A stretch of DNA of 57,868 nt from Magnetococcales bacterium HA3dbin3 (GCA_002753495.1 PEAJ01000001.1:1-57868), one strand, 5' to 3'. Positions 1 to 57,868 are shown, counted from the stretch's first letter. The notes: a model not told the origin generated them from the letters alone. Translations and numbers: made by a program.

Positions 1-348
1 GGTATGCAGGCTTCCTTTCATCACCGACTCCACTTGGCCGGCCCGGGCCATGTTCACAGCCGTTTCGGCGGCATCGTGGCTGTGTGCGACCGAAATCAGT
101 TTGTAGGGAGAGATATCCACGCCAGCCTTTTCGGCGGCCTCGCGGATTTTGCGTTCCGGCCCGATGAGGATGGGGTCGATCAAGCCCTCCTGCGCCGCTT
201 GTACCGGACCCAGGATTGATTCGATATCGCAGGGATGAACAACGGCGGTGGTGATCGGATCGACTGGCGCGCAGGTCTTGATCAGGTGGTCGTAGCGCCA
301 GTAGCTGTCCAGGGATTTGCAGAAATCGGCCTGACCGTTTTGCGTCAT
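1..348 (-). CDS. phosphate acetyl/butyryl-transferase family protein, N-terminal part (gene runs off the left edge)
   Basis: Absent from the ORF track because there is no stop in the window. Reverse complement from ATG (348-346) reads MTQNGQADFCKSLDSYWRYDHLIKTCAPVDPITTAVVHPCDIESILGPVQAAQEGLIDPILIGPERKIREAAEKAGVDISPYKLISVAHSHDAAETAVNMARAGQVESVMKGSLHT. This resembles the N-terminus of PTA/PTB-family enzymes from memory (VHPCD, LIGP, MKGSLHT). Confidence 0.7.
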   Translation of the reverse strand, partial: MTQNGQADFCKSLDSYWRYDHLIKTCAPVDPITTAVVHPCDIESILGPVQAAQEGLIDPILIGPERKIREAAEKAGVDISPYKLISVAHSHDAAETAVNMARAGQVESVMKGSLHT

Positions 349-523
349 GGTTTTCTCCTCATCGTCAGCCACATTGTTTTTATTGTTCCAAACGGCGCCC
401 GTTCTCGTCACGAGGATATTCAACACGAATTGCCTTGCATGTCCAGGGGTGGCAGAATCGGCGAGGAGGCATGTTTGTGTTTGGGAAAGGATTGTTGCCG
501 CTTGTCCACGAGGGGGAGTTGCC

Positions 524-1270
524 ATGCGCGTGCGCGGTGCGTGGGTTGTTGTGCCGTTGCTGCTCTCCTGGGGTGTTGCCGGGGCCGAGACCATCGACGC
601 ACTGCTGCAAGCGTTCTACGGACCAGACGGTTTGCCCGATAAGTCGGCGGCCTATACCGGTGAAATGGCTGACCGCTATCGCGACCGCGCCACGGTTGGG
701 GAGCAGACCCCGCCGGGCATGCGGATGCAAAGTCGTCCCCTGTACCAGGGTGACAAGGAGGCAGTCTACGCCACCACGCTCACCGACGCGGCCACCACCG
801 AGGATTGGTATACGTTCCTGCGCTTCGAGCAGGGAAGGTGGAAACTCGCCGCCGTGCGTCGCCCTCTGTTCGACGGTGCATTCTGGAACATTTTCCGTGA
901 GTTGGAACAGCGGCACAGACGTTCGGACGACGAGGCATGGGCGCTTCAGAACATGCGCCTGACCACGCAAAGCGATGCCGAATTGCGGCGTTATTTCCTG
1001 GACAATCGGGAACTGTTGACCACGATTGCCAGCCGTCTTCTTGCCGGACAGCGTGACGAGGCGGTGCGTTTGACCCGTCAGCTGTTTTTGGCCGCGGCGA
1101 AGCTTAATGCGCGGGCGGGTTGGGTGGAGATTGTCATCGGCGGCATTGGCAGTCGTGGCGTCGGTTTTCTCTTCATTCCACAGGGGTCGCACCCACCCGC
1201 CATGACTCCCGACCGCACCATCCTGGTCGAGCATCTGGAGGGAAGCTGGTACCTGTTTCGCACGCTTTGA
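524..1270 (+). CDS. hypothetical secreted protein (signal peptide)
   Basis: Part of ORF 347..1270. ATG at 524 follows AGGGGGAG (511-518) and gives [25 protein letters not shown], a signal-peptide-like N-terminus. I recognise no family. Confidence 0.6.
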
Positions 1271-1452
1271 TGAAAGGTCTTGACGGGAAGGGTCTCTTCG
1301 AGGACAATGCAACGCTTTTTTTGGGATTGGCGGCGAACGGTTTTCACCAACTGCCGAAACGGTCGGGCCGGTTGCCAAGACGGTCGGGCTTGACGAAGAG
1401 AATCAACTGGGTCACGGTGCCCGGGTCACGAGAGGAAGCTAAAGGAAACGGT

Positions 1453-1722
1453 ATGGCTGTGCGCATCCGATTGCAGCGGAGAGGATCCAAGAAGCGTCCC
1501 TTTTACGCCATCGTCGCCGCGGACCGGCAGATGCCGCGCGACGGTCGCTACCTGGAGAAACTGGGGACCTATGATCCCCGCAAGGAGTCGGAAAAGGCGG
1601 TGTTGAAGGCGGAGCGCGTCGCCCACTGGCTGGGCATGGGGGCGCTTCCTTCCGACCCCGTCGCCAAGATGATCAAGGCAGCCGGCATCGAGCCGGCGCG
1701 CGCGCAACAGGCCGCGCCCTGA
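1453..1722 (+). CDS. rpsP: 30S ribosomal protein S16
   Basis: [42 protein letters not shown] is the canonical S16 N-terminus. AAAGGAAA lies upstream. Sits in the conserved rpsP-rimM-trmD-rplS order. Confidence 0.95.
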
Positions 1723-1725
1723 CCC

Positions 1726-2250
1726 ATGACCACCGCCGATGCGCGCTGGCTGACCCTCGGGCGTCTGGTCGGCTCCTTCGGGGTGCACGGGGAGGTCCGG
1801 GTGCGGGCGTTTACGAGCACGCCCGAGCGTCTGCTGGGTTTTCCGGTCTGGCACCTGGAGCTGCCGCGCGCTGACGTCCTGCGTCCGGTTTCCGTGGTCT
1901 CCGGCCGGCGGCGCGGCGCGGACGCGGTCGTGGCGCGTCTGGCCGAGGTTGCCACGCGCGAGGAGGCGCAACTCCTGACCGGAGCGGCGGTGCGGGTCGA
2001 GCGCGCCCTGGCCGACGACCTTCAGGATGACGAGTACTACTGGGCCGACCTGGAAAGGTGTCGCGTGGTGAGCGACGCCGGAGAGGAGCTGGGTCGGGTG
2101 CGCGCCTTGTTTGCCACTGGGGCGAATGATGTCATGGTCCTTGACACTCCAGACGCGAGCGAGCGGCTCCTCCCCTTCACCCGCGAGGTGGTGGTGGCGG
2201 TTAGCTTGCCGGATCGGCTTATCACTGTCCGACTTATGCCGGGGTTGTGA
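1726..2250 (+). CDS. rimM: 16S rRNA processing protein RimM
   Basis: 174 aa. LGRLVGSFGVHGEVRV is the RimM N-terminal motif, and the C-terminus is PRC-barrel-like. Synteny between rpsP and trmD. Confidence 0.9.
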   Translation: MTTADARWLTLGRLVGSFGVHGEVRVRAFTSTPERLLGFPVWHLELPRADVLRPVSVVSGRRRGADAVVARLAEVATREEAQLLTGAAVRVERALADDLQDDEYYWADLERCRVVSDAGEELGRVRALFATGANDVMVLDTPDASERLLPFTREVVVAVSLPDRLITVRLMPGL

Positions 2251-3038
2251 TGGGTGCCATGCTTGATGTTGCCATACTGACCCTGTTTCCGGAGATGTTC
2301 TCCGGGGTCTTCGCCGCATCGATCCTCGGCCGAGCGCGGGGGCGGGGATTGCTTGATGTCAGGTTGGTACAGATTCGCGACTTTGCCGGTGGTCGGCAAC
2401 GACAGGTGGATGATACCCCCTATGGCGGTGGGCCGGGCATGGTTTTGCGTGCGGATGTGCTTGATCGCGCCCTGACCCACGCCCTTGTCGGTGGTCCGGC
2501 GCGCGTGGTCATGCTCACGCCGCAGGGGGCCCCGTTCGATCAGAAGGCCGCCGAGCGCTTGGCGCAGGAGCCGCGGTTGGTCCTGGTGTGTGGCCACTAC
2601 GAGGGAATCGACGAGCGCTTTACCGATGCACGGGTGGATGAGGAGATTTCGCTGGGGGATTTTGTCCTGACCGGTGGTGAGATCGCGGCGATGGCGGTGG
2701 TGGATGCGGTTGCGCGTCTGTTGCCTGGGGTTCTTGGTGATGCTGCCAGCGCTGCGTCGGACTCCTTCTGTCACGGTCTCCTCGATCATCCCCACTACAC
2801 GCGACCCGAGGCATGGGCCGGACGGCCGGTGCCGCCGGTTTTGCGTTCGGGGAATCATGGCGCGGTGGCGGCGTGGCGGCGGCGACAGGCCCTCCTGCGG
2901 ACCATCATCCGCCGGCCTGACCTGTTGGGAGGTGTCCCCTTGAGCAAGGCAGAAGGGAGATTGGTCGCGGCCCTGGCCGCCGATCTGGAGGCCCTGGAAC
3001 AGGGTGGCACGACGGGTGTACCCTCTCCCGCGGTGTGA
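2250..3038 (+). CDS. trmD: tRNA (guanine37-N1)-methyltransferase TrmD
   Basis: ILTLFPEMF, DDTPYGGGPGMVL and LVCGHYEGIDERF motifs. ATG at 2250 overlaps the rimM TGA; a GTG at 2247 is an alternative start. Confidence 0.93.
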   Translation: MGAMLDVAILTLFPEMFSGVFAASILGRARGRGLLDVRLVQIRDFAGGRQRQVDDTPYGGGPGMVLRADVLDRALTHALVGGPARVVMLTPQGAPFDQKAAERLAQEPRLVLVCGHYEGIDERFTDARVDEEISLGDFVLTGGEIAAMAVVDAVARLLPGVLGDAASAASDSFCHGLLDHPHYTRPEAWAGRPVPPVLRSGNHGAVAAWRRRQALLRTIIRRPDLLGGVPLSKAEGRLVAALAADLEALEQGGTTGVPSPAV

Positions 3039-3123
3039 GGGCGGGGGAGAGACGTGAATTTGAGGGGAAACGCGAGCGGAAAGCTGGCGAATGACAGGCG
3101 CGTAAGAGACGAGGAAGGGTGCG

Positions 3124-3465
3124 ATGAACGTGTTGCAGGCGTTTGAACAGGCGAGCATCAAGGAGACCCCCGATTTCGGTCCCGGGGATACCTTGCGTGT
3201 CCATGTCAAGGTTGTGGAAGGGAACCGGGAGCGCGTCCAGGTCTACGAGGGGGTGTGTATCGGGCGGCACAACGCCGGGTCCCGTTCCACCTTCACTGTG
3301 CGCAAGGTCTCTTTCGGCGAGGGGGTTGAGCGGGTGTTTCCCCTGCATTCGCCGCGTCTGGAGAAGATCGAGGTGGCGCGCAAGGGTCGGGTGCGGCGTG
3401 CCAAGCTCTACTACCAGCGCGAGCGGACCGGCAAGGCGACCCGCATCAAGGAAAAACGGGACTGA
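3124..3465 (+). CDS. rplS: 50S ribosomal protein L19
   Basis: 113 aa. [29 protein letters not shown]...[19 protein letters not shown] is typical L19. Confidence 0.95.
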
Positions 3466-3491
3466 GTCTGAGTCCGGAACCGCGCCGAGGT

Positions 3492-4193
3492 ATGCGACGT
3501 CACCTCCTTCCCGACTTTTACCTGGAGGAGGCGCTTCGCCGCTCCGGGTTGCGTCTTGTCGCCGGCGTCGATGAGGTGGGTCGGGGTCCTCTGGCTGGAC
3601 CGGTGGTGGCGGCGGCGGTCGTTCTCGACCCGGCCACCGCGCCGGCGGGGATTGACGACTCCAAAAAGCTCTCTGCCGAGCAGCGCACCCTTCTCGCCGG
3701 TCAAATTCGTGCCTGGGCGGTGGGGATCGGGGTCGGGCTGGCGAGCGTCGAGGAGATCGACCAGCTCAATATCCGGCGAGCGGCGTTGCTGGCGATGACG
3801 CGGGCGGTGGCTGGCATGCGGCGCGTGGTGTCAGCTGATGTCGGTGCTGATCCATCCCGGTCGGATGCACCGGTCCCTGATCTCCTCTCTCCCGATTATC
3901 TCCTGGTCGACGGGCGTGATGTACCGCCGGGGGTGACTTGCCCGGCGCGGGCGGTGGTGCGCGGTGATGCGTTGAGCGTTTCGATTGCCGCCGCGTCGAT
4001 TCTGGCCAAGGTCACGCGCGATGCCCTGATGGATGACCTGGCCCGCGACCATCCCGGCTACGGCTGGGAGCGCAACAAGGGCTACCCGACCCGCGAGCAT
4101 CTTCAGGCATTGGAGCGTCTCGGGGTGGCCGCGCCGCATCGGCGAAGCTTTGCCCCGGTACGGCGCGTGTTGGCGGCTGACACGACACAATAG
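3492..4193 (+). CDS. rnhB: ribonuclease HII
   Basis: [23 protein letters not shown] (DEVGRG catalytic motif), DSKKLS and [10 protein letters not shown] motifs. Confidence 0.92.
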
Positions 4194-4281
4194 GGGGAGA
4201 GCACGGCTTCCCCACCCCACCGGCTGGAATTGGTGCATGTGCCGGTTGGGATGTTTCGCCGGACGGCCTGTGCTGGGTGAG

Positions 4282-5748
4282 TCACCCTTCGTGGCGCGCC
4301 TGTCGTGATTTCCCGGCTTTTTTTTGGCTTAGGTATTGGCGATCGGCCTGTACCGTCACCGCCGCAAGCTCCGCGGAAAGACCGAGTGCCTGCACAAGCC
4401 CTGTCTCAACCAGGTCGCAAAGTCGTGGCAGGGCGATCTGGTGTGTCTGGCCGCTGGTGGCATAAATCCAGTCGGAGAGGGCCATGAAGCGCGTGAAGGG
4501 TGAGCCTTCGTGCAACAGGCAAGTGCGCGTGGTCGGAAAGCGCCCCGAGTTGCCGATCAGATCCCAATAGCGGGCGAAGCGCTTGAGTCGGCGCAGGGTC
4601 ATGAAGTCGATTTGCGCGTTGCCAAGCAGCTCGTAGGGTGGTTCGGGATCAAACACCATGCGGAAGGGTTCGACATGCCGTTGCAGCGGTGCTCCACGCA
4701 GACGTTTCAGGATGCCGACCTGGATTTCGTGCGGATCGAGAGCCGCCAGACGATCAAAACCGCGGGCGAAGCTTGCCAGATCCTCCCCTGGCAGGCCGAC
4801 GATCAGATCGGTGTGGAGATGGACGCCGGTTTCGCGACGCAGCCAGGCGAGGTTGGCCGCCGCCTGCGCGATTTTCCGTGGCCGGTCGATGCGCGCGAGC
4901 ACCTCGGGGTTGAGGCTTTGCAGACCGATCTCAAGCTGAATGCTGCCGGGGGGAAATCGCTGGATGCTTGACCGCAAGGCCTCGGGGAAGCGATCCGGGA
5001 CCATCTCGAAGTGCAGAAACAGCCCTGGCACGTGGTGCGCATAAAAAAAATCGAGGATGGCGCAGGCGGGGGTCAGGCGGACAGTGAAGCTGCGATCGAC
5101 AAACTTGAACTGCCGGACCCCGCGTTGCAGCAGCCTCTCCATCTCAGCGAGAAAGGGGGCGAGGGGGAAGGAGCGCACGCCGCGCTCCAGGGCGGAGAGG
5201 CAAAACGCGCACTTGAAGGGACAGCCGCGCGTGGCCTCGACGTAGATCACCCGCTCGTGGATGTCACGGGCATCATAGAGCGGATAGGGTGCAGCCAGAG
5301 CATCGAGAGCTGGCGGCGCGGCCTGGATCAAGCGCGCGGTGGGTCGTCGTTCTCCCGCGAGCAGCCGTTGGCACAGCTCCCGGAATGCCACCTCTCCCTC
5401 GCCGGCGATGACGTAATCCGCCAGCACGGTCACCGGTTGCGTGAACGTTTCGTGACTCACCTCGGGCCCACCGAGCACGAGAATGACCTCTGGCCGCACC
5501 TGTCTCAGAATGGCGAGCAGCTTGCGTGTTGGTTCGGCGTTCCAGATGTAGACGCCGATGCCGACGATTTGTGGTGCCCGCTTAAGGATCGCCTCGGCCA
5601 TTTCCGCCGGGGTTTTTTCCAGGTCGAACTCCAGCACCATCGCGCGATCGGCCAGTGCGCCCAGGTTGGCGAGCAGACAGCGCAAGCCGAACGCCGCATG
5701 TCGATAGCGGGCGTTGAGGGTGGTCAGGACAATGTCCGGCATGGTCAC
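4282..5748 (-). CDS. B12-binding-domain radical SAM protein (DUF4080-type)
   Basis: 488 aa. The N-terminal region is B12-binding-like (IVGIGVYIWN...VLGGPEVSHE). The radical-SAM cluster motif is ATRGCPFKCAFC (CxxxCxxC). The start overlaps the stop of the upstream gene (ATGA). Confidence 0.85.
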   Translation of the reverse strand: MTMPDIVLTTLNARYRHAAFGLRCLLANLGALADRAMVLEFDLEKTPAEMAEAILKRAPQIVGIGVYIWNAEPTRKLLAILRQVRPEVILVLGGPEVSHETFTQPVTVLADYVIAGEGEVAFRELCQRLLAGERRPTARLIQAAPPALDALAAPYPLYDARDIHERVIYVEATRGCPFKCAFCLSALERGVRSFPLAPFLAEMERLLQRGVRQFKFVDRSFTVRLTPACAILDFFYAHHVPGLFLHFEMVPDRFPEALRSSIQRFPPGSIQLEIGLQSLNPEVLARIDRPRKIAQAAANLAWLRRETGVHLHTDLIVGLPGEDLASFARGFDRLAALDPHEIQVGILKRLRGAPLQRHVEPFRMVFDPEPPYELLGNAQIDFMTLRRLKRFARYWDLIGNSGRFPTTRTCLLHEGSPFTRFMALSDWIYATSGQTHQIALPRLCDLVETGLVQALGLSAELAAVTVQADRQYLSQKKAGKSRQARHEG

Positions 5749-7247
5749 CGTGGCGGTGCGGCTTTTTCTCCCGCAACGACCGGGCGGACGGCAGCGGCAG
5801 GGGGCTGATTGGGGTGACCTTGTTCCTCACGCTGGACCGCGGTAACGATCGCCTTGGCGACGGCGGCGTAGCCTTTGGCGTTGTAGTGGGCCGTCTTCAG
5901 ATCGTAGTACGGAAAGAGCGAAAAACGATCGGGATAATTGAGAAACACCTCCTGGTGGATGTCGATCACCGGGAGGTGGAGACCCCTGGCCAAGTCGATC
6001 ACCTCCCGGCGTTTTTTGTACGCGTCGTGATCGCGGGCAATTCCTTTGTAGCGGTCCCACTCCGGCAGGTAGACAAAGTAGAGCTGTCCGCCCCATGCTG
6101 CGACCCGATCTCTGGCAGCGGTCAGAATGCGGGCGAAAAGCGGGTCGACGATGACGCGTTGCTGATACATGCCGTACAGGTAGGTGCGAACCGCTTGCAG
6201 GAAGAGGATTTTTCGTGCAAGCGATGGTTCTGGTGGGGGGGAACCCGATTCATCGGCGATCCGCTGCTCGACATACCTCTCCAACTTTCGATCGACCTCC
6301 GCCTGGCGGTGGGGCAGATCCTGGGAGAAGTTCGGATCCAGATAGTTCATGAGCGTGGGGATGGATTTTTCGACCGGCAGGTCGTGGCTTAAGTCATTGC
6401 CCTCAAAGTAGAGCCAGATGACGCGTTTGGGCTTGTGCGACGCAGCAAACTCCTTGAGCGTTGCCAACTCAAGGAGCGGGCCATCGCCGCCGGAGCCGAG
6501 ATTGAGAACGCTCTCCCCGGTAGCCACGCGCATCTGTCCGGCGATATCTTCCCCTGGATCGACACAAAACCCGTGGGTGAATGAATCCCCGGTCAGCAAC
6601 CAGTCGGTTTCGGGTGCCTCCCACGCCGTGTCTGGGTTGTTGAAACCATGGCGATCGCTCCGGTAGTGCCGATGCTTGCCGCCTTCGTCACAGAAAATGG
6701 TTGTTTGGCCGGATATGCCGCCCAGCGGGTAGAGGGTACCGTCTCCGGAGAGGACCTTGTTCTTGATGAAGTCTGCCGGGCTGACATAGAGTACAACGTC
6801 TTCCCCATGGGCCCGCATCTCCTTGAGTACGGTGCTTGCCTTGCGCTGGTCAAAGGTGAACATTCCATTAAGCTTGGTGACGACCCAAACAGTTCGGATG
6901 TTGATCGTCATCTCGATCAGGTAGATTCCAAACAACAAGCTTGTTGCCAGGACGACGACGTTGAGAATAATCGAATCATTAAGCCTCAGCACAATAAACC
7001 AAAAAATAATAAAAAATATTGAGACGAAATAGTTGATGTGGTAGCCTGCATAAAGTTCGATTGTTTGTTCGCGATAGTAGAATACAACGAGAAATAACGC
7101 AGACACGACCAGATAGAACGACGCCGCTCTTCTGGCGAACCGGGCAAGGGTTGCAAAGCCCTCACCTGGTGTGGGCGCCTGCGGCTGGTTGTGTCCTGGC
7201 GTGGCGGGAGAACTTTGCACACGCGGAGCTGGTGCGTGGAGGGTCAT
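5745..7247 (-). CDS. membrane-anchored SGNH/GDSL-like hydrolase or O-acyltransferase-family protein
   Basis: 500 aa. N-terminal TM helices (FYLVVSALFLVVFYY; FVSIFFIIFWFIVL; VVVLATSLLFGIYLI), then LLTGDSFTHGF, a GDS(L)-type block. The functional call is tentative. Confidence 0.5.
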   Translation of the reverse strand: MTLHAPAPRVQSSPATPGHNQPQAPTPGEGFATLARFARRAASFYLVVSALFLVVFYYREQTIELYAGYHINYFVSIFFIIFWFIVLRLNDSIILNVVVLATSLLFGIYLIEMTINIRTVWVVTKLNGMFTFDQRKASTVLKEMRAHGEDVVLYVSPADFIKNKVLSGDGTLYPLGGISGQTTIFCDEGGKHRHYRSDRHGFNNPDTAWEAPETDWLLTGDSFTHGFCVDPGEDIAGQMRVATGESVLNLGSGGDGPLLELATLKEFAASHKPKRVIWLYFEGNDLSHDLPVEKSIPTLMNYLDPNFSQDLPHRQAEVDRKLERYVEQRIADESGSPPPEPSLARKILFLQAVRTYLYGMYQQRVIVDPLFARILTAARDRVAAWGGQLYFVYLPEWDRYKGIARDHDAYKKRREVIDLARGLHLPVIDIHQEVFLNYPDRFSLFPYYDLKTAHYNAKGYAAVAKAIVTAVQREEQGHPNQPPAAAVRPVVAGEKAAPPR

Positions 7248-8623
7248 GTCGCCTGACCAATCAGGCGCGTGGGGATGCGGTCGTTGTCAGGCTTCTGCGC
7301 GGGTTCATCTACGGAAAAAGCGTGCCAGAGAATACTGCGCATCCCCAGAAACAAATAAACGACCAGGACCAGGATGGAAGCAAATACGAAGTAATAGAGA
7401 AGGTTCATCATACCGGAGGCTTCCATGCCCGGTCCAAAGCTGATTGCAAAGAAAACATACCACAAGGTTGAAAGAAACCGTCTGCGTCGCGTGGCGACCA
7501 CAAACTGACGAATCAGGCCGAGGATGATCCCGCCCACCGACATGTAGACCAAAAGGCTGGCCAGACCTGCATCGGCATAGGCCATGCCCGCGAAGGTTGG
7601 GGCATCGTTACCGAAACGGTCGATAAGGTAAAGCTCGTCGACCAGATCTCCTCGGGCATGAAATGGATGTCCGGGTTTGTCTGGCCAGAGAAAACGCGGA
7701 ATCCACCCGGTCAGGGTGTGGATGATAACCTGATCACCGAAATAAAGTGACGGGTTATTGTACATACGATTGACCAGAAAGCAATAGCCGCGATAGGCGC
7801 TGAACGGGCCATAACGTCGACCTGATGTCGCCGCAGCCAGGGTCAATACCTCGTCCGATTCTAGTTTGACTTCGGCGCCGCGGCCGTACTTTAACTGCGT
7901 TTTAATGCCTAGTGACAATACAAGCAGTAGTATGACAAGGATGGCATAACGAACCTTCATGTAGCTTTTCAAGAGGTCTCGATTGAAAAAATAGAGAACG
8001 GTTGCCAAAAGGATGACAATATAATGAATACCACTTTTGCTGAAGGAGAAAATCAGGGTCAAGGTAATGAGTGCGGTGATGGCAAAAAATTGCTTGGCGC
8101 GGCTTTCGCCATGGACAGCCACGAGCAGTCCCAATCCAAGACAGGCGATCTCCAGGCCGGAGTCCATGAAACCGCCCCCTTCTTTGGTCGCCTGATACAT
8201 GTACATGCCGGAAAGATACTCATCCAGGCTCGTAAACCCCCATGAGATCAAGGCATAAATTTTCATGCTGATGCCCATGAAGACGAGGAAATAACTCACA
8301 GAGATGACGGTGCGACGCAGCGATGGGTTGTCGGCAAGGTTGACATTGTACTCCAAACGACGGGCAGAAGGGTCGGTGACAAACAAGCCACCGGCGAAAG
8401 CCAACAATCCCAGGAGCTGAACCAGGTTGGGCAGAAGGCGCAACTCCCGCTCATAGTCGATGTCCATACCGGTCAGTGCAAGGACGTAAAGACCAAGACC
8501 GTCCGATACGAACAGAAGTGTAAGCATGGCCATCCCAAGCCCCTCGGTGGTGAGCAGACCGCGCCACCAAATCAGACCGAGGAGGAATATGAGATTGATC
8601 AGAAAGGTCAAATCCCACAGCAT
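7244..8623 (-). CDS. polytopic membrane protein, O-antigen polymerase (Wzy)-like
   Basis: 459 aa, about 10+ hydrophobic segments, no soluble domain. Lies between a GT9 and an SGNH gene in a glycan locus; 4-nt overlap with the downstream gene. Wzy families are too divergent to confirm by eye. Confidence 0.55.
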   Translation of the reverse strand: MLWDLTFLINLIFLLGLIWWRGLLTTEGLGMAMLTLLFVSDGLGLYVLALTGMDIDYERELRLLPNLVQLLGLLAFAGGLFVTDPSARRLEYNVNLADNPSLRRTVISVSYFLVFMGISMKIYALISWGFTSLDEYLSGMYMYQATKEGGGFMDSGLEIACLGLGLLVAVHGESRAKQFFAITALITLTLIFSFSKSGIHYIVILLATVLYFFNRDLLKSYMKVRYAILVILLLVLSLGIKTQLKYGRGAEVKLESDEVLTLAAATSGRRYGPFSAYRGYCFLVNRMYNNPSLYFGDQVIIHTLTGWIPRFLWPDKPGHPFHARGDLVDELYLIDRFGNDAPTFAGMAYADAGLASLLVYMSVGGIILGLIRQFVVATRRRRFLSTLWYVFFAISFGPGMEASGMMNLLYYFVFASILVLVVYLFLGMRSILWHAFSVDEPAQKPDNDRIPTRLIGQAT

Positions 8624-8632
8624 GGCAGCTGC

Positions 8633-9757
8633 TCACCCGGGGAGAGAAGGGGGTGGCGCACGATCTTGATGCACCTTCTTCGTTGCAAGGAGGTCGAGGA
8701 TCGTGGCCAGAACATGCTCCGCATCCAGGTTGCGCAGGCAAATCGGGTTGGGGCAGGTATAGTAGGCCGGGGTATCGACGCAGGGCATGCAGGGGAGTTC
8801 CTGTTCCAGGCGAATGACCCGGCACGCGGGGTGCCAGGGGCGGGTGGCGTTGGCGTTGGTCGGCCCGATCAGGGTGACCACCGGCACATCCATGGCCGCG
8901 GCGATATGCCCAAGCCCGGTGTCCCCGGCAAGCAACACGTCAAGCCTGCCGATGACGTGGCCGGCAACATTAAGCGGAAGGCCGGACACAATAACGACGC
9001 GTCCTCCGGCATCGGTAAACTGTGACGCCAGTTCCAATTCATCGGCACCGAGAAAGACAACCACCCGCGCCGCGGGCGAGGCCTCGAGAAAGCCGGAAAT
9101 GACACGCTTGAGTCGCCCGAGGGGGAGGCGTTTGTTCTTCTGGTTGCTCGACCCGCCCGGATGCACGCCGAGTACCAACCGGCCTTGGAGATCAGCCTGT
9201 CTCCAGAAGGCATTGCCTTCGGCAACGGCTTCGGGGGGGACAGCGAAGGTGAGGTGACCGCATGCGGCATCGGGAAAAAGCAGACGCAGGATGGCCATGT
9301 TCAATTCGACTCGATGCCGGGAACTATCGCTGAGAACCCAGTGCGTGTAACCCCAGTATTTTTTGGGATGGGAGTCGCCGACGATGATACGAATACGGGA
9401 GAAGAGTCTCAGGAATAACGCAATCTTTGGCGAGAGTCGCGTGCAGACGATGGCGGCGTCAAACTTCTCCCGACGCAAGCGTGCAAACCAACGGACCAAG
9501 TCAAACACCGGCATTTTACCGGGGAGCAAAATTTTGATGTCATCGCACAGCCCGGAGCCGGCGATCACCTGCCCGGCCACCGCGGTTCCCGCCACCATGC
9601 TGATGAAGGCTCGGGGCAGCTCCTGGCGCAGGGCGGCAAGCATTGGCGTGGCCATGATCAGGTCACCGATGCCCCAGGTCTGAAAGACGATCACCCGCTT
9701 CAGTGCCACGCGCTCGCCCCACCATAGAGATATCCCGCCCGACCAGAGGTCATTCAT
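8633..9757 (-). CDS. glycosyltransferase family 9 (heptosyltransferase-like)
   Basis: RVIVFQTWGIGDLIMATPMLAAL near the N-terminus and LLAGDTGLGHIAAAMDVPVVTLIGPT near the C-terminus are typical GT9 blocks. Confidence 0.8.
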   Translation of the reverse strand: MNDLWSGGISLWWGERVALKRVIVFQTWGIGDLIMATPMLAALRQELPRAFISMVAGTAVAGQVIAGSGLCDDIKILLPGKMPVFDLVRWFARLRREKFDAAIVCTRLSPKIALFLRLFSRIRIIVGDSHPKKYWGYTHWVLSDSSRHRVELNMAILRLLFPDAACGHLTFAVPPEAVAEGNAFWRQADLQGRLVLGVHPGGSSNQKNKRLPLGRLKRVISGFLEASPAARVVVFLGADELELASQFTDAGGRVVIVSGLPLNVAGHVIGRLDVLLAGDTGLGHIAAAMDVPVVTLIGPTNANATRPWHPACRVIRLEQELPCMPCVDTPAYYTCPNPICLRNLDAEHVLATILDLLATKKVHQDRAPPPSLPG

Positions 9758-9787
9758 GCGCGGGTGTTCGTCCGCTTCCGGGTTCCC

Positions 9788-10768
9788 CTACCCGGCGGAA
9801 AGGCGCTGCCTTTTCCTCTTTTGCCTCTGTAATGCATTTCTGAAGATGGCGATGGTGGCCCCGACCAGAATCCCAATGGCGAAACCAACCATGACCATCA
9901 CCCTCTTGACCGGCCTGACAACCTTACCTTTTGGTGCAATCACGGCCGGATCGATCACCTTGAAGGCAAACTCGGAACGCACACTCGCAAACATGTTGTT
10001 CTTGATCGACTCCTCCATCATGCCGATCAAAATCTGACGAATATCGACCACGGTGGTCTTTTCAAGTTCCGCGGTCAGGTACTTGATGCTCTCCTGACTG
10101 TCGCGGATTGCCTGGTTGCGCAGATAGGCGTTGATGCGTTGGACCACGAGATTGGCCCAGCGCGCGGCGACCTCCCGGTCGCGCCACTCGATGGAAAGAG
10201 TGATCAACCCGGTCTTGATGTCCTCCGAAACCTTGCAGATGCCGCGGAAAAACTCCACACCATGCCAGAGGGTGGGGATGGTCTCGGGGGGACCCGGTCG
10301 CCATTGGTGGCTTTGCTCATCCCACTCCTTGAAAAAGAAGATGGGGAGCAGATTTTCGTCGCTGATGAATTTCTCGATGAAGGCGCGCGACTTCAACCTG
10401 GCCAGGGTTGCTTCTTTCGATGGCCCGGAGCCACCACCGCCGGTAGGGATTCGGATGCCGACCATGGAGGCCAATCCGCTGGCCTGACTCATCATCGCCG
10501 ACCGGGCCTGGTTTCCGTCGCTGCTGACGAACTCAAGCAGTACCTCGGCGCGGTAGATGGGGATCATGGTGAAGGCGAGCACCCCAGCACCGACCGTAAA
10601 CAGGGTGGTCACGAAGAAAATCAGCCACTTGGCTTTTTTCAGGACGCCCCAGAGGACGAAGAGATCCACCTCCTCGTCCACCGCGGGCGGATGCGCGGGG
10701 GGAGGGACAGCACTGGGGGGAGGGGACGAATCCGGTGTCATCGGAGCTGGCTGCTGGGGATCGGACAT
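9788..10768 (-). CDS. polysaccharide chain-length determinant (Wzz-like) protein
   Basis: ORF 9788..10846; I prefer the ATG at 10768 (MSDPQQ...). It has a Pro-rich N-terminus, then a TM helix (WLIFFVTTLFTVGAGVLAFTMIPIYRAEV), a long periplasmic-like region and a C-terminal TM helix (VMVMVGFAIGILVGATIAIF). This is Wzz topology. Confidence 0.7.
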   Translation of the reverse strand: MSDPQQPAPMTPDSSPPPSAVPPPAHPPAVDEEVDLFVLWGVLKKAKWLIFFVTTLFTVGAGVLAFTMIPIYRAEVLLEFVSSDGNQARSAMMSQASGLASMVGIRIPTGGGGSGPSKEATLARLKSRAFIEKFISDENLLPIFFFKEWDEQSHQWRPGPPETIPTLWHGVEFFRGICKVSEDIKTGLITLSIEWRDREVAARWANLVVQRINAYLRNQAIRDSQESIKYLTAELEKTTVVDIRQILIGMMEESIKNNMFASVRSEFAFKVIDPAVIAPKGKVVRPVKRVMVMVGFAIGILVGATIAIFRNALQRQKRKRQRLSAG

Positions 10769-11023
10769 GGCGCTTGTTCGTCGTGTGACCTGATCACTGT
10801 TTCGATCCGTGGGACAACGGCCAGGCAGCAGAGAGCAAGGTTCCAAGACCCATCGCGACCGATGCCAACCAGCGCCGGGAGGGTTTCGTATCGCTATGCC
10901 ACCCGGGAGGGTTGAGGATGCCGCGCCGATACATCCGCTGTCAAGGAGAACCTGCGGTGGCCGCAGGGCTGAACGTCCTCCCGAGTCGGCGCTTGTGCTG
11001 CCATCTCCTGCTGAAATAGTGGA

Positions 11024-12130
11024 TCAGCCTTTGCGCATAGCGCGCCAGTACTCCGGGTACCTGGAACGATACTGCCAGGCAAAACGCGCCCTTCTGACCT
11101 GGGTGAACAGCCATACCCGCGCATCGAACAGGCGTGCCACCAGACTGGCCAAGGGTTTGTTTGTTCCGGCCAGGGTGATCGCAAAACGCATGATCGGCTT
11201 GATCAGCGGGTAATTGGGAAACTGGTCGAGGCGTGACAGGCCAAAGATGGCATCCTCGACGTTGGCGCGGCGCAAGGCATGCAGGGTCATCATGCGAATC
11301 TGGTAGGGGAGATGTCCCTGCCATAGCTTGAAAACCGCCTGTTTGCTTTCGGTGTCGAGCCACGGGTAGGCAGCGATGGCATCGCGGATGTAACCCCACT
11401 CCTCCAGAAGTGAGCGTACCGTGCGTGAGGTGGAAGCGGATTGCTGGTTGATGTAGAAGAAGGCGACCGGTGTTGCCGAAAAGACCACGCCAAAGCGAGA
11501 GGCGATGCGCGCCATGTATTCCAGGTCAAAACCGGCGATCGGTGCAATGTCGCCAACGACATCGCGTGCCGTCGTCCGGTAAAGCACCCCCGCCTGCTGC
11601 GGCCAACCCTTCTCCCACAGCCGGAGCAGACCCTTAGGTGGCGGATAGCACCCGTCCGTCTCCTGGGTGCCGGAAAATAGAAACGGAACACCCGCGCCAT
11701 CGATGCAAAGGCACATGCCGCCAAAGAATCCGGCTTCTGGATGTTTTTCCAGCGCGGTGACCGCTGTTTCGAGAAAGTTTGGCAGGAGGAGGTCATCATC
11801 GGCCAGGTAGCAGAAGTAGGGGGTTTGCACCTGGGCAATGCCGGCGGCGGTGTTACGGATGCCGCCAATGTTGACGGAATTGGGGTGGTAACGGAACCTT
11901 GGGTCACGTTGAGCGAAACCCTGTACGACCTCGGCGGTTGTGTCCTGGGAGGCGTTATCATGCACGCAGACGACAAAATGGGGATAAGTCTGGTCGAGAA
12001 CGCTCTGTAAGGCGCGACAGAGCAGGTCGGGGCGACGATAGGTGGGCACGACGACCGTCACCTGGGGCGGCACGGCCTGCCCGATCCCTTGTCCCCGTGA
12101 CCGCGTGTCCGGGGGTTCGATCTGATTCAT
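11024..12130 (-). CDS. glycosyltransferase family 2
   Basis: VTVVVPTYRRPDLLCRALQSVLDQTY...VHDNASQD and YLADDD (DxD) motifs. Start placed at ATG 12130 (MNQIEPP); the ORF extends to 12226. Confidence 0.85.
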   Translation of the reverse strand: MNQIEPPDTRSRGQGIGQAVPPQVTVVVPTYRRPDLLCRALQSVLDQTYPHFVVCVHDNASQDTTAEVVQGFAQRDPRFRYHPNSVNIGGIRNTAAGIAQVQTPYFCYLADDDLLLPNFLETAVTALEKHPEAGFFGGMCLCIDGAGVPFLFSGTQETDGCYPPPKGLLRLWEKGWPQQAGVLYRTTARDVVGDIAPIAGFDLEYMARIASRFGVVFSATPVAFFYINQQSASTSRTVRSLLEEWGYIRDAIAAYPWLDTESKQAVFKLWQGHLPYQIRMMTLHALRRANVEDAIFGLSRLDQFPNYPLIKPIMRFAITLAGTNKPLASLVARLFDARVWLFTQVRRARFAWQYRSRYPEYWRAMRKG

Positions 12131-12342
12131 GCCGCACGACCCTGTTTGGCGTCGGAAAAACAGCCCTGGCATTGTCCCGAAATGGGCAGGACAAGACCTC
12201 ATCCCTCTCGGGATTTGTTCTGTCAACCGCCGCCTTCAAAGCCCTTGCCTTGCCGGAACCCGGCATGGTACGTTCGGCGCGCCTGCTGTTCAAGGTTTGG
12301 ACGTTTGGGGGCTCTGTTTTACCAAAAGCTCGGGGAAAGCGC

Positions 12343-13464
12343 ATGCATGCACCACGGAAGGTTCCCTTTTTCAACTATCCGCACATTTTCACCCACGACG
12401 AAAAGGGGTTTTTGGAAGTCATCACCGGCGTCGGGCGACGCGGCGCCTTCATCATGCAGAAGGACTTAAGCGACTTCGAGAAACGCCTGGCCGCGTTTAC
12501 CGGCGCCCGTTACGCCCTGGGTGTCGCCAACGCCACTGATGGCCTGCAAATGGCCCTGATGGCAGGAGGGATCAAGGCTGGGGACGAGGTGCTCTTCTGT
12601 TCCCACACCATGATCGCCACTGCCTCGGCAATCCACTTTGCCGGCGGCGTGCCGGTGCCGGTGGAGACCGGGCCTGATCACCTGATGGATCCGACCAAAC
12701 TTGAACGTCACATCACCCCGCGCACCCGGGCGATCATGCCGACCCAGCTCAACGGTCGGGTGGCGAATATGGACGCCATCCAGGCCATCGCCGACAAGCA
12801 CGGGTTGCAGGTGTACGAGGATGCCGCCCAGGCCCTGGGGGCGAAGTACAAGGGGCGTTGCGCCGGCACCTTTGGCGTCGGTGCCTGCATCAGTTTCTAT
12901 CCGGCGAAGGTTCTCGGGTGTTTGGGTGACGGCGGTGCCGTGCTCTGCAACGACGACGCGGTCTACCAGAAACTGTACATGCTGCGTGATCATGGTCGCA
13001 GTGAACAGACCGGTGAGGTCGAGATGTGGGGTTTCAACAGCCGCCTCGACAACCTGCAAGCCGCGCTCCTCAACTACCAACTCGACCACTTCCCGCAGGT
13101 GATCGAGAGACGCCGGCAGGTGGCACGGATCTACCAGGAGCGGCTGGGCTCCCTGAAGCAGCTCGTGCTGCCACCCGCGCCGGGCAGCGAGCCGGATCAC
13201 TTCGATGTCTTCCAGAACTATGAAATCGAGGCCGAGCGCCGGGACGAACTCAAGCGTTTCCTGGCCGATCGTGGTGTCGGCACCCTGATCCAGTGGGGCG
13301 GCAAGGCGGTGCATCAGTTCGGCGCGGCGCTGGGGTTTGACCAATCCCTGCCGGTGACCGAGCGGATGTTCAAATCCATGATCATGCTGCCGATGAACAT
13401 GTCGCAGACCGACGACGATGTCGCCTACGTCTGCGACTGCATCCGGGAATTTTACCATGCCTGA
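12343..13464 (+). CDS. DegT/DnrJ/EryC1/StrS-family sugar aminotransferase (PLP-dependent)
   Basis: Within ORF 11899..13464. From ATG 12343: FFNYPHIF...ALGVANATDGLQMAL...ISFYPAKVLGCLGDGGAV (PLP-Lys block). Confidence 0.88.
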   Translation: MHAPRKVPFFNYPHIFTHDEKGFLEVITGVGRRGAFIMQKDLSDFEKRLAAFTGARYALGVANATDGLQMALMAGGIKAGDEVLFCSHTMIATASAIHFAGGVPVPVETGPDHLMDPTKLERHITPRTRAIMPTQLNGRVANMDAIQAIADKHGLQVYEDAAQALGAKYKGRCAGTFGVGACISFYPAKVLGCLGDGGAVLCNDDAVYQKLYMLRDHGRSEQTGEVEMWGFNSRLDNLQAALLNYQLDHFPQVIERRRQVARIYQERLGSLKQLVLPPAPGSEPDHFDVFQNYEIEAERRDELKRFLADRGVGTLIQWGGKAVHQFGAALGFDQSLPVTERMFKSMIMLPMNMSQTDDDVAYVCDCIREFYHA

Positions 13465-14542
13465 GCCGGTGGTCTCACCGGAGCCGTTGCCGACGCCCTT
13501 TGCCTCGGAGCTTGGCTCCCTCGCCGATCCCGGTCGTCATCATGCGCCGCTGGAGATTGCCGGCGAGGATCCGCGTGGTCTGCTCGACGCCCTGCGCCGG
13601 ATGGTGTTGATCCGCCTCTGCGAGCAAGCTATTGCCACCCTGGTCGGGTCGGGGGAGGTGAAGTGTCCTTGTCACCTCGGGGTGGGGCAGGAGGCGATCG
13701 CTGTCGGTGTGGTCAAGCATCTGACCGCGCGCGATCACGTCTTTAGCGCGCATCGGTCGCACGCCCACTTTCTTGCCCTGGTTGACGATCCGGCGCTGTT
13801 GTTGCACGAGGTGTTCGGCAAGGCGACCGGCAGTTCGCGCGGCATGGGTGGGTCGCAACACCTGATTGCTGCCGATAAAGGGTTCACCGGGTCAAACCCG
13901 ATCGTTGGTGGTGTGGTACCGGTGGCGGTCGGTGCCGCCCTTGGCAACAAGATGGACCGGCAGGGAAACGTCGCGGTGGTCTTCTTCGGCGACGGGGCCT
14001 CGGAGGAGGGGGGGCTGCACGAGTGTCTCAACCTCGCCGCCAATTTTGTTCTGCCACTGCTCTTTGTCTGCGAGAACAACTTCTACGCCAGCCAAATGGA
14101 TATCTGTCTGCGCCAGCCGAGCGATCGCATCTCACGTTTTGCCGAGGCGCATCATGTCCCGGTGCGCGTGGTCGATGGCAATGACCTCGTTGCCGTGTCG
14201 CACGCCGCCGGAGAACTGATTGCCGAGGCGCGTCGCAGCGGTCGCCCGGGCTTTCTGGAGGCCACCACCTACCGCTGGCTTGGGCATGTCGGGCATCGCG
14301 AGGATATCGATGTTGGCATCAAGCGCAAGCTTGACGATCTGGTTCAGTGGAAGCAGCGCGACCCCATCGCCCGCCTGCGGCAGGCCCTGCAGACGACCGG
14401 CCATCTGACCCCAGGGGCGTTTGCCGCCATGCAGCAGGAGATTCAAGCGCGCATCGACCAGGAGGTGGCCGCGGCACGGAGCGCCCCCTACCCCGATCCC
14501 GCCGTGTTGCTCGATTACGTGTACTGTCAGGGCGGCTCGTGA
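13457..14542 (+). CDS. ThDP-dependent dehydrogenase E1 component, alpha subunit
   Basis: ATG 13457 overlaps the aminotransferase stop. CPCHLGVGQEAIAVGV, GMGGSQHL and the ThDP-binding VVFFGDGASEEGGLHECLNLAA (GDG...N) motifs, as in acetoin/pyruvate dehydrogenase E1 alpha. Confidence 0.85.
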   Translation: MPEPVVSPEPLPTPFASELGSLADPGRHHAPLEIAGEDPRGLLDALRRMVLIRLCEQAIATLVGSGEVKCPCHLGVGQEAIAVGVVKHLTARDHVFSAHRSHAHFLALVDDPALLLHEVFGKATGSSRGMGGSQHLIAADKGFTGSNPIVGGVVPVAVGAALGNKMDRQGNVAVVFFGDGASEEGGLHECLNLAANFVLPLLFVCENNFYASQMDICLRQPSDRISRFAEAHHVPVRVVDGNDLVAVSHAAGELIAEARRSGRPGFLEATTYRWLGHVGHREDIDVGIKRKLDDLVQWKQRDPIARLRQALQTTGHLTPGAFAAMQQEIQARIDQEVAAARSAPYPDPAVLLDYVYCQGGS

Positions 14543-14544
14543 CC

Positions 14545-15555
14545 ATGGACGACCCACGCAAAGGCACCAACTACGGCGAGGCCATCCTTGCCGCATACGA
14601 GTATCTGCTCGCCACCTACCCCAAGGTGTTCACCCTGGGGCAGGGGCTGTGGAGCCCCTGGTATGTGGGCAACTCGATGACCAATTTGGACAAGAAGTTC
14701 GGCCAGGCGCGGGTGATCGATACCCCGATCTCCGAACTCTCCACCACCGGCATGGCGATAGGTGCGTCGTTGCTCGGCTACCGGCCGATCATCGTCTATC
14801 CGCGCATGGATTTCATGATCCTGGCCATGGATCAGATCGTCAATCAGGCAGCGAAATGGCGGCATATGCTGGGGGGGCAGTCGCATGCGCCAGTCACCTT
14901 CCGCAGCATCATCAATCGTGGTGGCGAGCAGGGGGCACAGCATTCACAGGCGTTGCATGCCTGGTTTGCGCATGTGCCGGGTCTGCGGGTGGTGATGCCC
15001 TACACGGTGCAGGATGCGCGCGATTTACTGATCGCCGCCGTGCTGTGCGATGACCCGGTCATGTACATCGACGATCGTTGGCTCTACGGCAATGTGATCG
15101 ATGCCCTGCCGCCAGTAACCGAACTGCGTTTGGTCGATCAACGACCCGAGGTGCGGCGCGTGGGCAAGGATGTGACCTTGGTCGCCGCCAGTTTTTCGGT
15201 TCATTTGGCGATGCAGGCCGCCGCGGCTTTGGAGCCAGAAGGGATTGCCTGCGAGGTGATCGATTTGCGGGTGATCAACCCGCTCGATGTGGCTCCGGTG
15301 GTGGCCTCGGTTGCCAAGACCGGGCGTCTGTGCGCGATCGATGGTGGTTGGCGTACCTGTGGTCTGGCCGGCGAGGTGATTGCCGCGGTGGTCGAGCGGC
15401 TTCCCGTGTCCGTCCTGCAAGCCCCGCCGCGTCGCCTGACCCTGCCCGATGCCCCTGCCCCCAGCAGCAAGCCGCTGGAGGAGCTCTACTACACGACGGT
15501 GGCACAGGTGGCGCAGACTGCGCGGGAGCTGTGCGCGATGCGTCGGGTGGGATGA
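14545..15555 (+). CDS. ThDP-dependent dehydrogenase E1 component, beta subunit (transketolase-like)
   Basis: Within ORF 14347..15555, from ATG 14545. VIDTPISELSTTGMAIGASLLGYRPI and GEQGAQHSQALHAWFAHVPGLRVVMP are typical E1 beta blocks. Confidence 0.85.
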   Translation: MDDPRKGTNYGEAILAAYEYLLATYPKVFTLGQGLWSPWYVGNSMTNLDKKFGQARVIDTPISELSTTGMAIGASLLGYRPIIVYPRMDFMILAMDQIVNQAAKWRHMLGGQSHAPVTFRSIINRGGEQGAQHSQALHAWFAHVPGLRVVMPYTVQDARDLLIAAVLCDDPVMYIDDRWLYGNVIDALPPVTELRLVDQRPEVRRVGKDVTLVAASFSVHLAMQAAAALEPEGIACEVIDLRVINPLDVAPVVASVAKTGRLCAIDGGWRTCGLAGEVIAAVVERLPVSVLQAPPRRLTLPDAPAPSSKPLEELYYTTVAQVAQTARELCAMRRVG

Positions 15556-15640
15556 AGATACCTCCAGGGGGGCGTGTCGTCCCGTCCGGTGTGATTGGGG
15601 TTTCGCGCTGCACGTCGAGTACAGGTGAAGGGGGTCGGTT

Positions 15641-16366
15641 ATGAAACGATTGTTGGATCTTTCTCTTTCCGTCGTGGGTTTGGTTCTGCTCTCGCCGGTT
15701 CTGCTTGCTTTTATGTATTTGATCTGGCGGCAGGATCGTCACTCGCCCTTCTACATTCCGCCGCGCGTCGGCTTGAATGATGTCCCGTTCAAGATGGTCA
15801 AGCTGCGCTCGATGATCATCAACGCCGACAAGAGCGGTGTCGACTCGACCGGTTCCGCTGATGCGCGCATCACGCGGGTGGGACACATGATTCGTCGCTA
15901 CAAGCTTGATGAGTTCATGCAGCTCTGGAATGTCCTGCTGGGTGACATGTCCCTGGTCGGGCCGCGGCCGAACGTCGCGCGCGAGGTGGCTCTTTACACC
16001 ACGGTTGAACGCAAGCTGCTGACGGTCAAGCCGGGCATCACCGATTTCTCCTCCATCGTTTTCTCCGACGAGGGGGAGATCCTGAAAGACAGCAAAGACC
16101 CGGACCTGGACTACAACCAGCTGATTCGGCCGTGGAAGAATCGCCTGGGGCTCTTTTATGTCGAGCATGCCAACCTGGCGTTGGATATCCAGCTGATCGT
16201 CCTGACGGTGATTGCGATCCTGTCACGGCCACGGGCGTTGCGCGGTGTCTCCGAACTCCTCAGGAGCTATGACGCCCCCGAGGAGCTGGTGCGGACGGCG
16301 CTGCGGGATCAGCCGCTGGTACCGACCCCGCCCCCTGGTTCCGATCAAATCGTCCAGTCGCGATAG
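15641..16366 (+). CDS. initiating sugar-phosphate transferase (Bac_transf family, PglC/WbaP C-terminal type)
   Basis: 241 aa. N-terminal re-entrant helix (LSLSVVGLVLLSPVLLAFMYLI), KLRSM, and DEFMQLWNVLLGDMSLVGPRP motifs. Confidence 0.9.
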   Translation: MKRLLDLSLSVVGLVLLSPVLLAFMYLIWRQDRHSPFYIPPRVGLNDVPFKMVKLRSMIINADKSGVDSTGSADARITRVGHMIRRYKLDEFMQLWNVLLGDMSLVGPRPNVAREVALYTTVERKLLTVKPGITDFSSIVFSDEGEILKDSKDPDLDYNQLIRPWKNRLGLFYVEHANLALDIQLIVLTVIAILSRPRALRGVSELLRSYDAPEELVRTALRDQPLVPTPPPGSDQIVQSR

Positions 16367-16367
16367 T

Positions 16368-17642
16368 TTAAGAGCTGCCTTTTTTCCAGCGCGTGACTAC
16401 CCCCTCCAGGTGTGCCTCGTAGTTCTGGTACACCTGCTCGGCGTCGTACTCCTTGGTGAAGCAGGCGAGTGCCCGGTGGGAGCAGGGTTCGAGGGGCTGG
16501 CGGTTATCGATGAATCGCCGAATGAGGGTAACCAGGCTCTCCGGCTGGCCCTCTTCGTACATGAAGCCGATCTCGTGGCGGGCAAGGATCTCCTGCAAGT
16601 GGCCACGCAGACAGCTGAAAATAGGCAAACCGGCGGACATGTACTCGATTGGCTTGTTGGGCAGGTTGCCGACGAAATTGGCTACATTGCGGTAGGGTGC
16701 CAGCCCCGCTTGGGAAATGGACATCAAGGTGGCGATCTGCACGGCGTTGACCCAACCAGGCAGGACCAGGGCCGGAACCCCCTTGGCCATGGTCTTGTAG
16801 GTATTGAGGTTATCCCCGGCGCCACAGAGGACAATGCGCACCTTGTCGCCGAAACCGCCCTCTTCGATCAGCTGTCCGGCCTTGATCACCGTCGCCAAGT
16901 CAAATTGGCGCCCAAAAGCACCAAAAAAGCAGAGGATGAAGAAGCGATTGTCGGCGATGCCCAGGTTCTGCCAGAAGGCAAGCCCCTCGGCCCACTCTTC
17001 GGGGGTAAAGTGCTGTTTCCGGTAGCCGTGGGGGAATACCGCATCCTCTTCCCGGCGCGAACGGCCGGCGTGATCGAGCCCCCAACCCAGAAAGGGCTCG
17101 GTGATGCCGATCAGGCCGGAGGCATCACGGCAGGCGTTGCGGGCAAGCCGCCGGAAGCTGTGAAACACCACCTTGCCCACCGGTTGCAACCAGCCGGGCA
17201 GCACCTCCTCGAACACATCCGGCCACAGGTCACGAATATCGAGCAGAACCGGCACTTTCTGCCGCCGACCGTAGGCCACCGCCTCCGCGCATAGTTCCAG
17301 CGTCGGGAGGGAGCTGACGACAATGTCGGGAGGCGTTTCGTCGTTGGCCATCCGCGCAAACTGTTCGGCCATCTCCTGGTGATCACGCAGACGGTCGAGG
17401 GAGACATTCCTCTGATAGCCACGTCCGTGCAGGAGGATAAGCAGCAGGTTGGGGTTTACCTGCTGCCGGTGAAGGGCGTTGAAGCGATGTTTTTTGCGTA
17501 CGTGGTCGAAGTCAGAGCTCCACCACACCACCTGATGCCCGGAGGCGGCCATTCTCTGCGCCAGAATGCCACAACGATGAAAGCGCTCGTTGGGTCCGTC
17601 CGTGGGCAGGGGTTCTCCAACGGTGATCAACCAGATGCGCAT
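16368..17642 (-). CDS. glycosyltransferase (GT-B fold, GT4-like)
   Basis: 424 aa. MRIWLITVGEPLPTDG N-terminus and overall GT4-like layout. Convergent with the sugar transferase, leaving a 1-nt gap. Confidence 0.7.
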   Translation of the reverse strand: MRIWLITVGEPLPTDGPNERFHRCGILAQRMAASGHQVVWWSSDFDHVRKKHRFNALHRQQVNPNLLLILLHGRGYQRNVSLDRLRDHQEMAEQFARMANDETPPDIVVSSLPTLELCAEAVAYGRRQKVPVLLDIRDLWPDVFEEVLPGWLQPVGKVVFHSFRRLARNACRDASGLIGITEPFLGWGLDHAGRSRREEDAVFPHGYRKQHFTPEEWAEGLAFWQNLGIADNRFFILCFFGAFGRQFDLATVIKAGQLIEEGGFGDKVRIVLCGAGDNLNTYKTMAKGVPALVLPGWVNAVQIATLMSISQAGLAPYRNVANFVGNLPNKPIEYMSAGLPIFSCLRGHLQEILARHEIGFMYEEGQPESLVTLIRRFIDNRQPLEPCSHRALACFTKEYDAEQVYQNYEAHLEGVVTRWKKGSS

Positions 17643-17740
17643 GTTCTGTCAACCCTCTTGGCCGAAGTTGGGACCGCCACTTAACCCTCAACCCGCCTCG
17701 TTCGCGACCATCGCCGATGGAAACCTCAAGCCTTCACGCC

Positions 17741-18856
17741 TCAGGTACTCCCGCGCTTGATCTTATTCAGAAACTCTTCCATGAGATCGCCGCTGCGTGC
17801 CCAAGTAAAGGCTTGAATGCCGGCGTGCCCGGCCTGTGCCAGGGCGAGGCGTTTGGGTTCATCCCGGAGGAGTTCGACCGTGTTGGCGGCGAGTTGTTCC
17901 GGCTGTCGTGGTGGCGAAATCAGGGCGCTCACATTGTGTTCGGCAAAGTCGAGCACGCCGCCACAGTCGGTCGACACCACCGCCGACCCACAGGCCATCG
18001 CCTCGGCCGGTGGCAGGGAAAACCCCTCGAAGTGGCTTGGCCAGAGGAATATCGCGCCACGGTTGTAGATCTCGTCCACCAGTGCCTGTTGCGGCGGATT
18101 TTCGTGGAAGGTGACCCACGCCGGCAGGGTCACTTCAGGTTTGACTAGGCCGAAGAGGATGGCATGCAGGGCGGGAATTTGCCGTTTGACCATCTCCAGG
18201 GCGGCCAGGCCATCGGCGCCGCCCTTCCACGTTTGGTGGGAGTACATCATGGTGACCAGGGGTCCGCGATTTTCCATCGGCCGGGTCAGACGGAAGAGGT
18301 CGAGGTCGATGCCGTCGGGGATCAGGGTCATCGCGTCGGCGCCAAGGGACTCCCCGATTTCCAACAGCCACTTGGAGATGACCAGCTTGTGAAACGGCAT
18401 GCGCCAGGTGGCGTCGACTGCCTCTTTGGGGCCGCTCCAGGTCTCGTAGTGTTGGTAGAAGTAGACCTTTTCGCCCTTGCTTGCGGGGTAGCCGATGACA
18501 TCCGCCGCCATCGCCCAGGAGGTGGCAAAAACCACATCCGCATCGTCGAGGTAACGTGCCTCCGGTCGCGGGATGAGGCGCATGACGACGCGCGGATCAA
18601 TGTGCTGCCAATCGGGGGTTGGGTGGGTCAGCTTGCGGTAGCAGTACCCCAGATGGGTACGCAGCTTGCGGTAGAGCCCCTGCGGCGGTGGAAATCCCTT
18701 GACCTCCCGGCAATGGTAGATGCTCACCTGGTGTCCGCGCGCCGCCAAGTGATTGGCGTACTCGTAGACGACGCGATAGCCGCCGATCGGCAGGCGCGGA
18801 AAGCTGCCCATGATGAAGGAGAGTCTCACCGTCCGGCTCGCACCCCCGCCGCGCAC
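17741..18856 (-). CDS. glycosyltransferase family 4
   Basis: 371 aa. The C-terminal EGFSLPPAEAMACGSAVVSTDCGGVLDF is the GT4 E-x7-E region. Confidence 0.85.
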   Translation of the reverse strand: MRGGGASRTVRLSFIMGSFPRLPIGGYRVVYEYANHLAARGHQVSIYHCREVKGFPPPQGLYRKLRTHLGYCYRKLTHPTPDWQHIDPRVVMRLIPRPEARYLDDADVVFATSWAMAADVIGYPASKGEKVYFYQHYETWSGPKEAVDATWRMPFHKLVISKWLLEIGESLGADAMTLIPDGIDLDLFRLTRPMENRGPLVTMMYSHQTWKGGADGLAALEMVKRQIPALHAILFGLVKPEVTLPAWVTFHENPPQQALVDEIYNRGAIFLWPSHFEGFSLPPAEAMACGSAVVSTDCGGVLDFAEHNVSALISPPRQPEQLAANTVELLRDEPKRLALAQAGHAGIQAFTWARSGDLMEEFLNKIKRGST

Positions 18857-18904
18857 CCATACCCCGCCACAATCAGGCGATCCTGGTCAGACCGGGGGGA
18901 GGAG

Positions 18905-20008
18905 TCAGGCGGCACGGCGTCCACCCAAGCGCTTTTTGATGGTGGCAGCGGCGAGGAGCCGGAAGAACGGCGGCATCCAGTAGCGCATGCTCCAGCCGGT
19001 GGCCCAGGTGTTCGAGCAGCCGCGGCAATTGTCGACCATGACGCGCGCCTCTTCCATCTTTTTGCTGTGCCAGATCTCCTCAAGGGGGGTTTCGCGCAGG
19101 TTGCCGATGCGTGTTTCCGAGTAGCGCAGACAAGGGGTGACATCCCCGTTCGAGCGCAGGAGAAAGAAGCTCCTGAGACTTGCGCACTTGAAAGGAAACT
19201 GCCCACGGTCGAGCAGGGTCAGGAACAGCTCCTTCTGAAACGAAGGCGGGATGGTTTCCAGGGCCTTGAGCATGACCTGCGCGCTCTCCCTGGCATCCTC
19301 CGTGCCGTCGGCGAAGTAGGAAAAATTGCCGGGGGCACTGTTGGAGTAGTATTCAAACTCCTCAAACATCTGCGGCAGGAAGCGCAGCCCCAGGTTGCAG
19401 ACATAATCCGCCACTTCGTTGAGGTTTCCCGCCGTTTTGGGCGAGAGGGTGTAGCCGACAGTGACGGTCAATTTGTCGTTGCCACTCTCTTCGCGCATGC
19501 GGATGAGGCTCTTCAGTAGGCCATCCACCTTGCCGAAGTTGCCTTTGACGCCACGCGCGGCATCGTGCCGCTCGTTCAGGCCATCCAGGGAGACGCCAAC
19601 GATCAGGCGCATGCCCCGTTCCAGGCATTTGCGCGTGGCTTCCAGCACGCGCTCGGGGAGCAGGCCATTGGTACTTAAGGAGAACTGGGCATCCGGGGTG
19701 ACATTGCCGTGAATGGCGGCCATGTTTGCCACGATGCCCGAGCGCAGAACCGGTTCGCCACCGGTGATGATGACATCGTTCAGATGGCGAAACGCGCCAC
19801 TCGAAAAGATCCGCTCGATCTCTGCATCGCTCATATCCCCCGTGCCCTTGTTCTGCCAGATGTTGCAGTGGACACACTTGGAATTGCAGCGGTCGGTCAC
19901 CTCATAGACCAGGTGTTCAAGTTTGGGCAATTGGTGCAGGGGCTCAAGCACGGCCGTCCGGGAAGAGCGAACGACAAAGTTCCCAAAGGCTTTCAACTCG
20001 CGAATCAT
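18905..20008 (-). CDS. radical SAM protein with SPASM-like C-terminal Cys-rich extension
   Basis: ORF 18905..20218; I use ATG 20008 (MIRELK), which avoids overlapping the upstream gene's 3' end at 20032. VTDRCNSKCVHCN (CxxxCxxC), GGEPVL, and C-terminal CASL...TPCL...CRGCSNTW. Confidence 0.8.
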   Translation of the reverse strand: MIRELKAFGNFVVRSSRTAVLEPLHQLPKLEHLVYEVTDRCNSKCVHCNIWQNKGTGDMSDAEIERIFSSGAFRHLNDVIITGGEPVLRSGIVANMAAIHGNVTPDAQFSLSTNGLLPERVLEATRKCLERGMRLIVGVSLDGLNERHDAARGVKGNFGKVDGLLKSLIRMREESGNDKLTVTVGYTLSPKTAGNLNEVADYVCNLGLRFLPQMFEEFEYYSNSAPGNFSYFADGTEDARESAQVMLKALETIPPSFQKELFLTLLDRGQFPFKCASLRSFFLLRSNGDVTPCLRYSETRIGNLRETPLEEIWHSKKMEEARVMVDNCRGCSNTWATGWSMRYWMPPFFRLLAAATIKKRLGGRRAA

Positions 20009-20031
20009 CAGACCGCTTTCGTATACGGTGG

Positions 20032-21543
20032 TTAGGAACGGGCGGAGGCCTTTTTGGAACCGCTTTTGATGCCGTTCAGGGCGTATTCCAGGAGGACCGA
20101 CGCAAAACCAAAAAGATCCTTCCATCGCCTGAGGAGGGCGTGGACCTTCTGCCAGGGGCCGTAGTTGACGAGCCAGTTGGCGATCCCCTGCAGCCGGCGC
20201 AGATCCCTGCCAGTCCACTCGGGGGTTTCGATCTGTGGGACACCGGTGGTCATGTTCTCAGCCGAGGCATTGGCTGTCAAGTACCCTTTTGCCACGGCCT
20301 GGTCGTAGAGCCGCGTGCCAAACAGGGGGGTGGCGATGTGAAACCCGGCCCGGTTCATGCCCAGTCGTTTGAGCCTGTAGGCGTAAAAGATGGTTCCCCA
20401 GATGTCGGATTTTCTCTCGCCGATCAGCCCCATGACAAACGAGCCGTCGACGGCGACCTTGTACCTGGCAAACAGCCGCACCGACTGTTCCACCTCCTTC
20501 AGGTCCATCTTCTTCTGGATGATCGTGTTCACCACGTGCTGCACGCCGGACTCCGGGGCGACAAAAACCCGCCGGCATCCTGATTCGGCCATGCTGCGAA
20601 TAAGGGGTTCCCCCAGCTTGTCGGCGCGAATGCCGTTGGGGGTACTCCAGGTGAATTGGTAGCCGCGCGCCACGATGCGCTGGCACATGTCCTGAATCCG
20701 TTCCTGATGAAAGGTGAGGTTGTCATCCTCGAAGTTGATATGCCTGACCCCGTATTTTTCAACCAAACGCTCGATTTCGAGCATAACATTGTCGATGCTG
20801 CGTGTCCGGAACTTCTTGCCCATCGAAAGGTGAATACTGCAGAAGCAGCAATTGTACGGGCAACCACGGCTGGTAATCATGCTTGCCCAGCGATGGTGAT
20901 AGACGTAATCCGCGCGTGCGCCGGCGCCCCCTTCAAAGGCATCGAAGTAAAGCTGCATTGGCAACAAATGGTGAGCTGGCAGCGGGATGGCGTCGAGGTC
21001 GTTGTTCATCGGGCGGCTGGTGGTCAGCTTGGCCACACCGTTTTCCTTGTAGCCCAACCCTTTGATATCAGGCAGCGTGGCCAATTTTCCGCTCTCAAGA
21101 ACGGTAACCAGCTCCTGCATCGCCTGTTCCCCCTCGCCGATGACGATATAGTCCACCTGAGGTTCGTTCAGGGTCTCAAGCGGGCGTACCGAGGGGTGCG
21201 GCCCCCCCAGGACGGTAATGATCGCTGGATTGACCTCCTTGGCGATCGCCGCCACGCGCAGGGAGCAGGCGGCGTTGGTGGAGAAGGGGATGGTGATGCC
21301 GACGATATCCGGCGCGGCACGGACGATCCGCTCGCGAATCTCATCGAAGGTGAGACCAATACCGTGTTTGTCAGCTTCTTTGGATGCGCGCTGCCACCCC
21401 TCGACGTTGGCATCGAGGATGGAGACCGCGTGCGTGTGTTCAAGCACGGCGGCGATGTAGGCAATCCCGAGCGGCATGAAGATCAAGGGATCGCCGACGG
21501 CCTTGTTGACGAGAAGCGGGGGATTGATGAACAGGATTTTCAT
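20032..21543 (-). CDS. B12-binding-domain radical SAM protein
   Basis: 503 aa. MKILFINPP...PLGIAYIAAVL...VGITIPFS...VLGGPHPS (cobalamin-binding-like region), then TSRGCPYNCCFCS (CxxxCxxC). Confidence 0.85.
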   Translation of the reverse strand: MKILFINPPLLVNKAVGDPLIFMPLGIAYIAAVLEHTHAVSILDANVEGWQRASKEADKHGIGLTFDEIRERIVRAAPDIVGITIPFSTNAACSLRVAAIAKEVNPAIITVLGGPHPSVRPLETLNEPQVDYIVIGEGEQAMQELVTVLESGKLATLPDIKGLGYKENGVAKLTTSRPMNNDLDAIPLPAHHLLPMQLYFDAFEGGAGARADYVYHHRWASMITSRGCPYNCCFCSIHLSMGKKFRTRSIDNVMLEIERLVEKYGVRHINFEDDNLTFHQERIQDMCQRIVARGYQFTWSTPNGIRADKLGEPLIRSMAESGCRRVFVAPESGVQHVVNTIIQKKMDLKEVEQSVRLFARYKVAVDGSFVMGLIGERKSDIWGTIFYAYRLKRLGMNRAGFHIATPLFGTRLYDQAVAKGYLTANASAENMTTGVPQIETPEWTGRDLRRLQGIANWLVNYGPWQKVHALLRRWKDLFGFASVLLEYALNGIKSGSKKASARS

Positions 21544-23027
21544 GATCCGGACCTTTCAGCGGGGGCCGCTGTGCCCTGGTTGCGCCGCAGCAGGCCGACG
21601 ATGACACCCCAATCTTCCCGGTTGATACCGCCCACCATGACCATCGCTGCCAGGTAGATCAACGTCGAAAGGGTGATGGCCAGGTACATATTGAGGTGTG
21701 CGGCCAACAGCCAAGCGCCCACGGCAGCCACCGCAGCCGAACCGGCGACCCGCAAGAAATGCTTGGCAAAAGGACCGCGTAGCAGCCCTTCCTCGAACCT
21801 GAAGCGGGAACGTGCCGCTGCCAGCACCGTCGACAGGGTGATCACCGACTCCGAGGCGACGGTGGCAAAACTTGCACCAACGAGTCCATAATGCGGGATG
21901 AGGAGCAGGTTAAGCAAGACATTGGTGGTCGCTGCCGCGCCACAGATCTTGGTCAGCAAAAGTTGCTCGTTGGTCGACTCCAGCAGGCGCACAAAGGCGC
22001 CGTTGATCGACATCAAAACGCAACAGACCATCAAGATGCGCAACGCCACCGCCGACGGTGCGTAGGCGGTTCCATACAAAATCTGAACGACCTCATCCGA
22101 AAAAATCGCCATTTCAACGGCTATAATACAACCGATGGTGAGCAGGTATTTATAGTATTTGAAGTAGACAGTCCGCAGATGTTTGGGATCTGTCTTGAAC
22201 ATCTGCGCCATCACCGGGAAAACGACAACACTGACCACCGATGGAATGAACAATGTGACCAGAAACACCCGGTAGGCGGCATTATACCACCCGACCACCG
22301 CATCCCCATGCGACAGGGAGAGCATCACCGTACCGATCCAGTGATAGATGATCTCGAAGATACCCACCAGGCCGAACGGCGTTGCCTCACGGATCTTTTC
22401 GCGGATGAAGGCGCGATCCATGCGCAGGGCGAGAGCCGGGTACTCCTTGCCAAAGGCGACCGTGCAATAGGCGAGGATCGACGTGTTGATCAGGAGGTAA
22501 ACCCAGGCCAGAAAGATGACGCCAAGACCCTGTCGCTCGGCGAGAAAGGCCGTCACCACCAGCACCACGCCGCGAAATATGGTGGCGAAGGATTCAAAGC
22601 GCATATTCTGCTGGGACTGAAAGACCGCATAGTAGTTGGTGATGATCGCCTCCAGCAGAAAGGCAACCGTGAGAATGTAGACCACCTGTCGTGTCAGCGG
22701 TGGATAGCCCATGAGGTTGACCACGACCACCATCACCACGGCAACCGGGATGGCAATCAGCACCTTCAGGGCGATGATCTTGCCGGTGTAGTCGCTGACC
22801 GCCTCCGGCTCCCGTGCCAAGTCGCGCACGTGTACCTTGCGCAGGCCGATGTTGACAATACCACCAAAGATGCCGGTAAAGACCAGACCAAAGGAGAGAA
22901 CGCCAAACCCCTCCGGTCTCAATACCCGGGCGATGACCAGCATATAGACGAAATTGAGCAGCTGCGCCATGAACTGGGCAGAAAGGATGTAGAGGAGGTT
23001 TTTGGCAATTTTTCTTATGTTGACCAT
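21540..23027 (-). CDS. polysaccharide flippase (Wzx / MOP superfamily)
   Basis: ORF 21540..23108; ATG 23027 (MVNIRKIAKNLLYILSAQFMAQLLNF) is preferred. About 12-14 TM segments. 4-nt overlap with the downstream radical SAM gene. Confidence 0.75.
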   Translation of the reverse strand: MVNIRKIAKNLLYILSAQFMAQLLNFVYMLVIARVLRPEGFGVLSFGLVFTGIFGGIVNIGLRKVHVRDLAREPEAVSDYTGKIIALKVLIAIPVAVVMVVVVNLMGYPPLTRQVVYILTVAFLLEAIITNYYAVFQSQQNMRFESFATIFRGVVLVVTAFLAERQGLGVIFLAWVYLLINTSILAYCTVAFGKEYPALALRMDRAFIREKIREATPFGLVGIFEIIYHWIGTVMLSLSHGDAVVGWYNAAYRVFLVTLFIPSVVSVVVFPVMAQMFKTDPKHLRTVYFKYYKYLLTIGCIIAVEMAIFSDEVVQILYGTAYAPSAVALRILMVCCVLMSINGAFVRLLESTNEQLLLTKICGAAATTNVLLNLLLIPHYGLVGASFATVASESVITLSTVLAAARSRFRFEEGLLRGPFAKHFLRVAGSAAVAAVGAWLLAAHLNMYLAITLSTLIYLAAMVMVGGINREDWGVIVGLLRRNQGTAAPAERSGS

Positions 23028-23273
23028 GGCCCATCGTCCACGCTGTCGGCTGGCGACAGACGCGATTTCCGGCCGCCACCGACAAACCCGCGCCAGGGGT
23101 TGGGTCATGCCGGCGGAGGAGGGGTGACGATCATGCGTGTGCGTGCCTTATTCCAATTCCATATCAAGCGGCAACTTCGTTGGCCGCCTTGTTCACTCCT
23201 CGCCGTACCAAACACGTACCGTATCGTCGCTCACGCGTTGCCGCCTTGTTGCCATCTTGATCTGTGATTGGAA

Positions 23274-24185
23274 TTAGCTTTGATCCCGCCACCACTGGAT
23301 CGTTTGTTCGAGGCCGGTCGGCAGGTCGTAGCGCGGTGTCCACCCCACCTCCTGCGTCAGGCGGCGCACGTCGGCGACCACCAGCGGCGCCTCGTCAGGG
23401 GGAACGGCCACCGCGCCCAGGCGCACCAGGTCGCGCCGCCCAATCTGATCGGCAAGGGCATGGATGATCTCCCGCAACCGCACCGGTTGGCCAGAGGCGA
23501 TGTTGACGACCCCGGTGACGTCGCTTGCGAGCAGCACGGCAAATCCGGACGCAACGTCGTCGACATGCAGAAAGTCGCGAATCTGTTCGCCATGCGAACA
23601 AGCCGCCGGCTCGCCGCGCAACAGGCTGCGCACGACGTGCGGCACCAGACGATTCGGGTATTCGTGCGGGCCGTAGAGAAAAAAGACCCGGCCGCTGGCC
23701 ACGCTCAGACCGGTGCGGGCGGCAAATCCCTCGCTCATGCGCCACAGGCTATTCTTGCAGATCGAGTAGAGGGTTTTGGTTCGCGTCGGGGTGATCTGCT
23801 CGGAGCAGAATCCATGGGACCAGTCATACTCGGCGCAGGAGCCGGCGAGAACGGCCCGCTGGCCACCACAAGCCTGGAAAGCCTCGATCAAAGCCAGCGA
23901 GGCCTGCACCCAACGCAGATTCCCCGGCGTCGTCCAGCAGACTCCGGGCGTGGCGTTCCAGGCGAGGTGGAGCAGGTGGGTCGGCTGCGCGGCGGCGAAC
24001 AGGGTGGCATGGCTGCCGATATCGAGCAGGTTGAGCGGGTGCCATACCACGTCGCGCACAACCTCCGCACCCGCGAGGGCATCCAAGGCCGTGGCATGAA
24101 CCTCGAAGCCACGCTCCAGCAGATGGCGCAAGAGAGGACGACCAATAAAGCCCGACGCCCCGGTGACCAGCACCCGCCTCTTCAC
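23274..24185 (-). CDS. NAD(P)-dependent sugar epimerase/reductase (extended SDR)
   Basis: VLVTGASGFIG Rossmann motif and YSICK (YxxxK). 4-nt overlap with the upstream RmlC-like gene. Confidence 0.85.
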   Translation of the reverse strand: MKRRVLVTGASGFIGRPLLRHLLERGFEVHATALDALAGAEVVRDVVWHPLNLLDIGSHATLFAAAQPTHLLHLAWNATPGVCWTTPGNLRWVQASLALIEAFQACGGQRAVLAGSCAEYDWSHGFCSEQITPTRTKTLYSICKNSLWRMSEGFAARTGLSVASGRVFFLYGPHEYPNRLVPHVVRSLLRGEPAACSHGEQIRDFLHVDDVASGFAVLLASDVTGVVNIASGQPVRLREIIHALADQIGRRDLVRLGAVAVPPDEAPLVVADVRRLTQEVGWTPRYDLPTGLEQTIQWWRDQS

Positions 24186-24712
24186 GATGACAACCTCGGC
24201 AAGGCACGGTCCCGCTCTGACAGGATACGTTCATCCTCTGGCCAGGCGATGTTCAAGGTGGGGTCGTCCCAAACCACGCCGCGCGCGGCCTCGGGATGGT
24301 AAAAGGTAGACATGAGATAGAACAGCTCCGAATTCGGGACAAGGGTCTGGAAACCATGGGCAAACCCGGCCGGAATGTAGAGCATGCGGCGATTGTCGGC
24401 GCTCAGCTCGACACCGAACCAATGGGCATGGGTCGGCGAACCGGGACGCAGGTCAACGATCACATCGTAGACCGCCCCGGCGGTGCAGCGCACCACCTTG
24501 ATCTCGGCGTGCGGGGCACACTGGTAGTGCAACCCGCGCAACGTCCCCTTGGCAACGTTGAAGGAGATGTTGTGCTGCACCCACTGTCCGTTCAGTCCGT
24601 GTGCCTGAAACTCCTCGACACAAAAAGTGCGGGCGAAAAATCCGCGCGGATCATGCCGGGGTTCGGGGTCGACCCGATAGGCCCCAGCCAGGGGAGTCTC
24701 CTGGAACAGCAT
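24182..24712 (-). CDS. NDP-4-keto-6-deoxyhexose 3,5-epimerase (RmlC-like cupin)
   Basis: 176 aa. DPRGFFARTF, GTLRGLHYQ and PAGFAHGFQTL are classical RmlC-family blocks. Confidence 0.88.
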   Translation of the reverse strand: MLFQETPLAGAYRVDPEPRHDPRGFFARTFCVEEFQAHGLNGQWVQHNISFNVAKGTLRGLHYQCAPHAEIKVVRCTAGAVYDVIVDLRPGSPTHAHWFGVELSADNRRMLYIPAGFAHGFQTLVPNSELFYLMSTFYHPEAARGVVWDDPTLNIAWPEDERILSERDRALPRLSS

Positions 24713-24724
24713 GTCCGGGCCGCC

Positions 24725-25957
24725 TCAAAAAATCCGCAACTCGGGGACGGCAACGACAAAACGCCCCCCCCACGACCGCACCGTGGCGAGTTGGGCAACG
24801 ATCTCTTCCTTGAGGTTCCATGGCAGGATGAGGATGTAATCCGGGCGGGCCTCTTCAATCGCCTCCGGGGCGCGAATCGGGATGTGCGTGCCGGGAAGGT
24901 AGAGGTTCTGCTTGTGCGGGTTGCGATCGACGGTGAAGGGGAGCTGTTTCGGGGTGATGCCGCAATAGTTGAGCAGCGTGTTGCCCTTGGCCGGGGCGCC
25001 ATATCCCGCGATCGTCTGGCCGGCAGTGCGCGCGGCGGCAAAAAAGGCAACCAGGTCACGGCGGATGTGTTCCACTTGTTGCTGGAAGGCGCCATAGGTC
25101 TCGATGCGGTCGTAGCCCAGGGCGCGTTCGCGCGCGGTCAGGTCGTGCACGGCGGCGCTGACCTGCCTGCTGGTGTCCGTGTCGTGGGCAGCGTGGATAC
25201 GCAACGAGCCGCCATGCGTTGGCAGCTCCTCGACATCAAAAATGGCCAAGCCATGCCTGGCAAACACCGCGCACACGGTCAGGAACGAAAAATAGGAGAA
25301 GTGTTCGTGGTAGATGGTATCGAACTGGCTCCCCTCGACCAGACGCTGCAGGTGGGGAAACTCCATGGTGATGACCCCGGTTGGCTTCAAGGCAATCTGC
25401 AAGCCGGCGACGAAGTCGTTGAGGTCGGGGACGTGCGCGAGGACGTTGTTGCCAATCAGCAGGTCGGCTTGCAGGGATTGCGCGACGAGCATCCTCGCCG
25501 TTTCGGTGCCGAAGAATCGCACCCAGGTGGCGATGCCGCGATCGCTTGCCGCGCGTGCGCAGTTGGCGGCCGGTTCGACCCCGAGCACGGGCACGCCCCG
25601 ACGCTGGAAAAATTGCAGCAGATAGCCATCGTTGCTGGCAATCTCGATCACTTGGCTGCCGGCGTGCAGACCCAGTTTTTGCGTCATTGTTCCAGCGTAG
25701 GTCTCGACGTGGCGCAGCCAGGAGTCGGAGAAGGAAGAGAAATAGGCATAGTCGCTGAAGATGTCACCTGGCGCGGCAAACTCCTCCAGTTGCACGAGAA
25801 AGCAGGATCTGCAAACCCGCGCGCAGAGCGGGTGAAAGGGCTCCTCGCGATCGAGTTGCTCTGGTCGAAGAAACCCGTTGGCGAGCGGGCTTCGCCCGAG
25901 GTCGGCGAAGATATCCCGGACCGGCTGACCACAAAATCGGCATTCAGGCATGGTCAT
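24725..25957 (-). CDS. NDP-hexose C-methyltransferase (class I SAM-dependent, TylCIII-like architecture)
   Basis: 410 aa. N-terminal Zn-ribbon (CRFCGQPV...CRSCFLVQL), a central methyltransferase domain (VIEIASNDGYLL) and a C-terminal C-methyltransferase-type domain. Confidence 0.8.
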   Translation of the reverse strand: MTMPECRFCGQPVRDIFADLGRSPLANGFLRPEQLDREEPFHPLCARVCRSCFLVQLEEFAAPGDIFSDYAYFSSFSDSWLRHVETYAGTMTQKLGLHAGSQVIEIASNDGYLLQFFQRRGVPVLGVEPAANCARAASDRGIATWVRFFGTETARMLVAQSLQADLLIGNNVLAHVPDLNDFVAGLQIALKPTGVITMEFPHLQRLVEGSQFDTIYHEHFSYFSFLTVCAVFARHGLAIFDVEELPTHGGSLRIHAAHDTDTSRQVSAAVHDLTARERALGYDRIETYGAFQQQVEHIRRDLVAFFAAARTAGQTIAGYGAPAKGNTLLNYCGITPKQLPFTVDRNPHKQNLYLPGTHIPIRAPEAIEEARPDYILILPWNLKEEIVAQLATVRSWGGRFVVAVPELRIF

Positions 25958-27041
25958 GGTAGCGGCTCATCTCCTGATAGAGGGCAATCTGTTCCATGCA
26001 CACCGTGCGCATATCCGCCTGTTCGCCATGGTGACGATACCACTCCAGGGTGTGGCTCAGGGCCAGATCGAGGCGCCAGGTGGGAAACCATCGCAAACGG
26101 GCCTTGGCTTTGCTGCTGTCCAGCTTGAGGAAGTTGGCCTCGTGGACGTGCTCACGCCGGTCCAGGGTCCAGCTGGCGCCAGGGCCCCAGCGATTGACGA
26201 GTTGCTCGACGATCCAGGCTACCGGTTTGGCGTCGTTGTCTTCGGGGCCGAAGTTCCAGGCTTCGGCGAAGGTGCGGCCGCTGCCGGGGTCGAAGAGCCG
26301 CTCGACGAGCATCAGATAGCCGCGCAGGGGGTCGAGGACGTGCTGCCAGGGGCGGGTCATCGTCGGGTTGCGGATCAGCACCGACTCGCCGCGCGCGAAG
26401 GCACGCATGATGTCCGGAACCAGACGATCGCTGGCCCAGTCGCCGCCGCCAATGATATTGCCCACCCGTACCGAGGCGATGCGCGGCGGCTGCGTCTCCC
26501 CCTTATGCAGGGTGAAGTAAGAGTGGCGGTAGGAGCCGATCAACAGTTCGGCCGCCGCCTTGCTGCTGCTGTAGGGGTCATGGCCGCCAAGGGGGTCGAC
26601 CTCCCGATAACCCCAGTGCCAGCCTTTGTTTTCGTAGCACTTGTCGGTGGTGACGAGCACCGCCGCCTGCACGCAGCCGGCGTGGCGGATCGCCTCCAAC
26701 ACATGCAGGGTGCCCATGACGTTGCTGGCGTAGGTTTCGACCGGTGCCGCGTAGGAGTGGCGTACCAAAGGCTGTGCCGCCAGGTGAAAGACCACCTCCG
26801 GTTGTGTTTCCAGAACGAGTTTTTGCAGTCGTTCCAGTTCGCTCAAGTTACCGATGACATGGTCGATTCCCTCACCGACCCGAGCAACCTCGAACAGGCT
26901 TGGCTGACTCGGCGGGGGTAGGGCGTAGCCGGTCACCTTGGCGCCCAGATGCGCAAGCCACAGGGTCAACCACCCCCCCATGAACCCGGTGTGGCCGGTG
27001 ACCAGGACACGCCGGTTATGCCAGAACGCGGGGTTAATCAC
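25944..27041 (-). CDS. rfbG: CDP-glucose 4,6-dehydratase
   Basis: INPAFWHNRRVLVTGHTGFMGGWLTLWL is the characteristic RfbG N-terminus; YSSSK is present. Start placed at GTG 27041, which forms GTGA with the rfbF stop. The ORF's upstream ATG at 27074 is an alternative. Confidence 0.88.
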   Translation of the reverse strand: MINPAFWHNRRVLVTGHTGFMGGWLTLWLAHLGAKVTGYALPPPSQPSLFEVARVGEGIDHVIGNLSELERLQKLVLETQPEVVFHLAAQPLVRHSYAAPVETYASNVMGTLHVLEAIRHAGCVQAAVLVTTDKCYENKGWHWGYREVDPLGGHDPYSSSKAAAELLIGSYRHSYFTLHKGETQPPRIASVRVGNIIGGGDWASDRLVPDIMRAFARGESVLIRNPTMTRPWQHVLDPLRGYLMLVERLFDPGSGRTFAEAWNFGPEDNDAKPVAWIVEQLVNRWGPGASWTLDRREHVHEANFLKLDSSKAKARLRWFPTWRLDLALSHTLEWYRHHGEQADMRTVCMEQIALYQEMSRYHDHA

Positions 27042-27808
27042 CAGCGTTTCCAGGGGGCCTGACCGCTTTGCCACAGGCTTTCAAGGTGGCGTTTGTCGCG
27101 CAGGGTATCCATGGGTTGCCAGAAGCCATCATGCTGGTAGGCCATGAGCTGTTGCTGTTTGGCGAGCGTCTCCAGGGGTTCTTGTTCCCAGGTGGTCGTG
27201 TCATCGGCGATCAGGTCGATCACTTGGGGCGAGAGGACAAAAAAGCCGCCATTGACGAGTCCCTGATCACCGGTAGGCTTTTCCTTGAAGTGCTCAACCC
27301 GACCATCCACCACCGCAACCGCGCCAAAGCGTGCCATCGGGCGTGTCACGGTCATCGTAGCAAGCTTGCCATGCTGGCGGTGGAAGGCGATGGTGGCCTG
27401 AATGTCGACATCGGCGACGCCATCGCCGTAGGTGAAGCAAAAGCACGCCTCGTCTTTCACGTAATCGCGCACGCGCCGCAGACGCCCGCCGGTCATGGTC
27501 GACACGCCGGTATCGACCAGGGTGATGCGCCAGGGCTCGGTCTGGCAGTTGTGAAACGCGACGTGATTGTCCGCCAGGCTGAACGTCACATCGGAGACGT
27601 GGAGGAGGTAGTTGGAGAAGTACTCCTTGATCATGTACCCCTTGTAGCCGCAGCAGACGACAAAGTCGTGAATGCCGTGGCTGGAGTAGATCTTCATGAT
27701 GTGCCAGAGGATCGGTTTATCGCCGACCTCCACCATGGGCTTGGGCTTGGTGTCGGTCTCCTCGCTCAACCGTGTCCCCAGGCCACCGGCCAGGATCACC
27801 GCCTTCAT
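27038..27808 (-). CDS. rfbF: glucose-1-phosphate cytidylyltransferase
   Basis: MKAVILAGGLGTRLSEETDTKPKPMVEVGDKPILWHIMKIYSSHGIHDFVVCCGYKGYMIKEYF closely resembles the RfbF N-terminus as I recall it. Confidence 0.93.
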   Translation of the reverse strand: MKAVILAGGLGTRLSEETDTKPKPMVEVGDKPILWHIMKIYSSHGIHDFVVCCGYKGYMIKEYFSNYLLHVSDVTFSLADNHVAFHNCQTEPWRITLVDTGVSTMTGGRLRRVRDYVKDEACFCFTYGDGVADVDIQATIAFHRQHGKLATMTVTRPMARFGAVAVVDGRVEHFKEKPTGDQGLVNGGFFVLSPQVIDLIADDTTTWEQEPLETLAKQQQLMAYQHDGFWQPMDTLRDKRHLESLWQSGQAPWKRW

Positions 27809-28005
27809 GGCAAGACTCCCGAAGGGGGACTTGTTCGGGGGCTGCCCATCCGTTTCACGACCTTCAATTCAGGTGACCTCGGTCCGAAAGCGCCAACGCC
27901 AAACCTCAACCCAAAACGATAGACGGGGCGAGGGTACCCAAACCGGCCTCAGCCTGTCAACCAAAAGGCCCAGCCCGTCCAGGGCAATCGTATCTGCTTT
28001 CGCGA

Positions 28006-28353
28006 TCAGGCGGCATGGAGTGGAATGATCTTCCCGCGCAGTTTCTCAAGCAGCGAATTTTTGGCTGTGTCCATGTCGTATTGAGTTTGCAGGCCAAGCC
28101 AATATTCCGGAGAGTGGTCAAAAAACAGGCCCAGGCGAATGGCCATTTCCGCCGTCACTGGTCTTCTGCCATGCACGATGTGGCTGATCCGCATGGCCGT
28201 TACGCCCACGGCCTTGGCAAGCCGATATTGGGTGATTCCCAATTCATCCATGATTTCCCTCAGGAAAACACCCGGGTGTGTGGGGGGAATGCCCCCTTCC
28301 GTTGCCACGTCAGCGAAGTCGATGTGGGAAAGGTCTTCCATTTGGATCGACAT
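28006..28353 (-). CDS. higA: HigA-family antitoxin (XRE HTH)
   Basis: THPGVFLREIMDELGITQYRLAKAVGVTAMRISHIVHGRRPVTAEMAIRLGLFF. Lies directly downstream of a HigB-like gene. Confidence 0.85.
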   Translation of the reverse strand: MSIQMEDLSHIDFADVATEGGIPPTHPGVFLREIMDELGITQYRLAKAVGVTAMRISHIVHGRRPVTAEMAIRLGLFFDHSPEYWLGLQTQYDMDTAKNSLLEKLRGKIIPLHAA

Positions 28354-28362
28354 GTCAGCCTC

Positions 28363-28644
28363 TCAACGATAATCAACAATTTCCACATCAAAAGCATCGC
28401 TGCCCGCAAACCGGAAGCAGATACGCCATCGGCTGTTGATGCGGATGCTCCACTGTCCCTGTCGATCCCCTTTGTGCGTTTCGAGATGGTTGGATGGGGG
28501 AAGACGCAGGTCGTCAACACGCGACGCCCAATGGATCTGGATCAAACGCATCCGAGCGCGAACGGCAACGTCGGAGGGGAAACCCTTAACGAATATCCCC
28601 GCGAATATCGCCGCGCTCCTCTTATCGGAGAAAGTCTTGATCAC
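28363..28644 (-). CDS. higB: HigB-family toxin (RelE/ParE superfamily, plasmid maintenance system killer type)
   Basis: 93 aa. MIKTFSDKRSAAIFAG...LRLPPSNHLETHKGDRQGQWSIRINSRWRICFRF is typical HigB. Toxin-first gene order. Confidence 0.85.
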   Translation of the reverse strand: MIKTFSDKRSAAIFAGIFVKGFPSDVAVRARMRLIQIHWASRVDDLRLPPSNHLETHKGDRQGQWSIRINSRWRICFRFAGSDAFDVEIVDYR

Positions 28645-28792
28645 GGCTGTGGATAGTAAACAAATTGTTTGCTATTGTCAACCCAATCTTCGGGATCCCC
28701 CAGGGCGACCGCACCTGGAAGTTGGCACGTCTGAAAAACCAGAACTGTACGATTTTTAATCCATTGAATTCATTCTTTTGGGTTCTCAGCAA

Positions 28793-29122
28793 CTATCGCC
28801 AGCCTGACTCCTTTTCGCACGCGACCCTGTAGTCGACGTGGGTTTTCTCCCACTGGGTGATGCGCCGCTCATTCTCCGAGCTGCCGTAGACGTCCTGTTT
28901 CTTCCGCATGCAGGCGCAGTATTTGGTCACGACCGCGGGGGGCACTTTCGCTTCCGCGTTATCTTTTTCGCAGAGATGAACGGCATCGGAGGTGGATTTG
29001 GCATCGGGGGCGGATTTGGCATCGGCTTGCCCGGCGACCAGCAGCATGAGGCTTGCCACAAGGACCATTGCATGTCGGCGTGTCACGATCGTCGCTCCTG
29101 ACACCAGCGGGTTGATGGACAT
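28793..29122 (-). CDS. small hypothetical secreted protein
   Basis: 109 aa. Signal-like MVLVASLMLLVAGQADA (alternative start at 29068) and six Cys in the mature part. No recognised family. Confidence 0.5.
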   Translation of the reverse strand: MSINPLVSGATIVTRRHAMVLVASLMLLVAGQADAKSAPDAKSTSDAVHLCEKDNAEAKVPPAVVTKYCACMRKKQDVYGSSENERRITQWEKTHVDYRVACEKESGWR

Positions 29123-29288
29123 CCCGGCGAGAGTCGCGGGAAATGCACCCAGGATACCTGGTTCAGGAACGAAAACGCCACGCCACTTCCTCGGGGACAG
29201 AAGTCGGCGGTTTTTTTTATCCCCAGGTTGCGGCCGCCCCAGCCCTGGTTTGCTGGCACCCGGGTTTGTGGGGAAGGCAAGAAGTCAT

Positions 29289-30611
29289 TTAACCGGCGAT
29301 ATCGTGCCGCAGACGACAATCCAGACTCAGGCGATGCGCGGTCAAGCCCTCGCCTGTTGCCAGGCGCGCCGCTGCCGGTCCGATGCTGGCAAACGATGCG
29401 GCCGTGCCACCGATCAGGCTGCTGCGCTTGATGAAGTCGAACACCCCCAGCGGGCTGGAAAAGCGTGCCGTGCCGCTGGTCGGCAGGACGTGGCTGGGGC
29501 CGGCAACGTAGTCTCCGATTGCTTCCGGGGTATGGCGTCCAAGAAAGATTGCGCCGGCATCACCAATACGGGGAAGCAACCCTTCCGGATCGGCCACTGC
29601 CAGCTCCAGGTGTTCGGGGGCAATCTCCGTTGCCAGGGTGCATGCTTCGTCTAGATCCCGAACGACGATGATCGCTCCGCGCTCGGCCAGGGATTGTCGG
29701 CAGATGGCGTGGCGTTCCAGGTGGGCCAGGTGCGCCTGCAGGGCGCCATCGACGGCATCGGCGAGGTCGGGGGCATCGGTCAGCAGAATGGCCTGAGCGG
29801 AGGCATCGTGCTCGGCCTGGGAGAGCAGATCCGCCGCCAGCCAGGCGGGGTCGTTCTCCCGGTCGGCGATAATCAGGATCTCCGAGGGGCCGGCGATCAT
29901 GTCGATCCCCACCTGCCCATACAGCTGACGCTTGGCGGTGGCGACGTAGATGTTGCCCGGACCGACGATCTTGTCCACCGCCGGGATGGTCGCCGTGCCG
30001 CAGGCCAAGGCGGCAATCGCTTGGGCACCGCCGATGCGAAAAATTTGCCCGATTCCGGCCAGGCGCGCGGCCATCAGCAGCATCGGGTTGACCACGCCAT
30101 CCGGCGTTGGCACGACCATGGCCAGATCCGTCACCCCGGCCACGCGCGCCGGGATTGCGTTCATGAGCACGGTCGATGGGTAGCTTGCCAGGCCACCGGG
30201 TACGTACAAACCGACGCGACGCATCGGCGTCAGGCGTTGTCCGAGCAAGGTGCCGGTGGCGTCGCGAAAGGTGTGCACGCCCATCGCCGGCATTTGCCAA
30301 CGGTGATAGTGTTCGATGCGTTTGGCGGCCAGCTCCAGGGCCGCTCGATCCGCGGCCGTGGTCTGGTTGGTGAGGTGGTCAATCTCGGTCGGTGAAAAGG
30401 CCAACGTGGTTGGCGTGAGGTTGATGCGGTCGAAGCGGCGGGTGTAATCGATCAGCGCCTGGTCACCCTGCCGGCGCACGGCGGCGATGATCTCCGCAAC
30501 CGTCTGCTCGATTGCCGCCATGCTGTCGCTTTCCCAGCGCAGCAGTCGGGTGAAGGTTTCCCGAAAGCCAGGATCCCGCGTGTGCAAGCGGCGAATGACA
30601 GACCCGCTCAT
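29289..30611 (-). CDS. hisD: histidinol dehydrogenase
   Basis: ORF 29289..30671, from ATG 30611 (MSGSVIRRL). [40 protein letters not shown] and [19 protein letters not shown] motifs. Confidence 0.93.
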
Positions 30612-30701
30612 GCTTCTTGCCTCCCTCCCAACCGTGGTCGAGGCACGAGATGACACACCGACACGGCACATAAAGTCGTGATTTTGATCGTCCGTCTGAC
30701 C

Positions 30702-32509
<1,808 letters not shown>

Positions 32510-32534
32510 TTTTGATTTTACAGGGTTTTCTCTT

Positions 32535-32571
32535 CCGAAAGACCGCCTGCCGCGGCGGTCTTTCGGCGTTT
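32535..32571 (+). terminator. stem-loop terminator after ssrA
   Basis: Perfect 13-bp stem CCGAAAGACCGCC (32535-32547) / GGCGGTCTTTCGG (32554-32566) with a 6-nt loop. The following T-tract is short (cgTTT), so it is only moderately canonical. Confidence 0.55.
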
Positions 32572-32705
32572 AAAAACCCCAATGTTTCCAATGGTTAGTC
32601 ATGACGCTCTTCCCGGGTATCTCCCGAAACCGGACGCCTCTCTCCCCCGCCACCGTCCTTTCTCTTCTCTCTCCCCGCACATTCTCCCCGACCTGTTGAC
32701 TTCGA

Positions 32706-32770
32706 GGCGGGAAGTACGGATTTTCCGTACGTCACTTTTCCATTGAAAAACAATGGGGCGGGAAGTACGG
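32706..32770 (+). repeat. 14-bp perfect direct repeat GGCGGGAAGTACGG (32706-32719 and 32757-32770) flanking two palindromes
   Basis: Read directly from the sequence. Between the repeat copies lie GTACGGA-ttt-TCCGTAC (32714-32730) and CATTG-aaaaa-CAATG (32741-32755). Further GTACG-containing words occur at about 32774-32782 and 32823-32831. Confidence 0.8.
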
Positions 32771-32937
32771 GGTGGGCGTACCTTTTCGATGGCTGGGTTG
32801 GGTGGCGTGGGGGAAGGGAAAAGGGGTACGGGGCAGTGGATGAATTTCGCTGGGTGCCCTTGGTTACCGGTGTTCTGCCATTTCAAATCAACGCACTACG
32901 GTCAATCTTGACGTAAGTCCTTCCTTGGGGGTGGATA

Positions 32938-35900
32938 TTGGCCATTGAAGTTTTCATCTCCTATGCCCATGAGGACAAGAACTTCCGCAAGGCACTCAAT
33001 AACCAGTTGATGCCCCTAAAGCGCGTAGGCTTGGTGTCAGTCTGGCATGACCGCATGATCGCTGCTGGCACAGAATGGGAAAGCCAGATTGATGCGGCAC
33101 TGGAACGCTGCCAGATCGTTCTCCTCCTGGTTAGCCCTAACTTTTTTGCCTCAGATTATTGCTACGGCAAAGAGGCCAAACGGGCACTGGAGCGTCACCA
33201 TGCGGGCGAGGCCAGAGTGATTCCGGTAATCCTGAAGCCTTGCGAATGGCAGATTGATCCCCTCGCTAAACTCCAGGCCTTACCTGAGGACGGCAAGGCG
33301 GTGACCAGTTGGAAAACCCACGACCATGCGTGGGTACAGGTCGCCAAGGCTATCAGGGAAATTGCCACCGAGGGCAGTAAACTTGGCTCCATTTCAAAAT
33401 CCGAGCAATTACTTGAAGAAAGGTGGACTCATTGCCAGGCTGGTGTGTCCGAAAAAGCTGTTGAATGTGCCGAAGAAGCCGCTCGAATCGCCCGCCATGA
33501 GAGTGACAAAAAGACCTTGGTACGGGCACTTCGAAGCGCGGCAAGAGATCTTGGCGATCTCCTGATTTTAGAACGACCTGATGAGTTTGATGCAAAGAAA
33601 ATCACCACCCGTATCGCGTCCCATCTCTCTGAACTCGAAACCTTGGACATTCCGGAGGCGGAACTTTATTTGGAAAAAGCCTTATTCGCTCGACTGGATA
33701 AAAGAGCGAGTGATGCTCTGAAATATGCGGAAGAAGCTGAAACGAAGACGGATAATCCAGAGACGGCAGCCCAGGCACTCTTGGTCCAGCTTCAAGCCTT
33801 TTGGCAATTGAAAACTCCCGAAGCTGGCCTGGCACTGCAAGAACGCATTTCCTCTGTGATGGAGAAAATTGAAAAGGGAAATGCAGGGCTTGTGCTTCAT
33901 GCCAGTTGGCTGCGGACGCTTTGCAAGGCAGCAAAAAGCAACGACGAGGATATTCGGAAGTTCATTGCCCTTGTTCAGGGACTAATTACTGATGGACAAG
34001 AGACCACTGCTCATGCCCTCATTGTAGTCGATGAAGTCGTCTCGGAATTCGGTCGGGCGAACGAATTAGAACGTGTACGATCCCTTCTGAAATTGGCACT
34101 GGAATTAGCACTGTCCATGCGGGAGCCGATGCGCACGGCCACCATCGCTATCCAAACCGCCGAAGTTGAGGCCGAACTGGGTGACGAACTTGAGGCAAGG
34201 AAGCATCTTGGAATCGCGGACAAATGGATCGATACCCTGAAATCCAACGGGGATAAGAAGACATGGTGCCATCGCAAGGCAACGGCTTTGGCCACAAGAG
34301 GAAGGATTGAATCAAGGCTGGCAAGAAAGATTGAAGAATCAGATTATGGACGCTCTCTTCAGCACCGAAGGGCGGCGCACGAATTTTTGAAACAAGCCTT
34401 GGTGTTCATTGATACCCATGAAGCTGATCTGGTCGGAGACTTCGGCCCATTCCGTGCCGATTTATGCCTCCAGTTGGGAAAAGCGGCTTTGGCTTTGGGG
34501 CAACGCCTGGAAGCCGCAGACCATTTCCAACAGGCCAGAACGCATCAGGTCATGGCCGATGAGAGGTTTCAGGAGATCGCTGTCGAGGCATCCATGCGCG
34601 AGGCCGACGCTTTGCTGTTTGGAGGGAAACCCGATGAAGCCAGGACACTTCTGGAAGAAATGGTTGATGCGCCCTGGACCACGGAACGTGTGCGGAATGA
34701 TGTCATAAGGAATATCGGCTGGATTGATGAACACGTTCTTTCTGTTAAGGAATGGATCAAATCAGAAGCTGCTGATAGAATCCGCAACAGTGTCGGCTCG
34801 AATCCTGAAGAACTTCGTCACGTTGTCGCCGAGCAAACTCGCCCCCTTGTCGAATGGTTTCGGGAGTTTCCACCAAAGAAGGGTGCGGGGCACGCTTACT
34901 CGGAACTGTTCGACATATGGGGAAGGGGGGGCTTTAGCCGCATTGTTGCAGCGGCGCAGGGCTATCCCCTCGATTCCATTTCGGTCGATGCCACATGTGT
35001 AGCCGATATCCGTATGTGGGCCAGAGTCTTCTGCCCACTTTACGATACGGTGATCATTAACTGGAAGGGGCCAATGGAAGATGGGCTCGCTCTTGTCCCC
35101 ATGCCGGACAATTTGGGACCACCCGGCGAGTTTGGCGGGCAAGGGTATATCCGGACAAGTGATATGCTGAAAGGAAAGGATGGCTGGCACGTAGCCTGCG
35201 GATGGGGCAACTTTCTTCCCAAAGACGTTTCCGAGTTCCTGGCTACGGAGGCACTTCCTCTCTTCCGCTCCGGTCGGCTTGTCCTTCTTCCCGCCCCCCT
35301 GATAGGTTGTACCCAAAGTGCCATCGGTTGGACGGACAACTTGTTCGTCGACACTTTGCTGGGTGGTGTTGTGAAGACTGCTGGCATGGGGGCGGGAGAC
35401 ATGAGCCCCTCGTCAAGGAAAGCAAAAACCTCCCGTCTTCTTGACCTGAGCGTTGTCAGCCTGCCCTACTTTGATAATGTGCCGTTGAGCATACTCGACC
35501 AAGTCCTGAATGAGATGGTCGAAGGGCTCTTGCCCCTTCGCCGTCTCGTGCAAGAGACTTTGGGAAGCCGCCATCTGCGTGAGGAACGATGGGATGGTCT
35601 GCGCTTCCATTTTACCGACATCCGCGATGCGTTTCGCCAGTTGGATGAACGATACCGAGCCATGGCCGCATCGCGACCGGAAGGGGCAGAATGGCGCATT
35701 TCTGATTTGACGGGAGCCTTCTCGGCTGCTGAGCGACCAAAAGATACCCCGGGTTTAGATCCGATGACTGACCTGCTGCGGTCGATCGCCGGAAGCAAAC
35801 CTGACCTTGGTCCATGGATTCCATTCTGGCGTCTTCGGGAAGCTGGTGGTCAGCTTAATTGGACAAAACCTCTCGATAACCGGAGCGAGCCTCCTGACGA

Positions 35901-35994
35901 GGAGGCGAGACGTCGTGGCTTCTCAAATATTTCCCAGGGGTGGCTTTTCCCAGGGGATGGTGGGCCTGGAATGGCAAGTGCGTTTACGTTCTGA
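32938..35994 (+). CDS. TIR-domain protein with long helical (TPR-like) repeat region and uncharacterised C-terminal domain
   Basis: TTG start preceded by GGGGGTGGA. N-terminus: EVFISYAHEDKNF...CQIVLLLVSPNFFASDYCYGKEAKRALE...VIPVILKPCEW, a TIR fold signature with the putative catalytic Glu at E79. Residues about 150-640 are helical and Leu/Ala/Glu-rich. Residues about 640-1018 are unassigned. I found no Walker A motif. Confidence 0.85.
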   Translation: MAIEVFISYAHEDKNFRKALNNQLMPLKRVGLVSVWHDRMIAAGTEWESQIDAALERCQIVLLLVSPNFFASDYCYGKEAKRALERHHAGEARVIPVILKPCEWQIDPLAKLQALPEDGKAVTSWKTHDHAWVQVAKAIREIATEGSKLGSISKSEQLLEERWTHCQAGVSEKAVECAEEAARIARHESDKKTLVRALRSAARDLGDLLILERPDEFDAKKITTRIASHLSELETLDIPEAELYLEKALFARLDKRASDALKYAEEAETKTDNPETAAQALLVQLQAFWQLKTPEAGLALQERISSVMEKIEKGNAGLVLHASWLRTLCKAAKSNDEDIRKFIALVQGLITDGQETTAHALIVVDEVVSEFGRANELERVRSLLKLALELALSMREPMRTATIAIQTAEVEAELGDELEARKHLGIADKWIDTLKSNGDKKTWCHRKATALATRGRIESRLARKIEESDYGRSLQHRRAAHEFLKQALVFIDTHEADLVGDFGPFRADLCLQLGKAALALGQRLEAADHFQQARTHQVMADERFQEIAVEASMREADALLFGGKPDEARTLLEEMVDAPWTTERVRNDVIRNIGWIDEHVLSVKEWIKSEAADRIRNSVGSNPEELRHVVAEQTRPLVEWFREFPPKKGAGHAYSELFDIWGRGGFSRIVAAAQGYPLDSISVDATCVADIRMWARVFCPLYDTVIINWKGPMEDGLALVPMPDNLGPPGEFGGQGYIRTSDMLKGKDGWHVACGWGNFLPKDVSEFLATEALPLFRSGRLVLLPAPLIGCTQSAIGWTDNLFVDTLLGGVVKTAGMGAGDMSPSSRKAKTSRLLDLSVVSLPYFDNVPLSILDQVLNEMVEGLLPLRRLVQETLGSRHLREERWDGLRFHFTDIRDAFRQLDERYRAMAASRPEGAEWRISDLTGAFSAAERPKDTPGLDPMTDLLRSIAGSKPDLGPWIPFWRLREAGGQLNWTKPLDNRSEPPDEEARRRGFSNISQGWLFPGDGGPGMASAFTF

Positions 35995-36068
35995 GTGGCT
36001 TCGCCGCAGCGTAGGGGATCTCCAGCACCCAGCAGATCCACAGAGATCACCCACCGAGTCAGTCAGCA

Positions 36069-36800
36069 ATGGCTGATAGGGACTCGGAACAGAAATGGAT
36101 CATCGGGGCCGCTGATCGCCTTCACGCATCTCTTCAAGGAGACCTTTCCCTTGAAGAGTGCAGAAGCCGAATTCGGGATATACTCAAAAGTGTGCCCGTT
36201 CCTCCAGGATGGCTCTTGAAAGAAGTGGTGGAAAGGTGGGCTGAAAAGGGCGGCGTGGACCCTGTGATCATGTTCATGGTCGAGAACTACTATCTGACCT
36301 TTCATCCGGGTCGGGGAGTTCGCCAATCCATGCGGGGCACCACACCCAACGGAAAATTGTCCGCTGAACTCAACCGCAAAGTGGTTTTACAACTCAACCG
36401 GGGTCGGGGCGATCTTTATGAAAAAGGCTACGGGGCCAACTTTGTCGTCCATGCCCTGGAAAACCGATTTCCTGGGAAGCCAGTCAGGGTTCAGGAGGAG
36501 GTCAGAGTCATCACGGTTCCCAATAGGAACGGCAGGACGTGTCGGCGTCGCTATGATATCTTTGCCCAAGTAACTGACCGAAATATCGGGGTGGAAATCA
36601 AATCAGGCCGTATCTACCGCTCCCGTTTCATCCGGGAGCAGATCGCCAAGGATGCGGCTCTGTTGAAGAGTTCAGCCATTGATGAATGTTACCGGCTTCT
36701 GTTTCGTGGTGCCTCCGGCGGGGTGCTCGGCTCCCTGGAACGGGCGGGCATTTCTTTTTTCGATTTTGCTTTCGATGTGGAAAATGAACTGACCCCGTAG
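36069..36800 (+). CDS. hypothetical protein with PD-(D/E)xK nuclease-like motif
   Basis: 243 aa, same strand, 74 nt after the TIR gene. E131 (HALEN), D163 (RRYDIFAQV) and E176-I-K178 (IGVEIKSG) have the spacing of a restriction-endonuclease-like core. There is no obvious SD before ATG 36069, so the start is uncertain. Confidence 0.6.
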   Translation: MADRDSEQKWIIGAADRLHASLQGDLSLEECRSRIRDILKSVPVPPGWLLKEVVERWAEKGGVDPVIMFMVENYYLTFHPGRGVRQSMRGTTPNGKLSAELNRKVVLQLNRGRGDLYEKGYGANFVVHALENRFPGKPVRVQEEVRVITVPNRNGRTCRRRYDIFAQVTDRNIGVEIKSGRIYRSRFIREQIAKDAALLKSSAIDECYRLLFRGASGGVLGSLERAGISFFDFAFDVENELTP

Positions 36801-36909
36801 AATTCAGGGGACACGTGCGCCGTGACAAATCGCAATTTCTCAGCGGGTGAGATTCCCCCCCCCCGGCAACTATCGTTCCAGCCGGTAGCAACAGCGGGTA
36901 TGGGCTGAT

Positions 36910-37323
36910 TCATGTCTTACCTTCAAACCTCCACTTCTCCCTCTGCTCGCTCCACACCATGGGAAACGGTTCCATGAGGTCAGCCAGGGTGAGAGTTGCC
37001 GGTTGCCGCCCGTCCAGGATGGCCTCCACGATGTCCGGAGCCAGCAGGGTCAGGCGCAGGATGCGGGAGATGTAGGAGTCGTTGAGTTTCTCCTGTTCCG
37101 CCAGCTCCGTCATGGTGGAGACCTTGCCCGACTCCAGCATTCTCAACCACCGGTGGGCGCGGCCCAGGGCCTTGAGCATGGCCTGATGGGGCGATGGCGG
37201 GGGTGGCGCCCATTCGGGAGCGCCGGGAGGGGCGATGATCTCCGTTTTTCCGCCCCAGGTCTTGAGGCGCATGGGAATGCGCACGATCAGGGTCTGGCCG
37301 TCTTCGCTCAAGGTCGCTTTCAT
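36910..37323 (-). CDS. recombinase-associated small protein (HTH-like C-terminus)
   Basis: 137 aa. The start overlaps the recombinase stop (ATGA). ELAEQEKLNDSYISRILRLTLLAPDIVEAILDG is a block I recall from genes next to serine recombinases in integrative elements. Confidence 0.6.
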   Translation of the reverse strand: MKATLSEDGQTLIVRIPMRLKTWGGKTEIIAPPGAPEWAPPPPSPHQAMLKALGRAHRWLRMLESGKVSTMTELAEQEKLNDSYISRILRLTLLAPDIVEAILDGRQPATLTLADLMEPFPMVWSEQREKWRFEGKT

Positions 37324-38645
37324 GTCACGTGCCTCCCCTCGCCATCACCCTGCTCCAGTTCCGCCAGCAGGCTCTTCAAGCCACCAGCCCGCAAATGCAC
37401 CTCCACCCCCTGACCGCTCACCTCTACCCGCCCCACCAGCAATTGCAGCAACCGCGCCTGCTCCAGGGGAAAAAGTTCGTCCCACAGGGTTTCCAGATTG
37501 CGCAGGGACTCCATCACCTTGCGCTCCGGCGCCCCGCCTTCTTCCCCGTCCATGGCCTGGAAGGTCCGAACCATCACCTCCGGCGTGCGCAGGAGTCCAC
37601 GCACCTGTTCGAAGGCCACCCGCTCCACCTCTCCGGCAGCCACGGTGCGCAGAGGGCAGGTTTCCCGACCGTTCTTGTCCGCGCCTTGGCAGGTGTAGTA
37701 GCGATAGAGCTTGCCACCCTTGCGGGTGAAACTGGGCCGCATGGCCCGGTCGCAATGGCGGCAGCGGATGATCCCCTTGAGCGGCGCGGGGGTCTGCACC
37801 CGGGCCGGGCCCGGACGCTGGCGGTTGTTGCTCTCCAGGATGGCGTGGACCCGCTCCCACAACTCCCGGTCGATGATCCCCTGGTGCTCCCCGGCGTAGA
37901 TCTCGCCATGGTAGGCGACCTCGCCCAGGTAGAGCCGGTTGTTGAGCATCCGGTAGATCGCCCCCTTGTCCAGGGGCTTGCCGGATTTGCCCGTGGCTTC
38001 CGCCTCGGCCAGCTCCTTGACCAGCAGGGTGGCGGAACCGATCTCCGCGAACCGGAGGAAGAGCTGGCGCACCGTCCCGGCCTCGGCGGCGTTGACCACC
38101 AGCTTGCGTTCCCGAACGTCGTAGCCCAGGGGCGGATGGCCGCCCATCCACATCCCCTTGCGCTTCGACGCCGCGAACTTGTCCCGGATGCGCTCTGCCG
38201 AAAGCTCTCTTTCGAATTGCGAGAACGAGAGCAGGATGTTCAGCGTCAGCCGCCCCATGGAGGTGGTGGTATTGAAAGACTGGGTGACGCTGACGAAGGT
38301 GACGCCGTGCCGCTCGAAGACCTCCACCAGCTTGCCGAAATCCATCAGGGAGCGGGTCAGCCGGTCGATCTTGTAGACCACCACCACGTTGACCTTGCCC
38401 TTTTCAATATCGTCCATCAGCCGTTTCAAAGCGGGCCGTTCCAGGTTGCCGCCGGAGAAGCCGCCGTCGTCGTAGCGGTCGGGCACCAGGAACCAACCCT
38501 CGCCCTTCTGGCTGACGATGTAGGCTTCGCAGGATTCCCGCTGGGCGTCGAGGCTGTTGAACTCCATGTCCAATCCCTCGTCGGTGGATTTCCGGGTGTA
38601 GACGGCGCACCGCACCTTGGGCGTCACCGGTTTTCTGGCGTTCAT
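37320..38645 (-). CDS. large serine recombinase (resolvase/invertase N-terminal domain plus recombinase domain plus zinc ribbon)
   Basis: ORF 37320..39014, from ATG 38645. RCAVYTRKSTDEGLDMEFNSLDAQRE (catalytic Ser region), DRLTRS, and a CRHCDRAM...YYTC Zn-ribbon-like block. The start overlaps the DUF2924 stop (ATGA). Confidence 0.9.
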   Translation of the reverse strand: MNARKPVTPKVRCAVYTRKSTDEGLDMEFNSLDAQRESCEAYIVSQKGEGWFLVPDRYDDGGFSGGNLERPALKRLMDDIEKGKVNVVVVYKIDRLTRSLMDFGKLVEVFERHGVTFVSVTQSFNTTTSMGRLTLNILLSFSQFERELSAERIRDKFAASKRKGMWMGGHPPLGYDVRERKLVVNAAEAGTVRQLFLRFAEIGSATLLVKELAEAEATGKSGKPLDKGAIYRMLNNRLYLGEVAYHGEIYAGEHQGIIDRELWERVHAILESNNRQRPGPARVQTPAPLKGIIRCRHCDRAMRPSFTRKGGKLYRYYTCQGADKNGRETCPLRTVAAGEVERVAFEQVRGLLRTPEVMVRTFQAMDGEEGGAPERKVMESLRNLETLWDELFPLEQARLLQLLVGRVEVSGQGVEVHLRAGGLKSLLAELEQGDGEGRHVT

Positions 38646-39082
38646 GCCTTGTCTCCCTGTTTCTTGAGCGCGAAAAAGACCAGGCCGTTCCATTTGGTGC
38701 CGGTGATGGCGGTGGCCACCGCTGACAGGCTCCCGAACCGCCGCCCCTGGTATTCGAAACCGTCGTCCAGCACAGTGCAGCAGTGCTCCACCCCCTTCCA
38801 CTCCCGCACCAGCCGGGTGCCGGGCAGCAACCGCTCTCCCGGAGGCCGTTTCTTCTCCGGCGGGGCCTCCTCTTCGGCGGCCAGCCGCTCCAGCCGTTTC
38901 TCGCTCCTTTCCGACAGGCCGCCGTGGGCCAGTTCCTGGATGCGGTAGGCCAGCCTCTTCACCAGGAAAGCCTTGTTGTACGGCGGCGGCTCCGACTGGC
39001 ACAGCTCCTTCCACATCTTCTTCAATTCGGCGGCGGACATCCCCGGCAGGGCCGCCACCCGTTGCAACGTGTCACTCCTCAT
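38642..39082 (-). CDS. DUF2924-family protein (serine-recombinase partner)
   Basis: 146 aa. LPGMSAAELKKMWKELCQSEPPPYNKAFLVKRLAYRIQELAHGGL...PGTRLVREWKGVEHCCTVLDDGFEYQGRRFGSLSAVATAITGTKWNG matches DUF2924 from memory. Confidence 0.8.
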   Translation of the reverse strand: MRSDTLQRVAALPGMSAAELKKMWKELCQSEPPPYNKAFLVKRLAYRIQELAHGGLSERSEKRLERLAAEEEAPPEKKRPPGERLLPGTRLVREWKGVEHCCTVLDDGFEYQGRRFGSLSAVATAITGTKWNGLVFFALKKQGDKA

Positions 39083-39264
39083 GCCCTTTCTCCCGTTCGG
39101 TTGGTTTTTTGGACATAAGGGCGGGTTCCTGGCGACTTATCCAGCGGAATTTTCTCGGTTTCCAGCTTTTTCAGGAGGCGTCGGACACCGGTGGCAAGGA
39201 TGGCGGCCACCTCGTCCAGGCGTTCCTCGGCGGTCATGCGGGCGGGGTCGGTGAGAGTGATCAT
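39079..39264 (-). CDS. small hypothetical protein, first gene of the recombinase operon
   Basis: 61 aa. Its stop overlaps the DUF2924 start by 4 nt. No recognised family. Confidence 0.5.
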   Translation of the reverse strand: MITLTDPARMTAEERLDEVAAILATGVRRLLKKLETEKIPLDKSPGTRPYVQKTNRTGERA

Positions 39265-39359
39265 CGGGTCGTGGCTCCGGTGCTGGGGACGAACACGGCC
39301 AGAATTAGGCCATTTCCCTATACATACCGGCGATCCGCAAAAACCGTCTCACGAAAGGA

Positions 39360-39388
39360 TGGACAAGCGAAAATCTCTCGTTTATGAT
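39360..39388 (+). promoter_or_regulatory. sigma70-like promoter for the XRE/ImmA operon
   Basis: TGGACA (39360-39365), a 17-nt spacer, then TATGAT (39383-39388), in the divergent intergenic region. The predicted transcription start near 39395 would make an mRNA starting at ATG 39399 nearly leaderless. Confidence 0.45.
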
Positions 39389-39398
39389 GTTCTAAACA

Positions 39399-39824
39399 AT
39401 GATCGAGACATGGAAGACGGTGGGGGCGATGGCAGGGAATCCTGAGTTCGGCAGGCGGGTGCGGGAGTTGCGGGAGGCCAGGAAGACGACCGATCCGGAG
39501 TTCTCCCTGCGCCGGTTCGCCGTGGCGGTGGGCATCAGCGCCACCTTCATGAGCAAGGTGGAAAACGGCGAGTTCGACCCGCCTGCCGTGGACAAGATCA
39601 AGCGCATGGCGGTCCTGTTGGAGGTCGATTCGGACGAGCTGCTGGCCCTGGCGGGCAAGGTGGACCCGGATCTGCCGGAGATCATCCGTGAGCAACCCAA
39701 GGCCATGGCGGATTTTCTGCGCACGGCGCGGGAGATGGGCTTGGGGTCCGGCGAAATCAATGCCCTGACCAGTATGATCCGGGCATATGGCCAACCCAGG
39801 CGGAATTCTGGGGAGAAACCATGA
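39399..39824 (+). CDS. XRE-family HTH transcriptional regulator (phage repressor-like)
   Basis: FGRRVRELREARKTTDPEFSLRRFAVAVGISATFMSKVENGEFDPP is an XRE HTH. The alternative start ATG 39429 has a GGTGG SD-like element; 39399 would be near-leaderless. Confidence 0.8.
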   Translation: MIETWKTVGAMAGNPEFGRRVRELREARKTTDPEFSLRRFAVAVGISATFMSKVENGEFDPPAVDKIKRMAVLLEVDSDELLALAGKVDPDLPEIIREQPKAMADFLRTAREMGLGSGEINALTSMIRAYGQPRRNSGEKP

Positions 39825-40516
39825 ACGTGAAGTACCTGCGCAAGGAGGAGAGCGAAGCCGCCTCGCGTCGGTTGCTCCTCGCCTATCATGAACGATTCGG
39901 CCCGGACGGGTATCTGCCCATTCCGGTGGAGGAAATCCTGGAATCCCATCTCGGCCTCACCCTGGAGTTCGACGACCTGCGCCGCCGTCTCGGCGTGGCG
40001 GACGTCCTGGGCGCGACCTGGGTCAAGGAGCGACGGGTGGTGATCGATCAGTCCCTGGACCCCACGGTGGACTCCAGGAAGGAGGGCCGCTACCGCTTCA
40101 CCATCGCCCACGAGCTGGGACACTGGGAACTGCACCGGCATGTTTTCGAGGACGCTCCCGGCCAGGGAAGCCTATTCGAGCATGATACACCGCCCTCCAT
40201 CGTTTGCCGCACCGGCTCCCGCAAGGATCCCATGGAGTGGCAGGCGGATGTCTTCGCCAGCTATCTGCTGATGCCGGGGAAGATGGTGAACGAGGCCTGG
40301 GAGTCGATCTATGGCACCCAGGAACCCTACGGGGCGGCGGATGAACTTGCCGATCTTGCACGGAAGGTGGTTGGGGACGTCGGTCAGCCGGTGGTGGGGG
40401 TTGCCCGCGAGGTGGCCAGGGAGTTCCGCGTCTCGGGAACTGCCATGCAGATCCGTCTCGTCGACATGGGACTGATCCGTATGGAAAAAACCCTGCCCGG
40501 CTTGTTCCCGGAGTGA
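39821..40516 (+). CDS. ImmA/IrrE-family (COG2856) zinc metallopeptidase
   Basis: 231 aa. HELGHWELH (HExxH) and EWQADVFASYLLMP are typical of ImmA/IrrE. 4-nt overlap with the XRE gene. Confidence 0.85.
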   Translation: MNVKYLRKEESEAASRRLLLAYHERFGPDGYLPIPVEEILESHLGLTLEFDDLRRRLGVADVLGATWVKERRVVIDQSLDPTVDSRKEGRYRFTIAHELGHWELHRHVFEDAPGQGSLFEHDTPPSIVCRTGSRKDPMEWQADVFASYLLMPGKMVNEAWESIYGTQEPYGAADELADLARKVVGDVGQPVVGVAREVAREFRVSGTAMQIRLVDMGLIRMEKTLPGLFPE

Positions 40517-40590
40517 GAGTCAGTTCCATTTTTTTGTGTGGATTGTTTATGGTTCAATTAACGCAACAGAATCGATGCAGAGGGTGAGCC

Positions 40591-41823
40591 ATGGTGGACA
40601 TTGCCGAAACCCTGGCGCGGGTGAACGCGCCGCCGCCGGAATTCTGGGAGAACGACCTGGAAATGGGGCTGGGTCACCTGCTGCCGGATCTGGAGCGGGA
40701 CGAAGCCCGCGAGGAATGGCTCGGACGCCTGAGCGGGCGGCAGCTGGAGATGGTCTGTGCCGGGCTGGACCTGCCGGTGGAGGAACGGGTGCGGGACCGG
40801 CGGGAGGTGTTGCGCGGTCTGAACGGCCAACTCCTCCCCTTTCTGCTGGTGGACCGCTTCTCCCACATGAAATCGCGGGTGGCGGTGGTCGAGTTCGCCA
40901 GAAAGAAGTTGCCCGTCTCCGTGATCGAGGCCTGCCAAATCAACGAGGAGGACCACGACGCCAAGGCGCTGCTGTTCGCCCTCTACGGCAACGATCCGGT
41001 GGATTTGCGGCAGGTCTTCCATCTGGAAAAGATTCAGAAGACCGGTTTCGCCCGCATGTCCCTGACCACCTCCGTCAAGCCGTCCGGGGAAGCCTTCACC
41101 GACTTTCTGACTCCCGAACGCATTCATGCCCTGCTCGCCACCTTCGACCGGGAGCGGAACGACCACCGCACCAGCGAGTTCCGCGAGGTGCTGGTGGAAG
41201 ACGGGCGGCCTTTGCTGTTCATCCGTCGGGCCGAACGGCCCAGCCTGATCGTGAAGACGGTGGGGGTGGAGCACGGCTTCCATCCCGAATGGATCATCCT
41301 CGATTTTTCCGCCGACGCCCGCCGAGTGCGCATCTCCTCCACCAGCCCCGCCGTGCCCCTGGAGATCGCCAACCGCGTGGCCGGGGCCTTCTTCGGTGAG
41401 GAATGCGAATACGCCAATGAAAGCGAGGAGAGCTACGGTGAGCAACTGCGGCGTTTTCTGCGGCGCCTCGCAGACGGTCGGGCCGAACAGTTGGAATTCG
41501 TGGAGATCGCCCTGGAGCGGTCGCCCCTGGACGGCTCCAGCAAGCTGACGATTTCCGATGTCCTCTCCATCCGCAAGGCAGTGGCCCATTTCACCCTGGC
41601 GGTGGGCGATATTCTGTCGGAAGTCACCAACATCAAGGGGATCAAGGTCTCCTACCGGGAGAAGCGGGTGGGGCTGATTTTCGAACCGACTGGGAACGAC
41701 CGTTTCGTGGTCCGCTACACCGATCAGCGGCTGAACACCAAGGAACGCGCCGCCTTCGAGGAATTGATGAGGAATGACCATGGCCTCCCGGTCCTCTCCA
41801 CCGAAAAGCGCGTCCGGCGCTGA
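40591..41823 (+). CDS. hypothetical protein (410 aa), no recognisable domain
   Basis: Balanced amino-acid composition and GAGGGTGAG upstream of the ATG. The long antisense ORF 40558..42012 looks like a shadow (Gly/Pro/His/Gln-rich). Confidence 0.65.
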   Translation: MVDIAETLARVNAPPPEFWENDLEMGLGHLLPDLERDEAREEWLGRLSGRQLEMVCAGLDLPVEERVRDRREVLRGLNGQLLPFLLVDRFSHMKSRVAVVEFARKKLPVSVIEACQINEEDHDAKALLFALYGNDPVDLRQVFHLEKIQKTGFARMSLTTSVKPSGEAFTDFLTPERIHALLATFDRERNDHRTSEFREVLVEDGRPLLFIRRAERPSLIVKTVGVEHGFHPEWIILDFSADARRVRISSTSPAVPLEIANRVAGAFFGEECEYANESEESYGEQLRRFLRRLADGRAEQLEFVEIALERSPLDGSSKLTISDVLSIRKAVAHFTLAVGDILSEVTNIKGIKVSYREKRVGLIFEPTGNDRFVVRYTDQRLNTKERAAFEELMRNDHGLPVLSTEKRVRR

Positions 41824-42946
41824 TCCTGGCGCCATCGAGCGGCTGCTGCGGGAGGGCTGGACCATCGCCGATCCTGATCCGGCGGCTCTGGACGCCGCCG
41901 CCCGGCTGGAGCGGCTTGGGCTGGTGGAGATCGACTGCCGGGAGTTCGTCCGCTGCGCCGAACCGCTGGACGAGGATTTTCCCCCGCCGGTGCGGGATTG
42001 CCAGGGCCGCATCCTGCTTCGGGCCGGACTGGACGAAGGGGACGACGCCTTTCGTTGTCCTGACTGCGAGCGTCCCGTTTACCCCCTTCTCTACGGCAAG
42101 CGGCGGTGCGCGGAGATGCGCAGCAGGGTGAAGCCCGAGGGTGTGGCCGCTTTTCTCCACGACGAACTGGACTCCCTGGGTGTGGTACGGCGGCTGGCCG
42201 AGGGGGTGTTCCGGGTCGAGACGGGTTACGGGGAAGCCCTGGTCTGTCTGGTGGAGCTGTGCCGCGATCCCCGTTATCTGTCCCGCGACCATGCCCGCAT
42301 GCATCCCACCCTCTTTGTCGCCATCGATGCCCGCAATCTGAAGGAGCGTTTTCTTCCCGACCCCTGGCTGGTCCGGGCGACTCTGGCCGACGTTGTGACA
42401 GGATCCACCGAGCTGCCTGCTCTCCTGGACGATCTCCTCGCCCGGGAAACGCCTTCGACCCTGGTCAACGCCTCCCTGCCGGTCTACGACAAGGTGGTTC
42501 CGGCGCTTTTGCCCAGCCCTGCCTCCGGGCCGCAACGCCGTCAGTTCATGGTGGAGTTCGCGTCGGACCGGCTCCTGGTCGAGGATGCCGTGGTGGCGAC
42601 GGCCAAGGCCGGGATGCAGCTCCAGGTGTTCGGCATCCTGTGGCGGCGCTTTCTGGAGGATCTGGCGGCGGGTCGGTCGCCGGATGATTTCCGGCCCATC
42701 AGCCTGAAAGAACTCACCAACGTCATCGATCCTGGGGACAAGAGCGAGGCCATCGACGAAATGAACGTCCGACGAGCCATCAACCGCCTGCAGCAGGATC
42801 TGTCGGAGACCGTGCGCCGGGAACTGGGGTTGCCCCTGGGACGAGAGGACATCATCCAGAACCTCCGCGATGGCCAGCGCCGCAGAGGCAACGGCTACCG
42901 CATCAACCCCCGCATGGTTCTGCCCAGGGTGTCATCCCCCTCCTGA
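41774..42946 (+). CDS. hypothetical protein (390 aa) with a CxxC...CxxC-like segment and a basic C-terminus
   Basis: DCQGRILLRAGLDEGDDAFRCPDCERPVYPLLYGKRRC hints at a Zn-binding element. The start is uncertain: ATG 41774 or 41780 overlaps the upstream gene by about 45-50 nt. Confidence 0.6.
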   Translation: MTMASRSSPPKSASGADPGAIERLLREGWTIADPDPAALDAAARLERLGLVEIDCREFVRCAEPLDEDFPPPVRDCQGRILLRAGLDEGDDAFRCPDCERPVYPLLYGKRRCAEMRSRVKPEGVAAFLHDELDSLGVVRRLAEGVFRVETGYGEALVCLVELCRDPRYLSRDHARMHPTLFVAIDARNLKERFLPDPWLVRATLADVVTGSTELPALLDDLLARETPSTLVNASLPVYDKVVPALLPSPASGPQRRQFMVEFASDRLLVEDAVVATAKAGMQLQVFGILWRRFLEDLAAGRSPDDFRPISLKELTNVIDPGDKSEAIDEMNVRRAINRLQQDLSETVRRELGLPLGREDIIQNLRDGQRRRGNGYRINPRMVLPRVSSPS

Positions 42947-43030
42947 CAACGGCGAAAGCCCACCCCATCCTCGGCCCCGCGCACCCCGCCCGGGGCCGTT
43001 GCCATTTCATGGCCGGGAGGTTCTGCCGGA

Positions 43031-43194
43031 CCATCTGTCTCCTTTTCCCTCCATGTGTCTCGAATTCCGCCGTGCCCTGAGGGCGGGCCATAAGCCCCGT
43101 CCAGGCCATCTGTCTCTGTTTCGTTCCATCTGTCTCGAAATCCGTCACCGACCCTGATTCCATGCGCCCTCCGCAAACCCATCTGTCTCGAAAA
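43031..43194 (+). repeat. five same-orientation copies of CCAT(C/G)TGTCTC, extended consensus CCATCTGTCTCGAAAtCCG
   Basis: Copies start at 43031, 43051 (CCATGTGTCTCGAATTCCG), 43106, 43126 (CCATCTGTCTCGAAATCCG) and 43179 (CCATCTGTCTCGAAAATCG). Spacings are 20, 55, 20 and 53 nt. The array sits in the 333-nt gap before the sigma-like gene. Confidence 0.85.
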
Positions 43195-43279
43195 TCGCCG
43201 ACCTGTCCTCAAAACCGACGCCTCGAAACGGGAAAATCCGGCCATACCAACGGAACAACCCGCAGGCCGGAACAAGACC

Positions 43280-43825
43280 ATGAATTCGAGAAACCACTAC
43301 CCCGACCTTCACGGCGAGGCCGTCCGGGTCATCCGCTTCAAGGCCGGACAGCTTTCCCGATTGCCCTGTTTCACCAGGGCGGATGTGGAGGATCTGGAAC
43401 AGGAACTGGCCATGGATCTGCTGCGGCGTTTGCCCTGGTTCGACCCCTCGCGGGCCGGGTTGGCCACCTTCCTCGACCGGATCGTTGGCCATCGCGCCGC
43501 CAACCTGGTGGCCGGGGCCATGGCCAAACGCCGGGGCGGCGGGTTGACCCTCGTCTCCGTGGACGATCTGGAATCGGGGGACGACCAGGAAACAACGCTG
43601 GACTCCCCGAACCAGGAGCGCGTCGAACTGGGGGTGGAGGTGCGCCGACTCCTGGGGCGGTTGCCGGAGGAGCATCGTCACCTCTGCCACCTGCTCATGG
43701 CGGTGGACAAGCCGGAGATCCCCCGGCGACTGGGCGTGAGCCGCGCCACCTTCTATCGCCGCCTTGCGGAGGTTCGCGGATTCTTCCGCGATGCAGGGCT
43801 GGAAGAAATCGCTATGGCCGCGTGA
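43280..43825 (+). CDS. ECF/sigma-70-like RNA polymerase sigma factor
   Basis: 181 aa. DLEQELAMDLLRRL...LATFLDRIVGHRAANLV is region-2-like. LPEEHRHLCHLLM...IPRRLGVSRATFYRRLAEVR is a region-4 HTH. Confidence 0.65.
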   Translation: MNSRNHYPDLHGEAVRVIRFKAGQLSRLPCFTRADVEDLEQELAMDLLRRLPWFDPSRAGLATFLDRIVGHRAANLVAGAMAKRRGGGLTLVSVDDLESGDDQETTLDSPNQERVELGVEVRRLLGRLPEEHRHLCHLLMAVDKPEIPRRLGVSRATFYRRLAEVRGFFRDAGLEEIAMAA

Positions 43826-43903
43826 GACGGTTTTCGGAGATCGCCGGTAAGTATCCCAAGAGAAGGCACGAAACGCTCGACGACTTGAAAAGGAGAGACG
43901 GCG

Positions 43904-44176
43904 GTGGAACCGGAAAAGGCGCTCTGGATGGCGGTGCTCGAACAGGCGGTCAAGGACGCCCGTGCCCTCATCCGCAGGGCCAAGGCCGATCCGACGCTGT
44001 GGGACAGCCCGTCCTTCCGGGGAGAGGTGAAGTCCCTGAGGCGTTGGTTCCTCGCCAAATCCCAGCATCCGGGAGGCTTCGGCTTCGTTTGCGATCTCGC
44101 GGGCCTCGACCCGGAACGGGCGCTGGCCCGCATCGATGAGAAGTACCTCCGGCATTTGACGCCGGAGATTGGATAG
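43904..44176 (+). CDS. hypothetical phage protein
   Basis: 90 aa. GTG start 8 nt after AGGAG (43891-43895). Confidence 0.55.
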   Translation: MEPEKALWMAVLEQAVKDARALIRRAKADPTLWDSPSFRGEVKSLRRWFLAKSQHPGGFGFVCDLAGLDPERALARIDEKYLRHLTPEIG

Positions 44177-44210
44177 ACCCCCAGACCTTTGCCAAACAAG
44201 GAGATTGAAG

Positions 44211-44696
44211 ATGGAACACCCCATCCCTCTCGAAACCCTGCCGGAGTTGCCCCCGGCACAGCTTGCGGCCCTGCCGGTGGACCAGTTGGCCGCACTGTTG
44301 GACGAAGCCGATGCCCATCTGCGCCGGGCCAGGGCGATCAAGGAGAGCCTGGACGAGGCCGTCGCCCACCGTTACGGCGACCGCGCCGCCCTGGTGCGCA
44401 ACCAGAATCAGAAGCCCACCGGCATCGTCCGCTTCGATGACGGCCCCTTCGTCGTCATCGCCGACCTTCCCAAGAAGCCGGAGTGGGATCAGGAGCGGCT
44501 GGCCGCCATTGTCGGGCAGATCAGCGAATCAGGCGAGAACGCACTGGACTATGTCGAGGTCGCCTACCGGGTGCCGGAGAGTCGCTACAACGCCTGGCCC
44601 GCCTCCATTCGGAAGTTCTTCGAGGCCGCCCGCACCCTCAAGGTCGGCAAACCCACCTTCAAGCTCGAACGGCCTGCGGGCCGGGGAGGATTCTGA
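44211..44696 (+). CDS. hypothetical phage protein
   Basis: Within ORF 44169..44696. ATG 44211 follows AAGGAGA. Precedes the Sak4-like ATPase, with a TGATG junction. Confidence 0.6.
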   Translation: MEHPIPLETLPELPPAQLAALPVDQLAALLDEADAHLRRARAIKESLDEAVAHRYGDRAALVRNQNQKPTGIVRFDDGPFVVIADLPKKPEWDQERLAAIVGQISESGENALDYVEVAYRVPESRYNAWPASIRKFFEAARTLKVGKPTFKLERPAGRGGF

Positions 44697-45457
44697 TGGC
44701 CATTTCCCTCGCTTCCCTCAATCGCCAACAGGCGGTTCTGCCGCCCCGCATCCTGGTCTACGGCGTGGCCGGGGTGGGCAAGAGCACCCTGGGAGCGTGC
44801 GCTCCCAACCCGGTTTTCATCCTCACCGAGGACGGGCTGGGGCTGCTCCAGGTCACCAGTTTTCCCCTGGCCCGCACCTTCGGTGAGGTGCTGGAGGCCC
44901 TGGACAGCCTGCTGGCCGAAAACCACGACTTCGAGACCGTGGTGCTGGATTCCCTGGATTGGCTCGAACCCCTGATCTGGTCCGAGGTGTGCCGCCTCAA
45001 CCGAGTCAACAGCATCGAGGACATGGGGTATGGAAAGGGCTACGTCGCCGCCCTGGACCTCTGGCGCTCCTACCTGGATCGCCTCAACCGGCTGCGTTCG
45101 GAGAAGAACATGGTGGTGGTGCAGATCGCCCACGCCACCATCCGGCGCTTCGATTCCCCGGAGCACGACCCCTTCGACCGCTACGACGTCAAGCTGCACC
45201 AGAAAGCCGCCGCCCTGGTCCAGGAGCACAGCGATTGTGTCCTGTTCGCCAATTACCGGGTGGCGGTGACCAAGGCGGAGGTCGGTTTCGGACAGCGGGT
45301 CAACCGCGCCGTCGGCACCGGCGAGCGCCTGCTCTTCACCCAGGAACGGCCCGCCTTTCTGGCCAAGAACCGTTACAACCTGCCCGGCGAGCTGCCCATG
45401 GACTGGACCACCCTCCAGGCCCACCTCACCGGCGATCATCAGACCCAAGCCGCATAA
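44696..45457 (+). CDS. phage AAA/RecA-like ATPase (Sak4-type single-strand annealing/recombination protein)
   Basis: Within ORF 44483..45457. ILVYGVAGVGKSTL (Walker A) and TVVLDSLD (Walker B-like). Its length and context next to DUF669 are typical of Sak4-like proteins. Confidence 0.75.
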   Translation: MAISLASLNRQQAVLPPRILVYGVAGVGKSTLGACAPNPVFILTEDGLGLLQVTSFPLARTFGEVLEALDSLLAENHDFETVVLDSLDWLEPLIWSEVCRLNRVNSIEDMGYGKGYVAALDLWRSYLDRLNRLRSEKNMVVVQIAHATIRRFDSPEHDPFDRYDVKLHQKAAALVQEHSDCVLFANYRVAVTKAEVGFGQRVNRAVGTGERLLFTQERPAFLAKNRYNLPGELPMDWTTLQAHLTGDHQTQAA

Positions 45458-45468
45458 GGAGACAACTC

Positions 45469-45999
45469 ATGGCACAACTCGGCGGAACCTTCGACGCCTC
45501 CCAGGTGGACCCCTCCCAGCCCCACGAGACGCTGCCCCCCGGCGACTACCGGGTGCAGATCGTCAACAGCGAGATGCGGGCCACCAAGACCGGAACCGGC
45601 CAATACCTCTGGCTGGAGATGGACATCCTGGACGGACCCCTGGCCGGGCGGAAGCTCTTCGACCGGCTCAACCTGGTCAACCCCAACCGGCAGGCGGAAG
45701 AGATCGCGCAACGCACCCTCTCGGCCATCTGCCACGCCGTGGGACGGATGCAGGTGGCCGACTCGGAGGAACTCCACTTCAAGCCGCTGCTGGTGAAAGT
45801 GGCGGTGGGCAAGACCGGTTACAACGAAACGAAGGGCTACAAGCCCGTAGCCAACGCCGCTCCCGCGCCGCGACCGGCTTTTCAGCCGCCGCAGGCCCAG
45901 CAGGCTCCCCAGCCGCAACCGGCGCAACAACCCGCCGCCCAGGCTTCCCGTCCCGCGCCCGCCGCCGGTGGGGTTGGTCCCTGGCGGAGGATGGGGTGA
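45469..45999 (+). CDS. DUF669-family phage protein (SSB-like partner of Sak4)
   Basis: Within ORF 44959..45999. FDASQVDPSQPHETLPPGDYRVQIVNSEMRATKTGTGQYLWLEMDILDGPLAGRKLFDRLNLVNPN matches DUF669 from memory. The tail is Pro/Gln/Ala-rich. Confidence 0.8.
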   Translation: MAQLGGTFDASQVDPSQPHETLPPGDYRVQIVNSEMRATKTGTGQYLWLEMDILDGPLAGRKLFDRLNLVNPNRQAEEIAQRTLSAICHAVGRMQVADSEELHFKPLLVKVAVGKTGYNETKGYKPVANAAPAPRPAFQPPQAQQAPQPQPAQQPAAQASRPAPAAGGVGPWRRMG

Positions 46000-46089
46000 G
46001 GAAAATAAGCGGGCGGGACCGTCAACCATTCGCTGCCAGGCACCGGTGACGGCCCGCCCCATCCAAGGCTTCAATTTTGGAGAAGACCC

Positions 46090-46482
46090 ATGGACACTGC
46101 CATCCTGAACCATCGGGATGAGCGGGACAAGACCCCCTTGCCCGCGACTCGGGAGGAGTGCCGCGCCCGGCTCATCCAATTGCAATCCGACATCGCCGCC
46201 ATCCGCGACCAGATCGCCGCCGCCGACCTGGACCGTCAGGCCCGGGGAGGCCAGATGGATGCTGGCTGGTACCACCGCGCCCGTACCGCCCTGCGCTTCA
46301 AACGGGAAGAGCTGGCCCGGCTCCAGGCCCATCAGCGCACCCTGCCCGGCGGCCCCGCCGAGCGCAAGGAGCGGCTGCGGGAGTGCATCATCGCCGCCGT
46401 CCGCCCCGACTACAACGACGACGAATGGCGCGAGGTGATGGACGAGGCCCATCGCCTGCTGTTGGGCCAGGGGGGTGCGTGA
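46090..46482 (+). CDS. hypothetical phage protein
   Basis: 130 aa. GGAGA lies upstream. The stop/start junction with the next gene is TGATG. Confidence 0.55.
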   Translation: MDTAILNHRDERDKTPLPATREECRARLIQLQSDIAAIRDQIAAADLDRQARGGQMDAGWYHRARTALRFKREELARLQAHQRTLPGGPAERKERLRECIIAAVRPDYNDDEWREVMDEAHRLLLGQGGA

Positions 46483-47420
46483 TGGCTCCCCTCCCCAAAC
46501 CCAACGGCCCCACGGTGGAGGCGATCCTCGCTGCCTACGAGGCGGATGCCGGGAGAGGCTTCCGCCCTCACCTGGGGGCCTCGATCATCGGTCGGGAGTG
46601 CGACCGCTCCCTGTGGCTGGACTTCCGCTGGACCGCCCGCGCCAGCTTCGGCGGTCGCATGCTGCGCCTGTTCGAAACCGGGCAACTGGAGGAGAACCGG
46701 CTTATCCGCAATCTGCGCCGCATCGGAGTCACCGTCCTGGAGGTGGACCCCCATACCGGTCGCCAGTGGCGGGTGGAGGCCTGCGACGGCCACTTCGGCG
46801 GTTCGCTGGACGCCGCCGCCCTGGGCATCCCGGAGGCTCCCAAGACCTGGCACGTCTGCGAGTTCAAGACCCACAACGCCACCTCTTTCGCCGAGTTGCG
46901 CAAGCACGGGGTGCAGAAAGCCAAGCCCCAGCATTACGCCCAGATGCAGGTCTACCTGCACCTCACCGGCATGACCCGCGCCCTGTACCTGGCGGTCAAC
47001 AAGGACACCGACGACCTCCACGCCGAGCGCCTCCAGGTCGACGGCGCGGAAGGGCTGCGTCTGCTGGCCAAGGCCGAGCGGATCATCCGCGCCGAACGTC
47101 CGCCGATGCGGATCAGCGCCGACCCCTCCTGGTACCAGTGCCGGATGTGTCATCACCACCCCCTCTGCCATGAGGGTGCCTCGGCGGAACGCAATTGCCG
47201 CACCTGCCTTCACTCCACCCCGGCGGAAATCGGTTTGTGGCTCTGCAGCCCCTCCGAACGACTGATGGCCCTCGAGGCCCAGAAGGCGGGTTGCTCCGGC
47301 CACCTCTTCATCCCCGACCTGGTGGTGGGCGAGCAGACCGACGCCGACCCCGCTGGGGCGTGGGTGGAATACCGCCTGCCGGACGGCTCCCTTTGGCGGG
47401 ATGGAGGTGAGCCATGTTGA
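46482..47420 (+). CDS. Cas4/RecB-like PD-(D/E)xK exonuclease with Cys clusters
   Basis: Within ORF 46158..47420. C40, D110 (GGSLD), E127-F-K129 (VCEFKT), QHYAQMQVY, then C220-x2-C223-x5-C229 (CRMCHHHPLC), the Cas4/AddB-type Fe-S signature. Four further Cys follow: C239, C242, C255 and C271. Confidence 0.75.
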   Translation: MAPLPKPNGPTVEAILAAYEADAGRGFRPHLGASIIGRECDRSLWLDFRWTARASFGGRMLRLFETGQLEENRLIRNLRRIGVTVLEVDPHTGRQWRVEACDGHFGGSLDAAALGIPEAPKTWHVCEFKTHNATSFAELRKHGVQKAKPQHYAQMQVYLHLTGMTRALYLAVNKDTDDLHAERLQVDGAEGLRLLAKAERIIRAERPPMRISADPSWYQCRMCHHHPLCHEGASAERNCRTCLHSTPAEIGLWLCSPSERLMALEAQKAGCSGHLFIPDLVVGEQTDADPAGAWVEYRLPDGSLWRDGGEPC

Positions 47421-49009
47421 TGCTCCGTCCGTATCAACGCGAGGCCCTCGACGCCATCTACCGCTATTTCGAGACCAGCACCGGCAATCCTCTGGTGGTG
47501 ATCCCCACCGCCGGGGGCAAGAGTCTGGTCATGGCCACCTTCATCCAGGAGGCGATTCAGTTCTATCCCGATACCCGCATCCTGGTGGTGACCCACGTCC
47601 GCGAGCTGATCAGCCAGAACTTCTCCGAGCTGATGAATCTCTGGCGGTCAGCCCCGGCGGGCATTCACAGCGCCGGGCTGAACAGCCGCGACACCGAGGC
47701 ACAGGTGCTTTTCTGCGGCATCCAGTCGGTCCACAAACGGGCCTACGACATCCAGCGGGCCGACCTGGTGCTGGTGGATGAGGCGCACCTCATTCCCCGC
47801 AACTCCGACACCATGTACCAGCGTTTCCTGGGGGATCTCAAGCGCATCAACCCCTACATGAAGATCATCGGTCTCACCGCCACCCCGTATCGTCTGGACA
47901 GCGGACTGCTGCACCAGGGCGACGGGGCGCTCTTCGACGATATCGCCTACGAGGTGCCGGTGCGGAATTTGGTGGACCAGGGATATCTCGCCCCCCTGAT
48001 CAGCAAACGCACCGACACCCAGTTGGACGTCTCCGGCGTCGGCACCCGGGGCGGGGAGTTCATCCCCGGCCAACTGGAGGCGGCGGTGGACAAGGATCCC
48101 GTCACCCGGGCAGCGGTGGAGGAGATCATCGCCCACGGGCAGAACCGGCGCTCCTGGCTGCTCTTCTGCTCCGGCGTTTCCCACGCCCGGCACGTCCAGG
48201 AGGCGGTGCAGGCCCATGGTGTTTCCTGCGCCACCATCTTCGGCGATACCCCCAAGGCGGAACGGGACGAGATCGTCGCCGCCTTCAAACGCGGCGAGAT
48301 CCGCGCCCTGGCCTCCATGGGGGTGCTGACCACCGGCTTCAACGCCCCGGCGGTGGAGTTGATCGCCATGCTGCGCCCCACCAAATCCACCGGCCTCTAC
48401 GTCCAGATCGCCGGACGCGGCATGCGCCTCGCGCCGGGGAAAATTGACTGTCTGGTGCTGGATTTTGCGGGCAACGTCCAGCGCCACGGCCCCATCGACA
48501 AGGTGAAGCCGAAAAAGCCCGGCGAAGGGGACGGCGACGCCCCGGTCAAGACCTGCGAGACGTGCCAGACCATCAATTACGCGGCGGTGCGTCACTGCAC
48601 CCAGTGCGGCCACGAGTTCCCGCCGCCGGAGTGCGACAAGCTGGAGGCTACCGCCACCACGAAGGAGATCCTCACCGGCGGCAAGGTGGAATGGGTCAAG
48701 GTCTACGACATCGCCTACCGCCTGCACCAGAAGGAGGGCAAGCCGCCCTCGCTGCGCGTGGAATACCTCTGCGGCTTCAACTGGCACCGGGAATGGGTCT
48801 GCTTCGAACACACAGGTTTCCCACGCCAGAAGGCTGCCAGTTGGTGGGCTCGTCGCGCCCCCGCCGGGGTGCGGGTGCCGGACAGCGTGGCCGAGGCCCT
48901 GGAGCTGGTGGATCACCTGCTTATCCCGGAGGAGATCGCCATCCGACCGGCGGACCGCTTCGTGGAGGTGGTGGGCGCACGTTTCGGCGAGGAGACAAAC
49001 CATGGTTGA
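47414..49009 (+). CDS. SF2 DEAD/DEAH-box DNA helicase (phage replication) with C-terminal zinc ribbon
   Basis: LRPYQREAL, IPTAGGKS (motif I), LVLVDEAH (motif II), and CETCQTINYAAVRHCTQCGHEF. Confidence 0.88.
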   Translation: MLMLRPYQREALDAIYRYFETSTGNPLVVIPTAGGKSLVMATFIQEAIQFYPDTRILVVTHVRELISQNFSELMNLWRSAPAGIHSAGLNSRDTEAQVLFCGIQSVHKRAYDIQRADLVLVDEAHLIPRNSDTMYQRFLGDLKRINPYMKIIGLTATPYRLDSGLLHQGDGALFDDIAYEVPVRNLVDQGYLAPLISKRTDTQLDVSGVGTRGGEFIPGQLEAAVDKDPVTRAAVEEIIAHGQNRRSWLLFCSGVSHARHVQEAVQAHGVSCATIFGDTPKAERDEIVAAFKRGEIRALASMGVLTTGFNAPAVELIAMLRPTKSTGLYVQIAGRGMRLAPGKIDCLVLDFAGNVQRHGPIDKVKPKKPGEGDGDAPVKTCETCQTINYAAVRHCTQCGHEFPPPECDKLEATATTKEILTGGKVEWVKVYDIAYRLHQKEGKPPSLRVEYLCGFNWHREWVCFEHTGFPRQKAASWWARRAPAGVRVPDSVAEALELVDHLLIPEEIAIRPADRFVEVVGARFGEETNHG

Positions 49010-49208
49010 TCCCACCGAACGCGAGCAGGCGGCCCTGCGCGCCGCCGCCCCCCTGGCCGGGGAATACGTCGAGAGCCTGGGCAAGACCGACCTCACCCTT
49101 TTCACGGTGGAGGAGTTCCTCACCCTGATCCGAGTGATCGTCGGGGCCTACCTGGAAGCCAAGGCCCGCTTGGATATCAACGACACCTGGGACGATGTCC
49201 CGTTTTGA
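49002..49208 (+). CDS. hypothetical phage protein
   Basis: 68 aa. Overlaps the helicase stop by 8 nt. Confidence 0.5.
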   Translation: MVDPTEREQAALRAAAPLAGEYVESLGKTDLTLFTVEEFLTLIRVIVGAYLEAKARLDINDTWDDVPF

Positions 49209-49225
49209 GCGAAGGAACAAAGAGC

Positions 49226-49951
49226 ATGAACGCGATCACCGAAAACACCCATCCACTGATCACCATCGGCGAGGCCACCGTCCCGGTCATCGAATACCGG
49301 GGCAAACGCGCCGTCACCTTCGCCATGGTGGATCAACTTCATCAACGCCCGGAAGGGACGGCCAGAAAAAGGTTCAACGACAACAAAGATCGCTTCGTCG
49401 CCGGAGAGGATTTCCATCTCGTTGATTATTCTCAAATGTCCGAATTTCGGACATTTGGTCTGGAGGTTCCCCCTCGCGGTCTGACCCTCCTGTCCCAGTC
49501 CGGCTATCTGATGCTGGTGAAGTCCTTCACCGACGAGCTGGCGTGGCAGGTCCAGCGGGAACTGGTGAACCGGTATTTCCAGACGGTCCCCACCTCTGCC
49601 GCGCACCAACTCTACCTGATGGCCAAGACCGTTTGGGAGCAGGAGGAGCGCGTTCGTCAGATCGAACTGACCAGCTCCGAGCAACAGCGGCGGATCGACG
49701 CCATCGCCAAACGGCAGGCCGACATGGATGGCGACACCGGCTACATGACCGCCCTGGCCTTCCGCCGCCGGGAGAACATTCCGGCTCCCCTGACCCTGGC
49801 CCGACGGCTGGGGATCATGGCCAGCGACCTGTGCCGCGACCTGGGCATTCGCACCGGCAGGGTGCCCGACGAACGGTGGGGGTCGGTGAACAGCTATCCC
49901 GTCGAGGTGCTGCGGGAGTGCCTCGCCACCGTGAACCGCCAAGCGGCCTGA
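49226..49951 (+). CDS. ORF6N-domain (KilA-N-related) phage protein
   Basis: ORF 49205..49951 begins at a TTG; ATG 49226 is preferred. VIEYRGKRAVTFAMVDQLHQRPEGTARKRFNDNKDRFVAGEDFHLV is the ORF6N block as I recall it. Confidence 0.75.
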   Translation: MNAITENTHPLITIGEATVPVIEYRGKRAVTFAMVDQLHQRPEGTARKRFNDNKDRFVAGEDFHLVDYSQMSEFRTFGLEVPPRGLTLLSQSGYLMLVKSFTDELAWQVQRELVNRYFQTVPTSAAHQLYLMAKTVWEQEERVRQIELTSSEQQRRIDAIAKRQADMDGDTGYMTALAFRRRENIPAPLTLARRLGIMASDLCRDLGIRTGRVPDERWGSVNSYPVEVLRECLATVNRQAA

Positions 49952-49965
49952 AAGGAGAGACGACT

Positions 49966-52266
49966 ATGAGCGAAAACTTCATGACCCAGTACGGCGACCG
50001 GTTGATCGCCGGAGGCTTCCCCTTCCTGCCCATCGTCCCCGGCGAGAAATTTCCGGGACGTTTCGAGCGGGGCGCGTGGCTTCCCTACAAGGGCTGGACC
50101 CGCCACGCCGCCCGCGCCACCACGACCCACGAACTGGCCATCTGGAAGCAGTGGCCCGACGCCGGGATCGGCATTCCCTGCGGTCTGGTGGCCGGGGTGG
50201 ATATCGATATCGCCGACGATATCGGTCTGGCGGAACGATTCCAGTCCCTGGCCTTCGAGCTGCTGGGCGAGACACCGGCGGTGCGCATCGGCAACGCCCC
50301 CAAGCGGATGCTGGTCTATCGCACGGATGCTCCCTTCAAGGGGATCAAGGCCCACCCCCTGGAGGTGCTCTGCCAGGGCCAGCAGTTCGTCGCCTATGCC
50401 ATCCATCCCGGCACCGGCAGGCCCTACGAATGGCCGGTGCGCTCCCTGGCCGACCTGACCCTGGCGGATCTCCCGGTCATCACCGAGGCGCAGGCCCGCG
50501 CCTTCATCGACCAGGGGCTGGTGCTGCTGCCGGAAGGGATGCGCCCGGTGCGCCTGGAGCGCAACCATTCGGTAATTCCTAATGGTTCACCGTCGCCGGT
50601 TGTTTGCCAAACGAGCCACGATCTGGGCGGCACCCAGGAAGCGATCCAGGACGCCCTTCGCCACCTCGTCAACGCCGACCTGCCCTATGACGACTGGGTG
50701 CGTGTCGGCATGGCCCTCAAAGGGGCGTTGGGCGAGGCGGGCGCGGGTCTGTTCGCCGACTGGTCCGCCTCGTCCGCCAAGAACGTCCCCGAAACCACGG
50801 CCCGCGCCTGGGCCAGTTTCCACCCCACCGTCATCGGCGCGGGGACCATCTACCACCTGGCCCAGAGGCATGGCTGGAAGCCGGATGCCGCCCTCACCCT
50901 GAACCCGGCCAATCAGCACCCCGGCCCCCACCCGGCAGCGCCACTGCTGCAAAAGGTGCCCAGGGTTCCGTTGGCAGCGCCTGCGGAAGACGCCCCGCCG
51001 TTCCTGGACGGGCCGGAGTGGAACGTCACCGACATGGACGGGGTGCTGGGCCATCTGGTGGATTACATGGTGTCCACCGCCACCCGACCCCAGCCCATTC
51101 TGGCAGTGGGCAACGCTCTCTGCGCCCTGGGGGCGTTGATGGGGCGGCGATACCGCACCGAAACCGACATCCGCAGCAACCTCTACGTGGTAGGCATCGC
51201 CGACAGCGGCTCCGGTAAGAACCACAGCCGGGAGGTGATTACCGACCTGCTGTTCCGCGCCGGGCTGAAGAAGTTCCTGGGCGGTAACCGCATCGCCTCC
51301 GGCGCGGGCCTGCTGCGGGCCATTCACGATCACCCGGCCATCCTCTTCCAGCAGGACGAGTTCGGCATGTTCCTCCAGGCCGCCGCCGACCGCAAGCGCA
51401 GCCCCAAACACATCACCGACATCCTGGACCTGATGACGGAGCTGTACTCCTCGTCCGCCACCGTCTTCCTGGGGCCGGAATACGCCATGCCGGACAAGAA
51501 GGGGCGACAGGACATCAACCAGCCCTGCCTGTGCCTCTACGGCACCACCACGCCCACCCTCTTCTGGACGGCCTTGAAGAGCGCCAACGTCGCCGACGGC
51601 TCCCTGGCCCGCTTCCTGATCCTGAAGACCCAGGACGATTACCCGGAGGCCAGCGGTGCTGCGGCCCTGCGCCAGCCGCCCGAAGAGCTGGTGGCCGCGC
51701 TGGCCGCCATCGCCCAGAACGGCAGCGGAGGCGAGGGCAACCTGGCGAACCTGACCACCGGCCCGGAGACCGCCATCCATCCGCAGGTGGTGTCCATGCT
51801 GCCGGAGGCGCGGGAGCGGTTCGCCGCCCTGAACCGGCAGGTCACAGCCTTGTTGCGGCGGTCGCGGGGGAGCCAGTTCTCGCCCATCCTGGCGCGGGCC
51901 TGGGAGAACGCCGCCAAGGTGGCCCTGATCCGGGCGGTTTCCGCCGACCCCGCGCAACCGGTGATCCGAGACGAGGACGCCCTCTGGGCCATCGCCCTGG
52001 TGCGCTACGCCGTCAACACCTTCATCGCGGACGTGGAACGTTTCGTCGCCGACAACCAGACCGAGCAGAATCATAAGCGGGTGCTGGGCATCATCCAGAG
52101 CGCAAGGGCGAAAGGCATCACCCAGCGCGACCTCTCCCGGCGCACCCAATTCCTGGACCGGCGGCAGCGGCAGGAGGTGGTGCAGGCCCTGCTCGATGGC
52201 GGACAGATCGTGGGCGAGTCACGTCCAAGCCGGACCCAACCGGCGATGGTCTACCGGGTTCCATGA
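49966..52266 (+). CDS. bifunctional primase-polymerase / P-loop helicase-like replication protein
   Basis: Within ORF 49543..52266; ATG 49966 follows AAAGGAGAG. GFPFLPIVPGEKFP...GLVAGVDIDI (prim-pol DxD), a PriCT-like middle region (DWVRVGMALK), and IADSGSGKNHS (Walker A). Confidence 0.8.
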   Translation: MSENFMTQYGDRLIAGGFPFLPIVPGEKFPGRFERGAWLPYKGWTRHAARATTTHELAIWKQWPDAGIGIPCGLVAGVDIDIADDIGLAERFQSLAFELLGETPAVRIGNAPKRMLVYRTDAPFKGIKAHPLEVLCQGQQFVAYAIHPGTGRPYEWPVRSLADLTLADLPVITEAQARAFIDQGLVLLPEGMRPVRLERNHSVIPNGSPSPVVCQTSHDLGGTQEAIQDALRHLVNADLPYDDWVRVGMALKGALGEAGAGLFADWSASSAKNVPETTARAWASFHPTVIGAGTIYHLAQRHGWKPDAALTLNPANQHPGPHPAAPLLQKVPRVPLAAPAEDAPPFLDGPEWNVTDMDGVLGHLVDYMVSTATRPQPILAVGNALCALGALMGRRYRTETDIRSNLYVVGIADSGSGKNHSREVITDLLFRAGLKKFLGGNRIASGAGLLRAIHDHPAILFQQDEFGMFLQAAADRKRSPKHITDILDLMTELYSSSATVFLGPEYAMPDKKGRQDINQPCLCLYGTTTPTLFWTALKSANVADGSLARFLILKTQDDYPEASGAAALRQPPEELVAALAAIAQNGSGGEGNLANLTTGPETAIHPQVVSMLPEARERFAALNRQVTALLRRSRGSQFSPILARAWENAAKVALIRAVSADPAQPVIRDEDALWAIALVRYAVNTFIADVERFVADNQTEQNHKRVLGIIQSARAKGITQRDLSRRTQFLDRRQRQEVVQALLDGGQIVGESRPSRTQPAMVYRVP

Positions 52267-52618
52267 CCCGGGAAACACCCGGCAAGTCCGTCATGTGCCT
52301 CCCGGTGACGAACTTGCCGGTGCAACACCATGAAATTACATCGGAAATAGTGAACGTGGCAGGCGTCAACCGTAGGAAAAAAAAGAAGAAGGTAAATGCT
52401 CTATACATATTCTCTATATATAAAGGGCTTTTTTACCAGAGGTTGACTCATTGACAGATCATGATTTTCTTTTTTGTTTCATATGGATGAAAGGAAAGAA
52501 CCAGTCATCCAGGCTGGTTTGACGGATTGAACGCACCAAAACCCCGCAGAGCGACGGATCAGGGATCGGCCTCCCGCTCCATCGCCCTCACCCAACATCA
52601 CCACAAGGAGTGAGGACG

Positions 52619-53146
52619 ATGACCGTTTCCCGAACCGCGCCCAGGGGCGCACCACCTCAACCCAGGCCGGAGTCTTCCGGCGCAACCGCCATCCTCGCCC
52701 TGGACCTGGGCAGCAAGACCGGCTGGGCCCTGCATCAGGCCGACGGCCCCATCACCAGCGGCGTGATGGAATTCAAACCGGGTCGTTTCGAGGGCGGCGG
52801 CATGGCCTTCGTCCGCTTCAAGCACTGGCTGGACGAAGTCCGCCTCTTCGCGGAACCGCTGGGCGCGGTGTTCTTCGAGGAGGTCCGGGCCCATGCCGGA
52901 GTGACCGCCGCCCATGTCTACGGCGGCTTCCTCGCCCACCTCACCGCCTGGGCCGAGCAGCACCAGCTTCCGTATCAGGGTGTGCCGGTGGGAACCATCA
53001 AACGACATGCGACGGGCAAGGGCAACGCCTCGAAGGAGGAGATGCTGGAGGCCATGCGGCGCAAGGGTCATCAGCCGGTGGACGACAACGCCGCCGACGC
53101 CCTGGCCATCCTGCACTGGGCCCTGGACGAGGAGGTGGTCAAATGA
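52619..53146 (+). CDS. RuvC-like Holliday junction resolvase
   Basis: ATG 52619 lies 8 nt after AAGGAG. ILALDLGSKTGWAL (first catalytic Asp) and C-terminal DDNAADALAILHWAL. Confidence 0.75.
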   Translation: MTVSRTAPRGAPPQPRPESSGATAILALDLGSKTGWALHQADGPITSGVMEFKPGRFEGGGMAFVRFKHWLDEVRLFAEPLGAVFFEEVRAHAGVTAAHVYGGFLAHLTAWAEQHQLPYQGVPVGTIKRHATGKGNASKEEMLEAMRRKGHQPVDDNAADALAILHWALDEEVVK

Positions 53147-53361
53147 TCGGTGGACCTCGCCCCCCTCGCTCCTGTCTCGCCCGGTTCATCCCGGAGCGGA
53201 GCAACAAGGAAGAGACCAAGAAATTCGGCTGGCGGGACCACGGCATTCTGGTCATCGACGCCAACGACCCCCGTCTGGCTTGGCCGGAACGGGAGTTGAT
53301 CAAGCAACTGGGCGAGAAGCTCTATGGCCGCCGCCAGGGAAAGGAGGTGAAGCATGGCTGA
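53143..53361 (+). CDS. hypothetical phage protein
   Basis: 72 aa, with 4-nt and 8-nt overlaps to its neighbours. Confidence 0.5.
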   Translation: MIGGPRPPRSCLARFIPERSNKEETKKFGWRDHGILVIDANDPRLAWPERELIKQLGEKLYGRRQGKEVKHG

Positions 53362-53797
53362 ATCGAAATGGACCCCCAAGCTGGTGGCGGATCGGCTGGA
53401 AGAAGCCGCCAGCACCCTGCGCCGCCTGCCGGTGGCCGGGCTGAAGCCCAGGGAATACGGCAATGCTTGGCCCACGGTGATCCACGAATTTTGTGAGGCC
53501 TATGGCTGGAACGAGGCAGTGGTCCGTCTTGGCCCCCCACCCTCCGAGGCCATCACCCGCATGGACGAGTGCCTGGACTGGTTGCGGTGGTTGGAAGCAG
53601 AGGATGTCAGGCTGGTCTGGTCTCGCGCCACCCGGGTGCCATGGAAACTCATTCAGCGGCAGCTTGGGGTAGCCAGATCGACGGCAGCCGCCAGATGGAC
53701 TGCCGCCATCATGCAGATCGTCGCCATTCTCAACCTGCCAGGAAACAAAATGTCCGGACATCTTCCTGCCGGACATGCCGGACAAAATTTGCTATGA
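53354..53797 (+). CDS. hypothetical phage protein (DUF6362-like from memory)
   Basis: 147 aa. WTPKLVADRLEEAASTLRRLP...WPTVIHEFCEAYGW...RMDECLDWLRWLE...RWTAAIMQIV. Confidence 0.55.
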   Translation: MAESKWTPKLVADRLEEAASTLRRLPVAGLKPREYGNAWPTVIHEFCEAYGWNEAVVRLGPPPSEAITRMDECLDWLRWLEAEDVRLVWSRATRVPWKLIQRQLGVARSTAAARWTAAIMQIVAILNLPGNKMSGHLPAGHAGQNLL

Positions 53798-53907
53798 TTC
53801 CCATCACAATGACGGGAGCGTGCGCACGCCGGTCCCGACGCAACCGATCACCACCAAAACCCGCCCGGGGAAACTCGCGGCGGGTTTTGCTTTTCTGGAG
53901 ACCGCCA

Positions 53908-54303
53908 ATGCCGGAAGCGACCCCCTGGCCCCACTTTGCCGCCGCCGAGCTTACCTGTCACTGCGGCTGCGGTCGGATGGAGATGGACCCCGAATTCATG
54001 TCCCTCCTGGAAATGCTTCGGACGGCCTACGGCAAGCCCATGACCGTCACCTCCGGCTTTCGCTGCCCGATGCACAACCTCCAAGCCTCCAGCACCGGCC
54101 TGTCCGGCCCGCACGTCACCGGCAAGGCGGTGGATCTCCAGGTGGCGGGGGAGGACGCCTTCCGCCTGCTGGCCATGGCCGTCAGCTTCGGTTTCACCGG
54201 CATCGGCCTACGGCAGAGCGGTGCTTCCCAGGAGCGCTTCATCCACTTGGACACCATCGAACAGGGGCCGGGCCGTCCCCGTCCTCGCGTTTGGACCTAC
54301 TGA
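53908..54303 (+). CDS. peptidase M15A-family cell-wall hydrolase (endolysin candidate)
   Basis: Within ORF 53569..54303. FAAAELTCHCGCG...TVTSGFRCPMHN...HVTGKAVDL...IHLD are zinc D,D-/L,D-peptidase M15 (YcbK/DUF882-like) blocks. Confidence 0.75.
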   Translation: MPEATPWPHFAAAELTCHCGCGRMEMDPEFMSLLEMLRTAYGKPMTVTSGFRCPMHNLQASSTGLSGPHVTGKAVDLQVAGEDAFRLLAMAVSFGFTGIGLRQSGASQERFIHLDTIEQGPGRPRPRVWTY

Positions 54304-54317
54304 TCGGAGATCCCGCC

Positions 54318-54512
54318 ATGAACCGCTATTCGTTCCTTGCCCGCTTCAAGGAACCGTCCACCTGGGCGGCACTGGCCGCCGGGCTGGCCATCGTCACCGG
54401 GCATGATCCGTCCCTGGCCGCCGATACCGCGTTGCAGATCGCGGGCGGTGTCGCCACCCTCGCCGGGGTGGTGCTGGCCGAGTCCAACAACCGCAACCCA
54501 CCGCTCCTCTGA
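54318..54512 (+). CDS. small membrane protein (holin-like)
   Basis: 64 aa with hydrophobic segments WAALAAGLAIVTG and IAGGVATLAGVVLA. Lies directly after the endolysin candidate. Confidence 0.5.
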   Translation: MNRYSFLARFKEPSTWAALAAGLAIVTGHDPSLAADTALQIAGGVATLAGVVLAESNNRNPPLL

Positions 54513-54712
54513 TGGACACCCTCCAGGACATCCTCCTGCGCCTGGGCCAGATCCAGGGTTCGCTGGAAGCCATCGAGGGTCGCCAGAAGGAAATGACCCG
54601 CTGGCTCGACGGCATGGACTCCCGCCTGCGCGCCGTGGAGATCAAGGCCGCGCTGTGGGGTATTGCCGGTGGCGGCGGGACCATGGCCCTGGTTCACTTC
54701 CTGAAGCCGTAG
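54512..54712 (+). CDS. small membrane-anchored protein (lysis accessory candidate)
   Basis: 66 aa. Coiled-coil-like N-terminus plus a C-terminal TM helix (ALWGIAGGGGTMALVHFL). Confidence 0.45.
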   Translation: MDTLQDILLRLGQIQGSLEAIEGRQKEMTRWLDGMDSRLRAVEIKAALWGIAGGGGTMALVHFLKP

Positions 54713-54719
54713 TGTCGCC

Positions 54720-55319
54720 ATGGTCAGCGTCACCGTCAACGAGAACGCTGTCAACAAAGTCTTCGCCGACCTGGAGAAGCAACTGCGTTTCGCCGCCGCC
54801 CAGGCACTGACCAAGACCGCGCAGGACGCTCAGGAGGAAGTGAAGCGGCAGTTGCCGGAACGCTTCACCATCCGCACCGGCTGGCTGGCCAAAGGCATCC
54901 GCATCCGCCCGGCCAGCCGGAACAACCTGAAGGCCTCGGTGCTGGTCAAGGACGCCTTCATGGCCCTGCAGGAGACCGGCGGCGACAAGACCTCCCCCTT
55001 CGGCGACGCCCTGGGTGTGCCGGTGGGGGCACGTCCCACCCCCCAGAACATCACCCGTCCCTCCAAATTCCCCGGCGCATTGCTCGCCAAGAAGGGCTTC
55101 TTCATCGCCCCCATCACCCACGGCTCCAAGACCACGGGCGTCTGGAAGCGCACCGGCAAGGGCCGCCGTGAGCGGCTGCAACTGATGTACGTCTTCGAGC
55201 GGAAGGTGCGGCTCAAGCCCAGGTTCGGCTTCCACGAAACGGTGCGCAAGGTGGCGGTGGAACGGTTTCCCCATCGGTTTGCCGAGGCGCTGCGGCAGGC
55301 CTTGGCCTCTTTGAGGTGA
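54720..55319 (+). CDS. phage structural protein, HK97 gp10-like (tentative)
   Basis: 199 aa. LEKQLRFAAAQALTKTAQDAQEEVKRQLPERFTIRTGWLAKGIR resembles gp10-type head-tail proteins from memory. Confidence 0.4.
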   Translation: MVSVTVNENAVNKVFADLEKQLRFAAAQALTKTAQDAQEEVKRQLPERFTIRTGWLAKGIRIRPASRNNLKASVLVKDAFMALQETGGDKTSPFGDALGVPVGARPTPQNITRPSKFPGALLAKKGFFIAPITHGSKTTGVWKRTGKGRRERLQLMYVFERKVRLKPRFGFHETVRKVAVERFPHRFAEALRQALASLR

Positions 55320-55429
55320 TGCTGCGATCAAATGCTGTGCCATATCAGATAGTTCTGGTTCCTTCCCGGCCAAGAAATCGGCGGGTGCCGCGCGACCCCG
55401 GCTTTTCGCTAGCGCCAGACCGGAAAACG

Positions 55430-55583
55430 GGTACGCATTTCCAGGTACGCAGTACGCACCATGCCTGAATTTGTGATGGCAAAACAAGATGATCAAGAAT
55501 CATCAGGGTGCGTACCGGCAAGGTGCGCGGTACGCACCCTGGTACGCACCCGGCGGGATTGGTACGCACCCCGGTGCGCACCC
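55430..55583. repeat. dense array of GGTACGCACC words in both orientations, upstream of the small terminase gene
   Basis: GGTACGCA at 55430 and 55444. GTACGCACC at 55452. Inverted GGTGCGTACC at 55507. GGTACGCACC at 55529, 55541 and 55561. Degenerate GGTGCGC(ACC) at 55522 and 55573. Confidence 0.85.
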
Positions 55584-55609
55584 ACAGTCGGACAGTCGGG
55601 AGATTGAAT

Positions 55610-56170
55610 ATGGGAATGTCCATCCGCGCCTATGCTCGTCAGCGGGGGGTGAGCGAGGGAGCGGTGCGCAAGGCGATCAAGGCGGGGCGCATCCCCGCTG
55701 AATCGGACGGGACCATCGACCCCGCCAAGGCCGACGCCGCCTGGGAACGCAACACCGACCCGGCCCAGCAGCGCAAACCGGACCCAATCCCACCGGTTCG
55801 GACAATGCCTCAACCAGTCCGGGAGACGCCCCCTCTGCCGCAACCCAGGCCAACGGTGCGTCCCCCGTCGCCCGACCCGGAACCAGGGCCAAGCAATCCG
55901 GCGGTCCCCAACTACCAGGTCAGCCGGGCCATCCGGGAGACCTACAACGCCAAGCTCACTCGCATGGATTACGAGGAACGCCAGGGCAAGCTGCTGAAGG
56001 CCGAGGATGTGGCCCGCGACGCCTTCGAGATGGCGCGCCGGGTGCGGGACCGGCTGCTGGGTATTCCCAGCCGCATGGCGGCGGTGCTGGCTTCCGAGAC
56101 CGACGCCAAGAGCATCGAACGCCTGCTGGATCAGGAACTGCGCATCGCCCTGGAGGAGCTTTCCCGATGA
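55610..56170 (+). CDS. terminase small subunit
   Basis: ORF 55508..56170; ATG 55610 follows GGGAGA. MSIRAYARQRGVSEGAVRKAIKAGRI HTH, and C-terminal YEERQGKLLKAEDVARDAFEMARRVRDRLLGIPSRMA, typical of phage TerS. Confidence 0.75.
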   Translation: MGMSIRAYARQRGVSEGAVRKAIKAGRIPAESDGTIDPAKADAAWERNTDPAQQRKPDPIPPVRTMPQPVRETPPLPQPRPTVRPPSPDPEPGPSNPAVPNYQVSRAIRETYNAKLTRMDYEERQGKLLKAEDVARDAFEMARRVRDRLLGIPSRMAAVLASETDAKSIERLLDQELRIALEELSR

Positions 56171-57588
56171 ATTCTATCCCCGCCATGGCCAAGGCCATCG
56201 AAGTCTGGCCGGTGGAACGGCTGATCCCGTATGCCGCCAACGCCCGCACCCATTCCGAGTCCCAGGTGGCGAAGGTGGCCGCCTCCATGAAGGAGTTCGG
56301 CTTCACCAGCCCGATCCTGGTGGACGGCAAGGACGGCATCATCGCCGGGCACTGCCGCCTGATGGCGGCCCGCAAGCTCGGCCTGGATCAGGTGCCGGTG
56401 ATTGTCCTGGACCACATGACCGACGCCCAGCGCCGGGCCTACATCCTGGCCGACAACAAGCTGGCCCTGGATGCGGGCTGGGACAACGACATCCTGGCCG
56501 CCGAACTGGATCGCCTGCGGGAGGACGGTTTCGAGCTGGAGGTGATCGGTTTCTCCGACGAGGAGTTGGGTGACCTTCTGGACGGCATGGGAGACGGTGA
56601 AGGTGGCGCTGGCGGTGCGGGAGATGAGGAGACCATTCCCGAACCGCCACCGAACCCCGTCAGCCGCCCCGGCGATCTCTGGGTGCTGGGCGATCATCGT
56701 CTGCTCTGCGGCGACAGCACCAAGGCCGACGATGTGCAGCGGCTGATGAAGGGTGAGCGGGCCATTCTCTTCGCCACCGACCCCCCGTATCTGGTGGATT
56801 ACGACGGCACCAACCATCCGCCGAACAAGACGTACAAGGAGCGGCAGGAAAAAGCCAAGCCGGCTGCTGCCGGGAAGGTGAAGAAGGGGTGGCTGGATGG
56901 CAACAAGGACTGGTCGGACACCTACGGCGTGACCTGGGACGACTCCAGCCAGGGGCCGGAGTTGTACGAGGGGTTCATCCGGGCGGCCATCGACCACGCC
57001 ATCGACACCCATGCCGCCTGGTACTGCTGGCACGCCTCCAAACGACAGGCGATGTTGGAGGCGGTCTGGGAAAAGATGGGGGCCTTCGTCCACCAGCAGA
57101 TCATCTGGAACAAGCCCTCGCCGGTATTGACCCGGACGCACTACCTCTGGAAGCACGAACCCTGCTTCTACGGTTGGATTCGCGGCAACCGGCCTGAAAA
57201 GATCGAGAGCGCCGAACCGGCCTACACGGTATGGGACATCAAGGGGCTTACCGGAGACGACCGCCCCGAGCATCCGACCCCCAAGCCACTGGATTGCTTT
57301 GCCATTCCCATGCGCCAGCATGTGGAAGCGGGCGGGCTGTGCTACGAGCCGTTCAGCGGTTCGGGATCGCAGATCATGGCCGGAGAGCAGACCGGGCGAC
57401 GGGTCTATGCGATGGAGATCAGCCCAGTTTATGTGGACGTTGCCGTGAAGCGGTTCCTCCAGGCGACCGGGAAGATTGTCTATCTGGAAGGAAGCGGCGG
57501 TAAGACCTTCGAGCAGATCGCCGCCGAGCGAAGCATTGCGCTCGATCAGGCGGCTCTTCCGGTCACGACTCAGGAAAAACAGGAATGA
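56167..57588 (+). CDS. ParB-like nuclease domain / N6- or N4-DNA methyltransferase fusion
   Basis: 473 aa. N-terminus: ERLIPYAANARTHSESQV...ILVDGKDGIIAGHCRLMAARKLG (ParB/Srx). Then FATDPPY (motif IV) and a C-terminal FSGSGSQ (motif I). Confidence 0.85.
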   Translation: MNSIPAMAKAIEVWPVERLIPYAANARTHSESQVAKVAASMKEFGFTSPILVDGKDGIIAGHCRLMAARKLGLDQVPVIVLDHMTDAQRRAYILADNKLALDAGWDNDILAAELDRLREDGFELEVIGFSDEELGDLLDGMGDGEGGAGGAGDEETIPEPPPNPVSRPGDLWVLGDHRLLCGDSTKADDVQRLMKGERAILFATDPPYLVDYDGTNHPPNKTYKERQEKAKPAAAGKVKKGWLDGNKDWSDTYGVTWDDSSQGPELYEGFIRAAIDHAIDTHAAWYCWHASKRQAMLEAVWEKMGAFVHQQIIWNKPSPVLTRTHYLWKHEPCFYGWIRGNRPEKIESAEPAYTVWDIKGLTGDDRPEHPTPKPLDCFAIPMRQHVEAGGLCYEPFSGSGSQIMAGEQTGRRVYAMEISPVYVDVAVKRFLQATGKIVYLEGSGGKTFEQIAAERSIALDQAALPVTTQEKQE

Positions 57589-57766
57589 TGTCCCCACTGC
57601 TCAGGTCGGCGATGTAAGTCACCTGGCGGTATTCGTTCGGACTGGAAGCCACGAACACCCCACCGGTGGACTGAATCGCTACCCCATACTTCCGGGTGAG
57701 ACGGGTCAACTCCTCCATGAAGGCGTCGTAGTTCCGTTCCATCTGGGGGGTGGCTGGCTGCTCCAT
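57563..57766 (-). CDS. hypothetical small protein
   Basis: ORF 57563..57781; ATG 57766 follows GAGGAG. Convergent with the methylase gene and overlaps it by 26 nt. Balanced composition. Confidence 0.45.
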   Translation of the reverse strand: MEQPATPQMERNYDAFMEELTRLTRKYGVAIQSTGGVFVASSPNEYRQVTYIADLSSGDIIPVFPES

Positions 57767-57868
57767 TTTCTGACTCCTCAACAGGTCCGTTCGTGGCAGG
57801 GATATCTGGGTGCCAACCGCCGTCCTGTTGCCGGGGCGGCGGTTGGCGCCGGTTCATCCGGCCACCCG

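Follow-up and report, generated by a model that had tools for sequence, protein, structure and literature searches.

Organization of the locus

The DNA analysed (the window) is a 57,868-nt stretch from Magnetococcales bacterium HA3dbin3 (GCA_002753495.1 PEAJ01000001.1:1-57868), which carries a pair of ORFs at positions 32938-36800. ORF1 (32938-35994, + strand) has a TTG start and encodes 1018 aa, and ORF2 (36069-36800, + strand) has an ATG start and encodes 243 aa. Both ORFs, their coordinates and the 74 nt that separate them were as described in the original prediction, which had read them as a two-gene anti-phage cassette. The genes flanking ORF1 are murA, a tmRNA gene, the PD-(D/E)xK ORF (ORF2), a 137-aa ORF and a serine recombinase gene. 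The tmRNA gene (ssrA; 32140..32509, + strand) was located with ARAGORN and by its match to Rfam RF00023 (106.8 bits, E=4.8e-41); it lies directly upstream of the locus and is an integration hotspot. The native flank 3' of this gene (32510..32700) was recognized from DNA matches to a second Magnetococcales MAG (L005): a 31-nt match of 96.8% identity joins window positions 32502-32532 to positions 14593-14623 of that MAG, and collinear short matches continue to approximately 32700. In the second MAG the same flank follows a remnant of the tmRNA 3' end, and is situated just past the MAG's own defence island, which bears a relative of ORF1 (P0015).

A non-coding region (32701..32937, + strand) separates this flank from ORF1, and was examined by reading the sequence and by a terminator scan. 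It contains two direct repeats of GGCGGGAAGTACGG, at 32706-32719 and 32757-32770, each leading into a short hairpin that the terminator scan picked up as a candidate element, and the purine-rich putative ribosome-binding site GGGGGTGGA stands immediately 5' of the TTG start. Downstream of ORF2 is the left arm of a prophage (36910..39082, - strand), which is convergent with the ORF1/ORF2 pair and consists of the 137-aa gene, the large serine recombinase gene, for which an internal start near 38645 is likely the true one, and a DUF2924 gene. Pfam matches in this arm were Resolvase (E=3.9e-37), Recombinase, Zn_ribbon_recom and DUF2924 (E=2.7e-54). The rest of the prophage (39399..57868, + strand) continues beyond the end of the window; Pfam scans identified in it an XRE repressor accompanied by an ImmA/M78 peptidase, AAA_24, PDDEXK_1, an SNF2-type helicase, Prim-Pol/PriCT_2/DUF3987, an M15 peptidase and a ParB-methylase. 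GC3 is 0.55 in ORF1 and 0.58 in ORF2, compared with 0.73-0.88 in the surroundings and 0.78-0.88 in the prophage remainder. With the tmRNA gene on one side and a serine-integrase prophage on the other, ORF1 is best read as accessory cargo carried at the edge of a prophage that integrated beside the tmRNA gene.

The TIR head of ORF1

A TIR domain had been predicted at the start of ORF1, and this was confirmed by Pfam TIR_2 over aa 5-114 (E=3.8e-20; 73 bits against a cutoff of 28) and by Pfam TIR (E=1.2e-7). The head as a whole (aa 1-156; 32938..33405, + strand) was delimited from the TIR_2 match, the PADLOC ThsB1 model, an alignment with Cat1 and the boundary of DNA homology described below. The ThsB1 model (PDLC00420) matched with E=2e-54, confined to aa 4-145 (142 aa of 1018). 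The top match of the head among the sequences of solved structures was Cat1 (PDB 9mud, E=3e-6), and the nearest TIR sequences (50-62% identity) are the heads of NB-ARC, NACHT, Roc-COR and TPR proteins. In the alignment with Cat1, residue E79 (GAG, 33172-33174) falls on the Glu of 'SDWCWDELEQA', the canonical 'C-x-x-E' position after the third strand, and so appears to occupy the catalytic-Glu position of the TIR domain, as had been proposed. From these alignments, the ORF1 TIR domain is a putative NAD+ hydrolase; its resemblance to ThsB would also allow a signal-making role.

The ORF1 body and its family

The remainder of ORF1 comprises a helical repeat region (aa 157-635; 33406..34842, + strand) and a C-terminal domain (CTD) of 383 aa (aa 636-1018; 34843..35994, + strand), which were delimited in alignment A1, with A2 and A3 also used for the CTD. 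Over the approximately 480 aa of the repeat region the mean pairwise identity across the family is 54%. The TPR matches found there agree with the helical stretch originally noticed, and since all of them fall below threshold (for example, Pfam TPR_16, E=0.002), 'TPR-like' is a fair wording. Conservation in the family peaks in the CTD, which has a mean pairwise identity of 75% over aa 636-820 and carries the conserved motifs DIWGRGG, FCPxYD, WKG, GPPGxFGGQGY, GWxN, SGR, GCTQxxxGWxD, LGGVVK, GPWxPxW and QGWLxPGDGGPG. The first reading of this DNA had left these C-terminal residues without assignment, and so did the searches made here: the CTD sequence had no match in Pfam even at E<=10 and none in PDB, and neither PDB nor BFVD gave a Foldseek match to its AlphaFold2 model (pLDDT 70.5, pTM 0.81). 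No match to the CTD or the rest of the body was found in PADLOC or NCBIfam, and no PADLOC, NCBIfam or PHROG family matched ORF1 outside its TIR region. When both proteins of the pair were run against PADLOC and Pfam, matches were confined to the ORF1 TIR region, plus the sub-threshold TPR matches. ORF1 has no Walker A motif (GxxxxGK[ST]), and no NTPase family in Pfam, PADLOC or NCBIfam matched it.

The ORF1 family, which has so far not been described, is rare, with approximately 35 protein clusters among 5.8 billion; sampling is correspondingly small, and several of the contigs are short. In alignment A1 the body (aa 158-1018) is conserved throughout the family while the N-terminal heads differ. 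Most members have an Mrr-like restriction nuclease head, two have a PNP nucleosidase head and ORF1 alone has a TIR head. The PNP heads, those of P0013 and P0016, matched Pfam PNP_UDP_1 with E=1e-17 to 1e-19, and the P0013 head also matches the PADLOC CBASS 'Effector PN-superfamily' model. For the 11 other heads the best scores were E=2.2e-4 with Mrr_cat (4 heads matched) and E=1.5e-4 with Mrr_cat_2 (3 heads matched), and a nuclease-type head was present in all 7 of the metagenome genes having their 5' part. DNA homology to every relative begins sharply at nt 33404-33412 (aa 157), the best being 80.7% over 2576 nt. These alignments show that the TIR head has been swapped in exactly at aa 157 onto the family body, and the plan of the family is an interchangeable N-terminal effector head followed by approximately 480 aa of TPR-like repeats and the conserved 383-aa CTD.

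Relatives of ORF1 reside in defence islands and mobile elements. Family members were found near AbiEi/AbiEii and an integrase (L003), near HsdR and Abi_C (L004), near HsdS, AbiJ, DUF4365, HsdR and nSTAND3 (L005), near two TIR genes, a HEPN-TPR gene and an NYN gene (L006), near SIR2_2 (L007), and near a Schlafen-like gene and an integrase (L009). No neighbour gene was conserved across the body-homologue loci.

The ORF2 family

The AlphaFold2 model of ORF2 (pLDDT 88.2) comprises an N-terminal four-helix domain (approximately aa 4-86) and a nuclease core (approximately aa 99-235). Its best Foldseek matches were all PD-(D/E)xK nucleases (Can2, AF1548, NucS/EndoMS, AspBHI, Bax1 and Hjc), with marginal E-values of approximately 2e-3 to 3e-2 and probabilities of 0.92-1.00 (1.00 for both AF1548 and NucS). 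ORF2 is thus a putative nuclease, predicted to have the PD-(D/E)xK fold; modelling therefore gave a fold for ORF2, and none that could be matched for aa 636-1018 of ORF1. The core residues originally proposed were right in part. D163 (36555-57), E176 (36594-96) and K178 (36600-02) are invariant in 25 ORF2-family sequences, but E131 is not conserved, and the invariant upstream acidic residue is instead E118 (36420-22), which lies in an 'RGxLYE' motif. Q191 is also conserved. No solved structure was significantly similar to ORF2 in sequence, and no family of Pfam, PADLOC, NCBIfam or PHROG matched it; nor was a nucleotide-signal sensor domain of the kinds sought (SLOG, Macro, SAVED and CARF) present.

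The ORF2 family has 37 members in 1.84 billion representatives, and is a separate rare defence-island family. Its neighbours include NACHT, ApeA, an AAA_13 ATPase with R-M genes, MTase-SNF2, HepT/MNT and plasmid genes. In one locus (L010) the ORF2 homologue is set between two NACHT sensor genes, overlapping the downstream one by 17 nt, and in another (L016) 209 nt separate it from the gene for an unrelated TIR protein of 434 aa that follows downstream. Genes of this family are almost always found directly 3' of some larger gene in the same orientation.

Linkage of ORF1 and ORF2

Co-occurrence of the two families was examined in 17 fetched body-homologue loci (L001-L009 and L025-L032), which represent approximately 13 distinct genes, approximately 11 of them with readable downstream DNA; the comparison drew on relatives with other heads, ORF1 being the single TIR-headed member (n=1). 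Neither tblastn nor HMM searches found the ORF2 family in any of the 17 loci, and a body-family gene adjoined none of 12 ORF2-family loci. In the loci compared the two families are thus not linked, and the neighbours of both vary. An obligate two-gene cassette is not supported: with no conserved linkage elsewhere, that part of the original prediction fails, while the candidate defence protein survives. What stands of the new-system proposal is a body absent from PADLOC, Pfam and NCBIfam whose relatives occur in defence islands; what is lost is the pairing with ORF2, which was probably acquired together with ORF1, yet is not an obligate partner.

At the HA3dbin3 locus itself a two-gene arrangement is still conceivable, because the two ORFs share a strand, an atypical GC3 unlike that of host and prophage, and a 74-nt gap in which the terminator scan found no terminator-like site; as a pair they make up a distinct islet of approximately 4.2 kb between the tmRNA flank and the convergent prophage operon. 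In such a system the TIR protein would sense infection and either make an NAD+-derived signal that activates ORF2 or recruit ORF2 as a second effector, a Thoeris-like logic with a nuclease instead of ThsA. The high score of the TIR head on the ThsB model, the highest that it obtained, and the ORF2 homologues beside a TIR gene and between NACHT genes are in keeping with this. Nevertheless, we regard it as unlikely. The ORF2 relatives beside ApeA, AAA_13 with R-M, MTase-SNF2, HepT/MNT and plasmid genes have no TIR gene near, ORF2 pairs its nuclease core with a four-helix bundle rather than a known nucleotide-signal sensor, and the heads of ORF1 relatives (nuclease and PNP) are terminal effectors, which argues that the ORF1 TIR domain is a terminal effector too.

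It is similarly improbable that two independent genes were stacked in one hotspot, ORF2 being an autonomous nuclease toxin or restriction-like enzyme and ORF1 acting on its own; this reading shares its view of ORF1 with the one favoured below, and differs in assigning ORF2 an activity of its own. The many different defence-island contexts of the ORF2 family, and the compact size of its proteins (approximately 240 aa), whose catalytic core is conserved throughout, would suit such autonomy, but a free-standing active nuclease without a visible inhibitor or methylase would be toxic, and the position of these genes 3' of a larger gene hints at dependence on that neighbour.

Proposed mode of action

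The balance of evidence tilts towards ORF1 being a stand-alone, single-polypeptide sensor-effector defence candidate of a rare family, with ORF2 separate and non-obligate. A defence role is proposed for ORF1 because of its genomic context and its architecture, and a sensor body joined to a TIR effector, as first suggested, is still the best reading of that architecture. The body (repeats and CTD) would sense an infection cue and shift its oligomeric state, and this change would gather the heads. Once clustered, the TIR domains would form composite active sites centred on E79, where NAD+ would be hydrolysed, and the infected cell would be arrested or killed, giving protection against phage by abortive infection. 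Nuclease-headed relatives would cut DNA, and PNP-headed relatives would degrade ATP, to the same end. Phage-sensing domains normally diversify; since the CTD is instead the best conserved part of the protein, the sensing step is speculative, and the CTD may have an enzymatic, switching or oligomerisation role instead.

A further and more tentative possibility is that the TPR-like region and CTD form a new NTPase-independent immune receptor chassis, in which the CTD takes over from the STAND ATPase the role of a switch for ligand binding and oligomerisation. The Gly-rich loops and the conserved Arg, Lys and Asp residues of the CTD would suit a phosphorylated ligand. If this were so, the chassis could drive any head plugged into it (nuclease, ATP nucleosidase or TIR NADase), and the HA3dbin3 locus would be the sole known TIR-armed version.

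That the family is instead non-immune (serving mobile-element addiction or competition, or acting as a regulatory scaffold), or that the TIR-headed copy is a recent non-functional or decaying chimera, is quite improbable: the singleton architecture, the TTG start, the extreme rarity of the family and a prophage-border site of the kind that also gathers junk would fit, but the 1018-codon frame is intact, all family-invariant residues are retained in the alignments, the Glu at the catalytic position is present, a good putative ribosome-binding site precedes the start, and relatives recur amid bona fide defence genes.

Comparison with known systems

As originally stated, ORF1 fits no named TIR system, with no ThsA, SAVED/CD-NTase, Argonaute/APAZ or STAND NTPase in the scanned genes. 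The ORF1 TIR domain resembles Thoeris ThsB in its ThsB1 match and catalytic Glu, but the similarity covers only the head of a 1018-aa protein. ThsB proteins are small stand-alone TIR proteins, and they produce signals and do not deplete NAD+. Thoeris was rejected, as there is no adjacent ThsA and the flanking genes had no SIR2, SLOG or Macro match. For a CBASS/Pycsar TIR effector, the PADLOC SAVED_TIR model matches the TIR region only (aa 4-155), and no cyclase was found among the scanned neighbours. For SPARTA (short pAgo TIR-APAZ), the Aga_TIR match is weak (E=0.0013) and limited to the TIR domain (aa 5-100), and there is no Argonaute in the flanks.

Cyclic oligoadenylate activates Cat1, which joins a CARF to a TIR domain, whereas ORF1 has no CARF domain or CRISPR context. 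The Cat1 NADase is turned on through filament assembly, and its PDB entry names read 'pentagonal filament'. ORF2 agrees with the Can2/Card1 nuclease domain, AF1548, NucS/EndoMS and Hjc in its predicted fold and in the E...D...ExK layout followed by a conserved Gln, but at its N-terminus it has a four-helix bundle and no CARF domain. BcTir/BcTpr is an anti-phage system of two genes, a TIR protein and a glycosidase-TPR protein, in which the TPR region modulates catalysis and the NADase is not the TIR protein (bioRxiv 10.1101/2023.05.26.542521). Compared by description, it resembles ORF1 in fusing an NAD+-cleaving N-terminal head to a TPR region, but no CTD of the ORF1 type is described for it.

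A parallel in architecture exists with the STAND sensors (Avs/AVAST, bNACHT and TIR-STAND), which like the ORF1 family are single large polypeptides with a variable N-terminal effector, helical repeats and a C-terminal region, and which share its defence-island and mobile-element context. A preprint survey of conflict systems reportedly gives an effector repertoire that includes TIR, Mrr-like REase and PNP. All three are also within the repertoire of another such survey (PMC7159879). ORF1 was rejected as a STAND sensor: a variable effector on a conserved repeat body fits, but the central NTPase is missing. STAND sensors carry a NACHT, NB-ARC or AAA NTPase with Walker A/B motifs, whereas the ORF1 family ends in its own strongly conserved 383-aa CTD.

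Gene structure and catalytic site

The TIR-headed gene, ORF1, is read on the plus strand at 32938-35994, with a TTG start and a product of 1018 aa. The 243-aa gene ORF2 starts with ATG and lies 74 nt 3' of ORF1 on the same strand (36069-36800), so that the coordinates, strand and spacing of both genes agree with the original prediction. In NCBI the exact ORF1 protein (P0001), from a Magnetococcales MAG, is already labelled as containing a TIR domain, and its N-terminus was identified as a TIR domain by Pfam (TIR_2 at aa 5-114, E=3.8e-20; TIR, E=1.2e-7). The PADLOC ThsB1 model PDLC00420 also matched ORF1 (E=2e-54), restricted to aa 4-145. The best solved-structure match of this domain was the NADase Cat1 (9mud, E=3e-6), and since E79 (GAG, 33172-33174) aligned with the Glu of the Cat1 segment 'SDWCWDELEQA', it occupies the canonical catalytic position, as had been proposed. 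The TIR domain is followed by the predicted TPR-like region of approximately 480 aa, in which all TPR matches were sub-threshold, and then by a C-terminal domain (CTD, aa 636-1018) of about 380 aa that was, as anticipated, unassignable with Pfam, PADLOC, NCBIfam or PHROGs; the matches of the last three to ORF1 were confined to the TIR region. No NTPase family match and no Walker A motif were found in ORF1.

A conserved body carrying different heads

An initial homologue search returned approximately 20 proteins of 1023-1145 aa with 52-76% identity, covering only about 85% of ORF1, and none of them contained a TIR domain. In an alignment of the family (A1), the body, consisting of the repeats and the CTD, is kept from aa 158 to the C-terminus, and the first 150-280 aa, referred to here as the head, vary among members. 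Two proteins (P0013 and P0016) begin with a PNP_UDP_1 nucleosidase (E=1e-17 to 1e-19), and the former also matches the PADLOC CBASS 'Effector PN-superfamily' model. Most members, P0002 and P0009 among them, carry a domain of approximately 170 aa ('FEEMCCALL...GRPREPQFGIDV...V.SCKC') with matches to Mrr_cat or Mrr_cat_2, which among 11 heads scanned were weak but recurrent (4/11 for Mrr_cat, best E=2.2e-4; 3/11 for Mrr_cat_2, best E=1.5e-4). Eight further metagenomic loci were examined, and a nuclease-type head was present in all seven that retained the 5' part of the gene, this part being lost at the contig end in the eighth (L030). Profile scans and the homologue search found a TIR head in ORF1 alone.

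At the DNA level, homology between ORF1 and every relative has a sharp onset at nt 33404-33412 (aa 157/158) and continues as far as the stop codon; it is highest with locus L008, at 80.7% over 2576 nt. This onset indicates that the TIR head is a module spliced onto a pre-existing body. The nearest TIR sequences, P0022-P0028 among them, are 50-62% identical and form the N-terminal heads of NB-ARC, NACHT, Roc-COR-LRR, CHAT, trypsin and helicase-methylase proteins. The TIR subtype of ORF1 is the one shuffled among conflict systems. Variable N-terminal regions are characteristic of such systems, and the list of effectors compiled for them includes REase (Mrr-like enzymes among them), PNPase and TIR domains (Kaur et al. 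2020, PMC7159879).

A divergent branch of the body family (P0127, P0130 and P0132; gene at L014 115-2112) comprises proteins of 644-715 aa with 39-42% identity in the CTD and no recognisable effector head. P0132 begins with Met, and in two assemblies the start of P0127 is 69-115 nt away from the end of its contig. These proteins may be head-less forms, or their effector may be encoded separately.

The C-terminal domain

Family members share a mean pairwise identity of 54% over the helical region, 75% over aa 636-820 and 61% over aa 836-1011, making the CTD the most constrained part of the family. A CTD profile searched against 5.8 billion proteins gave only 13 additional clusters, some of them 39-42% identical, and the family, at approximately 35 clusters in total, is rare. 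The divergent members retain WKG, GR, GCTQ and GW.D, together with several positions occupied by Gly or Pro. Nothing significant emerged when the PDB was searched with profiles of the CTD, the full-length alignment and the nuclease head, and Pfam gave no match at E<=10 to any of 13 individual sequences from the CTD alignment (A2). An AlphaFold2 model of the CTD (pLDDT 70.5, pTM 0.81) shows a mixed alpha/beta domain and, after it, a helical hairpin; Foldseek produced no match to it in PDB or BFVD (best E 2.1 and 0.85, respectively, with TM-scores of approximately 0.1). The fold is either new or past the reach of the tools used, which in the case of Foldseek covered those two databases. The CTD had zero tblastn matches in 72,556 plasmids and 50,697 phage genomes, and no relatives were found in IMG/VR viral contigs. 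Its unusually strong conservation argues for a switch, ligand-binding or oligomerisation module rather than a fast-evolving sensor of phage proteins, and a sensing role may sit in the more variable TPR-like region.

The downstream nuclease gene

A word-indexed homologue search with ORF2 returned only ORF2 itself, and phmmer, run exhaustively against 1.84 billion representatives, identified 36 relatives, mostly of about 240 aa, with 17 at E<=1e-10 (best 44% identity, E=6.5e-43). Across 25 aligned members N110, G114, E118, D163, E176, K178, S179, D195 and G214 are invariant and R113, R160, G180, Q191 and I192 nearly so. The originally proposed nuclease core of E131, D163 and E176-x-K178 therefore stands for D163, E176 and K178; E131 lies outside the conserved core and E118 inside it. 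In the AlphaFold2 model (pLDDT 88.2), four helices make up the N-terminal domain, and the rest comprises a long helix and a core of beta-sheet. The best Foldseek matches of this model, Can2, AF1548, VC1899, NucS/EndoMS, AspBHI, Bax1 and Hjc, are all PD-(D/E)xK nucleases, as expected for ORF2, with top probabilities of 0.92-1.00 and marginal E-values of 2e-3 to 3e-2. ORF2 is a real gene with a nuclease fold, and its family is unannotated. PADLOC gave zero matches to ORF2 homologues, and the family motif was not found in viral contigs. Assignment of ORF2 as a CARF-nuclease was rejected; Can2 aligns via its nuclease domain, and the N-terminal domain of ORF2 is a helical bundle.

The ORF2-family HMM also matches, at E=2.2e-12 and with the motif at 3682-3774, an ORF of 892 aa from an 'uncultured Staphylococcus' MAG (L023 1240-3918). 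Weak matches to DUF4595 and DUF4225 were found in this ORF too, so the ORF2-type core may occur as a fusion as well.

Linkage of ORF1 and ORF2

The two genes had been proposed to form a conserved cassette. No ORF2-family gene was detected by tblastn or HMM in 17 fetched loci of body homologues, which represent approximately 13 distinct genes with downstream DNA readable for about 11, and an all-against-all comparison of the neighbours at these loci revealed nothing shared but integrases and HsdR. The contig of P0002, the closest relative of ORF1, breaks off 47 nt past the stop codon. Loci of ORF2 homologues, sought in part with a degenerate DNA pattern, proved to be varied. In L010 (3986-10655) the gene for the nearest relative (P0134, 44% identity) lies between two NACHT-HEAT genes of about 970 aa, overlapping the downstream one by 17 nt. 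This arrangement could be a sensor-plus-nuclease operon; NB-ARC-WD40, KAP NTPase, HNH and ankyrin genes are found nearby. Other ORF2-family genes adjoin HepT/MNT (L011), are carried on a plasmid-like contig (L012 and L013), lie downstream of an ApeA HEPN gene (L017), are situated between an AAA_13 ATPase on the upstream side and an Eco57I/MmeI-type enzyme on the downstream side (L019, L022), or occur near an MTase-SNF2 gene (L024). Because the ORF2 family is missing at the body loci and its own contexts vary, the cassette is not a conserved unit.

It is unlikely that ORF1 and ORF2 instead form a two-gene system specific to this locus. Local evidence speaks for such a system: they are on the same strand with a short gap lacking a terminator-like site, and they share an atypical composition (GC3 of 0.55 for ORF1 and 0.58 for ORF2 vs 0.73-0.85 for host genes and 0.78-0.88 for prophage genes). 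For the ORF2 family, a TIR neighbour was seen in just one other place, a Desulfamplus MAG (L016 3544-7998), where 209 nt separate the gene from an unrelated downstream TIR_2 protein of 434 aa (PADLOC PDC-S66/bSEFIR-like), with HEC-01A/B genes following. Such a pairing is nevertheless opposed by the count of 0/17 at the body-homologue loci.

Genomic setting

ORF1 lies 3' of a tmRNA gene (ssrA, 32140-32509), and beyond ORF1 and ORF2 there is a convergent operon of a 137-aa gene, a large serine recombinase and a DUF2924 gene. The recombinase and DUF2924 genes belong to a prophage (36910-57868) that leaves the window at its end. Next come an XRE/ImmA switch and then a module for replication and lysis of the phage (AAA_24, a PDDEXK_1 nuclease, a SNF2-type helicase, Prim-Pol/PriCT_2/DUF3987, an M15 peptidase and a ParB-N6 methylase); Pfam gave no match to the prophage ORFs at 40591-41823, 41774-42946 and 43145-44341. 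Flanked by the tmRNA gene and the convergent serine-recombinase operon, the ORF1 locus is cargo at the border of a prophage beside ssrA. No duplicated tmRNA 3' end (attR) was found within the window, and the prophage extends beyond it.

The final ~8 nt of ssrA and the downstream flank of ~190 nt (32502-32700) recur in a second Magnetococcales MAG, GCA_015234115.1 (L005 14593-14800). There the flank follows a tmRNA 3'-end remnant at the right-hand edge of an island containing a type I R-M system, AbiJ, DUF4365, the body-family member P0015 and nSTAND3. The recurrent stretch looks like an attR-type remnant, and the shared flank therefore places two different body-family members at the same ssrA hotspot in related genomes.

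Relatives of the ORF1 body are placed in defence islands or mobile elements. Their neighbours include a caspase and an integrase (L001); AbiEi/AbiEii, DUF6361, an integrase and MobA (L003); Abi_C, HsdR and an RNaseH-helicase (L004); HsdS, AbiJ-Abi_C, DUF4365, HsdR and nSTAND3 (L005); two TIR genes, a HEPN-TPR gene and a NYN gene (L006); SIR2_2 (L007); a Schlafen-like ATPase and an integrase (L009); and an integrase (L014).

Several other features were observed in the window. Two direct repeats of GGCGGGAAGTACGG (32706-32719 and 32757-32770), 160-230 nt upstream of ORF1, each lead into a short hairpin, GTACGGATTTTCCGTAC and GTACGGGGTGGGCGTAC (region 32706-32781), and may represent an operator, an att site or two paired terminators. 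A promoter scan of 32.4-37.5 kb gave zero sigma-70-like sites and was uninformative. A permuted-tmRNA Rfam match (RF04321, 59.9 bits, 32100-32268) overlaps the 5' part of the RF00023 call (106.8 bits), and the standard model wins. A HigB-like toxin gene (28363-28644) and an HTH antitoxin gene (28006-28353), on the minus strand, form a pair approximately 4 kb 5' of ssrA. ORF2 and the 137-aa prophage gene converge, and the 109 nt separating their 3' ends contain a run of 10 C (36855-36864), which could be a hotspot of slippage or assembly error. A second low-GC patch (7001-8623, GC 0.52-0.57 amid approximately 0.62-0.66), with an ORF at 7244-8623 of GC3 0.62, may be another acquired segment.

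Proposed mechanism and significance

The best-supported reading, to which we give somewhat better than even chances, is that ORF1 is a single-gene sensor-effector. The repeat-plus-CTD body would meet an infection cue and change its oligomeric state, and this change would cluster the heads. Since the TIR of ORF1 occupies the same position as the other heads, it is most likely an NAD+-depleting terminal effector. Enzymes of all three head types serve directly as terminal effectors elsewhere in defence. Mrr-type nucleases are effectors in Avs proteins. PNP-family ATP nucleosidases are described as defence effectors in a preprint (bioRxiv 10.1101/2023.01.24.525353). TIR NADases include Cat1, whose solved entries are filaments.

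Of the new defence system originally predicted, what holds is ORF1, a good candidate for a new single-gene defence family in which the TIR head is a unique swap; ORF2 is no conserved partner. If the family works in defence, its receptor would deliver effectors that are usual in abortive infection, a nuclease, an ATP nucleosidase or a TIR NADase, and its 383-aa domain without detectable relatives would offer a new fold and ligand. The natural head swap, exact to the residue, is a ready-made experiment in which one sensor body controls three effectors. For annotation, the label 'TIR protein' conceals 85% of ORF1, and ORF2, which represents a second small unannotated defence-island family, should not be presumed to be its partner.

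Comparison with known systems

As originally claimed, ORF1 fits no named TIR system, each being rejected on missing parts. In ORF1 and the adjacent genes scanned there is no ThsA as in Thoeris, neither a SAVED domain nor a cyclase as for a CBASS or Pycsar effector, and neither an APAZ domain nor an Argonaute as in SPARTA. TIR-STAND, Avs and bNACHT proteins follow the same logic as ORF1, but their defining NTPase is missing from it, which places ORF1 outside these families; a receptor of this kind would deliver its effectors without the STAND NTPase on which other sensors of its type depend. The BcTir/BcTpr system (bioRxiv 10.1101/2023.05.26.542521) has in common with ORF1 the idea of a NADase head on a TPR region, but differs in being a two-gene system. 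On the basis of its sequence, ORF1 is a candidate modular effector-sensor immune protein built on a previously undescribed chassis.
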